A DNA stretch of 64,000 nucleotides from Sphaerodactylus townsendi (Eukaryota). The notes below the pieces were generated by a model, which saw only the letters and a program-made list of their open reading frames with translations, had not been told where the DNA came from and did not search any database. This document shows positions 1-64,000 of this stretch, in pieces (position 1 is the stretch's first letter; every line of letters begins with the position of its first letter). The stretch spans positions 66,774,001 to 66,838,000 of the forward strand of contig NC_059427.1 in assembly GCF_021028975.2 (NCBI RefSeq). Direction: 5' to 3'. The translations under genes and the position numbers were made by a program.

Positions 1-305
1 GGAACTCTTTCTCCAGGAAGATTATTCTGTTGCCAGTCGTCTGCCAGTGGGTGAAGACTTTTTTGTTTTGTTTTGTTGGGCATTTCGTCAATACTCCCTC
101 TGTCCTAACAAAAGTTTTAGTCGTTTTTATGTCTGGATTTTAATACTGTGTTTTATTGTTTTAATGATGCATGTGTTTTTGGAAGATTAATTTTAATGAC
201 TTTAAAATGTGATTTTATCATCTTTGTTTTAAATTATTAGTTACCTAGATGTCCCCTGTGAGAGCAGAAAATCAGGATATAAATTTTGTGAAACAAAATA
301 AACAA
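1..305 (+). mobile_element. L2-like LINE 3' end fragment
   Basis: Similar to the 3' part of the L2 copy at 52400-53150 (ggaactc..tccagg..ccagtgggtgaaga..tttgtttt), with an A-rich end. Confidence 0.5.
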
Positions 306-3300
306 TGAATATAAGAAATGCAGAGGTGGCAGCTGCTGATGAAATAGTTCTATTTTCATTTGCACAGCTAATCATATGTCAGAAGCCTGCTGGGTGAGAG
401 CCCCACCACTTTTAAAAAACATTTAAGGTGACAGGAAAAGTGGTGGTGTGTGGGTGCTATAATACCCACAGATGCCTTGTTGGGAACCCCTGCTGTATTG
501 TGTATTATGATAGTGATAATAGTGGATCACACACTATGGAAGTGGAGAGGTAATTAAAGGTTTCAATTGCAAGTTATTCAACAGAAAGGTGGTGTGATGT
601 TGCCTATACCCTATTCCACATGAAGACCTAAGTAAAAATTGTAACTTCATCCACCATTTCCTCCGCTACGCCCCCCCCCCCTTCTCCACTTGTCATTTAG
701 TCTGGACCAGCCTGCAACGGGGTAGGTGGGATGGAGAACATGGAGTGGGAGGGCAGGAGGAAATAGCAGATGTAGTTACAAGTTTACTTAGGTCTTTATG
801 TGGAACAGGGTATAGTAACTAGTTGGAGCCTAGAACTTCTTCTAGTTTCTATTTTGCCCTTTCATTCCTTTTATCTTTGCTGGATCAACTACAAACTCAG
901 AACAATCTCTGTGCTGTACCTATTTTGTTATCCTTCCTGTGTGTTTGGAAATTTAGTAAAGTTTTACTTCTTGAAAGGATCTTTATCCTGGACTCATTTT
1001 AATTTTGCAAAACTGCAACATTTATCATGGTGCATTATAGGAAAAAGCAGCGATTTCAGTATATCCACTCTTTGCAGCCACTCAAGAACGTTAGTTTTTC
1101 CTGGACTCTGCAGTATATACCATAGAATACTGATACCCACTCAGGAACTTGGAGCCACATGTAGTTCTTTGATATGCTATTTGTGGCTGTTCCCCAGTGT
1201 GGCACCTACCCCATATATCAGGAAAGTGTGCATAGTTCTTGCCTGGTACAGTTTGTGATTGACAGGTGGTTTCTACCTTAAAACAGTTACTACTGGTGGA
1301 TGGGTTAACTGTGAATTTACTTGAGCTTCTGTGAAGGCAGGAGATCACAAGAGGTAAAACTTCTACTTCTCTAATACTAAAGACAAGGAATGTTCCCTAA
1401 TTCTTCTAAGATCTTCTTTTCTTCTGATCTTTGATTTACTCTATATGTATATAACTTTCTGGGAGTTTTCTTCTATTGTCCCACCTTTATTGTCCTTTAA
1501 AAATACATGTTTAAATAAATGTTTAACTGAACGGGCAGCTTAGGGAACTGAGGTGATCCCCCCCCACCCCACCCCCTCTGTTTTACCTCAGATAACCATG
1601 CAAAAATCTTTTTCACAGTTAACAAGTAAATAGTAGAATTTTAGTCAACACTTCGGGGGGATTGGATAGGAGGCAATATTGGCAATAAGGAAAGAAGCAG
1701 TTTTATATACAGGAATGGTTTCCAAAGTTCAGCACAGACGGTGTTTGGCTGATGGTTAAGATTTCAGTTGATCGCAGAATTCTTAATGCTTTAAAATATG
1801 ATAGACTTTCAAGATTAAAGAAAGATAGGGTTTGTAACTGCAATAAAGAGAGCCCTCCTCACCATCTCCCACCCCTCTCAAAAAGGTAAGGTTGGGTTAC
1901 TTTAAAAGCTGTGGAGGGAGGGAAGAGTGATAGAGAAGGCTGGATTGCAGTGGAGTGGAGGCAGCAGATATATACCACAATTTCAGTCAGGCTGAGATCC
2001 CATTTAAAACTGGCTGAAGCTTTTGAAATGGGGTTCTTTCTTCAGTATGACACCCCACCCCACCCCCAAATTCCCTACTATCAAATCTGCATTTTATAGA
2101 CATTTTACTTATCCAGAAGCAGGGAAGAAATGTTATTTGTGCATAGTGTAGTACTATTATTTTTATTACTGATTCTCCCCTTTAGTTCTTAAAATATTTA
2201 TACCTCACATTTCCCACCAACAAAACTGGATTGCAGCCAACAATTGCCTGTCAGCCTGTGACATTCCCCTTACCACATAAAATGCCTTTGGCCATAAATA
2301 TTTAGGAACTCCTTTTTTGTGCTCTTTGCATTATTCTAGTTTTAAAATTTTGGATGGAAATTGGCACAATATATAGAGTGTCATAATTTTGTACACAATA
2401 TAGATTTTTTAAAAGATTCTTCATCATCAGGAGTGATCAAAATAATATTTGCATCAAAAGTCTTGGATGTGTGATAAACCTCTGCTGACAGAAGAGATTC
2501 CTGTAAGTGGTACAGGACTTTTTAAACCTCCTTCCTCCTGCTGTAGCCCCAACTGTGCTTGAAATGCTACTCCAGGGACCACAGGGGACCCCCAGAAAAT
2601 ACTAAGGGGACAGCTGGAGGTCAGCAAAAATCATGGCAATTTTTCATGTGATATTTGTGCAGTGATACAGATTGAGGTTTTCAAAATGGAAAAGCCTACA
2701 GCATGCCAGCTTTGTAGTAGTCCCATGGTACTTATACAGACTGCTGATCTTATGCTTGGAGGCTGAGCTGGGCTCTCACCAGAAATTAAGGAGGGGGGAA
2801 AAACCAACCATGTTTAAACAGCTTTGTAGTGTATTTAGCTCTGGCATCCTGGGAGCTGAGTGCACAGAGGACCCTGTCACTCAGCACTTCAGAGGAAACA
2901 GCCTAGCAGGATTTTTCCATTAGCTAAATCAAATTACTGCTCTGGCTCCTACATCTCGTGGAGGAATTTGGTGCTTCCAGGTGACTTTAATGGGAGCTTT
3001 GCAGCATATTCCCTAAATACCACACACTCAGCTTTCTTACAGAAACAAAAAAAGCACTAACAAAGCTTCCCTTGTGCAAAGTTTCTCATAGTTGTATTTC
3101 CAAAGTCTCTCACAGAACCCTATGAACAAGCTCCTCAGAGCCCATCAAAGCCATTCCAATCCTCCCTAAATTGACAGTGACCACTCATTGGTGGCCTGCA
3201 TGAAAGTGTTGCCTCAGCCCTAGTCAAAGTATCTATCCAGAGACCAGGGCCCTTATCTATAGAAGGGGAGAAATCCTCCAAGCGTACAGGGTCTGTTAAA

Positions 3301-3388
3301 CTACCAGAAACTTTGTGGTGCTCAGATATAGGTTTGTCAGTCACATTAATTCAATATATCCATTACCCACAAGCCGAATGGACTAGTG

Positions 3389-3471
3389 CAGTGGTAGTGA
3401 ACCTTCCAGATGTTCATGGACTACAATTCCCATCAGCCCCTGCCAGCATGGCCATAGGTTCACTACCACGG
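3389..3471. mobile_element. hAT MITE (short member of the palindromic family)
   Basis: TIRs CAGTGGTAGTGAACC / GGTTCACTACCACGG with exact 8-bp TSD GACTAGTG. Confidence 0.85.
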
Positions 3472-4522
3472 GACTAGTGGGATCAGTGCAGTGGGATCAG
3501 CTACAGTCACAGCATACCCCCACAATATTTTCAGTACCATATTTTGTAGTTTCCAACTATAGTGTTGCAGCATCAAACAGGGTGGGGATAGGGGTGGAAA
3601 GTTGCAATAGAGCCATATAAGCTGCCTCTATGCTTACCCAGTAGATGAAAAAACATGTCCTGTTACATGCATTAGTGTATACCCCAGAGGCATTTACTGA
3701 GACAACCAGATTCTTTTGGCCTCACCATCAGGTTGTAAATTCTAGAGGTTAGATTCAAAGTCCTGTGAGTAGAATGAAGCTCATAGAACAGGACTTTTCT
3801 GCCTCCTCATGCTCCAAGCTGCAGCCAAACCCCCTTCTTGTTCTGTTCCTGGGAATGCAGGGGAAATTCAGCAGCTTAGACGTAAAACAGGGGGTTGTAA
3901 CTGGAGGGGGGAAATCATCAAAAATAGTCCACTAATGGATATTCACTAGAATGAATCTGGGATCAAATCCTAGCATCACATTCTTTCTCATATATCATTA
4001 ATAACTTAACATTCTTGCATTATTTGTATTTTGTGCTTCAGAATGAAATACCTGTAAGAGTTTAACAGCTTGGTAATGGCCACCAGGTGACACTGTTTAC
4101 CTTGAGAAAGAATACACGGGCAGGATGGCTGCGGTCAGGCCTACTGTGGCTGAGGTAGTAGAAGGGGGGAACTATATGCATGCTTATTTTTGAGATTGCC
4201 TGAAGGTCCAGGAAGTAATTATTTCCTAGTTCCTAATTACTCAGTTGCAGATTGTCTTTTGTGCTGCTGCCAGCAAAATACATTCCCCCCTGATGCTAGA
4301 AAACAATTAGCTTTTTCCCCCCTATTTTTGACCCAATCTATGCTATCTTACATAAAAAGCTATATAGCCAAGAAGAAAAAAAATATGGGCCCATGGACAC
4401 CAAAAACTGATTTATTGCACCTTCATTGCAATGATAATGTGCTTCCAAAAATGAACCTTTGTTCTAGACTTTTTGGATCTCAACACTACTGATTTGTTAA
4501 TCTAACAGCATGATAACTATTA

Positions 4523-4750
4523 TTAGGGTTACCAGCTCTGGGCTGGGAAATACCCAGAGATGTTGGGGATGGTGCCTGTGGAGGGTGGGGTTTTGGCAAT
4601 GGAGGGACTTAAATGGGATATAGAATCCAGTGTGACCATTTTCTCCAGGTAACTGATCCAGGTAACTGATCTCCAGGTGACTGATCATCTGGAGATCAGT
4701 TGTAATTCCAGGTGATCTCCACCATCACCACCTGGAGGATGGCAACCCTA
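4523..4750. mobile_element. hAT-like MITE with TAGGG termini
   Basis: TAGGGTTACCA...TGGCAACCCTA. A related copy lies at about 17742-17941. Confidence 0.65.
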
Positions 4751-5308
4751 ATTGTTGTTGTTTTCTGTGCAATGAATAATGTCCATCTGGTCACTTATGA
4801 AGGATAATGCAGTTCTGTTTCCCTGCCTGTGCCATCTGTGCCAACCCTAATATTAGACCTGCGGAAAGGTGACTCACATCTGAAAACTGACCAGTATAGA
4901 ATAGCCACTTGTCAGATTCATATGTCCCTGCCAGTGACAGAGAACATTTTGTGCGTATTTGCCTAAAAGTAAAGTCATACAGTATTCAATGAAGCTTTTT
5001 CACAGGTGAATGTGCATAGGATTTCCTCCTTCACATACCAAATAAGGAGGTGGGACTTCTAATCAGGATGAAAGAATAATTAACGTAGCTAAGTGATGCT
5101 ACAACAGCAGAAATTGAGGACATATTTGTGCTATCATTCTGTGACTTTTATATTCTTTACTCACTGCAAGCCACAATAGCTATTTCCAAAACAACACTTA
5201 AACATATTAAACTTTATAGGTTCCTGATGCCTGCACTTTAATCATCCTATGAAAACTGTAAGATTTTGGTCTTCTAGCAGACCACTAAGTTTTGGTTCCA
5301 TTCATTCA

Positions 5309-6541
<1,233 letters not shown>

Positions 6542-6954
6542 TTAAAATTTATCTGCTTTTGTTAGCACTGACCAAAATGTTTCACTAACACAAATATTCC
6601 AGCCGAAAATGTGGTTTCGGTAGAATGCATTTTTAAAAAACCAATATTTGATTTTTTAAAAATTCAAAATAAATATTAGGTCAACATTTGTAAAAATGAA
6701 TGAAAGGCAAATGAGACAGACATGAAAGTGCCTAATTCTTTCTCTCCTTTTTGAAATTAACTACAGGAAAAGATGAAAATTTCATGTCTGGCCCAGCTAC
6801 ATGTTGGATGTAGCAATGTCTAACGTGCAAAGGAATTATATGAGATGGGAAAACTATTGTTGATCCTCTGAAGATGCCAGCCACATATGCAGGCGAAATT
6901 ATATGAGATGGGAAAACGATTATATAAGAAATATATGAGATGGGAAAACTATTG

Positions 6955-7052
6955 TTGATCCTCTGAAGATGCCAGCCACAGATGCAGGCGAAACGTCAGG
7001 AGAGAATGCTGCTAGAACACGGCCATACAGCCCGGAAACCACACAGCACCCA
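6955..7052 (+). mobile_element. Penelope-like element terminal fragment
   Basis: CTGAAGATGCCAGCCACAGATGCAGGCGAAACGTCAGGA...GGCCATACAGCCCGGAAACC, a typical squamate Penelope end. A partial tandem copy lies at about 6860-6898. Confidence 0.75.
6959..7001 (+). ncRNA. Minimal type I hammerhead ribozyme motif
   Basis: Stem I TCCT/AGGA, core CTGAAGA (6963-6969), stem II GCC/GGC, GAAA (6990-6993), cleavage triplet GTC (6995-6997), and a minimal stem III. Confidence 0.65.
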
Positions 7053-7572
7053 AGATTGTTGTATTTCTCCAGGAACTGGTCCTTCTGGTCTTAAAGGCTG
7101 GGGTCAATCCATGAAAAGTCATGATAGCACTAATGGTGACATCCAGAACCTAGATTCTGTCCTGCACAGGCACACATTCACATTTGGCTTACCCAGAGGA
7201 CAATTTAACCTTCCCAGTGAAACACTATAACATTTGCAGCATAATCCTAGACAATCCTCAGACCCTACTAATGCTCATTGACTTCAGTAGACTTAAAAGG
7301 ATGAAACTGGGTTCAGAATTGCACTCTTAATTATTTTAAGTAGTGGGCTGATGAATAAAACTTAATCATTTAAAATATTGGGCTGATAAATAACAGGTTG
7401 GAGGTAAAAAGATATGAAATCACCTCTGAAACTGGGACCTGAATATCACCTTGGGCTCCAGAGTAAATGTGCCTGAAAATCCTCATCCATAGTATATAGC
7501 TGGGATGAGATTTAGATGTGTTCAGGTTAGAGGCCATAAAACCCCTTTCCTGCTTCAAATGGGTCCTTCTTA

Positions 7573-8706
<1,134 letters not shown>

Positions 8707-9126
8707 TTATCCTCACATCAAATCTGTGAGGTAGATTAATCCAAGTGTGAGTGACAAGCTAAATTCACTCAATGGGTTTCATGAGTGTGGATATTGTAAT
8801 CCATCGCTCCCCTGTTCCATGCACTGAACTACACTGGCTCTCTGTTCTGACTACCATGAAGTTGGGAATGTTATCATTTAAATGCAATATCCTAGGAAAA
8901 CTTCTTAGAATCATAGCATTGGAAGAGATCGTAAGGACTATCAAGTTCAGCCCCCTGCAATGCAGGAACACACAATCAAAGCACTCCTGACATATGATCA
9001 TCCAGCCTCTGTTTAAAAACCTCCAAAGAAGGAGAACCCACCACACTCCGGGGCAGTGAATTCCACTGTCGAACAGCCCTGACACTCAGAAAGCTCTCCC
9101 AAATATTTAGGGGGAATTTCTTTACC

Positions 9127-9607
9127 CAGTGACGTATTGACCCGGTGACATGACATGGGGTACCCAATGTCCCTAGGCGCATGCCATCTGGTCACGTGGG
9201 GGGCACAAAATTTGCCCCCCTGTGACCAGTGAGTATTTCCCCGGTGCTTCCAACCGTGCCCTCCGCTCATGCCACTGCCGCCGCCACCACGGCGCCTCCA
9301 GCAGCTGTCATTTCGCTCCTTTCCGAGCTGCTCGGAGCAGAGGGAGATGGCAAGGGGGCTGCTGGAGCTCCAGCAGCAGCCGTTTCCCTCCGTTCTGAGT
9401 TGCTCTTCCCTCCGAGCAGCTCAGAAAGGAGGGAAACTGGGCAGCCCCTCTCTCCTGCCTACAAGCGGGACGTGAGTTTCCCTCATGCCTGGCTTCTAGG
9501 CAATGAAGAGGGGCTGGGGCACAACTCGCGAGTAAGTGGGGCCCTGCAGGGGGGGGCACCCAGAGGGGTTTTTTTGTTTCTGGGACACCATTTGGCTCCA
9601 GTACACT
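9127..9607. mobile_element. GC-rich hAT-like non-autonomous element inserted in CR1
   Basis: Starts CAGTGACGTA and breaks CR1 continuity. The right end is degraded and no clean TSD is visible. Confidence 0.5.
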
Positions 9608-9706
9608 TGCACCTTGAATCCATTATTCCGTGTCCTCGTCTTTGAGGCAGCAGAAAACAAGCTTGCTCCCTCTTCAACATTATGGCCCTTCAGATATTTA
9701 AACATG

Positions 9707-9847
9707 GGCTCATTCCGCACATGCAGAGTAATGCACTTTCAAACTGCTTTCAGTGCTCTTTGAAGCTGTGCGTAATAGCAAAATCCACTTGCAAACAGTT
9801 GTGAAAGTGGTTTGAAAACACATTATTTTGCGTGTGCGGAAGGGGCC
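9707..9847. mobile_element. PIF/Harbinger-type MITE
   Basis: TIRs GGCTCATTCCGCACA / TGTGCGGAAGGGGCC with 3-bp TSD ATG. Near-identical to 20997-21136. Confidence 0.8.
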
Positions 9848-12800
9848 ATGGCTATCATATTCCTCATTAACCTTTGCTTCCCCAGGCTAAACATCCCCAG
9901 CTCCCTAAGTCTCTCTTTGTAGGGCATGAATTCCAGACCTTTTACCATTTTGGTTGCCTTCCTCCTCCTCTTGTTCATCTCACATTAAGAATGAAGAGTG
10001 CCAGTAATGAAACTGCCCTTCTCTAAATCCTAACTGACACAATTCTGTTTTAAGGTTTGATTCAGATTAAACCATGGTTAGGAAACTTCACTATAGTTTT
10101 GCTTTGACAATCCTTAGTTTGCAGTGATTAATTGGAATTAGAAATCATGGTTTAAGCAGTCGGGGAAATCTTCATTTATAAATATCTTAATGGACGTGCC
10201 AGTATTAGGGCTATTGCTCTGTCTTTAGAGGCAGCTGCACCATGGAACTGCACCATGAATTTACAAAGCTAAGGGCTGAGAGGCTGGGAAATGAACACAG
10301 ACAAAGACTGGAATCTATTTCACTGTTTATTGTATGTATTTTCCTTACAGTATTTTTCTACTTTTTGTAATTCCATTTCTGCCCTATTAATGACATATCC
10401 TGTCTTACATTGCATTGTCTTACACTGTGTAATCCACCTTCAGTCTCAGTCGGGAAGGTGGGTTATAAATAAAGTAAATGAAAGAATAAACTTATGGTTT
10501 TCCTGTTGTGCACCTAGAAACTTAGACAATGGCTTGGACTCTGAACTACAGTTAGCACAAATCATGGTCAGAATTGAGCCTAAATTCTAAACAAAAACTC
10601 ACCGACCACAAGTCTTTAAACATATCTTGCTTAATGAGAAATTGGAGAAAAACTGAGAAAGACATAGGACGGAGCTTTACTCCCTACTGGCTTTGAGTAA
10701 ACTGTCAACTGAACCGTCAGCAGACACTTTTCAAAAAGATATTGTGATTTAAGAACTAGAGAAAAAATTTAAGCTGTCCAGTTTAGAAGAATACCCAGTG
10801 CTCTGAGATGCAGTTGTCAAGTTTTAAAAGCACACATTGAGTGGCATTCTGGCAATCTAATATTAAAAACATATGATTGAGGTCCTTTGCTGTTGAAAGT
10901 GAATTCTTAATTGGATGTGTAATCCATTTCACTTTCTCATAAAGGAAATTAGGTTAACAAATAGCACGGCTGGCATCAATTGGCCTTGCCTGAGTGAATG
11001 GTTTACACAGCACATTAATGCAACGCTGAAGTTCCAGTGATATACATCGTATTGTCTGAAAGAAAATATCTGGACATTTTGGGTGGGTTGTCACTGTGCA
11101 AAAATGAATTTTGTTTTGAAGAGGAGCATGCTTTCCTATTTCAACTTGCTATGCACTAAAAGTGCAGATAAAAATCCTTTGTGGTATTAACATTCAGTGG
11201 AGTCAGTTTTGTGTCCTTAAATTGGCTCATTTAAAAAAATGTGTTTTTTAAAAAAAATTGAAGGATGGGGTGGATTGATGCAAAGCTGCAGTGCTTGACA
11301 TTATATAGTTGAACAGTAATTCAACTCTTGGTATGCATTAAAAATATGAAAGGCTGATTGTGTGAAAGGCAATTAAGGTACCATCTTGGAATTATGAACA
11401 ATCCTTTCCTTTAACATATGACACACGGGCAGTAAAGAAAATGCCCTTGATATGTAGGCGTCTACAAAGCAGCTGATTTAGACACCATAAATCTAAGCAA
11501 GATACAACAGGCTATTGCCTGAGGTGTGAATGACCTACATTATCTTCACAGGCCAACCAAATTAACCCCACACAGAGATGAACAAGGTATTTAATGGAGG
11601 CTATTATTACAGGCTTCTTGCAGTCTCATTCAAACAGCTATGAACTCAGGCACTTGGATGGCATTTTGGGACATTTTTGCTGCTTTTCTAACACCTTAAA
11701 TCCTGGGGTTTAACCCAAGTCAAACGAACAGGCCCTTTGCTGCTGACCTCTGTTGGAGGGAGATTGCACTTTCAAAATGGCAGACAAAAGCTAGTTACCT
11801 CATAAAAATTCTGACATTATGCCAATGTATCTTTTGACCTATATCTGATTTTATAACTGCAAAGGATCCTCAAGTATTTAGCTAGACTAAATTATACTAA
11901 ACTTCTGTCATGGACAAACAAACCAAGATTTATTTTGTGTTGAACTCTCTGGGCCACATTGGGCACTTGTTTCAAGTTACAGACTCTTTGCCAGTGGAAG
12001 CAATTCTCGGTTTTTCTGTCTAGGTTTGTAAAATCCTCTTGCTTGGTAAATAGACGAGCCTCAAGACTGATTGGCATAAACAGTCACATTTCTAATCCCA
12101 ACTGCACATGCATAAATGTAAATGTATGCATGAGGCATCCCGTGGGCTATCTTCCTGGCTATTTGCACACATAATTGGCACAAATGTCCTTAACATTTGC
12201 AGGAATTGTCCAAAGAAAGCATGTTGTCTAAAACAAACCAAATATTGATAGAAATCTGACAACCCAATTAGAATGCCAGTTAAGTAGTCAGTTTGAATTT
12301 TCATTATGGCAAGGACACAAAGGGAGGCTTTTCCCTCTCCCATCCCCAATTGTTTTTCAGTTATTCCTCAGAAGCACAAATATGCATATTTATTGTGAAA
12401 TCTTCTTTCACATTTAATCATGAATTCAGCTAAGAACAGGCTTTCAAACTTTGCTGTGACTCATTCTCATCCAGAAAAATCTTCTCATATCCTTTAATGA
12501 TACCTGAAATATAGCCCATGATCTAAGGAATTCTATAAAAATGCCTAGCAAATTCACACCCACCACTCCAATTCCAGGCTACATGCAGCATATCAACAAT
12601 GTGAACTGCAGGTTTCTAGGTACTTAATACCCTCCCCATTTTGATGGCAGAGATGGGACGCAAAACTGGCAAGGGGTTATCCACCATTTAGTGGGCACCA
12701 TTTAGTGGGCTGTGTCCAGCTCGGCTCCGTACCTCAAGCTGGGTTGCACTGATGAAGGAATTAAGTCGGATGGTCCTGTAATATATAAGTGATCAGGCAT

Positions 12801-13015
12801 GAATACCATGTATGAGCACCAGCTAAAGCTACAGTATTTATGAATAATTTTGACTGATGGTACATTCTCATCTCATTCCAGATTGGATATGTGATTCAGA
12901 AATTAACAAATGAAAATCTGAACTGAATCTGCTCTTATCTTTAGTCAATTGTGTCTCAGCAGATCATTTAATTGACAGGAATGTCTTCCAACCAGAATAC
13001 ATAGCATGTAGAGAC

Positions 13016-13400
13016 ACAGAATAGAAACACAAAGCAGGAAGGGACCTGAAGGATCCTCTAGTCCCGTTGTGGCGAACCTTTGGCACTCCAGATGTTATGG
13101 ACTACAATTCCCATCAGCCCCTTCCAGCATGGCCAATTGGCCATGCTGGCAGGGGCTGATGGGAATTGTAGTCCATAACATCTGGAGTGCCAAAGGTTCG
13201 CCACCACTGCGTCTAGTCCAACCAACCCCCTGCACAATGCATGAAATTCACAAGTACCTCCCCTCCCCCCTCTCCCCAAATGACCCCTGTTCTGTGCCCA
13301 GAGGAAGGCAAAAACCCTCAAGGATCCCTGGCCATTCTGGCCTGGAGGAAAATGACTTCCTGACCCCAAAGTGGCAAAGTGATAAAGCTCCGTATTCGGC
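13016..13400 (-). mobile_element. CR1 3' fragment hosting a MITE
   Basis: ...gaagggacc...tctagtccaac...cccctgcacaatgca, the reverse complement of the CR1 3' UTR. Confidence 0.6.
13064..13209. mobile_element. Palindromic hAT MITE (146 bp)
   Basis: Near-perfect palindrome centred on GGCCAATTGGCC, flanked by nTCTAGTC repeats. Confidence 0.9.
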
Positions 13401-16400
13401 CTCTGCTGTGGAGGTAGCAATTGTGTTTTGCTTTCTGGAGTGCCAACAGATGGGGTTGTCACTGTATTTGATCAGATAACCACTAACAGATTTTCTATCT
13501 GCTTCCTCAGCAAATGGACTATCTACCCATACAGTGAGTTCATTGCTGTTATCACTGTTGGATATGAGCAGACCATAGTTTGCTGTACCTTTAAGATACT
13601 GAATGACACGTTACAGATTCCTGCTGCAAAGGTTCTGCCTGATTGTTGTTTACATTCAGAACACTTTCATTTTCTAGAAAAGTAGGTGTAAGTAGGTATT
13701 TGATCTTAAATGGGGAAAGGTTTCATTAGAGTCAAGTTCTGAACTTCCATTAACCTGCAAAGAGTCAGACCCCTACCCATTGTTGTCAACTGGGCAGGAA
13801 ACAGCGTTTTATTTTGGGTTTTGTTTTTGTTTAACTTTGAGGTAAGTTCCCAGACAAGCAAAGAGCAAGGCTGTTTACCCCTCTATTTTTTTTTAAGATA
13901 AGGCCCTCAGATGTCTATTCAGTTTACAGTTTGCTAATTTGAGCAAGAACACTTCCCAATTGAACTGCTTTGTAAGGAATAACTTAATCCCAAAGTTTTT
14001 TAAAAAGTTCAGACCATAAGTATAAAGGAACTGCAACTTAACACAACATGAACTGAGAGAGATGAAGAAGAAAGAAGTGTAGCATAATGAGGATTGGGGG
14101 TCCCTGTAGAACAGGGAGGGGAAAGGAAGGCTTCCCAGAAAGAAAGAGCAAACAGAAAGCCATAAACATGTCAAAGCAAATCTGGAAAGGCAGGGATGAT
14201 TAGAGTTGCCGGAGATCAGAGGAAATGGCGATGTATAATCCTCATGATTTAACAACAGCTTGATCTGCAGGAATCTGCCATAAAGTTTTTCATTGCATGA
14301 AAATGCAGAATATGAAGGCAGGTACAGGAGTCTTTCCCGGGGGAAAAGAAGATGGGAACACTTTAACGTTCAGGATGTTGGGCTTTTCATGTTTCCCTTG
14401 CAATCTGGTGCCTGTTGTGAAAGTTTTCAGTGCAGTAGTGACAATCTTTAATGTAAATATAATTGGAAAAAAATCTGTATCCCCCTGAAAATTGAGGCTT
14501 GATGTTTCAGTTCAGGTATCTAATATTCAGTCTACTAAGCAGATGATCTATTGACTCTCCCATCTATTCCTCCCCCCACAAAACTGGTCTTATATAACTT
14601 ACTTGATTTGAAGAACTCCCACCTATCCAGTGTACATTATTAAAAAGTTTTTAAAGTTTTATTTCAGTATACAAAACAAACATAAACAAACATACCATTA
14701 GGGACAGTACTGCAATGGCACAGCTGAGCCACTTCCTAAGCAGGTAGTTGCGCTATCACGAAAGCTGCCTCTCCAGGCACTCCCACTCATTGGCTGCTCA
14801 CATGAATGATACCATCAGTGGGATAGGCTGGGTGGGGACCAGCTTTGCTATCTGGTTCGGGGGGGGGGGGCAGAGCTGACCAGGGACACAGGTATAGATT
14901 TTTTATGGGGTGGGTTCAGGGGCGGGACATCAGAGCATCACCATTCTCTTCCTGGGGGTTTCCTCCTTCCCCATGTACTAGTCCACCCAGGTCCCTGACT
15001 CTGCCCCTGCAACTCCAAAAGTGGAGCCAGGCCCACAGCGGCCAGCCAGTGACTGTTGTGACCATCACTAGGGATGGAGGGTGGCTACCCCAATGGTAAG
15101 GGCTCCTCCCTGAGTGTTGGCACTGGATTTCCAGTGCTACCCTTCCACTCTCCTAGCAGCTACCCAACCTTACTGAGAAGTTGACATATTGGTCCATTTT
15201 GCACAGGACAAAAAGGACATCTGTGAGACATCTTAAAAAGAGGTGACTGCCTCTTTTCACTCCGCACATCCAAAATAAGACATCCAGGGAATGTTTTAGA
15301 AAGAGGCAGTCTCTAATGTGCCTTCCCAACAGCAAAGGCATCAGAGGGGGGAAAAGGCTGTTTCCTGACTGACCGTTTTGCTCTCTGGCCAGTTTCTCCC
15401 TCAATTTGCGCCTGACATTTTGTGTGCAGCTGAAAAGGATTCTCCCTGCTGCCATTTGCTGAAGGTTGTCCCAGGACATTTGTTCTGCAGGCTCTGATCC
15501 TGGGTGCCTTTTCAACCCCAAAAGTACATAGTTTCACTCAGCTGGTCCTGCCAATTCCAACCATATACACTATTCCTATTTTCAAAAATAAAATTCCATG
15601 AACTATCTCCATAGCTACACAGACACAAATATGAGAATCTTAGCTGCTCTGAAGACTTGTCTACCTCCCATTGAGAAGCACTGGGTGGACCTGCCCTCCG
15701 CAGACTGACAACTTTTCTGTGCAGTTGAAAGGACTCAAGGAGCTGACTAATATCACCCCTGACTCTGGCCAAGCCCCCTTTGGTGCCAGCTCAGAGGCCT
15801 TTGCCCGGGCCAAAGATCTGCACTGGGGATGTACCACAGCATGGCTGTGCCAGTGGCCCTCCACTGTATTCCTGTGCTGTTCTCCAGTTCTGGCGCAAGT
15901 ACCCTGGTGCTGGCATAAATGTCCTTATGCTGGTGCAAGTGGCATTAACATCAGCACTGGAGTAAAACCACTTCCACAGATTTTTGCCCCACCCCCGATT
16001 GCACTGTTGGACTTTAAAAAGCAATTTTTTAAAAAAATGGAACCCTTTTTGAAAAACATCCAATTTTTGAAAGTAAATAAACCACTCTTCTAACTTCTTT
16101 CTTCTTCATTAAGTTATCAATGATATTTATACAAGTTCCAAAGATGTTTATAAAGCCCAAAAATATGTTTAGTTTTAAACAAACTATTGAGATGAATAGA
16201 GAAAAGTCTGTCAATATTTATTTGCTTATTCTTCTTTAAAACATCTCAAATCTTAAATCATGAAATAAAATATTTTGTAATCCCAGTAAAGATATAACTT
16301 CTTTTTTTTAAAAAAAAACACTGTTTGTATCCTTGAAAATATCATCTCTAATTGAAAAACGTAAAACAAAAGAGATGTCCAGTGTTAGCAACCTGCCTGA

Positions 16401-17981
16401 ATATGTCTCCACAATATTTTGAGATTTCTCGTCTTCAGACTTAATTCAGGTTAGTCATTAATCTTGCCAAAATTAAGTGGCGGATTATTTCTACTCTTGT
16501 AAATTAGATCTAATTAGTCTCTTCGTAAAACCAGAAACATGAAGGTCAAAACACAGTTTAATGTTACTCAAAGTTATTTTCTCACTGGCATTCTCCCACA
16601 ACCATCTCAGTGTTTTCAAACTTTCAGGGAACAGAGGAATCCTTTCCACACAATTTTTATGGTAGCTCTTCTAATAATATAGAAGGGCACTAGGGTTATT
16701 TTCAACCCTGCCTTGTAATTAATGTCCTTGATGTAGAAAAAGCACGAAAGCACATAATAAATACACTTTCAGTTACCTGCCATTTTTACCCCGACCCCCC
16801 CCCCCGCACAATCCAGTGAACATGTGAACCACTTATTATACTTTGCTTTTCTATTCAAACTTTTAGGTGTCTATTTTTCTGCAGATTGTCATTTTCATTA
16901 TATGTTTTTAACAAATCAATAAAATTACTGGTTAAAAAAAACTTGGTGCAAAGAAACGCAAAGCCATCAGCTCTAGTACAGTAAAGATTGTTCAAAACAA
17001 GCTGTAATGACAAGGCCGGGGTTCTCTCTCTAGAGCATTAATGACCAATGCCTGAAATAGGTTGATCTTGGTCATAATTTTTCCGTGTCATTATTTCCCT
17101 TGTGGTCTAAAATCATTCTCCTGGTTGTTATGAAGCTATATTTTATAGATTAATGGTGTGCTTTTATTCTTTAGAAACTATGTGGAAATAAACCCTTGCC
17201 TCACAGGGGTGCAGTGTAACAACACATGTCCTTCCACTGCAGCGAATGATGTGAGAAGGAATGCTTGGCTGTGCTGAAGCATGGCCAGTATGAAGAATTC
17301 CCTGACCAGTCTTTGAGGCATTTAAAGGCCAGATCCTGCTAGGCTTCTGGTGATGGAGAAGCTTTAAAACTACAAACTCTCTCTTGCTGAGTGGATTTAC
17401 ATGACTGAACCTCTGTATGTTCTTTGCTCTGTTTGAGCTCCTTCCAATAATCCTGGTAGAAAGGGGGGGCTATATCTTGTTTACAGAAGGCATTTGCTGA
17501 GTAAAAGCACTGAGACTGAGCTGCGGATTAGAGTTCCATCTCGTGAGTACTAAACAAACTCCGGTTCACCCAGGCACCGGCATTTGTACATCATGGGGAA
17601 CCAGAGTTTGTTTCAAAGCAGGAATTCTTGATTGAAGGGAGAGTGAAGGATGGAGGAGTCGGCACAGGCACAGTAACACCTTGCGTTCATTGCAGTGTCC
17701 CAACTTAGCTGGGTTTGTTGTGAATCCTAAATGCAATATTGTAGGTCTGCCAGCTGTGGGTTGGGAAATACCCGGAGATTTTCGGGATGGAGTCTTGGGA
17801 GTATGACCTCAGCAGGGTATAATGCCATGCAGTCCAGCCTCCAAAGCAGCTATTTTCTTCAGGGAAACTGAACTTTGTAGTCTGGAGATCAGTTGTAATG
17901 GTGGGAGAGTTCCAGGCCTCATCAGGAGGTTGGCAATCCTAGTGGATCAGCCTACTATAAAATTTATTGGAGGGTCACTGA

Positions 17982-18318
17982 CAGTGGCAGAGGTATAAGG
18001 GGGCGGGGGGGATGCAGTGCACTGGGCGCGCGCTGGTGGGGGTGGAAAATTGCCCCCGGCCCCACCCCCTTTTAGTTCCTCTCTCCTGCCCCTTTGTTTT
18101 TCTCTCTTCCCACCAGGAAATTCCTTTCTCCTGCAGCCTGGTACGAACTACGCTTCCCAGGAGACCTTGCTCCTGGGAAGCGTAGTTCTCACCAGGCTGC
18201 AGGAGAGAGGAACTAAGGTAAGTGGGAAGGGGTGGGGGGTGGGGCCATGGGGGTTGCCATGGGGGCCAGGCCATGTGCCATTTTGCCTCGGCCCCCATTT
18301 TACACCCCTACATCTCTG
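17982..18318. mobile_element. hAT MITE with internal hairpin
   Basis: CAG...CTG termini, TSD GTCACTGA/GTCACTGT, and an internal inverted repeat at about 18127-18206. Confidence 0.7.
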
Positions 18319-18982
18319 GTCACTGTTGACAAAAAGCAAGCTGAGCCAAGCCTCTCTAGAACCCCAGTGGGTGTGGCACTGGGCATTTGCTCCTCCGACA
18401 TTGCTGTTGGATGGGCATGAGTGAATCAGCCCCCTGGCTGCTCCTACTGCCACTGGAGCTCAGTTTATCATTTTGACTTCCCAGCCACTCCCTGTAATGT
18501 AACCTACATGATCCTAATGCAACCAACCACTGTTGTGTCAGTGGAAGGAGTCATGCATTAGCTTACAAAAGTGTTCTAGGGAAAATTTCATTATCTGCAT
18601 AGAACAGATCCAGCCACAGCCTAATGTATGTCACATATCACCCCAAGTGTTTTAGAAAACTCTGATGTTTCTCTGTTTGGCTTTGGCTCTTTGGTTTGCC
18701 GCTGTGTTTTGTCTGCATCTTTAGCTCACTCTGCAGTCCAGCAATCATGTGTCCATAGTAAAGTTTTTTTAAACAAAATACTGATAAGATTTAGACTGTC
18801 AGCCACCTCTTTGTATCAACATGTTACCAGCTACATATCACTCCACAAATTATTCTGTTCAACGATATAAAGCATGATAGAAATAATGTGAATTTGTGAA
18901 ATGCTGCCAGAAGGTACTGGCAAAAGCAAGTCCTTCCCTCTGCAAACTAATTGCCAGTGGGCATTTTAAAAAAAGTTTAGCA

Positions 18983-19056
18983 CAGGGGTCTGCAATCTGC
19001 GGCTCTCCAGATGTTCATGGACTACAATTCCCATCAGCCCCTGCCAGCATGCCCTG
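18983..19056. mobile_element. hAT MITE (deleted derivative)
   Basis: CAGGGG...CCCTG, exact TSD GTTTAGCA, and the shared core ccagatgttcatggactacaattcccatcagcccc. Confidence 0.8.
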
Positions 19057-20617
19057 GTTTAGCATATCGCATTAATATGTAAAATCACAGTACGTAAATC
19101 TATTTGATTGAGAGTAGGGCAAACTATGCTTGTTTGTTTATAAACAAGGCAGCAGTTTGTTGCATTTAGAAACAGAGCCACATTCATATCAGAAGCAGCA
19201 TGAAGGGGATTGTTGCCATTTTCTCGACAACAACCTTTGTGCTTTTCACAGATCCTCACAAGTTTCCCCAAATACAGATGCCATGAGGGGGGAAGCTTCA
19301 CCTGTTGCCTTTCTGTCTGCTGGACAGCTGTTAAGGGCACAGAAGTCCTGCCAGAAAGGAAGAACTGATTAGCACAGACGTTAAAAGAATGGCCAGCAGT
19401 TAAAATGTGAAGAGAAACGGATGGTACCACTGCAATCCACAGCTCCGATTGTCCACTCATTCCAGATGCTCTGCAGTAATGCTCATTATCTTCAAAGGAG
19501 AAAAATCCTCACTAATGAGCTTGTTAAAAATAAAGACTACAAAAGAGGCAGGCTAGAGAAAGGCCCTGCAATCCAATAGGCTCTTCCAAGTAGAGAGCCA
19601 GAACACACTTCACAGCTCAGGATGTGTCAAAACCTTGCTGCATAATTAACATGCACAAAAACATTTTAAGCAGAAAATTACATTCCATAACAGCAATAAG
19701 GCACCAGGGACTGCAAATTACTTTTCAATGGCTCCCCACAGGCCATGTCAAGGGCATTTGACCTTAAGTCTCATGTTTAACCACACGTGTAGTGGGAAAT
19801 GGGAACAATCTTTCGCACCTGTCAGGCCTTATCTCTGAATTATTAGTGCGATGTTGTCAGTTAAAAAGCCCACACAGGGCAGTTTTTAAAAAATCCAAAT
19901 AAAACTCAACGCCATTTTAATTCCATGGTAATAATGCAACTATGCTTATATTGTTAAAGGACCATTGTTTGTTTAACCACCGTAATTACAATTGAGGTAG
20001 ATAGTTTCAGTAACAGCTGGTAGAACAAAGTGAACTCTTTTGTTCAAATGTAAAATGATCTGTTCAGGTAAAGCAAGTTATGAAATAGGATTTGTTTAGC
20101 AAGAAGAATTTTCTCTCTTTTCATCATTAGCAGCTATTATTTTGGGCAAAGCTCTAATCAGATGACTGAGTACCTTGGCAGGAGGCAGAGGCCACCAGTC
20201 ACATCACACCAGGGGGCACTTTTTGGAAAACAGAGGCCTGTACTTTGAGATTATTTATGATAATTAAACTAATTCTTGTTTCAGTCTTGTGGGCACTAAG
20301 ATTCTGGAAGATCTATTAATGGATCTCCCCAGTGTTCTTTAAAGGGCAGTAGTAATTTGGGGCTGTGACATCACAGGGAGAAATGGCTTCGCTTCCCCGG
20401 CATGGTTTTGTGGATCAATACCAATCCTTCTGTCTTTGGCTGGTAGTAGACCAAGAAGGAAAAATGATAGGATCTCACTCTTTGTTCATCTTTTCCCCCT
20501 TCCAAGTCTAATAACAGCACAATGGAGATCAATTTAATGGTTAAATTGCATGAGGAGGAAGTTCAATTCTTTCCCGCCTACTGCAGCTCTAATCTGAATT
20601 AGAGCCCAATATGGTTT

Positions 20618-21625
20618 TGTGTGTGTGTATGTGTGGTAAGTGCCACCAAGTCAGTTCTGACTTACAGAAACCATGTGAATGAATAACCTCCAAATATCCT
20701 ATCATTAACTGCCTTACTGAGGTTTTGCAGACTGAAGGCTGGGGCTTCCTTGACAAAATCAAGCCATCTTGTGTTGGGTCTTCTCCTTTTCCTGCTGCCT
20801 TCAACTTTTCCAAGCATTATTATCTTTTCCAATAATTGTTGTCCTTTCATGATGTGACCAAACCATGGCAGCCTCAGATTACTCATTTTAGTTTCTAGAG
20901 AAAGTTAATGCTTGATTTGATCTAGAACCTACTGATTTGTCTTTTTAAGCTTCGCTACTGGTTGATGGTATCCATAAAATTCTCCTCCAACACTACGGCT
21001 CATTCCGCACATGCAGAATAATGCACTTTCAACCTGCTTTCAGTGCTCTTTGGAGCTGTGCGGAATAGCAAAATCCACTTGCAAACAGTTGTGAAAGTGG
21101 TTTGAAAACACATTATTTTGCGTGTGCTGAAGGGCCTACAGTTCAAACAAATCAACTTTCTTCCTGTCGAAGTTTCACATCCATACATAGTAATAAGAAA
21201 TACTGTTGCATGAATTATCTTGGTCTTGGTCTCCAGTGACATATCCCTATACTTAATGATCTTTTCCAGGTTCTTCATGGCTGCCTTTCTCAGTATTCTT
21301 CTGATTTTATGGTTGTAGTCTCCCTTTTGGTTGATGATCAAGCCAAAGAATAGAAATCTTCACCAATTTCAATTTCCTGATTGTCAGCCTTAAAGTTGAG
21401 TAATTCTCCAGTAATCTTTGTCTTCTTGATGTTCAGTTATAATAACCCTGCTTTGGCACTTTCTGCTTTAACCTTCAGCAGTGGTTGCTTCAAGTCTTCA
21501 TTGTTTTCAGTCATAATAAGGTGTCATCAGCATATCTCAAACTGTCAATGTTCCTTTCACCAATTTTTACTCCACCTTCATCTAAAACTAATTCAGTTTT
21601 CCTTATGATATGTTCTGTATATACA
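20618..21625 (-). mobile_element. RTE/BovB-like LINE 3' fragment
   Basis: Minus-strand RLPWFGHIM...LEKIIMLGKVEGSRKRRRPNTRWLD and TKTKIIHATVFLITMYGCE, with a (CA)n-type tail. Confidence 0.88.
20997..21136. mobile_element. PIF/Harbinger-type MITE nested in the RTE LINE
   Basis: Same family as 9707-9847, with 3-bp TSD TAC. Confidence 0.8.
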
Positions 21626-22340
21626 TTGACAATATGTCTCCTATTTCCATTTAAAACCCACTGTGGAAATCTGTTCATGGATCTTCCAAAGTCATTGTTT
21701 TAATCTACCACTTTGAAGTTCAGACATGCTTCCTATTCAAAAAAATAGCTTTCAAATCTAACCAGGCTCCTCAGAGATAACTTTCTTTACTGACAGCAAT
21801 TTTGGTGTGTTTATGAGACCTAAAGGCTAAGTGTTCCATTTCTGATATGTATTAAAAACCAGACAGTTATCTCTGCTGTAATGTCTCCATATCACACTGC
21901 TCACCTACAGAACATCAGAACTTGAAGTAAATGCATCATGGGATTTGACTGTGACATATTCTCATAATGCAAAGTAACTGCAGCATAGGAATTTTGTTAG
22001 TCGGAAAAGCCATTTTCTGTGCATTTGTCCTCAAAGGCCTGTTCTGCATGGAATACCTGCCTCTGGGTCTTTGCTGTGCAGTGGAGTTGTTGTGGGATCT
22101 CCTTGTGTTTCTTTGTTTACACCTGAGGAAGCACTCCACTGCTAATGCGCAGCTTGCTTGCTGAAGTCTCCATGGCCTCTGCAGCTTTTCCTGGTTCTCT
22201 TAACTTGGCCTATCAACTCACTCTGGATTTGTTAAAGCCCTTCAAATTGCTGTTATATTGATATTGTAGCCCCTTTCCAAAAATAACTCCCCCTCCCCCA
22301 ATGAAAGAGGCAAAGCAATTCCCTGGCTCACACCCTACTG

Positions 22341-23277
22341 CAGGGGTGTAACGAGGCAGCCCTGGGCAAACTGTAGCCCTGGGCAAAACCTGAGTTGGAT
22401 GCCCCCCCATGGGCGGTCACTCCACCATGACCAAAAATTTTTTTTGCTCCAGGACATTGGTGCCTGCAGGGGGTGCATTTTTAGACATATCAGCACCACA
22501 ATTTCAGCATATCATCAAGAGACTGTCCTTATGCTACTCCCCAGGTTTGGTGAGGTTTGGTTCAAGGAGTCCAAAGTTATGGACTCCCAAAGGGGGTGCC
22601 CCATCCCCCATTGTTTCCAATGGGAGCTAATAGGAGATGGGGGCTACAGTTTTGAGGGTCCATAACTTTGGCCCCCCTGAACCAAACTGCACCAAACCTT
22701 GGGGGTGCCATAATCTCCAGATGATGTCCTGAAATTTTGGTGCCAGTACATCCAAAAATGCACCCCCTGCAGGAACATCCTAGAAATTTGCCCAAGAATC
22801 TTTGTTCTGCTTTGAGTTTTCTGCATTGCTGTCAATGGGGGTTGCAGGTTGTGGGGGGCACATTTCTGAAGTCACAATCTCAAAACTTTCAGGGTCTCAT
22901 CAGGAGACTTCCCTAATGATACCCCCCAAGTTTGGTGCAGTTTGGTTCAGGGGGGCCAAAGTTATGGACCCTCAAACTGTAGCCCCCATCTCCTATTAGC
23001 TCCCATTGGAAACAATGGGAGATAGGGGAACCCCCTTTGGGAGTCCATAACTTTGGACTCCCTGAACCAAACCTCACCAAACATGGGGGGTAGCATAAGG
23101 ACAGTCTCCTGATGATACGCTGAAATTTTGGTGCCGCTAGCCTAAAAACTGCGCCTCCTGCAGGCCAAAAATGGAAAACCACTAAAATACCCAAAAACGA
23201 ACCCAGCATTTTGATGCCCCCCACAAGGTGATGCCCTGGGCAGCTGCCCACCTTGCCCAATGGGCATTACGCCAGTG
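22341..23277. mobile_element. hAT non-autonomous element with long internal inverted repeat
   Basis: TIRs CAGGGGTGTAA / TTACGCCAGTG and exact TSD CCCTACTG. About 22465-22770 is inverted relative to about 22880-23165. Confidence 0.85.
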
Positions 23278-24447
23278 CCCTACTGAAGAAGGGGAAACTG
23301 TCCTATAACTGTTATTATCTCTCTCTCTCTCCCACTCCCCCCTACCACACAAACATATTTCCTGCTTCTGCTGCCATGGGAGGAGAGAGAGGCTTGTCAT
23401 CTCAATATTCCTCATTATTTTTATATTCCTATATTTGATCTATTCTCACATCTGCACCCTGATATCCCTGTAGTGGATGGGCAAGGGGATTCACACCATC
23501 CCTGGAAAAGAGAGGGGGCTGAGTACACAGGAACATTGGATGCATGGAGAGACCAAGCACTATCTGTTATCATTACATCAAGGTATTGATTCAATATATC
23601 GATATGAGAATTTAGAGGTGTATTTTGACTACATGGCATGTAGCTGAGTTTCTTTTCTTTGACTTCCATTTGCAGGCTACCCAAAGATACCAGCAAGAAG
23701 AGTAGGAAGCAGGAAGAAGTTGGCAACATGGAAGAGAGGGTGAGGGGGAAGGTGTGGACAGTAGTGGAAGTGTGTGGGAAGAGTGAAGCTAGGTAGACTG
23801 GCTGTGAGTGGAGGGAAGATGTCCAGGGCAAAGCTGTGCTCACTGGCAAGTCTGCCTCACTCTTATGATGAAGCAAATTAAAGTTATGCTAGAAATGGTG
23901 TTGCTTGCTACGGAGAGAACAGAAAGTGAAAGTGGGACTCAAGGAAATTCATCTGTACAAGAAATCTTGCCGTGATGAATATTTGCCCCAGCAGCGCAAC
24001 AGATACCTTATGCATAATCAGCCAAAGTGTTCTAGTCACTAGAAATTCCTGTGGCCAGTGGCAGAACTGGATAGTGCAGTTTTGAGATATAATTTTATAT
24101 GATAGGCTCAAGTGGGCTGTAATTCCCACAAATGATCTTTTTGGCTCCAGATGATTGCATTTCATCCCAAATCTTCTCTACTTAGGACTTTTCTGCATAG
24201 GGTTTTCTTGTTGGTTCTGCCCCCACAATGCTCCAGTTTATCCCCTGATTTCCTCATGCATTTTTGTGTCTTTAGTTTTCACTTTGAGTTTTTTTATCCA
24301 TCCCATCCTATCCCCATCCCTGATTTTGTGAGACCACTTTTACCCCAATGTTTTCTGGAAGCTGATTTGAACCATCTTTTCCTTCATGAGTAATATTTCT
24401 GTTGGCTTCCTTTGTCCTGTCCATTCCTACCCACCAGCCCACTCTTC

Positions 24448-24800
24448 AGCCCCATGGCACAGAGTGCTAAGCTGCACTACTGCAGTCAAAGCTCTACCAT
24501 GGCCTCAGTTCAAACCTAACAGAAGTTGGTTTCAGGTAGCCAGCTGAAGGTTGACTCAGTATTCCATCCTTCCGAGATTGGTAAAATGAGTACCCAGCTT
24601 GCTGAGGGGAAAGTATAGATCCGTGGTGGCGAACCTTTGGCACTCCAAAGGGTTTTGTAGTCCATGGGGATTGTAGTCCATACCATCTGGAGTGCCAAAG
24701 GTTCGCCACCACTGGTATAGATGATTGGGGAAGAAGTCTGCCTAGTAAACATTCTGATGTGATGTCACCCCATAGGTCAATAATGGTCCTGCTCCTGCAG
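24448..24800 (+). mobile_element. Sauria SINE interrupted by a MITE
   Basis: tRNA-like head plus the core GGTTGACTCAG..TTCCATCCTTCCGAG.T.GGTAAAATGAGTACCCAGCTTGCTG. Confidence 0.85.
24621..24714. mobile_element. hAT MITE (internally deleted palindrome)
   Basis: TIR CCGTGGTGGCGAACCTTTGGCACTCCA with exact TSD GTATAGAT. Confidence 0.9.
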
Positions 24801-24831
24801 TTTTATGTGCCATAGTGTTGCTATTTAAGAA

Positions 24832-25128
24832 GAAGAAGAGTTTGGATTTATATCCCCCCCTTTCTCTCCTGTAGGAGACTCAAAGGGGCTTACAACCTCC
24901 TTGCCCTTCCCCACTCACAACAAACACCCTGTGAGGTGGGTGGGGCTGAGAGAGCTCCGAAAAGCTGTGACTAGCCCAAGGTCACCCAGCTGGCATGCGT
25001 GGGAGTGCACAGGCTAATCTGAATTCCTCAGATAAGCCTCCACAGCTCAAGCGGCAGAGCAGGGAATCAAACCTGTTTCCCCCAGATTAGAATGCACCTG
25101 CTCTTAACCACTATGCCACTGCTGCTCC
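24832..25128 (-). mobile_element. tRNA-derived SINE, Squam3-like, (CTT)n tail
   Basis: Minus-strand A-box TGGCATAGTGG, B-box-like GGTTTGATTCC, (CTT)n tail, and flanking TTAAGAA repeat. Confidence 0.8.
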
Positions 25129-27722
25129 TTAAGAAACACATGTAGTGTCTTTGTATACTGTAAATCACAGGAGAAGTTTGCCATGAATTTGTTAGAGAAC
25201 AATATTCAGCCATGTGTGCCATTAAGGCATGAAGAAGAAAGGAATGGCTTACATGCTACTGGCAGATGCAATCACTTGTTTGGATGAACATCTGTCCAAA
25301 GCTATTAAGGTTTTGCTTGCATCTTGCCTCCCTACTCTGCCTCTGCTGCCTCACCATTGATTAGGAAGCCTACTCCAGAAGGAATAAACCTCAGTCCATT
25401 TCCATGGCACATGCACACACAGCAGTGACTCCTCTCCAGTCCAGCCAATTAGCAACAACAAAGAACAGACACATCCTTAACTAGACCAGTGTTAATGGTG
25501 GTCAGCATCTGAATGGAGGTGTCAGCAAATTCATTATGACATCAGAGCATACAACCACAGTCAGCGCTTCTGTCCTAAGAGCACTTCAGCAGCAGGAAGT
25601 CAAACATCACCTTTCCTTAAAATATGTGCCTTTCCTGAATGAAAGTCCACTATGGGGTTATGCTCATGTTGTGTAAGTAAAATTTACACTTTTAAGAAGA
25701 GTTACCCCAATCTAAACCCACTGATTAATGCAGCATATCAAACTTATTTGCAGATTGTATAGTAGTATGATAGCAGTTCATTGTGGAAATTACATACTTA
25801 AAAATAGACCCTATTCTGCTTAGTTGTCAAAAGAGGGCAGGCAGAAGATTTTTCTGAAGAAAGAACAGATGGAAAGAGGGTCAGGATTGTGGCAGCAAAC
25901 CCCACCCTGATCCCCATACTTTGGTTGGCTCTTTGTCCCCAGAACTTATGTACATATATAGGCAGGTACACTCTATCCACGTGATTTGGTGTCCTGTAAA
26001 ATGTGGGGTATAAGCCCAGCATAGAATTTGTCCATATGTAGGCTCTGTGCATACAGATTTGGTCAAGATATAAAAGCTTGGATTTGGGGGTGGTGAATAC
26101 AAACACGCCTCCCAGCATGTTCAGTTCCACATCTTCATATTGTCTGAAAAGAGCTAGAACTACTTAGGAAAAAATCATGGGAATTTTGAAGGAACTACAG
26201 TAACAAGCACAAAGAACCCATGGCACATTTTTTTCAAGAAAAAAAAATCAGACCAGAGATGGAACAGCATTGCCCTGAACATGGCTAAGGGAAAAGTCAA
26301 GCACTGAATTGCTGGCAGGTTTTGCTTTGAATTTATTTCCACTAGGAAATATCTCTTATAGAACTTACTGAGAGGTTGAAAAGACAACAATGGCTGTTCT
26401 CTACTGTGTTCTTCCCCCAACTTCAATTGTTCTAGAAACACGTGTGCCTTTTCAGGCAACAAAAATAATAATCACTTGTGCTAGTTATTAATTATTATTC
26501 AGTGTGTCTTGCTTCTGACAAATCCCTGAATGTTTCCCACCAGAGACAGACAGAAATGAAAATTATAAGCTGATGGGCTTCTTATATGGTCAAGTATTCT
26601 TGTATTCTAACTGCAGAATTTCTAAGTATGTCAACATGAACTGTAATCAACTTTATACCTAATATAAATGGAATAATGGCTTCATAAAAATCAGAATCAG
26701 TGCACTGGACATAGGTGATGAATTTACACATTAGATCTTACCAAATAGTTTACTGTTAGGATTGCAGAGGGCATTCTGGGGTAAAGTTTGTCATATATGT
26801 TGGAATAAGCGACTTCTGCATGCCTGGACACTGGAGGGTGCTGTGTATCTCACTCTGTGTTGTTGCCTCTCTTGTTTGCCCTCCTTGTCTGGGCCAGGAG
26901 ACCGCCCACTAACTTCCTTTCTTCCCCATGCTGGTTTCACTTCTGTCCTAGCCTTCAACCTGAGTGCATGGTCAATGGCTGCCTGCCATAGTGGGGCTTT
27001 CCCATTGAAGCAATCTCTCACTTGCACCCACGTGATGGCATGGTAGAGTGCCCACTTGTTCATAGGAAAAGTATTCCTTAGACTAGGGGTTCTTTCTATC
27101 TATCTACCTTTTTCCTGGAACAAAGCTGTGAACTGGAGATGCTTGAATAAATGTAAGTTTTACCTTTTACATTTTATCTCTTGAGAAGTTTCTATAAACT
27201 GCACTCACACACACTACTGGGCAGATCCATAATTCTAAACAAAATCTAACAATATATACATTGCATTGGGTTTGTCATATATATATATTGAGGTATGTTA
27301 CCATCCATATTATGCTACATCCACTTTTAATGCATAACTGTTTTGTGGCAATCAGATGTAAAGTACATTGGAAAGCCCAGTTTGGTTTTTGTGCACTTCT
27401 GGGAACATCAGCTATTATCTTGCATCTACCTAAATGTATATGAGATGCTCTTTGTCAATTGCTGTCACTACCTCTGCATCCTTCTTTTGAGTGATTCTTT
27501 TGGCTAATCTGGGTATAGCCACAGTGTAATTAGAGTTGGAGCTCACAGAAGTCTAGTTAAAGAATGTTGGAATGCCGGAGCTCAGCTCCAACCAGAACAC
27601 ATGAATTAATCATGGGAAATGTCTTAGCCTATACAGAATACATTTCAGCCTTCACTGAGTAGCCAAAGCCTTCTCACATATATCTGGAATTGGGAGGTTT
27701 GAATTAAGGCTGTGCTTTCTAA

Positions 27723-28225
27723 GGCCGTTTCCGCACGGCCTCCCTGTCGCCTCCACGCCGGCGAGAATTCCGCCGGCGTGGAGGCGAAGGTCGTTCGCAT
27801 GCACGCATGCGAGCGGCCGCAGCAGAGGCCGGCAAATGGCTCTTCTCCCTGGCCCGTCCCACTCACCTTGTCCCCGTCGTCGCCTGCTGGCCGTCGAAGC
27901 CCCGCCCACGCTGCCCTCCGACCTCCAGGGGTCGGAGGACAGTGTGGGCGGGGCTTCGACGGCCAGCAGGCGTAATTTACTGGGACAAGGTGAGTGGGAC
28001 GGGCCAGGGAGACAGCGTGTTCCCGGCGGCGCTGGCTCGCGAACCTGTCAGTTGAAGACGCTTTCCCCCCAACAACAACCCTTTAAAGGGTTGTTGTTTA
28101 GGGCGGCCTGACGCCGCCCTGGGGGGGGGGAAGCGCAGTCAGGTTGGCGCTGCTGCGAACGGCGGCCTGGGGGCGGCGTTTTTACCGCCCCCAGGCCGTC
28201 GTTTTTGGCCCATGCGGAAAGGGCC
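27723..28225. mobile_element. CpG-rich PIF/Harbinger non-autonomous element
   Basis: TIRs GGCCGTTTCCGCA / TGCGGAAAGGGCC, TSD TAA, and several internal palindromes. Confidence 0.85.
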
Positions 28226-28471
28226 TAAGCCAGTCTGAAATGCTGGAGCATTTTTTAGACTGCAAGAACGGAGTATACCTAATAGCGTCGTATAGGGTGG
28301 TCAATTGCTCTTCCAACTCTTACTAGCCTAATTATGTATATGACAGAATCACAGGGAAAGTCTTGTTATTTGTTAACGGCTTGAGAGTTCTTGTAGCATA
28401 GGCTCAGGTACCATTTGGGACATTTTAACCCTAAGCTCTGTACTTACCATTTTTTCCTCTTTTCCTTTGCA

Positions 28472-28555
28472 ATGGGTGTCAAGTATCGAAGAAGTTATTC
28501 TGATGAGCCATTTGCTTACCCTGAACCTGTACCACCTCTGTACGAAGCAATTAAG
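28472..28555 (+). CDS. IQCF-like, predicted first coding exon (MGVKYRRSYSDEPFAYPEPVPPLYEAIK)
   Basis: GCAATGG Kozak context and 28 open codons. The phase-0 donor AAG|GTACAT matches the phase-0 acceptor at 31211. The MGVK start resembles IQCF N-termini. Confidence 0.62.
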
Positions 28556-29699
28556 GTACATACCAGGCTTGTATGCAGCCAGCAGTAAGGTGATCGAACT
28601 CAGTTATACGTCGTTCTCACTGTCCTTTGAACATTCTGTAACATTCATCTCTTTGTCAGGCAATGACTTTAAACTGTTTCACACACAAATGAATTAACCT
28701 GTGCAGAATGAGAGGTGATCATGTTTCTCCTTCTCAATTGTGTCAACAGTAGTGACAAATACACTCAGTACCCCCAGACACACAAGGTATTTAGGAATAC
28801 ATTCCCTCAGCTATCATGGGTGATTATTGATGATGCATTCATTTAATCAAACGTAGAGTAGATCCATACTATATCTCATGGTTCACTTTAAAAAAAAGAC
28901 AAGCAAGCTCTGGTCACTATGTTTCCACCTCAGGAACATGACGAATGAGAGTCAGGATATGAGCATCCAGACAGGGATTCTACTGAAACCCTCTAATCAG
29001 GAAAGTGTAGGGTTATTCATGTTTGACTGGCTTTAATAGCTGAAATAGGTCAGCAATCAAAATGCCAATAAATCAGTCACTACATGTTACGGTTGTTGAA
29101 GACATCGAAATAGCAAACAAGGCAAAAGCAGGAATCTACCTCCATGCAGGATGTTCTGTTTCATAACATGAAACATCATAACATCAAAACATGAGGAGCA
29201 AAAACTACCAGACCATAGGAAAGGGCCATAGCTGGCTCACCAACAAAACCTGTTGAAAGGTGCTCCTGGCCACTCATTCCACTTGTTTATCCTTGGTTTG
29301 GCTGGATTAGTTTTAATATATTTGTTTATTTTAAGTTATTTACAGCCCACCTTTCTCACAGGTACTCAAGGTGGACGACACAAAGTTCACATTCAACAGA
29401 ATGGGACATTCAATAACCAATGCATTAGGATTTCAGAAGTCTGGAAATATCAGAAAGAGGAGAAACATAGCATAACTATTACCTTAACACATAAAACAGG
29501 CCAAAATCACTATAGGATCCTAGTTAAAATAAGCTATGTGGAATAGTAATGACCACAGCCCTAATAATTTATCTATGTAAATTTTGCTTGTTTTGTCTGA
29601 TTTGATTCCTTCTCTTGATGTTCTGTTTTATTTGCTGGTTATGCCAATAAAGGAATGATGACGACATCACTATCATGTTAAGATTCATGTAAATTTGTG

Positions 29700-30960
29700 A
29701 ACCATTTTGTACAGGGCAACCTTGTTAAACCTCATTTCTTCAAGCACCTGTTTACAGTTTCCACAGTCCCCCTGGGATCTGGTGGAAATACAAGGTAGAG
29801 ATGAGGGCTATCTACATACTTGTAGCAACACCAGAGGCCAGGGAGCCAAGCAGCACTTCTCCAGCAATTCACTCAGGAACTTATCTTTGGGGTAGGCCAA
29901 AGCCACCTTAAAGTGGTCCCAATCCCATAAGGCAGTCCCAAAGGATACTATGATCAATCATATCAAAAGCTCCTGAGAGGTCGAGAAGAATTAATAGGAT
30001 TGCACTTCCCTTGTCCATTTGCTGGAGTAGTTCAACTGCCAGGATGACCAGTGCTGTTTCAGTCCCCAAACCAGGTCTGAAGCCAGACTGAAGCCCCAGG
30101 ATCCAAACAATCTGCTTCATTCTGGGATCTCTGAGTGACGCTCCCCCTTGTTCAATCACCTTGCTTGAGAATGGTGCATTTGAGACTGCACAGGGCTTAT
30201 CCAGCTCTCCTGGATTGCTCACTTCAAGACAGGGGTAACTACCCCCTCTCTCAAGGAGGGATTTACAGTGTGATGTACCAGTTAAGAGCAGTGGACTCTA
30301 ATCTGGAAAACTAGTTGATTCTACATTCCTCCACATAGTGAACCTTAATATAGTGAACCAGGTTTGTTTCCCAACTCCTCCACATAAGCAGTGGACTCTA
30401 ATCTGGTGCACCAAGTTTCTTTCCCCTCTCCTACACATGAAACCTGCTAGGTGACCTTAGGCTAGTCACAGTTTTCTCAGAACTCTCTTAGCTCCACCTA
30501 CCTCACAAGGTGTCTGTTGTGGTGAGGGGAAGGGAAGGCCACTTTGAAACTTCTGAAAGGTAGAGAAAAGTAGGGTACAAAACCAACTCGTCTTCTTTTC
30601 TCCTGGACCCAGTCTACCAGCCTCTCCCTAGCTGGGGCCGGGGAGGTCATCCAAGCAGGAGGTATGCCTCAGACCTCCAAGAATCCTGTTCACATCCTCA
30701 GACTGAATAAGATGAAAGGTATCCCATACAACTATACAAGTCAGCACCCTGGGACCATCCAATCCTTTTACTGCTAGAGTAGAGTCCAGGGTGGAACAGA
30801 TGTGGAAGATTTTATCTGCAAAGTGTGGAGCAAAGTCAGCACAGCAAACCACCAAGCAGTCTACCTCCTCCCCCAGGCCAGAATCCAATAGGCCCCTGAC
30901 CATCTCAAAGAGTTCTGCAGGTCTACACTGTGTGGTTGCAACGAAGGCAAAGAAATATTA
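29700..30960 (-). mobile_element. L2 LINE ORF2 fragment, split by a SINE
   Basis: Minus-strand QSGFRPGLGTETALV...LLILLDLSGAFDMIDHSIL and FAPHFADKI. Confidence 0.85.
30270..30600 (+). mobile_element. Squam3-like SINE with duplicated head
   Basis: agcagtggactctaatctgg occurs twice; body ctccacctacctcacaagg...gtgaggggaaggg; CTT-like tail. Confidence 0.65.
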
Positions 30961-31210
30961 TTTATTAATTAAAATGTAAGGCTGTAACCTAATTGTTCAT
31001 CTCATATGGCAAGACTAGATCACTCCTATTTTTAATGCCCCACTGGTGTGCATTCATTACCTTGACCTTTATTGATACATCACTGGTTCTTTGATCTATC
31101 AGGAAAACACTGTTTGCTCTTTGGCTTATGTGATAGTGATAAGCAGTTTATTGTTTCCCATTTTATAGCTAAAAGTGACATCCCCCCCCCCCCCTTAACT
31201 TCTCTTCTAG

Positions 31211-31570
31211 GCTGCTGTCACTATCCAAGCCTGGTGGCGTGGTCAGCTAGTCCGGCGGACTTTGAGGCATGCTGTCATCTGTGTGTGGTGCATCCAGAAG
31301 TGGTGGGCCCGTGTTTTCCGCCAGCTTCAGGAAAAGCGAAGGATAAGGGCATTGGTGATGTACATTTGGCCTCAGAAGTCTGCTGTCCTCCTGCAGTCAG
31401 TATTTAAGATGTGGCTCAGACAAACCCAGTACAAGAAGTATCAGAAGGCAGCCCTAATCATCCAAAACAAATGGCGGTACTACGCCTACCTGAGAGAAGC
31501 CAGAAACTTTTCGAGCAAAAACCCAGCCTGTGAGGGTGTGAACTTGAACATTGAAATTATTGTTGGGTAA
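31211..31570 (+). CDS. IQ domain-containing protein F (IQCF)-like, last coding exon
   Basis: Polypyrimidine tract + ttctag| then an open frame AAVTIQAWWRGQLVRRTLRHAVICVWCIQKWW...SAVLLQSVFKMW...AALIIQNKWR...LNIEIIVG*. This has the motif order of mammalian IQCF proteins (IQAWWRG.LVRR.L; IQ.WW; AV.LQS..RMW; IIQ..WR). AATAAA signals at 31611-31621. Confidence 0.88.
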   Translation, partial: AAVTIQAWWRGQLVRRTLRHAVICVWCIQKWWARVFRQLQEKRRIRALVMYIWPQKSAVLLQSVFKMWLRQTQYKKYQKAALIIQNKWRYYAYLREARNFSSKNPACEGVNLNIEIIVG

Positions 31571-31848
31571 AAGAGACTTCATGCTAAAGGTAAAAAAGGC
31601 TGCCCCAGTCAATAAAATAAACACATTTTATAATTTCATTCCTCTTTCTCAAATGTGGCTTCCAGTTAACACATGGGGGTCAGGCAACAGCTCAAAGCAA
31701 TAGGTGAAATAAGAGTCAACTGAGATTGCTCTGAGTCAGTCCTTGATACTTGTGCATCACAAAGGAGCGATTCACACTTAAACTTGTGAGTTGACCAAAT
31801 ACAGCTAAACATTTTTCTGCTCTGGATCTGGGTTAAACAGTATCCCCA

Positions 31849-32929
31849 TGTGACGGATTAGTGTTTAAAATGGTTAATTTAAAAAGGTGCAGTTCAGTCA
31901 GAGCAGGAGCACCAAGAGTTAATCAGGGCTCCACCTGATTGGCGGAGAAGCAGTAGCCAGGAGCCACAGAGAGGGTGTGCTCGACTTATATAAAAAGCAG
32001 AGAGAGCCTGTTAGATAACAGCTTTACAGATTGGGGGATTGGGTGACACAGAGGTCGAGCCTAACACAAAGAGTGTGAGACACAGATCATGTCAGTCCTC
32101 AGATCCAGTCTAGAGCAGCGGTTCTCAACCTGTGGGTCGTGACCCCTTTGGGGGTCGAACGATCCTTCCCCAGGGGTCGCCTAAGACCATCGGAAAATGG
32201 TCTTTTTATATTTTATATATACCAATTTTATGGTTGGGGGTCACCACAACATGAGGAACTGTATTAAAGGGTCTCGGCATTAGGAAGGTTGAGAACCACT
32301 GGTTTAGAGGCAGAGAGAGCCCAGAGACAGAAGAAGAACGGCTAGGTGGCCAGTGTTCTCTAAGAAATCTCAGAACTGAGAGGAAAGATCCTTGTTTTCA
32401 CCAGAGGCTAGATGGCCAGTTGTTGATGGAAGATAAGAGGGAAACTTATTTCACAGGAACACTTCTAAGACCACACAGAGGACTTGGCTATTGTCTCATT
32501 AGGAGTCCACACCTAGATACTGGGACCGGAGAGTTCATGAGGGTGTGTTAGCATAACTGGCAGAGTTAAGTGAGGGTTTTGGGAAACCCCAGAGCTTGCT
32601 CTGTTCCAAGCCAGTGTGAAACCCTTTGGAGTTAAGGGTGGGTGTTTTAGGAGAGTGTTCAGGACCATGTTGGAAAGATTTACCCTTAAAAGAGATACCT
32701 GTTTCAAGCTATAACTTGAAACTGAAAAGGCCATTTAACTGAAACTGCATTGTGTTGTTAACATCTAAGTAAAATCTGCCTAAAGAACAAGAAATGCTTA
32801 AAAACCTCGCTGTAACATCAAACTGAGAAGTAAAGCATGAAAATAAATTCTAGTTTTGTTTTGCTGTTAAAAAGCCTCTCAGAGTACCATTTTTCCCTCA
32901 GAATGGGTGGCAACTTATGTATTCTGACA
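31849..32929 (+). mobile_element. Possible solo LTR
   Basis: TGT...ACA ends, an ATTGG box, TATAAAA at about 31988 and AATAAA at about 32842. No TSD was found. Confidence 0.4.
32116..32301. mobile_element. SPIN/URR1-type hAT MITE
   Basis: TIRs CAGCGGTTCTCAACCT / AGGTTGAGAACCACTG. The subterminal sequence matches recalled URR1/SPIN. TSD GTCTAGAG/GTTTAGAG. Confidence 0.88.
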
Positions 32930-32978
32930 GGATTTTTGCCTAAAAGCTTGTGTGTGCGTGAGTGGGGTGTGCCTAGGC

Positions 32979-33124
32979 CCGTGGTGGCGAACCTTTGGCA
33001 CTCCAGATGTTATGGACTACAATTCCCATCAGCCCCTTCCAGCATGGCCAATTGGCCATGCTGGAAGGGGCTGATGGGAATTGCAGTCCATAACATCTGG
33101 AGCGCCAAAGGTTCGCCACCACGG
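32979..33124. mobile_element. Palindromic hAT MITE (146 bp)
   Basis: Near-perfect palindrome with exact TSD GCCTAGGC. Confidence 0.92.
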
Positions 33125-36100
33125 GCCTAGGCTAACACCAGCTATCAACTGAGCCCCTATACACTTCCCCCTGCTGGGCCTCTGTCTCTGTCAGGGAGTA
33201 GAGTGTGTTGCTAGCTGGGGCTAGCAAAGGGCTTCCAGCAGAAGGATAAAAATTAGGATCTAGGCTCGAACCGAAGTAATCACCTGACTTCTAGCTTCAT
33301 TGGTGAATGATGAAGGCAGCACAGGGATATTAATTGATTAGCAAATATATCATTTACTAGTAGCGGCTGGAACTAAAACACTGAAGAGCCATAGTATGAA
33401 ACATACAGAACAACGATATTCCACTATGTTCCCCTGAGAATAAAAGATCAAACTGCATCTCACCACCTCAAAATTATCCTACCTAAAATAGTTCAACCTT
33501 GAAAGTATCCATATAAGTTATCAACCCCACAACAATTTGTACTCGTTTGCCTGGCTATGTTAACAATTTGTGGCTAAAAACAAAAGAACCAACAGCATCT
33601 TAAAGGTTTCCCCCGCTTAGTAGCCTGGAGGCTGATTCTCACTCACTGCAGCTGAACGAGCAAGTGACTGCTTACAAGAGCAAGGTATCTCATTATGTAA
33701 CTATGATGCTACTTTGCTCCCCTTGAGCAGCTCTTGGAATGCTTCCCTGAGCCAAGATGTGTGAAATTGTTTAAATGGGTCATGCACATACTGTATATAT
33801 ATACAGGAAATCTCTGGAGTTGAGATTGGATAACTCTGATTTTCACTGTGTGGATAAATGATTCTCCCAAAACTTTTAAACATACAAACATTGATGGGAA
33901 TAAAAAAAAAAGCCAGACAGAGCATGACAAATCATGATCTGTGTCCTCCTGCGACCCTGAACTCTGCTCCTTTTGCAACCCTGAAGAATTGCAGCTTGCT
34001 TGAAAGGAAGGTTTGGAGTCACCTCGTTAGTTTAATTAGCTCCACCGGGCAAAGGGAAGAGAGGATGCCACAAACGTGTGGGCTTATACATTTATGCAGC
34101 CTCACCTTCTCAGACATCCTCTGCTGAACCGTTCTTGGGGGAACTGAGAGGGAAACAGGAAGGTGTTAATCCACTGCACTGTTTAGAAATGTAATGTCTC
34201 AGCTGGATCAAATCTGTAGCTGTCTCTGCCAGCCCCAGGGGGACTGCAGGAGAGAACCAGAGACAGAGAGAGCACTCTGGTTTCTTCCAGCCTGGAGGGG
34301 GTGCACAGCACAGGGGACAGCAGTGAGGGAGAGGAGCCCAGATTTATTAATAAATGTCTTTGTGTTATTGCCACCTCTGCAGAGGACTGTGGAGAGGGAC
34401 TGCCACTGCAGCCAATTTATCTGCTTATCTTTTTAATAAGCTGCCTAATTATCTTGCCAGTCTAACCCCCCTTTCACTTTGTATGACTCCAGGCACTGCT
34501 TTGTATTTACCCACCTTTTGGGCTGTTAATTTAGCTTATAATTCCTTGATTTAAACAGCTCTCTGTTGGGCTTTCTACCCCTCTGGGTTGGCGCCTTGTT
34601 TGCTTCACTTCATCTGCCCACAAGCACCATCCAAGTGGAAAAACAAGGTGACCTTTTTGTTTTCACCATGGATATTTCAAACAGATTTTACTGCTGATAA
34701 TCAGTTCCAGTCCTTCTCTTCACATTTCCTCTCCTGTCTCTCCTTTACCCTTCCATTTCTTGCTCTTGTTCCTAGTTAACTCACCCTTGTTTTAAGCATT
34801 CGTCCACATTTTGCCTCTATATTCTTTTCCCTCTGGTGTTCGAAATCATCCCTCTTCTTTGCTTTGTTCATTTCCCATAAACATTCTCTTGCCTAACCTG
34901 TAACCTCTTTAAAGAGAGGTGCGTTTTCCTGGGTTTCTCTTCATAGGTCAGTGGGACACAGTTTTTAAAGGGAGGGGGGAACCCTGCCCCAGTTCTCTGA
35001 TTATGGAATTCAGAATGGGACAAATAGGCCCTGAGGATAAACATTTGAAGGGAAAAGTTACTGGGTGGAGTTCCATAGGAGGGCCAAGGAAGTATGTCAG
35101 CCCTGAACCTACTCATGTCTCTCTTACCACTTCTGGAGGCATTTGATGCTGGAGATCCATCATTAGATTCTCCAGTCTGTAATTTCGCTGCCCAACTGAC
35201 TGGGGTTGTGGCACTGTGACAGAGGGCAATGATGCCACAGACAGCTACAAGCCCTTTTCACACCTGAGACTTAAAGCAGCCTGGAGGGAGCATTTTCAGT
35301 CAGGGATGTTTAATTACCCACTCCCTTTCCTCAGCTGCTTTCCAGTTAAATAACCCACCAGAAAAGGGGACCTAATGTGCAGAGACTTCATCACATGCAG
35401 TTTGGCTCTAAGTAGCTAGCAGTGAGAAGAGTCATGCACAACTTTGCGTTTGAGAGGGAGGGGGAGAAGGAGAACTGGGTCTGCTGATGCTGCTTTCATA
35501 TCATGGCCCAGCTGTGCAGTTGCAGACCCTGGCCCTCTTGCCTTGCAGAGCCCAGCCTAGTGTAGCTTCATTCACGCTCTTCCACCAGCTGGAGCCTCTC
35601 CTCAAAAGCACATGGTGTATAAAGCCACTACACAAACTACCTGACAAAGACTTGTGAGGACTTGCTTTGAGAGACAGCATCATCCTCAAAATGGAAGCTT
35701 TCTTTCTTCTCGTCTGTTCCTGACTTGTCTGTTCCAGTCACAAAAGGCTGGCTCCAGCAGCCTGTATTTTGAGCACAGTAATGGAAGCAGGGGAAGGGAA
35801 AAGGAGAAGTTTGACCTAGCGAATCTGTCAAAAATGAAGTGGCAGATGGCTCTGGACTCAGGTGCCCTCAAAGGGATCCTGTGACCTTCATGCCAAGGAA
35901 TCCAGATCAAATCTGAGAGTGAAGCAAACATAACTCACGGAGACAGAACTAAATGGCCTGAACAGCACAAGGTGACATCTTTTTTTAAAGATTGTCATTG
36001 CTGAGGCAGGCCTCCCTCACACAGCCTCTCTCTTGAACAAATTAGTTTCCCTGAAAGGTTAAAGGTCGTATGTGAAAAAAAATAGCTGTGCTATCATGCT

Positions 36101-37412
36101 GTGCTTTGGTGAAGTGGACTAGAGATCTAACAGCAAAGTCCTGGAAACCGGCACTGTCTTGTTTTGCAAATGAGACAGCGACTTTCCATCCTTTCTCTCA
36201 GCAATGCGCTTTGTACATGATAATGATATCTTAATTTGCATTAATTATAGCATTAATACATCCTTGGGGCTTCTCCAGAGCAGCAGCTAATTACTCTGTC
36301 ATATGGATGTTCTGGGACATGGTCCCTGTGTTAGCCTGCCTCAAATTCCACCAAGCTTTTGTTGGGAAGGACGGACTAGAAGGCAGAGGTGGCGGTCAGA
36401 GAAGGCTATAAAAAGGGCTCTCAGCTGTTCCACAGGTACGTGACTCAGGCTATCATTATCATTTTCACCACATCTCAAGAAATGTTAGCAAAGCTAAATC
36501 AGGTCATTAAGAAATACCCACAGACTGTAGGCACAAAAAAGGCACTTGTTCCCAGTATATTCTAAGTCTAATGCTACCATCCTCAATAACTGTCTACTTT
36601 ATTTCCACAAATACACCTTCACCTCAAGTTATAACTGTCAAAGGTGTTCACCTGCCCACAGCCCCTTCTCATGAATATGTTTCAGGTATAACCCCCATTT
36701 CTTTGACTTAATCTCTCATCTTGCTATAAATCTCCTCTGCTTAATAGAGCGAGAAAGCTTGAAATCCTTTGAAATCGGCAGGATCCAAATTCTCATGGGA
36801 AGACTACACAGTGTCAAGATGACCTTTGGTCATTCCAAGATTAGCAATATGCTAGAGATGTAAAGTCTGAAAGAGGGGACTCTATTACATTTTACAGAAG
36901 CTGTCATGCATTGAAATTTGCAACAATTTTTCCATCTACCACCTAAGAAAACCTCAGAACATCCCTGTAAGCATGCCAGAGTTTTATCGCCGTTATATTG
37001 ACTGGGTGGCTAAGAGAGAGATAATAGCTTGCCTAATGCCACCTAGTAATTTCACAGATGAACACAGATTTGAATTTGTTTACAGTCCATTGAACAGAAA
37101 TAATGTAATGCTTTCTCTTTGGTCTCATGTTGCATTCTCATATCCCCCTGCCAGGTCCATAGGCTGAGTACAGTTCTTTGAGATCCCCAAAATGGATGGC
37201 CCCAGGATGTGGTTGGAAGGCACGTGATGTGGCAGACTCAGTGAAGCTAATAGCTCTGGGTCTGATGAGGGCCTGGACTGGAGACCTCCAGGAAATGTTA
37301 TGTGTTCTGCCTTAACATTAATGATGGAAGAAGGGTGAGATCATAAATATCATAAGACATTGACCATAGTGCCTTCTGGTTTTAAACATAACTCTCTGCT
37401 AGCTCTTGTTTA

Positions 37413-38131
<719 letters not shown>

Positions 38132-38839
38132 CTGTGAGAATAAGTGGGGGAGGGGGAGAAAGAGAGAGACAGTTTGTTAGTTTGGTACAGTATAAACAAA
38201 AGATGTCTTTATGCTCTGAATCAGTGATGAACACTGATTCTCCAGATATCACTCCTACTGGGTAATCCCTAATCAGTCACACTCTAACACTTAGATGTTA
38301 AAATCACTGTCTACAAAACAGAAAATGGTATTCGTTTAGGATAGGCTTTCTGATATGCATAGGATAGCCTCAGGGAATATGCCTCACAGGTACAACTAGA
38401 ATGCAGGCAGTGAGTATCTGAGTCATTTGCATTCCATTCCTTTGGGCTGGTAGAGGAGGATACCAGATGTCCCTTATTTTCATGGTTTTTTTCCAAAGTA
38501 TTGTCATTTGTTTCAGAGTGTATTGTGGCATGGAATTTAATGGGCATACTTCAGAAGCCTGCGGTTTCACAGAGCTCAAAAGATGTCACAGTTAGTTCAA
38601 GTTTTCCCTTAGTTTTCAGATTTTGATCTAATACCCCAAAGCTGCTGGAAAGTTACCATTGTGTGAAAGAAAAAGAAACCCAAAGGAGTATTAAAATAGG
38701 CTTGACAGCCAGAAGTCCAAACACATACCTCAGCATGAGACATTCTAGTTGTTGTTTCTCCAGTCCCTGCCTCTCCCCAGCTTTGTCATTTGTACCTTCT
38801 CTTATCTGCACACCTGGAATCAACCCCCTGCCTTTCTTT

Positions 38840-40465
38840 CAAGGATGTAGGTAAGGGGGGGTTCTCGGGTTCAACCCCCCATTCATGTCTGAAGCCCCCC
38901 CCCCCCCCCCCGTTTGTGGGTTTTAAAAACATATTTAGTGTTTTTTCGGTTTTCAGCCTGCAGGGGGCGTATTGTTTAGACTAGCAGCACCAAACTTTCA
39001 GGGATTGTTTGGGAGACTCCTAATGATATCACCCAGGTTTGGTGAGGTTTGGGGTCTACATTTTTGAGGGTCCATAACTTTGGACCCCCTGAACCAAACT
39101 TCACCAAACCTGGGAGGTATCATCAGGAGAGTCTCTTACTGATACCACCCAGGCTTTGTGAAGTTTGGTCCAGGAGGTCCAAAGCTATGGACTCCTAAAG
39201 GAGGTGCCCCATCCCCCATTGTTTCCAATGGGAGCTAATAGAAGATGGGGTCTACACTTTTGAGGGTCCATAAGTTTGGACCCCCAGAACCAAACTTCAC
39301 CAAACCTGGGAGGTATCATCAAGAGAGTCTCTTACTGATACCACCCAGGTTTTGCGAAGTTTGGTCCAGGGGCTTCAAAGCTATGGACTCCCCAAAGGGG
39401 TGCCCCATCCCCCATTGTTTCCAATGGGAGCTAATAGGAGATGGGGGCTACACCTTTGAGGGTCCATAACCTTGGACCCCCTGAACCAAACTTCACCAAA
39501 ACTGGGTAGTATCATTAGAAGAGTCTCCTAAAGGTACCCTGAACGTTTGGTGCTACTACCTTAAAAATTGCACCCCTGACAGCAGGCACCCCCCAAATTT
39601 CCCCAGATTCTCCTTTTAAATCCACCCGCTTCGGCATGGATTTAAATCTGAGGTCCCCAGTTTAATAACAACAACAACAACAACAACAAGACGAAGAAGA
39701 AGACGAAGACGACAACAACAACTTTGGATTTATAGCCCCCCTTTCTCTCCTGTAGGAGACTCAAAGGGGCTTACAATCTCCTTGCCCTTCCCCCCTCACA
39801 ATAAACACCCTGTGTAGTGGGTGGGGCTGAGAAAGCTCTGAAAACTAGCCCAAGGTCACTCAGCTGCCCTGTGTGGGAGTGCACAGGCTAATCTGAATTC
39901 CCCAGAAGCCTCTGCAGCTCAAGCGGCAGAGCGGGGAATCAAACCCAGTTCCTCCAGATTAGAATGCACCTGCTCTTAACCACTATGCCACATTGAAAGT
40001 GATGCTGTTTCAGGGTGGGGGGATAATCCACCCCAAAACAGCATCACTTCCAATGTTGTTTTAACTGGGGACCTCAGATTCTCCCTTTAAGATGGATTTA
40101 AAAGGAGAATTTGGGTTCTCTAGTTTAAATACCATTGAAAGTGATGCTGTTTGGGGGTGGATTCCAGCATCACTGTGGCCGCCCATGGGGGGGGGCACAA
40201 AACTTAGATTTTGCACCGGGCTCCATTTCCCCCTCTAAGCCTCTGCCCAGAGGGGAGGGCAGAAGGAACTGCCAGCTGGGAGCCCAGGTGGCGGGGGGCG
40301 GGGGAGGGCAGGCCAGGAGAGTCTGCTGTCCTGGCCTCGGAGAGCTGCTTTTATAAGTGCTAGGCTGGGGCAGGGCTTGGAGAGGTGTGGCCATGCCCTA
40401 GGGACAGGTGGGGGTGTGGGCCAACCCCTGAACCCCCCCATAAAAAATCTATACCTACGTCCCTG
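38840..40465. mobile_element. hAT non-autonomous element with internal ~196-bp tandem repeats and a nested SINE
   Basis: TIRs CAAGGATGTAGGTA / TACCTACGTCCCTG, exact TSD CTTTCTTT, and repeat units starting at about 39051, 39247 and 39444. Confidence 0.85.
39668..39990 (-). mobile_element. Squam3-like SINE
   Basis: Highly similar to 24832-25128. The tail reads (AAC/GAA/GAC)n on the plus strand. Confidence 0.8.
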
Positions 40466-43400
40466 CTTTCTTTTCAGGCATAACTATGGAAGAAACAGGG
40501 AGGAGTGGAAACTAATAACCCCAACTGCAGAAGATTTTAAAATGAGCACCCACTTTTCAGGATATTTGGCACCAACTCAGCACCCCCCCTCCCAAAAGCC
40601 TATGCCTCCCCTTTCTCTCTTGCTGGCAAAATAATTTCTCCCTTCTCCCCATCTGTCTTTTAAATTACATCCTTCTTTTCTAGTCCTCTGGTACCTATAA
40701 ATCCAATTGAAGGTATACCAGAAAACAAGATTGCAGGCTCCTGGCCTATGACCCATGGCCAGATTCTGTGATACTGTGATAAGAAATTTATTCTGTCATG
40801 AAAAAAAAGTGCTGAAAATGTGCACATCTTGCACAAGTCATCTTGAAGAATTAAGTAGGACTAACTTAATGCAGTACATGATATTCTGACAAGAACTGGG
40901 GTGACAGAAAACGAGTTCAGATTTAGAAGTCACAAGTTCCAATATCATCTCGCTAACAAACTTAACCAGGGGTTTTAGGCAAGCAGCTCTACCTCCTCTC
41001 ACCCATAATGGATGGCCTATTTCAGAATTTCCCAAGTCCCCATCTTTACATTACTCCGTATTTTTAAGGATGTTGATCTTGTCACCCTTGCTTCAAATGA
41101 AGATATTTCTGGGTTGCAGCTTTCTAGAATTCCTTGTCACCATAGAAACTGTGAGACAGATAGGGAGGGAAATACTTGTGTAGGTATACGAGTGCAGGCC
41201 CAGCTCTTTCATTAGGCAACTGTAGGTGGCTTCCTAGGGCAACACATTTCAGTGGGTAATACTTTCTTTGCAAGATTTGCAAGAGGTACTTTGCAGGAGG
41301 TATGAAGGGTGACACAGAATTTCTCTACTATTGTTGAATTGTTCTGTATTATTTACAAATTTCTACTTCAAATATCTGTACAGTATGGGAATTTCAATTT
41401 TAACTTTCCACCCAGGGCTCCAAATATATATATAATATATCAAAATCTTGAGAATTTCCCCTAGGAAAGTCTACCAGCCTGTTAGTCTGCCCATCCCCTT
41501 TCCTTGTGTTTTGAACTATGAGTTGTATCAAAGTTGCCAAGCTTAATGCCTCATGATATCCCATGGGGCTTTAACTCTAAGGCAGTCTGGACAGAATTTC
41601 ACTCACTTGTCCGCTATTAATGTACCTGCTGTTTGCTTTTGAGTGATCCTCCTGATAAAGAAAAAATAAGGGTGGCTGGGTATTGTGTGTGTGGTGGTGG
41701 GGAAGACGGGTGCCTGTCAAATTCATACCACATTCTACGCCTCCACCGTTTGTAAGCAAACATCCCTGAAGGTTTATGAGGTTTATTCTTGATTATTTAT
41801 TCTTGATTAAGCAGAAAAAAAACTTCATATATTATGTTGTCTTTTTCTGCCCTTCCCCTTCCCCTTCCTCTGTCTTTTCTCTTTTGTTTCACTTCTCCTG
41901 TCTCCCCAAGCACAGTGTGAAATCAAGTCCTGAGGACCAAACCACTGAAGCTCTAGAGGGACACACTCTAAACATATAACAAGGAAATTAGCTAAAGCTA
42001 CAAGGACACAGCAAGTACCCAGAAGAGCACTCCTGGAATAATAACCTGATCAGAATGAAATAACAAGCTTGCTTTTGGTTTATTACCTCAGTGTTCAGAG
42101 AGGTGTGAGGAGAAAGACAGAACAAGCAATCAAGGACGCCATTTTGGGAAAACTGGGAACAACGGCAGAGCCAGGCCAGGCCTATGGTATTGGGGATCCT
42201 TGGTAGGCCAACCAGCTTCCCCAACCCACTTGAAAGCAGGCACAAAATCATGCTGCCCTGAATGTGGGTGAGTGAGCCTATGCTAGTTCATCAGTGACTC
42301 AGTGGACAGCAACAATGGTTGCCACTATTCACCCACTCCCTGTCTTTAAGATAGGGGACTAGTCAGAGTCAATGCTTGGCCTCAACAGGAGCAAAATACA
42401 GGGAAATACATGCAGCTGCCATTGGTGGTGATGGCCACTGTCCAGTGTGCATGCCTGTGTGTCACTGACTACAGAGGTGGTGAATTGCAGGTGCATGCTT
42501 TTCCTGTTTGGGAATGTGCCTCCATTAGAGAACGATTGCTTGCTTCCAACCATTAGTGTTGCCATGACTCTTGTCCTGAGTAAAGTGAGAAAGGAAGCAG
42601 TGGGTGAAGGAGGAGTCATGGGTTGACAGTGGATGGAGCCTGGTCAGTATTGGGCCATCAGCTTTGGTCCCCAGGCCTCAGCAGCTGCTGGATAGTGCCC
42701 ACCACAGGAAAAAAGTAACTAGAGCTGTCACCCAAATAAAGATCATCATTGATGGTTTTATTTGACTGATTTAAATTTACATATGAATGAGACTGTTTTT
42801 GTAGAAAAAACATAGTTTCAGATGTATTGCAGTCATCATATTAGGAGGACTGTCTCTTCTAAGATACTTTTGTGAGTACAAGTACGTGTCCAATAAATCA
42901 ATTTTTACAAATCTGTTGCCTGATTCATCAGGGGCACCTCTTTAACAGTTGGGTTTTTTTTGGTCACTTAATCTGAATTGAGTAAATGTTAAAAATAAGC
43001 TTGTTCTTAAAATGCACTTGGGGACGACAACAATATATATATGCAAGAGGCGGATTTTGAACTTTGTTGTGAATCCTCTCACTACGTGCCTCACATATAC
43101 CACAGAGACTGGGATTTCTTTGTCTGCAGCCTGTCCCTTACTGTAATCTGGAATGGGGCCTCTGCGGATGACCAGATGTACACATTTATATAATCCCTGT
43201 ATTTATGTCTGCAATATATCTGATTGTGGTACTTAGCTTATGTCATTAGCCACAGCTCTGCATGCTTGGAAATCCATAACCTTCCACTGAAATCAGTTAC
43301 ATGCAGAACTGATGTGAACCCAAGCACAGCACAATTAGTCTTCAAAATTAGTCTTCAGTTTTTTTTCTCATGCTGCATAAAAGTGTTTTTCATAAATGTT

Positions 43401-45675
43401 TTGATTAAACATTCATAACTTCTGCTCGTCAGAGTAAGAACCCATCTCCATGCAAAACTAAACAATACAGCTCCCTCCTAAGGACATTGCTAAAGACTTC
43501 TGCCTTAAGGCGCATGGCATGAGTGGTAAATAGCAGAGAATGTTTCTGTGTGTTTTCATTCTTGCTTTAATCAGTCAATCAAACTTGCAGATGTTGGAAA
43601 GCAAAGTCAGCTTACAATTAGTTTTAAAATGCTGCCACCACAATTATTTTTAAATGGATAATGACATGTTCAAAATGTGTGGAAAAGCGTGGGTTGAGCA
43701 TTTTCAATCAAAAATAGGCACTGTTTTAAAGCATGATCCTCAAAGTATGACCAGTCCTTTACAATTGAACTGGATTAACAATTATGCTGAGCACCTTCTT
43801 AATCCCCTAGTTGGGCTTACATAGAATAGTAATGAATTATACAGGCCTAATTCAGCTGTGTGTATCTACTACATGGGAGCTTGCAACCACATATGTGGAG
43901 ATTGATACTAGTTTGCCCAGCACCCCTTACAGTTACTTCTAACCATTAAGGATACTTAAAGACCTGTTGGTTCCACTTACATTTTGTTCTCTAGTCATGA
44001 ACAAGGAACTGATGTTTGCTGGTGAATTCTACTGTTTACGCTGGTATTAACTCCCTTGTATATGTTCAGCAGGTTGCTTCAGTGTATCCCTTCCTGACAA
44101 TGCATTACAGGGCAACTGGATTTTTGCACACACGTGTTCTCTCACAACCCAATTGAGTTCCACCATGCCTCTTTCTTGCTTTGTAACTATTCCACGCAGT
44201 ACACAATTTGTAAACAATTTGATGTCAAAACTCATACCAATCAGTCATAAATAAAATTCTGCCCTTTGACGTTTGCTTAAGTAGTTCACAGCAACTGTAA
44301 TGGCAGCATCTTTGTGCTTGCCCAGTTTTGCAATAATCCATAAAAGCCTGTTTGGCAGGCATTTGTAGCTGTTTAGCGTGAATAGAGTAAGCTGGGTGAT
44401 CAGTTCCCACCTGACTGACATATTTGAACACAGTAAGTTCAAACATATTTGTGGCAAAATTTGCAGCTTTCCTGCTAACCATCAAAGACTCAGGGTAGCA
44501 CACATCAAGTACATCAAATTCTGCATGCTCAATAATAAATGCAAGAGATCCCTGCAGCGAAGAAGACAAATGTCAGGTTTGGTACCTACAACTTTATATT
44601 TAAAAGACCATGACACTAGGTTCCAAGAAACGTTCTTTAGGGTGTTATCAATACTGGTCTCACAATACATGTGTGAAAAGAAGACTAGTAAGTTCAGTCA
44701 CTGCCAAGGGTAAAATGTACTATGTCCACACTCAGATGTGCTGTTCTCCATTATTGCATCACGTTTAGGAGTACTGAAAATAAGATTTATGACTGAGCAT
44801 TGAATCAAGTAAAGTCCCGTGAGCACAACAAAAGCAAAATGCAATGGGGTGCGTTTTCTTACCAAAAATGAAATAAGGACAATATAATTAGATATATCTT
44901 TGAACTGAATTTTAAATGCAAGGAGAATTCTTTTTTTAAAAAATTAACATATACCCCCATTAAAAGGCGCCCAAACACCTGTTCGATACCAGGTGTGTGC
45001 TGGGAAGTTTAAATAACTGCTGTCATACTCTTCTTAACATACCAGCTGATAGCCTGCAATTAAAAATGTTGATTTATGGTACAGACATTAACGAACAATT
45101 CCCAGCTTGAGCCAAATCAGTGTTAATGTTCCCACAATTGCAGTTTCCTGCTTTTGAAAAGTAAAATTGCACAGTGTAAAAATAACATCGTCCAACCTAC
45201 TCTGGAAGTAACCATCTACTTCTGCATCTACTGGCCTGATTTGTGTATATGTTTGTTCCTTGAAAGGAACACTCCTTAAGCCAGGGGTATCAAACTCAAA
45301 TGGGTGGAGGAGAGAAAAGTCTAGTTTGATTTTGTGACTCCCTACCTATTATTGCTATTGTGCTTACCTTGTGAACAGCTGAGCTTTGCATTGAAATGCC
45401 ATAGTCTGAATAAATAGACCTTTTGTGATTCACTGCCTTTTTAACCCCACCTGGCAGCCTTGCACAGGAGGGAAAGGCTAACCACCAGGTCTTGGCAGAA
45501 TCAGGATCCTAGTCAGTACAGCAGGAAGGGTGCAACAGCCGGGCAAACTATGAAGAGTTTCAATTGTGCCTTTACTGGCACAAGACGGAGGCAACATGTT
45601 TTCAGAGTAGACTTTGATTTTAGAAGACCTGTCCAGACTGCTCCTGTGCTGTCTAGTGCTCAGGTCCTGATTATG

Positions 45676-46174
45676 TGTAGTAGTGCACTGCCGACCCGGC
45701 AGTGCCGTAGTAGAACGGCATTAACGCATAGCGGACCTAACGACCTTACCCGGTTGCACATCGCACCCCACTCCCTCATCCCCCGCCGGAGTCACCAGGT
45801 AGAGTGAACTGTCTGAAATACCAATCACGGGCGCTTAGGAGGACAATGATCTTGCCCCAAGGTGAGGAATTAGAGCTCAGGCGAATGCGTCACGCTCTTC
45901 TACTCCGCTTACGTAGCCAGATGAGATCATGCATCACCTGATGATCTCCCGATCACCATCCGGCTCTCAGAGACTCCCCAGTCCTCCCTCCTGCCCCGAT
46001 GGAAGTAACAATAAAAGGAAGGTGCCAGGAACCCGGCCAGGCCGGAAGTACCGCTAGGAACCGCGGACCTCCCGGTCTCCACGCTGCTGGCGATACTCCA
46101 CCAGATGTTATCTCACGGCGTCACCGTCACTAAGTTCTTCGCTGACGGCGGCGTGGAATGGAAGACCTTCCACA
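45676..46174 (+). repeat. ERV 5' LTR
   Basis: Starts TGTAGTAGTGCACTGCCG, is colinear with 51522-51999, has AATAAA at 46010-46015, and ends near ...CACA just before the PBS. Confidence 0.9.
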
Positions 46175-46180
46175 AATAGC

Positions 46181-46199
46181 TGGTTACGCGAAACCGGGA
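46181..46199 (+). promoter_or_regulatory. Primer binding site, tRNA-Phe-like
   Basis: TGGTTACGCGAAACCGGGA resembles the tRNA-Phe complement TGGTGCCGAAACCCGGGA with indels, and sits just after the 5' LTR. Confidence 0.6.
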
Positions 46200-46410
46200 G
46201 ATCCTCGAACCTCCACCCCTGCTCACCGTAAAGCCTTAATATGGGGAAGGGCAGCGGTGATACCCAGCGAAGTCCGGCGCTTCTGGATGTCGGCGCATCC
46301 AGGGACCCCCGTTTGACCGGTGTCGCCCTGTCCTCTGGATGCGGCGCATCCAGAAGACGCGTCCTAGGACGCACTCTCTGCGATCCGGAAGCGATGAACA
46401 CCTGGTGAGT

Positions 46411-48030
46411 ATGGGAGCTTTGCAAAAGCAGGGCTTACTGACAAAGCAAGTTGAAAGCGAGCGCTGAAGGCGTTAGCGAAATCGACGGCAAGAGTCCCCG
46501 ATAAAGAGAAGGAGACTCGCGCCAAAATTGGTTGAGGAGATTGAGGCTCGAGTGTCCGCTAATGGTGCCCAGAGGGGACATTGAATCTTAAGGGCCTTTA
46601 GAGGAAAAACGTCGAGGCGCACTCCCGCTTCAGAGCCTCAGCGAAAGCGCCCGATGTGCGCTCCGCCTTACTGGCCGATGGAGAACAATGTTTTGCCCGC
46701 CATCAGCCTTGTAGACCTACGCGAACCCTCTGACTCCCTTGCTGTAGAGCTGCATCCCTCTTCGATCACTTTCACCTTCAATTTCAACCCGAATTTTTCT
46801 CTATCCGCTAAATTGCCAGACTGTCACTCCTTCTGCCCCTGGCTCGCTTCACTGAATTCAAACTCTCCGGCTCAGCGCCCCCCCTCTGCTCCGCCCACTT
46901 CATTTTTCCGAAGCCACTGCACACCTCCGTCAGCGCCAGCGTAATGGCCGGCGGGTTTCTTCATACTCGCCTTGAGCGTCAATTAGCCCGCGATCTGCAG
47001 AAGAAGGAAACCACAATGGCGGAGAGAGCGATACCCGATATTCTTGCATTGTGCCCCATCCGCTTCACAGATACCGAAGAGGATGGCATAGTTACGGCGG
47101 CGAGGTTGTCCGAGTACACAGCCCTGAGCTATAATATCCTTACCTGAGCTCCGCCAAAGCAATGCGGGGCGGCGTTAGGAGATCACTAAGCTTCGTGAGA
47201 GGCATGCTGGGAAGCCGTAGCAAGGGAACCACCTAATGGTTTCCAGATGACCTGGAAAACCACCTTTAAGCATGCTCCTGAGCCCTGCGCGAATTTGTGT
47301 GGTCTGGGAAGAGTGAGTTCGCCAGCAATGTCTTCAACAGAGCCGCCACCCTCTGGCTGACCTACACCCGCCGCTCAGCTCAGCTTTCTGAAGCCCGTTT
47401 TGATGCTTTTGCCTTGCCAACCCCAGCGATCAGATTGTGTCCTGCCTGGGGAGTACCCGCTACGATGCGCCTCTGAGTGCTTCTATAAGGCATTTATCCA
47501 GAAGTCCCCAATGCCCGGCCAGCCAACTCAGAGTTTCTCCTCCATCCGGCAGAAACCCCAGAGCCCTATGCTGAATTTGTGAACAGGCTCCAGGAAGCGC
47601 TCAGAGGGCAGAGTGTAAGATGGCGAGGAAGGCCCAAAGCGAGCTCCTCATCGCATAGCCCTCGCATAAGGAGAACGCTTCCATGTAAGAGTGCCGCCAG
47701 GGCAATCACGGGCCTGGGCAAAATCCTGAACTGGCACGGCATGCTTAAAAGCTTGCCAGGACACATTGAAGGTCCTCCGCCCACCAAGCCCCAGCCTCCT
47801 CGCAGCACTCTCACCCGCATTGAGCCGGAGGCGGTCTCAGGATGACTGCTTTAACTTTCGCGGACCCAGACCGGGACAGCACTTCGAGAGGGAGTGTAGG
47901 CAGCCGGCGGGGGGGCCTGGCCCGATGGAGGAGGTCACTCCCCAGGAGAGAGAAGGCCACCAAAACCGATGGAACACGTTGCCAGAAGGGCTTCCCACTG
48001 GAGAGGCGACTGCCGATCGGGAAACTCCAC
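46411..48030 (+). pseudogene. gag: ERV gag (frameshifted as read)
   Basis: Donor-like GGTGAGT directly before ATGGGA. Matrix-like CP..W.PEGTLNL at about 46550-46590. MHR IRQKP/EPYAEFVNRLQEAL at about 47545-47600. MLK(A)CQD. Two CCHC knuckles: CFN..G..GHFEREC at about 47847 and CQKGF(H)WRGDCRS at about 47980. Confidence 0.85.
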
Positions 48031-48790
48031 GCCAGGCGTCTCCCAGCCAGGAGACCAAGGAGGAGAGTACTAGGGAGCCAGAGCTCAAATGCCAGGAGGC
48101 CCTGCCAAAGGCCACCCCCCTCTCGGCGTGGCATCTACCGGCTCACATCGCGGCTCAGCCCCGTCTCCTTTAAGATTCCCCCGCGAGGGTTCTTGTCGCT
48201 GGCCAGTATGGCGAGGCCATCCCTACCGGGACGAATTGGGCTAGATGCTTGCCAAGGAAGCCTCTGCAGCTGAGCAGGAGGACGCTGTTCATAGTCCCGG
48301 GTTGATGCGACTCCACGCTTTAAGGACCCATCCACCTCCAGGTCTGGACAAACATCCCACAGGAGCTGCCGCTGAGGAGCCAGCTGCGCTCAGCTGATTC
48401 TCTTGCCCATCGCTGCCGCTGCGACCCAATAAAGGCTACGAGCTGGCAGCCAACATGGCGCCAGCCATCATGCACGTCGCGGCGGTGGGAGGCGCTACTC
48501 GGGAGCTGCATCCATATCTGGGCTCGCCATAGAAGGATGTAAGTTCCAAGGGGCCTGGTGGACACGGCTGATATTACCGTCATCAGAGCAGTGGCCCGAC
48601 CAGTGGCGACGAGGCTGCCGCGCATCTGGGGGGGTGGTGGGGGGGAGACAAACCCCGTGAGCGGAGCATCCGCGCTCTGATCAGCACCTTGAGGACTTCG
48701 GCGGCAGCTCACGAGTCCGCCCCATCGTTCTACAGACATCCCATGTCAATCTCTGGGAAGAGACCTCCTTGAGTCAGGTTAAGCGACTCT
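48031..48790 (+). pseudogene. pro: ERV dUTPase + aspartic protease (frameshifted as read)
   Basis: dUTPase-like G..G.MLPRS / FIVPG..D motifs at about 48220-48315. Protease GLVDT(G)ADITVI at about 48550-48585 and VNLW(G)RDLL at about 48745-48775. Confidence 0.8.
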
Positions 48791-48909
48791 GGTCTGGGAT
48801 GGGTAAAACGTCCGCGGATCATTGATTGGCAATCGTGTGCCTTCGAAATTGCCTCCTAATTTCCACAGGAAATCTGTTCCCCCCTCCCCACTCCCCCTCT
48901 TTTCCTTCT

Positions 48910-49850
48910 GTTTTTTTAGAGCCAGTAAAAGAGGCGGGGAGGCCAGGTGGCTGACTGGCCCTCCCTGGATTAAAATCTGGGCCCATCCTGATACCGTCCC
49001 ATGGAGCACTGTCAGGACAGGACCCTAAGCTGTTAGGAGTGCTGTCGCTTTTAAATTCACCCATAAACGGTTTGGAAGGCACCCCAACAGGTTGCTCTCC
49101 GGTTTCTGACGGCTTATTCCGGCCCCTTGGCCGAGCCATGTATAGGAAGGGCGGTCTCGTGACGACACGCCTTCCTGAGATAATTCACGATCACAAAGAT
49201 TTAGCACCATCCAGCCTCCTGCATTATGCCACCAAGGTCCACGCGGTAAAGTGCAACTCCCTTGCAAGAAACCCCCCCCTTCCTTTCTCCTTTGTGTGTG
49301 TACTGCAAGAAATTTTGCCTCCTAATCGGCCTGATTGCCCAGCTACCATCTCCCGGATGCACCCATCCCGAAAGGTGCTTCCAAAGCCCCGCTTGTGTTG
49401 CTGATTAAAGCATGCATACCCACAATCCCCCCCAGGACTACGCCTGTTAATTCCCTCCCCTACCGAGGGCACCTCGGACCCTGCAGCAGCAGCGCTCTGA
49501 TATTGGCGACGCTTCTGAAGCCCGAATTCCCACAGGACGCCTACCTCCTGCCCTCCTCCCTGTCAAGCAAACAACGCTAAAGAAGAAAGAGAATTGTAGG
49601 CGGCTCCCCCAGGAGGGATTGCATTAAAAAGCAACCTTCACAGGCTGCCAAAACAAGCCTTCTTCCTTCCCATGTACTAAATATAAACATCTAACTTCGA
49701 TCCCAATCTCCACGCCATCGGCTCTAGAAGCTGAGCCTGGCGGGACTCGCCCCCCCAGTAACCTGGGAAAGGGGGGAGTATGTTTCAGTGTCCCTCTTCC
49801 TACAGGTTCCCGTGGACTCCGATTAAGCCGTTACGACAGGCTCGCACTCC
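48910..49850 (+). pseudogene. pol: Truncated pol remnant including integrase C-terminus
   Basis: WLTGPPWI near 48950 resembles the RT N-terminus. IPHNP at about 49415 and VTWG(R)GYVSV...G.RWTP at about 49758-49822 resemble class II integrase. The interval is only about 1 kb and I recognised no YxDD. Confidence 0.5.
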
Positions 49851-49879
49851 ATGGAATGACGCCAGGAGGAAACCAACCC

Positions 49880-51431
49880 CATCCCAGAGATGGGCACGCG
49901 ATCTCTCTAGAGGATCCCGCTTAGCGATCTTCGCCGACAGGAACGCATAGCGTCGCCAAAGCGCCCAAAGACCGGTTATTGACCTGGGGAGGCGTCAGCG
50001 ACTCACCAGCCAGGCCTCCCAGCTGCTGCTGCGCTCAGCAAGACCACCCGGAGACTGCCGAGAACCTCTGTGCAGCTCTCTTTCCGAACCTCACCCCCAA
50101 CTCGGCACCCACCATCCTTTTGCCTGCTCCTGCTGCCTCCCTGCCGATGGCGAAATCGGGCCACCCAGACGAAGCTTTCACCAGACCAGCATCTGGGAGC
50201 AGTTTTGCTGCCGCTGCCAACGTCTCATCTTTTCTGCCTGGAGCCGGTACCTACCGGAGTCGGAGAGCCTGCTAAAGCTCCTGCCTGCTTCCCTGTCTGT
50301 AAGCGCCGGAGACTTCCCTGGCGGAGTTCCTGGAGGCTGGAGCAACCCTTTTCAGCGGAATGCCCTCATCCTTATCAGGTACTCTATGAAGGCGCCCGAC
50401 TGGGGACCGGTCGTCCAAAACCCTCCGGCTGGCGCTCTTTTTTTCACTTGTCATCGAGGTCCGATTGGCTAACCCACCCGGAGTCCAACACCTCTGCGCC
50501 ACATCACGGTAGCCGAGCAGAACGGGAACCGTACCGAGGGCCGCTTAAGTGCGGCTTCGGCCAGTTGGAACTACGCACGCATGGAGGACATTCCCCGTGT
50601 TGGGAAACATCCTGCTCCCCCCAGGGGGCGGCTGGTTCTGAAGCCTGCGGGGAGAGGGGGCGTTTAACAGCATCCCTCTTCGACCTCCCCTGCAGGAACT
50701 CTTTTGCTCGCCTCAATTACAGCCTCACTACATTGTCCTACTCCCCAGGCTCCTGCCGGGAGCCCGTGACGCCCGCCCATCGCCCGCCCATCGCCCGCCG
50801 ACCCTCCTAAGTCGGAGCGACGCTGGGTGCGCCCTCTCCAGCCCGGAGTTAAAGTACTCCTGTAGCGCTTCCTAGTGGGGTCCCGGACTTCAAAGCTTCC
50901 TACAATGCTAAGACTATTGGCGGGCTGGCCTGTGCCCCTTCGAGATCCATCAGCTCTACCTCCACAGCTTCTGGATGCCCTGGCCTCCCGAGCAGCAGGA
51001 ACTTCGTCAAGCGACCCTAGACAATGCGATGTCAGCTATTGATTATTTGTTGTTGTTGTTGCATCACCAAGGTTGTGAGAATGTGTACATAATATTGTGT
51101 TGTTTTAATCTTTCCTGATAATTCCCAGTTGATCCACATGAAGTAGTCGTGAGCGGAGCTGCAAGAAGTTGTATCTAATCTGAAGTATGATGTTTTGTTG
51201 CCCCATTGGTGGTCAGCCCTCTGGAGCTGGCTGCGGGAGGATGGTTGAGTGCTTATTGTACAGCTCTGCATTGGTTTAGTTGTATGCCTTGTTGTTATCG
51301 GGATCTTGTTTACGTTCGTCGTGGTTCTAATATTGCCTGCGCAACGTGTGGGAAACCCCTCGCATTTCGCTTACCCGCCGAACCAAGTTCTAATGTTGCA
51401 CCAGAAAAGCAGCTTGAGGTCGAAGCTTTGA
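49880..51431 (+). pseudogene. env: ERV env (beta-like leader, ASLV-like SU/TM; frameshifted as read)
   Basis: LTWG...TAENLCAALF leader; IWEQ/FAAAANVSSF(C)L; GWF.ACGER(A)FNSIP; SYNAKTIGGLAC; EQQELRQATLDN..AIDYLLL.HHQGCENV...CCFNL(S)DNS; hydrophobic anchor LIVQLCIGLVVCLVVIGILF. Confidence 0.88.
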
Positions 51432-51511
51432 CCATCTACGACCGGAGGAGACAAAGGCCGTCCCTTTAACGCCTCATATAGCATTTCAGCCCCCCCCGTT
51501 TTCTAAAATGT

Positions 51512-51521
51512 AAGGAGGAGA
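51512..51521 (+). promoter_or_regulatory. Polypurine tract
   Basis: AAGGAGGAGA immediately 5' of the 3' LTR. Confidence 0.8.
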
Positions 51522-51999
51522 TGTAGTAGTGCACTGCCGACCGGCAGTGCGTATTAGCAGCGAATACGCAAAGTAGAACGTTGTACGCCAGCGGACCTCG
51601 CGTGCTGCGGTTACGCCAGCACCCCTACTCACCTCATCCCCCATGAGTCTGGAGTGGTCGAACTGTCTACGAAGTTCAATCACCGGGCGCAGGGACAATG
51701 ATCTTGCCCCCAGGTGAGATTAGGCTGGTAGACGTCAGGCAATGCGCTCTTCCTCCGCCGACGGTAGCCAGATTGAGATCATGCATCACCTGGATGATCT
51801 CCGACCTCCCCGGCTCTCGGAACTCCCCAGTCCTCCCTCCTACAGCCCCGATAGAGTAACAATAAAGGTGCCAGGAACCCGACAGGCGGAGAGTTACGCT
51901 AGGAACACGGACCTCCGGTCTCCCGCTGCTGGCGATCTCCACCAGATGTTATCTCCGCGTCTCATCTCGTTCTTACGCTGACCGCGTGGGTCGACTACA
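51522..51999 (+). repeat. ERV 3' LTR (478 bp)
   Basis: TGTAGT...ACTACA inverted termini and AATAAA at 51861-51866. Confidence 0.93.
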
Positions 52000-52399
52000 T
52001 TATGTGGTGAAACCCAATTTGTTTTTCTCTTGGACAGCTCTTATGTTGATCCAGGCTCTAGCTGTCAAACCTCATCTGCCAGTTATGGTGACTGGCTGGG
52101 CCAGACTATATGGTGTCTTACTGGGAACAAGACAGAAGCAACACACTAGTATTTTGTATATGTGAGCGTACCCGTATGCACATGCAGGGATGTGCACAAA
52201 ATTCATGTTAACATCTGGAGTCCTGGGAAGGGGAGGCTGAAAGGAGAAAGTGTATACTCTAGCAGCATTTTACAAAGGTGTGACTAAAACCTTTCCAGAT
52301 TGCCAAAACAGGGCAGTGGTTTTCCAGAGATGGAAAAGAGAAGAAAAGGCTTCTGTTGGTAGGTATATCACTTGGGGGTGCTCCTGGGCCTCCTGTTGG

Positions 52400-53150
52400 A
52401 TCAGCAGTGGTTAGGGGTGCTTTTTGTCACCTTTGGCTGGTGAGCCAGCTTTAACCCATCTCGCCACTGTGGTGCATGCCCTGGATACATCTAGATTAAA
52501 TGACTGCAGTGTGATCTGTGAGGGGTTGCCCTTGAAGATTGTCCAGAGGCTGCAGTTGATACAGACTGCTGCAGCCAGACTGTGGAATGGAGTAGGTTGC
52601 AGAGTCTCCAGTCTTATTTAATCTATGCAGGCTTCCAATTTGTATCTGGGCCCAAATCAATGGCTGGTAAAGCCCTCCATGGTTTGGGACCAACATACTT
52701 TTGAGGATTGTTCACTTTCTCCCATCTAAACTTACACATCTACTCTAAAGAGGCTCTTTGGATGTCCTGCTTTTTGTGCTCCCACTGATGAGGCTAGATA
52801 GGTGGCATCTCACAAAAGGGCCTTCTTGGTTGTGGTGCTAAAACTTTGGAACTCCCTCCAGGGAGATTTATCTGTTTCTCTCTAACATAGTTTTCCACCA
52901 GTGGGTGAAGATTTGTTTTGTTTTGATTGGACCATCTCTAGTAATTGTTATCGGTCCTCCTCTTTGGTTGTGGTATCTGTGCTCTGTGTTTATGTGTTTT
53001 TATTGAATTGTTTAAATATGTTATATATATTCTATTGTAAAGGATGTTTCAATATACTGAGGTTTTAACGCTGAAATATTTTAATGCTTGCTGACTTGGG
53101 GACCCTATTTGGGTTGAAAGATGGCATAGAAATGTTCTCAATAAATAAAT
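52400..53150 (+). mobile_element. L2 LINE 3' end
   Basis: LATVVHALDTSRLNDC...GLPLKIVQRLQLIQTAAARL, followed by a (TAAA)n tail. Confidence 0.85.
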
Positions 53151-56100
53151 ACTACCGTGGATTCCCCTAAAAATCCCTCCATGTAGTTTGAGATATCAGG
53201 TCTGTTCTCCAGGCAAGCCTTGAGCTCTGGTTAGCAAACACTGGGCACAGGTCTAAAGCCTTTTTACATTTCCATTTTCAGAGTGAGTGTAGCTTGAGAA
53301 AACAAGCAGAGGAGAATAAAGCACTTTGCAAACTGTAAGTGCTCAAGGAGGGAAGATTGCTCCTTTTTTATCTTGTGGGGATAAGAAAGATTGCTCGCCT
53401 TTCTTCTCCTTTTGTTGCTGAGTGCAAGGGGTTGTTTTTTTTAAAAAATTCTGAATTATCATGACAAGCCTATCCAATCCTGTCTCATGGCATTGTGAGA
53501 GTTCTCACGTCATGTCCAAGCTATCGTGGATGGCTTACCTGCTCTCACCCACCTGCTGCCAGGGTGTCTTTCATAGCTTGACAAATCCTGTCATGTGGGG
53601 TGGTGGGAAGAGATGAAACAAATCTGCTTGACTATTAAGGGAAACATCCTTGGATTTCCTCAGCTTTCAGCCAGCCGGGGACACAAAGCAGGGGGAAGCA
53701 CTGCCAGTTTCAATGTGACAGGCTGATTGAGGAATTCCCAGATAACCTTAAACATCTGCACATTATCCTTACATTCCCCCTCTTTTCCTGTTTCACTGCG
53801 GCAGACCCTGACCATCAAAAAATCAGATTTAAGATTAATGTCTCATAAATTGTTGCAATATCACTATTACACTTTCCCAATGGAGACGCTGCCCTGCAGT
53901 GTGCCTTCAAGCAAGCACTGGAGTTTAGTGTCCCTCTGCTGTCTGGGGCAATTTGAGATTCCTATCCTAGCTATTTCTCTCCACAAATTCATTTAGGAGG
54001 GGGAAAAGCCAAACACTTGCATTTTTAATGTACTAAGACATTATGCAAAATGAGCACTGGTTTGGTTCTCTCTTCTGAGAGAGATGTCAGCCTGCCTTGG
54101 GAGTTCTGGTTTTAAGCCCTCCTAGACTGGAAATCACTTGCAGTGTCACATGGCGATGACAGTTCAGAGCACCTGTTCAGATGAAAAGGTTGCACCCTTC
54201 CGCCCTAGTGAGCTCTGCAGAGAGTGATCTCCTTGCAGTGCCTTGCCTCTTTATCCCACCTGTGACTGGCGAGGACACAGACAAAGGCATTCTAAGGACT
54301 GTCTCAGACATTCTGCATTTCCTAAGCAGAAAGCACTTCTGTGCATGAAACAGCGTGAAATCAGTAGGTAGACAGTTGCATATGATAATCACACTTATGC
54401 TTATTTTTCTGTAGGTACGTACCATTGGGTAGTCATGTGCATGCATTAAGCACCATCTTAGGATGTGTGCTGGTCTGTACCCAAACACACAGTTTCTAAG
54501 ACATGTGGGTAAGTTTTCCTGAGAGAAGACAGAAATTTCTAATGACTCACCTCTCTCACTGCGGCCCACAGAGCATCCCAAAATGTTGTTGCTGGGGATC
54601 AGCAGACCCACAGCAACAGCACAAGAAGCAACCTGGCCGTCTGCAGGGGGAGGGGAAGTCCTGTGGAAATTTCTGTCTCTCTTAAGAAACCTTACATAGC
54701 AATAGGATCTTTGATATGTGTGGCTGGATCTGGACCATTTACTCACGAGAAAGCACCTTCAAGGCAGTAGAGGGATAATGCATGAAGCAGCACTCTGCCT
54801 TTGAGAAGCTCCCCTCCACTTTAATGCTTGAAATGTGCCCAGAAGAGAGAAGCGATGTGAGGTTTTCCTTTGAAGGGCTGGTATTATGATCAAGGGAAAA
54901 AATGATTCTAGAGGTGGTCATTAAAAAAACAACATCTTTCCTTAGCCAAAAATTGTAGTGGTTTATGTGATGCTATGTGAGTTGCATTCATTGCAATATG
55001 TGGCCCATTCTGAGGTAGTTGGGGTAATAGCCCAAATAAACAAACAAAATGTATCTAAAGGAATGTATATGTGTGTTTCTCATCATAGCACAGATTTTTT
55101 TCCAAAGGGGATTCATGCACACTGAGTGCATTTACAGCAAACTATTACTAGTTTTCATGATGCTGCATGCATGAGTTTGGGTACATATGCATAGTCACCT
55201 ACACAATAGGTCTGTTCATAGTAAGGCTGTTTCTGCATTCAGACTTCTGTGCCTTTGTGGTGAGGGGGCGAATGTATTCCTGTGGCTTCGCCTGAATCAG
55301 ATGCGTAGGCTAGTGCATTTCTTACTGCCGGTAAGATTGAACTGTTTTGTCTCCTCGCTGCTAATGAGATCAGTACAAGAAAATGATATAATAATTGTTT
55401 AATTCTATAATTAAATCTCTATTAAGAAGAAAGCACTTCTGTTTTTGGCGGTGGAGTGAATACAATAACGATCAGCCTCAATTTGCCTGACCCTCTGTCT
55501 CGAAGGAGAACAAAGAAGCCACCAGGCCTGCAGGGAGAAATGTAAAACAAGCTGAAAGGGAAGAGGCTCTTCAAGCAGGAACAACTTTGCTTGCTGCTCC
55601 CAGTCAATTTCACACCAAGGCATTGTGAAATACGGGGCTCGGCTGACACATTCAATGCATAAAGTATAACTCTTAACTTGTAAAGTGAAATCAAATGAAA
55701 TCCAGCCTCAACAGGCTTCTGCTTGAAGCAGATGTCGAAAAGCAAGTTGAATGGCAAAATCACAAGGCCAAGTCTGCCAAGTTGCCCCACCCCAAAAGGA
55801 CCCTTTCTTTTATTGTTGTTATTATTATTACAATATTTAAACTACACTTTTTCCTCTTAGCTCAAGGTGATTCTGTGGTTTCTTTGGCAGTTTGTTTCCT
55901 GATGATCAGGAAACAAGGGTTACTACACATCACCTTAGGAATCTTGTAATGAGTCCAACCATTGGTTCATCTAGTACTGATTCCCCTAACTGGCTGCAGC
56001 TCCCCAAGGTCTGAGTCCGAAGCTTCCCAGCTCTGATTTCCTGGGGTGCTTCAAAATGGAGATAACACAAACTGGGATTTTTTTTGCAAGAAAATCAATT

Positions 56101-59100
56101 TACTCTGTTATTGAGTTATGGGGCAAACGGTGGACATGTAACGCTGTATATTGTGCAGGTGTGTGTATACTGGCTGTGCAAAAAGTGTTTCCAATAGCTT
56201 TATGCAGCTACAATGTGTGGCAAAGGTGTGATGGGAACAGAATATGGTCAGGTGTCAGGAACGCTCATGTATACCTTCCTTGAGTTGGTTACCTCAAAGC
56301 AAATAGCGCAATCCAACATGCATGAAATATCTTAGTGGCTAGCTCTAAATGACATTTCTACAGGGAGGGAGTGATAAAAAACGGATGTATGCTCATATTC
56401 TTCTAATGGCATGCAACTTGTACTCTATCACCCACAAAAATCACTCTATGCAGCAATATATCTGTAAAACAGACTCAGTTAAAGCCAGAATTTAGATCTT
56501 TCATTTAATATACAGCATCACCTCAAGTAATGAAATGATAACTGGATGGGTGTAAGCACAAAATGACTGCCACAAGAGGCGGAGCCAACCACAAAATGTC
56601 AGTGAATGTGGTCTAATAGTATCTCTTCAACATTTCAGTCAGAAGCATTGCTTAACAGGGATGCCTTTTAAAATTAACATATTGCTTTAAAAAACTGTTT
56701 TGCAAATACACAACTTTATCTTCAGGATAAACTGAAGAACTTTGTGTTATGATATCAGTTACTCCAAGTCCTGACCTAAAGCAACGTCTTAAAAGTCTGC
56801 ATAGCCAATCAAACCAATAGAAGTCTTTTCTGGGCAAAAGCCCCACCAGGACCAGTTCTATTTCTGAAATCGCTTGGTGGTGTCAGGAAGTCTTCCCTGG
56901 TGCCATGGCACCCACAGGCACCATGTTTGTGTACCCTGTCTTAGGATCTTGCAATATGAAAGGCTTGTAAATAAGAAAAAAGTGAAATCACCCCCAACCT
57001 AAGCCTGTGGCCACTGTAGCCCACCAGGTTGTTATTTTTATTTGTATGTTATTTTATTGTTACAAAACAGCATGGATAGTATCGGTTTTTGTGACCATTT
57101 CTTATGTTGCACACTATCCAAGTGAGGTTTGCTCACAAACATATATTCCATGGAACCATAACTCATGCTGATTGATGGATGATTTTTTTGGTATTTCACC
57201 CATTTCTTAAACACCTGTTTGTCACATGTGTATTTTACATTTTTAGTAGCACGTGTTTTTTTTTAAAGTAATGTCAGAAGCTACCCTAGAGCTATGCACT
57301 TTCTGGGCAAAAAGGAAAAGCCAGGATGACAACACAAAGCAAAATATTGTAAGCTTTTTGCATGATGAGACAAGTTAGGCATTCAAGTCAGTTAATTAAT
57401 TCTTTGTTTAAAACATAATTATTTCAGAATAACAAAAGTGGGAAGGTTTTTTTCAAATTCTGATTTTCATGGTAGATTTTGTTGCTTATCATTTCTTTCC
57501 CTTTCATCGATCCCATGGGTTGCCCAGATTATGCTTTGATTCCTTTTTAAATTTTTAAACACCAATTTCTTCCAAATTAAATTATATCAGATTGAACACA
57601 CAACAAACACACTACTTCTTTACAAATGAGTGCAGGGGCTAGGGGAATCAACATCTTTTGCAACACACTAGATCTTTTTTTTAAGTGGCAATAAATTTTC
57701 CTTAGAGATTGGTTGTCCTTTTCCCAAACAAAAGAAATGTTTTGTTGTTCATTTAAAGCTGCCTTTGAAATAAAAATTTCCTCTCAAAACAACTGTACTA
57801 TTTTTTTTCTTTCTCCCTTTAGAATAAATGCAATAGATATTTTCTAATGCATGGGGGGGGGGGGGGTTCTAGTCCTCATTAGCATAAACAGAAAAGATGG
57901 ACAGATGGAGTGAAGGAGAAACGAAATTATGAGATTATACCCTGTCCTTTCAAATAACACTGCACAGAAATCTCAGCTGAATTTGACTTTCTCAGAGGTG
58001 ACTGGGTCTAGATGTCTGAAGGTAATTGACATAGAAAGTGAATTGCTAAAGCAGTTTAGAGCAGAATAACACCCAAATGTTTCTGGAGCTCATGCAGGTG
58101 ATAATATTCCTCTATTGTTTGCAGACAATGTAGGGAAATCTTCTGACACAAGTCCAGTTTGGACTGTTCTTGCATGGCTCCCATTCATTCAATGGGACCT
58201 ACACAGAAGAACTTCCTTGCAGATTGTTTACAATTTCTGTTCCAGAAGTTCTTACAAACCAATACTGTAAATGACTCATATTCATTTAAATTGTGGGTTT
58301 CACAAATTATTTTCTGAAAACTACTTTTTTATCATTTACAAGCCCATCTTAAGCAGTTATACCTTTCTACAGTCATAGATCTCAGTGGTGATGTTAGGTA
58401 TCTTTTAACTGATACAACTTACTGAGTAATAAAATATTCAAAGTGATTTTTCATTAAGTAAACAACATGTAATTCAGTAGGAAAATTTGACTGGCCCCAA
58501 CCAGACAGGCTCTCCGACAACATTGCAATACTTGTTTCTGAGGCTTTGGCACTGACTACATTGATTAATGAGGAAGAACTGATTGAGAACTGGACTCCTG
58601 TTAACAATGCAGACACCAAAGGGAGGATAGATATTTGCACTGTGTCCCTCAGTAGGCTCTTAGGAGCCCAAAACCCAAAAAAATTTCTTAGCCTGCTCAG
58701 CATCCAATCAGAAGTCCGGGAAGGGACTTCTAAGACTGTTCTAGATGGACATTGGTAGAGATCTTCTGCATATGTATGTATATATGTCACAGGAATGAAT
58801 AGTGCTGTTCTCCTTAGTGCTGTTCTCCTTAGCACTAGTAAGGCCTGAACTGGAATATGGCATTCAGGGCTTTCATATCACTTTCTGTGATCAAAGACAC
58901 AATGGTTGGTTCTGGAGGGTTTTCCGGGCTGTGTGGCCGGAAGATACAATGCTTTTCAAAAGAATGCATTTTTGCATTCATCAAATCTTGAGTGACAAAT
59001 TGATGTACATGCCTGTATGGAGACCTAGTGTAGACAGGGAGGGCACCTGTTTACTGGGGACACAGAAAGTAGAATACACATAAAGGTTTGAACAAAGGAA

Positions 59101-60937
59101 CATGGTTTTGCTGATCTTAGTGTATAACAAGATGTTGCTGATGGGAATGAAACAAAGTGTGCTTGATGGGAAATTTTCAAGCTAAAGTTTGATAAAAGCC
59201 AACAGTGCAGCAGATCATGAGTTACAAAGACAGGCTGCAAGGCAGTCAAAGCCAACCTGCCCATGATGTTGGAGATTTAGAATGGATCTGCTAATATGTA
59301 ATGTAACTACAAAAGTAGCTGCAGACAGGCCTGTAAGGGGCTGCAGTATTGCCAAATTTAATTCTTTCCTTCCTGCCATTTCCCTGGTGGAAAATGAGCC
59401 CTCCAGACTACTTAAAGCCCTGAAAGGGAAAAATGCATACTTGATATGATTGCCTGTCTTTTTCCCAGCAAGGCTAAATGCATCCAGGGGACATTTCAAG
59501 TAGGCAAACAGCCTGAAGGAGAAGAGTTATCCCCTCTTTTGCCAGTGCTGCAGCGGTGCAGCCCTGACCCCGATCATGCCCCTATGGCTGCTTTTTGCAC
59601 CTAAATTACACATTAGCCAACCCAGTGATGGATCTCCAGCATCACATGGAGTTTGACCCTCAGAAAGTTCAGCTTTGTAGGCATTTAAAAAGATACAGTT
59701 ATGATTTAATCTCTTTTTTTTGGATCATGAGAATAGCTGACGTCAGCCTCTCAATTTTATTGAATTTCTATGACTCCTATTATTTCCTTATAAAACACAT
59801 GAATGTACAAAGATGTAGAGAGGAGACAGGATGATAAAACCTCATATAGGGAGGAACTCTGACCTTTCTTCTCTCTAGCAAAGCTGCCTAATTACAGCTC
59901 CCTGGTGTGTCGCTCTGACTGTCACAATCTTATAGTGAAAAGCTATTGTTAACTTGCTGCTCGTGGCCTAGTTTGCCCTATTTTGCTGTATGCGTGCGGA
60001 TATACTAGTTTCTCTTGTCTTGCTGCAGTGTGCCACATGGGGTTTCCATATCAATATTTTCCAAAGAAAAAGGGACATTTTGAGGATGAGTGGTGTTTGT
60101 TCTTGGCAGACAAGAAACGAGAGAGCCCTTCAAAGTAAACAACGTCTAACAGCCCTGTATATTAAACAGCCTTTCTGCCCAGGTGTGTGGACCATGTGAG
60201 AAGACCACCCACCTCTTCCCATTTCTTTCTTAAACCAAAATGGAGCCAAGGATTGCATAAAACTGACCTTGACAGAGTAGCTGTGCCTCTGTTCTATGCT
60301 GAAGCATGTCTCCATCAGGCATGTGCATAACTGGAGCCAGCATGTTGACCTGGCTACTCAGTGTGAACAATGTCGGCTGGGATATCCCCAGTTCAAGGCT
60401 CTTCTTAGATGTGAACTCAGCTTCAGCCCTTCTCAAGACATATACTAATATGAATAATAATACTGGCCCACAACGCAGAAATGGAGATAATGAATTTCGA
60501 CTGTTCAGCACAATATAAATGCTATTCTAGTGATTTAAAGAAAAGACTGGATGGAAAAAAGGAAGTCTGACAAAATATTTACTAATTGTGATTTGACTTA
60601 GAGTTCAGAAATATGCTCCAAATGTGAATAAAATTATTTCTGACATTTGGAAGGGGACAGAAACCTTCCAAACAAACCTTTTTTCTGACACCTCATTGGC
60701 TTCATTTTCCTGAGAAGTAGATGGTGGGAGTGGCTAAGGGAGGCTAAAAAATTAGTAATTCAGCATCTGGAGAGATATGACTGACAGGGGTTGTGTCCCA
60801 CCAGAAGACTTCCCACCTAAGAGAACTGTCCTAATTGGTATTTTTGTCAAATTCCAGTTTTCTCCAATTATTTCATTGGTTTTGAGAGGGCTTCCAGGTT
60901 CAACATAATGTTAGTGCATGAAAAATGTTATGATATA

Positions 60938-61108
60938 GCCTGATCTTGTCAGATTTTGGAAACTCAGCTGGTTCAGTACTTAGATGGGAGACCACTAAGG
61001 AAGACTTTGCAGAGGCAGCTCAGGCAGACGGTCTCTACTTCTAACTTGCCTTGAAAACTCTATGGGGTAGCCATAAGTTGGCTGTGACTTGACTGCCCTT
61101 TACACACA
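60938..61108 (+). mobile_element. 5S rRNA-derived SINE with RTE/Sauria-like tail
   Basis: GCCTGATCTTGTCAGATTTTGGAA...AGTACTTAGATGGGAGACCA resembles the 5S internal promoter region. Tail gccataagt...gacttga...(CA)n. Confidence 0.65.
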
Positions 61109-64000
61109 TGTAAGCATGCTTCATTTGTGTCAGCTACTGCATTATCTGTAGCTGTTCATGCTAAGCAGACAAGCCAAAAGTCTCTGTTCATTTCTACTGG
61201 AAGCGAGGCAGGCAGGCAGAAAAGATGGCTATGGATTGCCTCACCACCCTCATGATAGGTGGCTAGTTTGCTTTTTTGGCTGGGCAGGGGAATGAAGCAG
61301 AAACCATGACTTTCTCCCACACATAGTAGGCAGTGTCACCCAGGCCTCACATTCTGCAAGAGATGCATGAAAATGTTTTGCTTGACCTATCTGGCAGGCA
61401 GGCAGGATTCCAATTACCAAGGAGGGATAGAGGCAGAGGCTCAGGCTACTGCCACCAGTGATAGGCAGTTTGCCCACTATGTTGGCAAATATGGGGCAGT
61501 GGCCAAGGCTAAAGCTCTGTCCTTAGATAGTAACACACAAACACACATGCCAGATCTCATGAGATGTGGCAGAACAGTCATGAAGAACAATCCAACATCC
61601 TTGTCAAAGAGCATCTGATTCAGGAAACAAGATCTCTCAACATCTGTACTTTAATGTAATAGGATCAAGCAACTGTACCTTTTCCCCAGTAACAATTCTT
61701 TCCTCCCCCCATCCCCCATTAGCCCATTGTGGCAAGGGGGAAAATCAAATAACACCTCCCATTCAGGGAGGAGAAACTGTGGCTGAGGCTATTGTTAGAT
61801 AAAAGAAGAACAAACAGGTCAGGGAACAAAACTCTGACCCATCTTCCATACACTTCCTATACACAGCTGTGCTTAGGGCAAATATTACTGAGACCTTCTT
61901 GCCTGATACTTAATGCAATCCAGGATTTGAGGTAATGCCTCAAAAAGGTGGGGAGATTCTTAAAAAAAACCCCACAGGCTTTGGTTTAAAGTTAATGATT
62001 TATTAAGGAAAAGGAAATTATCAAACTGAATATAAAGTCTGAAACAAACACACAGAGACAAAAACACAATAAAGAAATGCTCTTCAAATCCTAAATTCTA
62101 AATCCTGACCTAAATAAATAATATGTATTTTAAAAGAGTCCAAAGAGAAATTTTGGGGGGGGGGGGGCAGAGGGGAGATTGATACAGCAGAGGTCAGATG
62201 AAGAAGGAAGTGGAATGAGGAGCTAAGTGAGGGAGGTGGAGGATGCCTGCACTGGAACAGCAGGGCCCATGCAAACTCCTGTGCACATTCCCCACATGGG
62301 GTATTTGGAGCCAGTGATTGGAACCCAGTAATGTGACTGGCACCAATGGAATAGCTCAGATTCTTGGGGCTAATTATATGCCCCAAAAGTGTGAAGATAC
62401 AGTGGAAAATAAGGTGCTGCTCAAAACTGATTGGACTGGAGCAAAAGTTTCAAATTGCATTGGGAATCAGTAAGATAACAAGGAGAGGGAAACTGAGGAT
62501 ACTGATGACTGATTAAGTTTATGGCCCAAATGGGCCATAAGCTTTGATCACATTGTCACCATTTGTTTGGACTGAATTGCTGGAGAAATATAGTGAAGGA
62601 AATAAATATATCAAAATCAGAGACTGATGAGGAGTTCATGTGATGTGTCATTCCTACCTGATGGACAGATCTTGTTAGTGTCTGTGGAATGCTGAATGTA
62701 ATTAATTGAGACATTGTTAATACCTTTGATTTGGGGGTGGGGCAGTGAGCTCACTCCCATTTACCTTTTCAGAAGCATGGTGGTAATAGCATTACCGCCT
62801 CTCTTTGAAGGGGTGTAATTTGCTGTGCAGTGTTTCTTTTCTGCTGCATGATTAGAGAAATGCATTCCAATCTACTATTCCAAATGTTGGTAGAGGCCAA
62901 ATTGAGAAATAAAATAACAAGTACACATAACCCTTTTGGGAGATCAGAGAAGGAATCCCAGCTATGTACTTAATCACTGATCTGAGATCCTGTTCATGGA
63001 GCGTCAGGAGCAGGGCAGGCTAGGGCAGTCAGGGTTTAGCTCCCATTGCTTACATGCTCCATCTTTTGTTTATAAATGAGCACCTCAGCCCCTTACTGAT
63101 TAACCTTCTTAGCTCAGAGGCTTCTTCCACTGATCATTGCTATAGCAATATATTTTGTAAAAACTTCCTGCAACTTATATATTCAATGATTGCCAGGTCC
63201 CTGGTCATATGAGAACCATTCCCTTCATTAATTGACTCTCGCTGACCTAGTGCTTGTTCCGCTAATTTCCATAATCCGAAAATTAGTCTTTGCCATAATG
63301 GATCAGATTGCAGGAAAGAATCTTCTTGCTTTGGCCACTTACATTAGGCTAAAATGTAAGTCATTTTGGTAAGTTCCTGACCTCTAGATGCCCAAGGTGT
63401 CATTGAGAGTAACAGCTTTGGACATTTCTGTTAACAATGCTTATATGTTTGTGTCTAATTAGACTATGGGAAAAAAGCTGTGTCAAAATCATTCTAGACA
63501 AGTGGTCCTAACTGGAATATTTGTAAAATGAAGGGTGCATCTCTCTCCATTGGCTTTTAATGTGGCAACAACTTTCCATCTTATTAGAGCAATCACATTA
63601 AAAACTCTCTGTCCTTGGTTTTACTGAGATTTTTGTTTGTGTGTTTGTTTTGTCCATTCATTTTCTGCCCTTATACAAGTACCTATTGGGACAAAATATA
63701 CGATGAGACTTCAGAGTCCATCCTATTCATATAGTTCTTCTCTGTAGTCTTTGTTTCAGAGAAATAACTTGGCTCAAAATTCAAATTAAGCACTTGCAAC
63801 CAGTATCCCCTTCTATATAATTCAATAACACAACCTGTAAGGGTTTCAATCTATGATTTTAATAAAGGAGCTTCACCATAATGGTAGCTAGCATTGTCAA
63901 AAAGACCCACAATGAAGGAAAAGCTTGACTATGTCCAGTCAGCCTCACAAGGTTAAATATAAATCTAATAGTGTGCTAAAGTAAATAAACATTTAATTTT

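What the first reader, a model, noticed from the sequence alone, without database searches (positions are those of the whole stretch)
28472..31621. IQCF-like gene nested antisense inside the GRM2 intron
Seen: an ATG exon (28472-28555) and a terminal exon (31211-31570) join in phase 0 into a stop-free ~147-aa protein with repeated IQ-like motifs. It has a strong acceptor and tandem AATAAA about 40 nt after the stop. The ORF track misses the diagnostic IQAWWRGQLVRR segment and exon 1. Known: mammalian IQCF genes are testis-expressed IQ-motif genes clustered beside, not within, GRM2 on human 3p21. Inference: IQCF-GRM2 linkage goes back to the amniote ancestor, and this squamate has a single intron-nested copy. 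That could be the ancestral state or a local rearrangement.
Basis: partly seen in the sequence, partly recalled or inferred. Interest (0 to 1): 0.85.

Follow-up and report, generated by a model that had tools for sequence, protein, structure and literature searches.

The report
Lizard IQCF gene inside GRM2 intron
This is a real, expressed small calmodulin-binding-type (IQ-motif, IQCF family) gene lying backwards inside an intron of the glutamate receptor gene GRM2; snake, turtle, crocodile, bird and one marsupial genomes hold the same arrangement, so it is old and ordinary, not a local rearrangement.

Summary
RNA reads from a close relative show the predicted splice 28555|31211 (47 reads, GT..AG). 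The exon is internal (28484-28555, acceptor AG at 28482-83). It is spliced to an upstream exon ending at 25672, with ATG at 25652, 7 codons (MGLCSCC) and a GTAAGT donor. The model is therefore three coding exons of 7+24+119 = 150 aa.

The terminal exon has Pfam IQ motifs and matches proteins named IQCF in birds, crocodile, turtle, snakes, lizards and mammals. dN/dS against two other squamates is 0.2-0.3. It is predicted as one long helix carrying four IQ-like motifs.

The host gene on the minus strand is GRM2 (exons 37913-37419 and 8547-7710; intron 28.9 kb). The same antisense nesting in the same intron occurs in Crotalus, Terrapene, Crocodylus, Tympanuchus and the marsupial Dromiciops. It is absent around the IQCF genes examined in two placentals. 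The nest is therefore ancestral to amniotes.

Squamate orthologues are already annotated by NCBI. This is a new member of a known family with a corrected gene model and modest evolutionary interest. Calmodulin binding, tissue and N-terminal lipidation remain inferred.

The parts
25632..25672 (+). IQCF exon 1. The 5' end is not mapped and lies at or upstream of about 25632. ATG at 25652-25654, 7 codons MGLCSCC, in-frame TGA at 25640-42, donor GTAAGT from 25673.
   Evidence: The loose-end consensus of 42 RNA reads matches 25643-25672 with 0 mismatches; 0 matches are expected by chance. Sequence read.
28472..28483 (+). This stretch is intronic: the end of the pyrimidine tract plus acceptor AG at 28482-83.
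   Evidence: Zero RNA depth in 28312-28475, and the loose ends begin exactly at 28484. Sequence.
28484..28555 (+). IQCF exon 2, 24 codons (YRRSYSDEPFAYPEPVPPLYEAIK), phase 0 at both ends.
   Evidence: RNA depth in X7 only. Joint 28555|31211 GT..AG in 47 reads. Translation.
31211..31570 (+). Coding part of IQCF exon 3: 119 codons plus TAA. Four IQ-like motifs at residues 5, 28, 61 and 84 of the exon, and a conserved C-terminal VNLNIEIIVG.
31571..31640 (+). 3' UTR with two overlapping AATAAA at 31611-31621. The approximate transcript end is not mapped on the window, because the relative has extra letters after 31603.
   Evidence: The depth drop and the loose end at 31603 are. AATAAA is conserved in L001 and L002.
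37419..37913 (-). GRM2 coding exon with ATG and signal peptide (165 codons), donor CAG|GTATTG.
   Evidence: (ANF_receptor). 83-88% identical to the crocodile and turtle exon.
7710..8547 (-). Next GRM2 coding exon (ligand-binding domain), with acceptor ...TTTCCTCAG| and donor G|GTAAGC.
   Evidence: (GRM2 534 bits vs GRM3 481).
5320..6410 (-). GRM2 exon with the cysteine-rich domain and most of the 7TM domain. Bounds are approximate.
   Evidence: (NCD3G, 7tm_3), and the tblastn ranges.
8548..37418 (-). GRM2 intron of 28,871 nt that contains the whole IQCF gene on the opposite strand.
   Evidence: with the same-intron arrangement in five other amniotes.

Best explanation
A functional, tissue-restricted, three-exon gene of the IQCF family lies on the + strand. 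It is a small IQ-motif protein of the kind that binds calmodulin, and it is the single sauropsid co-orthologue of the mammalian IQCF1-6 cluster. It is wholly contained, antisense, in the 28.9 kb intron between the first two coding exons of GRM2. Shown here: the exon 1-2 and 2-3 splices in RNA of a close relative; strong expression in one of three RNA libraries; purifying selection on the terminal exon; homology to named IQCF proteins; and the same nested position in snake, turtle, crocodile, bird and a marsupial. Inferred: the 150-aa product is a long single alpha-helix with two pairs of IQ motifs (23-residue spacing within each pair) that docks calmodulin or a calmodulin-like protein. Its N-terminus (Met-Gly followed by a cluster of cysteines) may be lipid-modified and hold it on a membrane. 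By analogy with mouse IQCF1 (acrosomal; knockout lowers sperm motility and acrosome reaction), it probably acts in male germ cells.
For: Splicing and expression: joint 28555|31211 in 47 reads; 42 reads join 28484 to a sequence that is exactly window 25643-25672, with a consensus donor. Depth is about 135-180x over the terminal exon in X7, against 0 to about 1 in X8 and X9 at equal sampling. Coding: dN/dS 0.20-0.30 at dS 0.29-0.46 against two other squamate contigs, with intact frames and conserved acceptor and AATAAA. Family: Pfam IQ; ostrich IQCF2-like E 1e-22 at 50% identity; the profile search reaches crocodile IQCF6 at 2e-44 and mammalian IQCF at 1e-23 to 1e-25; named squamate, turtle, marsupial and placental IQCF; Atlas IQCF5/F6 clusters at 0.95/0.92. 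Structure: a single helix over residues 2-98, mean pLDDT 82.6. Host and nesting. N-terminus: crocodile IQCF6 also has a tiny first coding exon starting MG. Hemicordylus isoform X1 starts MG and is cysteine-rich up to the same ..CC|RR junction. IQCF1 biology is taken from PMC11259432 and PMC12832936.
Against: The RNA comes from a close relative (about 1.6% divergent in the exon), not from the window's own individual, and its tissue is hidden by coded run names. The libraries are unstranded, so strand rests on GT..AG and the ORF. The transcription start and poly(A) site are not mapped. The joined 150-aa product was not searched or folded, by rule. Calmodulin binding, lipidation and a testis role are untested. 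N-terminal exons differ widely among squamate annotations; Crotalus, for example, starts MASKPKEE.
Confidence: 0.88

Rival explanations
1. One reading: translation starts at ATG 28472 in a first exon 28472-28555 and gives a 147-aa protein.
For: The ATG at 28472 is in frame and stop-free up to the donor. The 28555|31211 splice is real.
Against: No RNA depth in 28312-28475. All 42 reads crossing 28484 continue into the upstream exon at 25643-25672 (agreement 1). AG lies at 28482-83 behind a pyrimidine tract.
Confidence: 0.04
2. A transcribed but decaying or non-coding antisense transcript of the GRM2 intron, whose open frame is a relic.
For: It is antisense and intronic. Expression was seen in only one library. 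A 17-codon out-of-frame upstream ORF starts at 25639 and overlaps the main ATG.
Against: dN/dS is 0.2-0.3 over dS of 0.3-0.46, with no frame breaks in three squamates. There are 31 invariant columns across birds and squamates. The gene is retained in the same place in all amniote groups sampled except placentals. The main ATG has A at -3 and G at +4, whereas the upstream ATG has a weak context.
Confidence: 0.05
3. The nesting in this lizard is a recent local rearrangement or an assembly artefact, not an inherited position.
For: Human and dog IQCF genes lie beside GRM2, not inside it (general knowledge of 3p21). The intron is full of transposon debris.
Against: Same intron and same antisense orientation in Crotalus, Terrapene, Crocodylus, Tympanuchus and Dromiciops, all from independent assemblies. 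The window has no N.
Confidence: 0.02

Closest known systems
Sauropsid genes annotated 'IQ domain-containing protein F6' (e.g. Crotalus tigris XP_039198570.1, Varanus komodoensis XP_044307174.1, Terrapene XP_029768441.1, Crocodylus porosus; also Hemicordylus capensis 'F2-like')
   Same: 55-58% identity over the whole terminal exon. Same conserved exon boundary (..K|AAVTIQ..), same C-terminal (V/I)DLNIEI(I/V)VG ending, and same antisense position in the same GRM2 intron.
   Different: N-terminal exons are short and very divergent between lineages. This lizard's N-terminus (MGLCSCC + 24 residues) resembles only the Hemicordylus X1 and, in outline, the crocodile starts. The name 'F6' is a nearest-hit label: in the tree all mammalian paralogues form one clade (100/100), so the sauropsid gene corresponds to the whole cluster.
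Mammalian IQCF1-IQCF6 cluster (human 3p21, next to GRM2 and RRP9). Mouse IQCF1 is an acrosomal calmodulin-binding protein.
   Same: The IQAWWRG.LVRR signature, 35-49% identity, small size, and linkage to GRM2. A marsupial copy is still nested in the same GRM2 intron.
   Different: Mammals have several tandem paralogues. The copies examined in tenrec, naked mole-rat and Tasmanian devil are not inside GRM2. Mammalian N-termini do not show the Met-Gly-Cys start. Calmodulin binding and sperm function are shown only for the mouse protein (literature).
GAP-43/neuromodulin type small IQ proteins (functional analogy from general knowledge only)
   Same: A short protein with an N-terminal cysteine cluster that could take lipid, plus IQ motif(s). 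This design tethers calmodulin at a membrane.
   Different: No homology was tested or claimed. GAP-43 has one IQ motif and no Gly2. Lipidation of the lizard protein is purely inferred from seven residues.

Membership tests
IQCF (IQ motif containing F) family | IQ calmodulin-binding motifs (Pfam PF00612) making up most of a small protein | tested here: met
   Pfam IQ E 6.7e-9, 35.2 bits against a cutoff of 20.3, in two stretches. Four IQ-like motifs lie on one predicted helix.
IQCF (IQ motif containing F) family | Significant full-length similarity to proteins named IQCF, including the IQAWWRG.LVRR signature, and not merely to any IQ protein | tested here: met
   the top hits are all IQCF-named proteins of 100-210 aa aligned end to end. 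Long multi-IQ proteins appear only as weaker, partial matches. Atlas IQCF5/F6 clusters score 0.95/0.92.
IQCF (IQ motif containing F) family | Chromosomal linkage with GRM2 | tested here: met
   The gene lies inside the GRM2 intron. The same holds in five other amniotes. Mammalian linkage is taken from papers.
IQCF (IQ motif containing F) family | Testis/spermatid-restricted expression | tested here: inconclusive
   Strong expression in one of three RNA libraries of a close relative and none in the other two. The tissues are not disclosed.
IQCF (IQ motif containing F) family | Binding of calmodulin | not testable with these tools
Binding is inferred from the motifs only.
Nested (intron-hosted) antisense gene pair | All exons of the guest lie within one intron of the host, on the opposite strand | tested here: met
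   Guest exons span 25632-31640 (+), inside the host intron 8548-37418 (-).

The most novel reading that the evidence does not exclude
The antisense IQCF-in-GRM2 nest has been kept in the same intron since the amniote ancestor, in squamates, turtle, crocodile, bird and marsupial. It survives even where the intron has shrunk to 1.9 kb (bird). This could mean the two genes are functionally coupled, for example by mutually exclusive transcription in neurons versus germ cells, or by a shared regulatory element in the intron. Placentals would have escaped the coupling by moving and multiplying the gene. Separately, the squamate protein may be a lipid-anchored (Gly2/Cys cluster) calmodulin tether, a feature not described for mammalian IQCF.
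Probability: 0.15. Interest if true: 0.5.

Novelty: new member of a known kind. Interest (0 to 1): 0.33.

Why it matters
The finding itself is an ordinary orthologue of a gene that NCBI already annotates in other squamates. Three things are added here. First, an RNA-supported three-exon model corrects the start codon. Second, the nested position inside GRM2 is the ancestral amniote state: one marsupial still has it, and the placental IQCF copies examined do not. This turns the mammalian IQCF cluster into a case of a nested gene that left its host and multiplied. Third, there is a testable idea that the reptile protein is membrane-anchored by N-terminal lipidation. I found no paper describing the nest. 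It may interest people working on nested-gene evolution or on sperm calmodulin signalling, but it opens no major question.

Tried and rejected
2. Further IQCF-like exons in the window: tblastn with the lizard exon and seven homologues found only 31211-31567.
3. GRM3 as the host was rejected. GRM2 scores 46-130 bits higher for the exon-B comparisons and 17 bits higher for the shorter crocodile exon A.
4. It is too short for the homology tools.
5. The word-indexed search with the single exon returned only 7 proteins and no named squamate. The exhaustive representative search was needed to find them.
6. The tree cannot say which mammalian paralogue descends from the nested copy. Dromiciops groups with Heterocephalus IQCF6 at only 80/56 support.
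7. The sturgeon 'IQCF1-like' gene is nested in a semaphorin-domain gene, not in GRM2, so the pre-tetrapod position is unresolved.
8. No complex prediction with calmodulin was run, because no admissible calmodulin sequence was available.
9. The joined three-exon protein was not searched, folded or printed.
10. The scan's earlier notes held nothing on IQCF elsewhere in this genome.

Full report
**Observation**

The coordinates are accurate. ATG lies at 28472 and the frame is open to AAG|GTAC at 28555/28556 (28 codons). A C- and T-rich tract ends in AG at 31209-31210. A 119-codon open frame then runs 31211-31567 to TAA at 31568-31570. Two overlapping AATAAA lie at 31611-31621. The mechanical ORF list only begins at 31262, so it does miss the first IQ motif.

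**RNA evidence**

No RNA run of the window's own sample was on offer. Three RNA-seq runs (X7-X9) of a species holding 59% of the exon's sampled words were laid on 27000-31900, together with a contig set of a more distant species (X1).
- X7 gives 47 reads from 32 start places across a GT..AG joint.
- Depth over the terminal exon is about 135-180 in X7 (both read directions summed). It is 0 to about 1 in X8 and X9 at the same amount of sequence read, so expression is strongly sample-specific. The tissues are hidden by coding.
- An X1 contig also joins the end of the 28.5 kb exon to 31209 onward. That is independent support from another species and study.
- 42 X7 reads have a uniform loose end in front of 28484, and the bin 28312-28475 has no depth. 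AG lies at 28482-83 behind a pyrimidine tract.

**The true first coding exon**

The 30-letter loose-end consensus occurs once in the window, without mismatch, at 25643-25672 (none expected by chance). There the sequence reads in-frame TGA (25640-42), ATG at 25652 with A at -3 and G at +4, seven codons (MGLCSCC), then GTAAGT.

The frame continues into 28484-28555 (24 codons) and 31211-31567 (119 codons), giving 150 residues.

The 5' end of exon 1 is not mapped, because the loose ends have a median of 41 letters. A weak-context, out-of-frame upstream ATG at 25639 opens a 17-codon ORF overlapping the main start.

**Is it a working gene?**

Two genomic contigs of other squamates (L001, L002) carry the terminal exon with the same acceptor, an intact frame and the AATAAA. 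Pairwise dN/dS is 0.20-0.30 at dS 0.29-0.46, which indicates purifying selection. No insertion or deletion in the exons passed the reporting threshold in the relative's RNA.

**What family?**

- Pfam finds IQ motifs (E 6.7e-9).
- The single-exon search finds ostrich IQCF2-like (50% identity over the whole exon, E 1e-22) and goose and pigeon IQCF5-like/F6.
- A profile search reaches crocodile IQCF6 (2e-44), many bird IQCF6, and tenrec and bat IQCF (1e-25, 1e-23).
- The exhaustive representative search with cluster names adds NCBI-annotated squamate orthologues: Crotalus tigris and C. adamanteus IQCF6, Varanus komodoensis IQCF6 and Hemicordylus capensis F2-like. It also adds turtle IQCF6, marsupial IQCF6-like, placental IQCF1/2/5/6 and sturgeon IQCF1-like.
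- The ESM Atlas points to IQCF5/F6 clusters (0.95/0.92).
- In all sauropsid homologues examined, similarity starts at the conserved ..AAV(T/A)IQAWWRG.. point. In the lizard this is the exon 3 boundary; crocodile exon 3 starts about 22 residues earlier.

In a maximum-likelihood tree rooted on sturgeon, all mammalian IQCF form one clade (100/100). The sauropsid genes, one per species sampled, lie outside it. The sauropsid gene is thus the counterpart of the whole mammalian cluster, and the labels F6, F2-like and so on are nearest-hit names.

**Protein**

AlphaFold2 with a 19-row alignment gives one helix over residues 2-98 of the exon (mean pLDDT 82.6) and a disordered tail before the conserved C-terminal motif. 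IQ-like cores sit at exon residues 5, 28, 61 and 84, which makes two pairs with 23-residue spacing. Calmodulin docking is inferred from this and from the literature on IQCF1: an acrosomal protein whose knockout mice have lower sperm motility and acrosome reaction.

The N-terminus is Met-Gly plus three cysteines in seven residues. It is echoed by crocodile IQCF6, which has a tiny first coding exon starting MGTQTSK. It is also echoed by Hemicordylus isoform X1, which starts MG and is cysteine-rich up to ..CC|RR... I read this as a possible myristoyl/palmitoyl anchor. That is an inference only.

**Host gene and nesting**

On the minus strand there are three relevant exons:
- an ATG/signal-peptide exon, 37913-37419;
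- a ligand-binding-domain exon, 8547-7710;
- an NCD3G + 7TM exon, about 6410-5320.

The middle exon scores 534 bits against solved GRM2 and 481 against GRM3. The intron between the first two exons is 28,871 nt and contains all three IQCF exons on the opposite strand.

**Ancestral or local?**

Public annotated contigs around IQCF proteins show the following.

| Species | Position of the IQCF gene |
|---|---|
| Crocodylus porosus | Inside an 873-aa mGluR gene, antisense, downstream of its ATG exon |
| Tympanuchus pallidicinctus | Between GRM2 exon A and exon B, in an intron of only 1.9 kb |
| Terrapene | Same position as in crocodile |
| Crotalus tigris | Upstream of exon B, inside the 874-aa host |
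| Dromiciops gliroides (marsupial) | IQCF6-like exons at L009 10999-11124 and 11922-12305 (+), between GRM2 exon A (14890-14492) and exon B (9174-8332) (-); host scores 591 bits for GRM2 vs 459 for GRM3 |

Not nested:
- tenrec IQCF6-like, which has a tandem IQ neighbour;
- naked mole-rat IQCF6, with no GRM2 exon within 10 kb;
- a Tasmanian devil copy lying tail to tail with a 475-aa WD40 gene.

Papers place human and dog IQCF6 in the same block as TEX264 and GRM2. The nest is therefore ancestral for amniotes. It is retained in sauropsids and at least one marsupial, and it is absent around the placental copies examined. No paper in the library links IQCF with nested genes.

**Verdict**

The start codon and exon count are corrected here. 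It belongs to a known family that is already annotated in other squamates. The evolutionary point, an old nest lost in placentals, and the possible lipid anchor are modestly new.

Noticed in passing
window 30280-30607: Very deep cover in all three RNA runs and in X1 (contig depth in the tens of thousands), with loose ends on both sides of about 30480-30536. This looks like the conserved core of an abundant, transcribed interspersed repeat (SINE-like) inside IQCF intron 2. Reverse-transcriptase-like ORFs lie on the minus strand at 29908-30222 and 30628-30903.
   Followed up: no
window 27000-27327 and 27700-28300: Low but consistent RNA cover in all three libraries (depth 1-13), unlike the IQCF exons. 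The stretch 27700-28240 is a G+C-rich block with internal inverted symmetry, probably a transposon insert in IQCF intron 1.
   Followed up: no
window 31603-31610: The relative's RNA (166 reads) and both other squamate contigs carry about 17-20 extra letters (..CTCAGAGTCAGACC..) in the 3' UTR just before the AATAAA. The window lacks them, so this is a small lineage-specific deletion.
   Followed up: partly
window 25639-25672 and on into exon 2: An out-of-frame upstream ATG (25639) opens a 17-codon ORF that overlaps the main start codon. Its context is weak (T at -3, A at +4), against A at -3 and G at +4 for the main ATG.
   Followed up: no
window 25538-25545 and 25446-25450: A CRE-like TGACATCA and a CCAAT box lie 100-200 nt upstream of the first coding exon. 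This is the kind of site used by spermatid promoters. It is only a motif resemblance.
   Followed up: no
L007 (Huso huso) 10001-10441: The sturgeon 'IQCF1-like' single-exon gene is nested antisense in a semaphorin-domain gene, not in GRM2. Either the family moved between hosts or this is a different paralogue.
   Followed up: partly
L008 (Sarcophilus harrisii) 10001-20952: A marsupial IQCF6-like copy lies tail to tail with a 475-aa WD40 gene, the size of RRP9, which flanks the human IQCF cluster. Marsupials thus seem to have both the nested and the cluster-type positions.
   Followed up: partly
window 45676-51999: Other first-stage notes on this window describe an endogenous retrovirus upstream of GRM2. 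I did not examine it.
   Followed up: no
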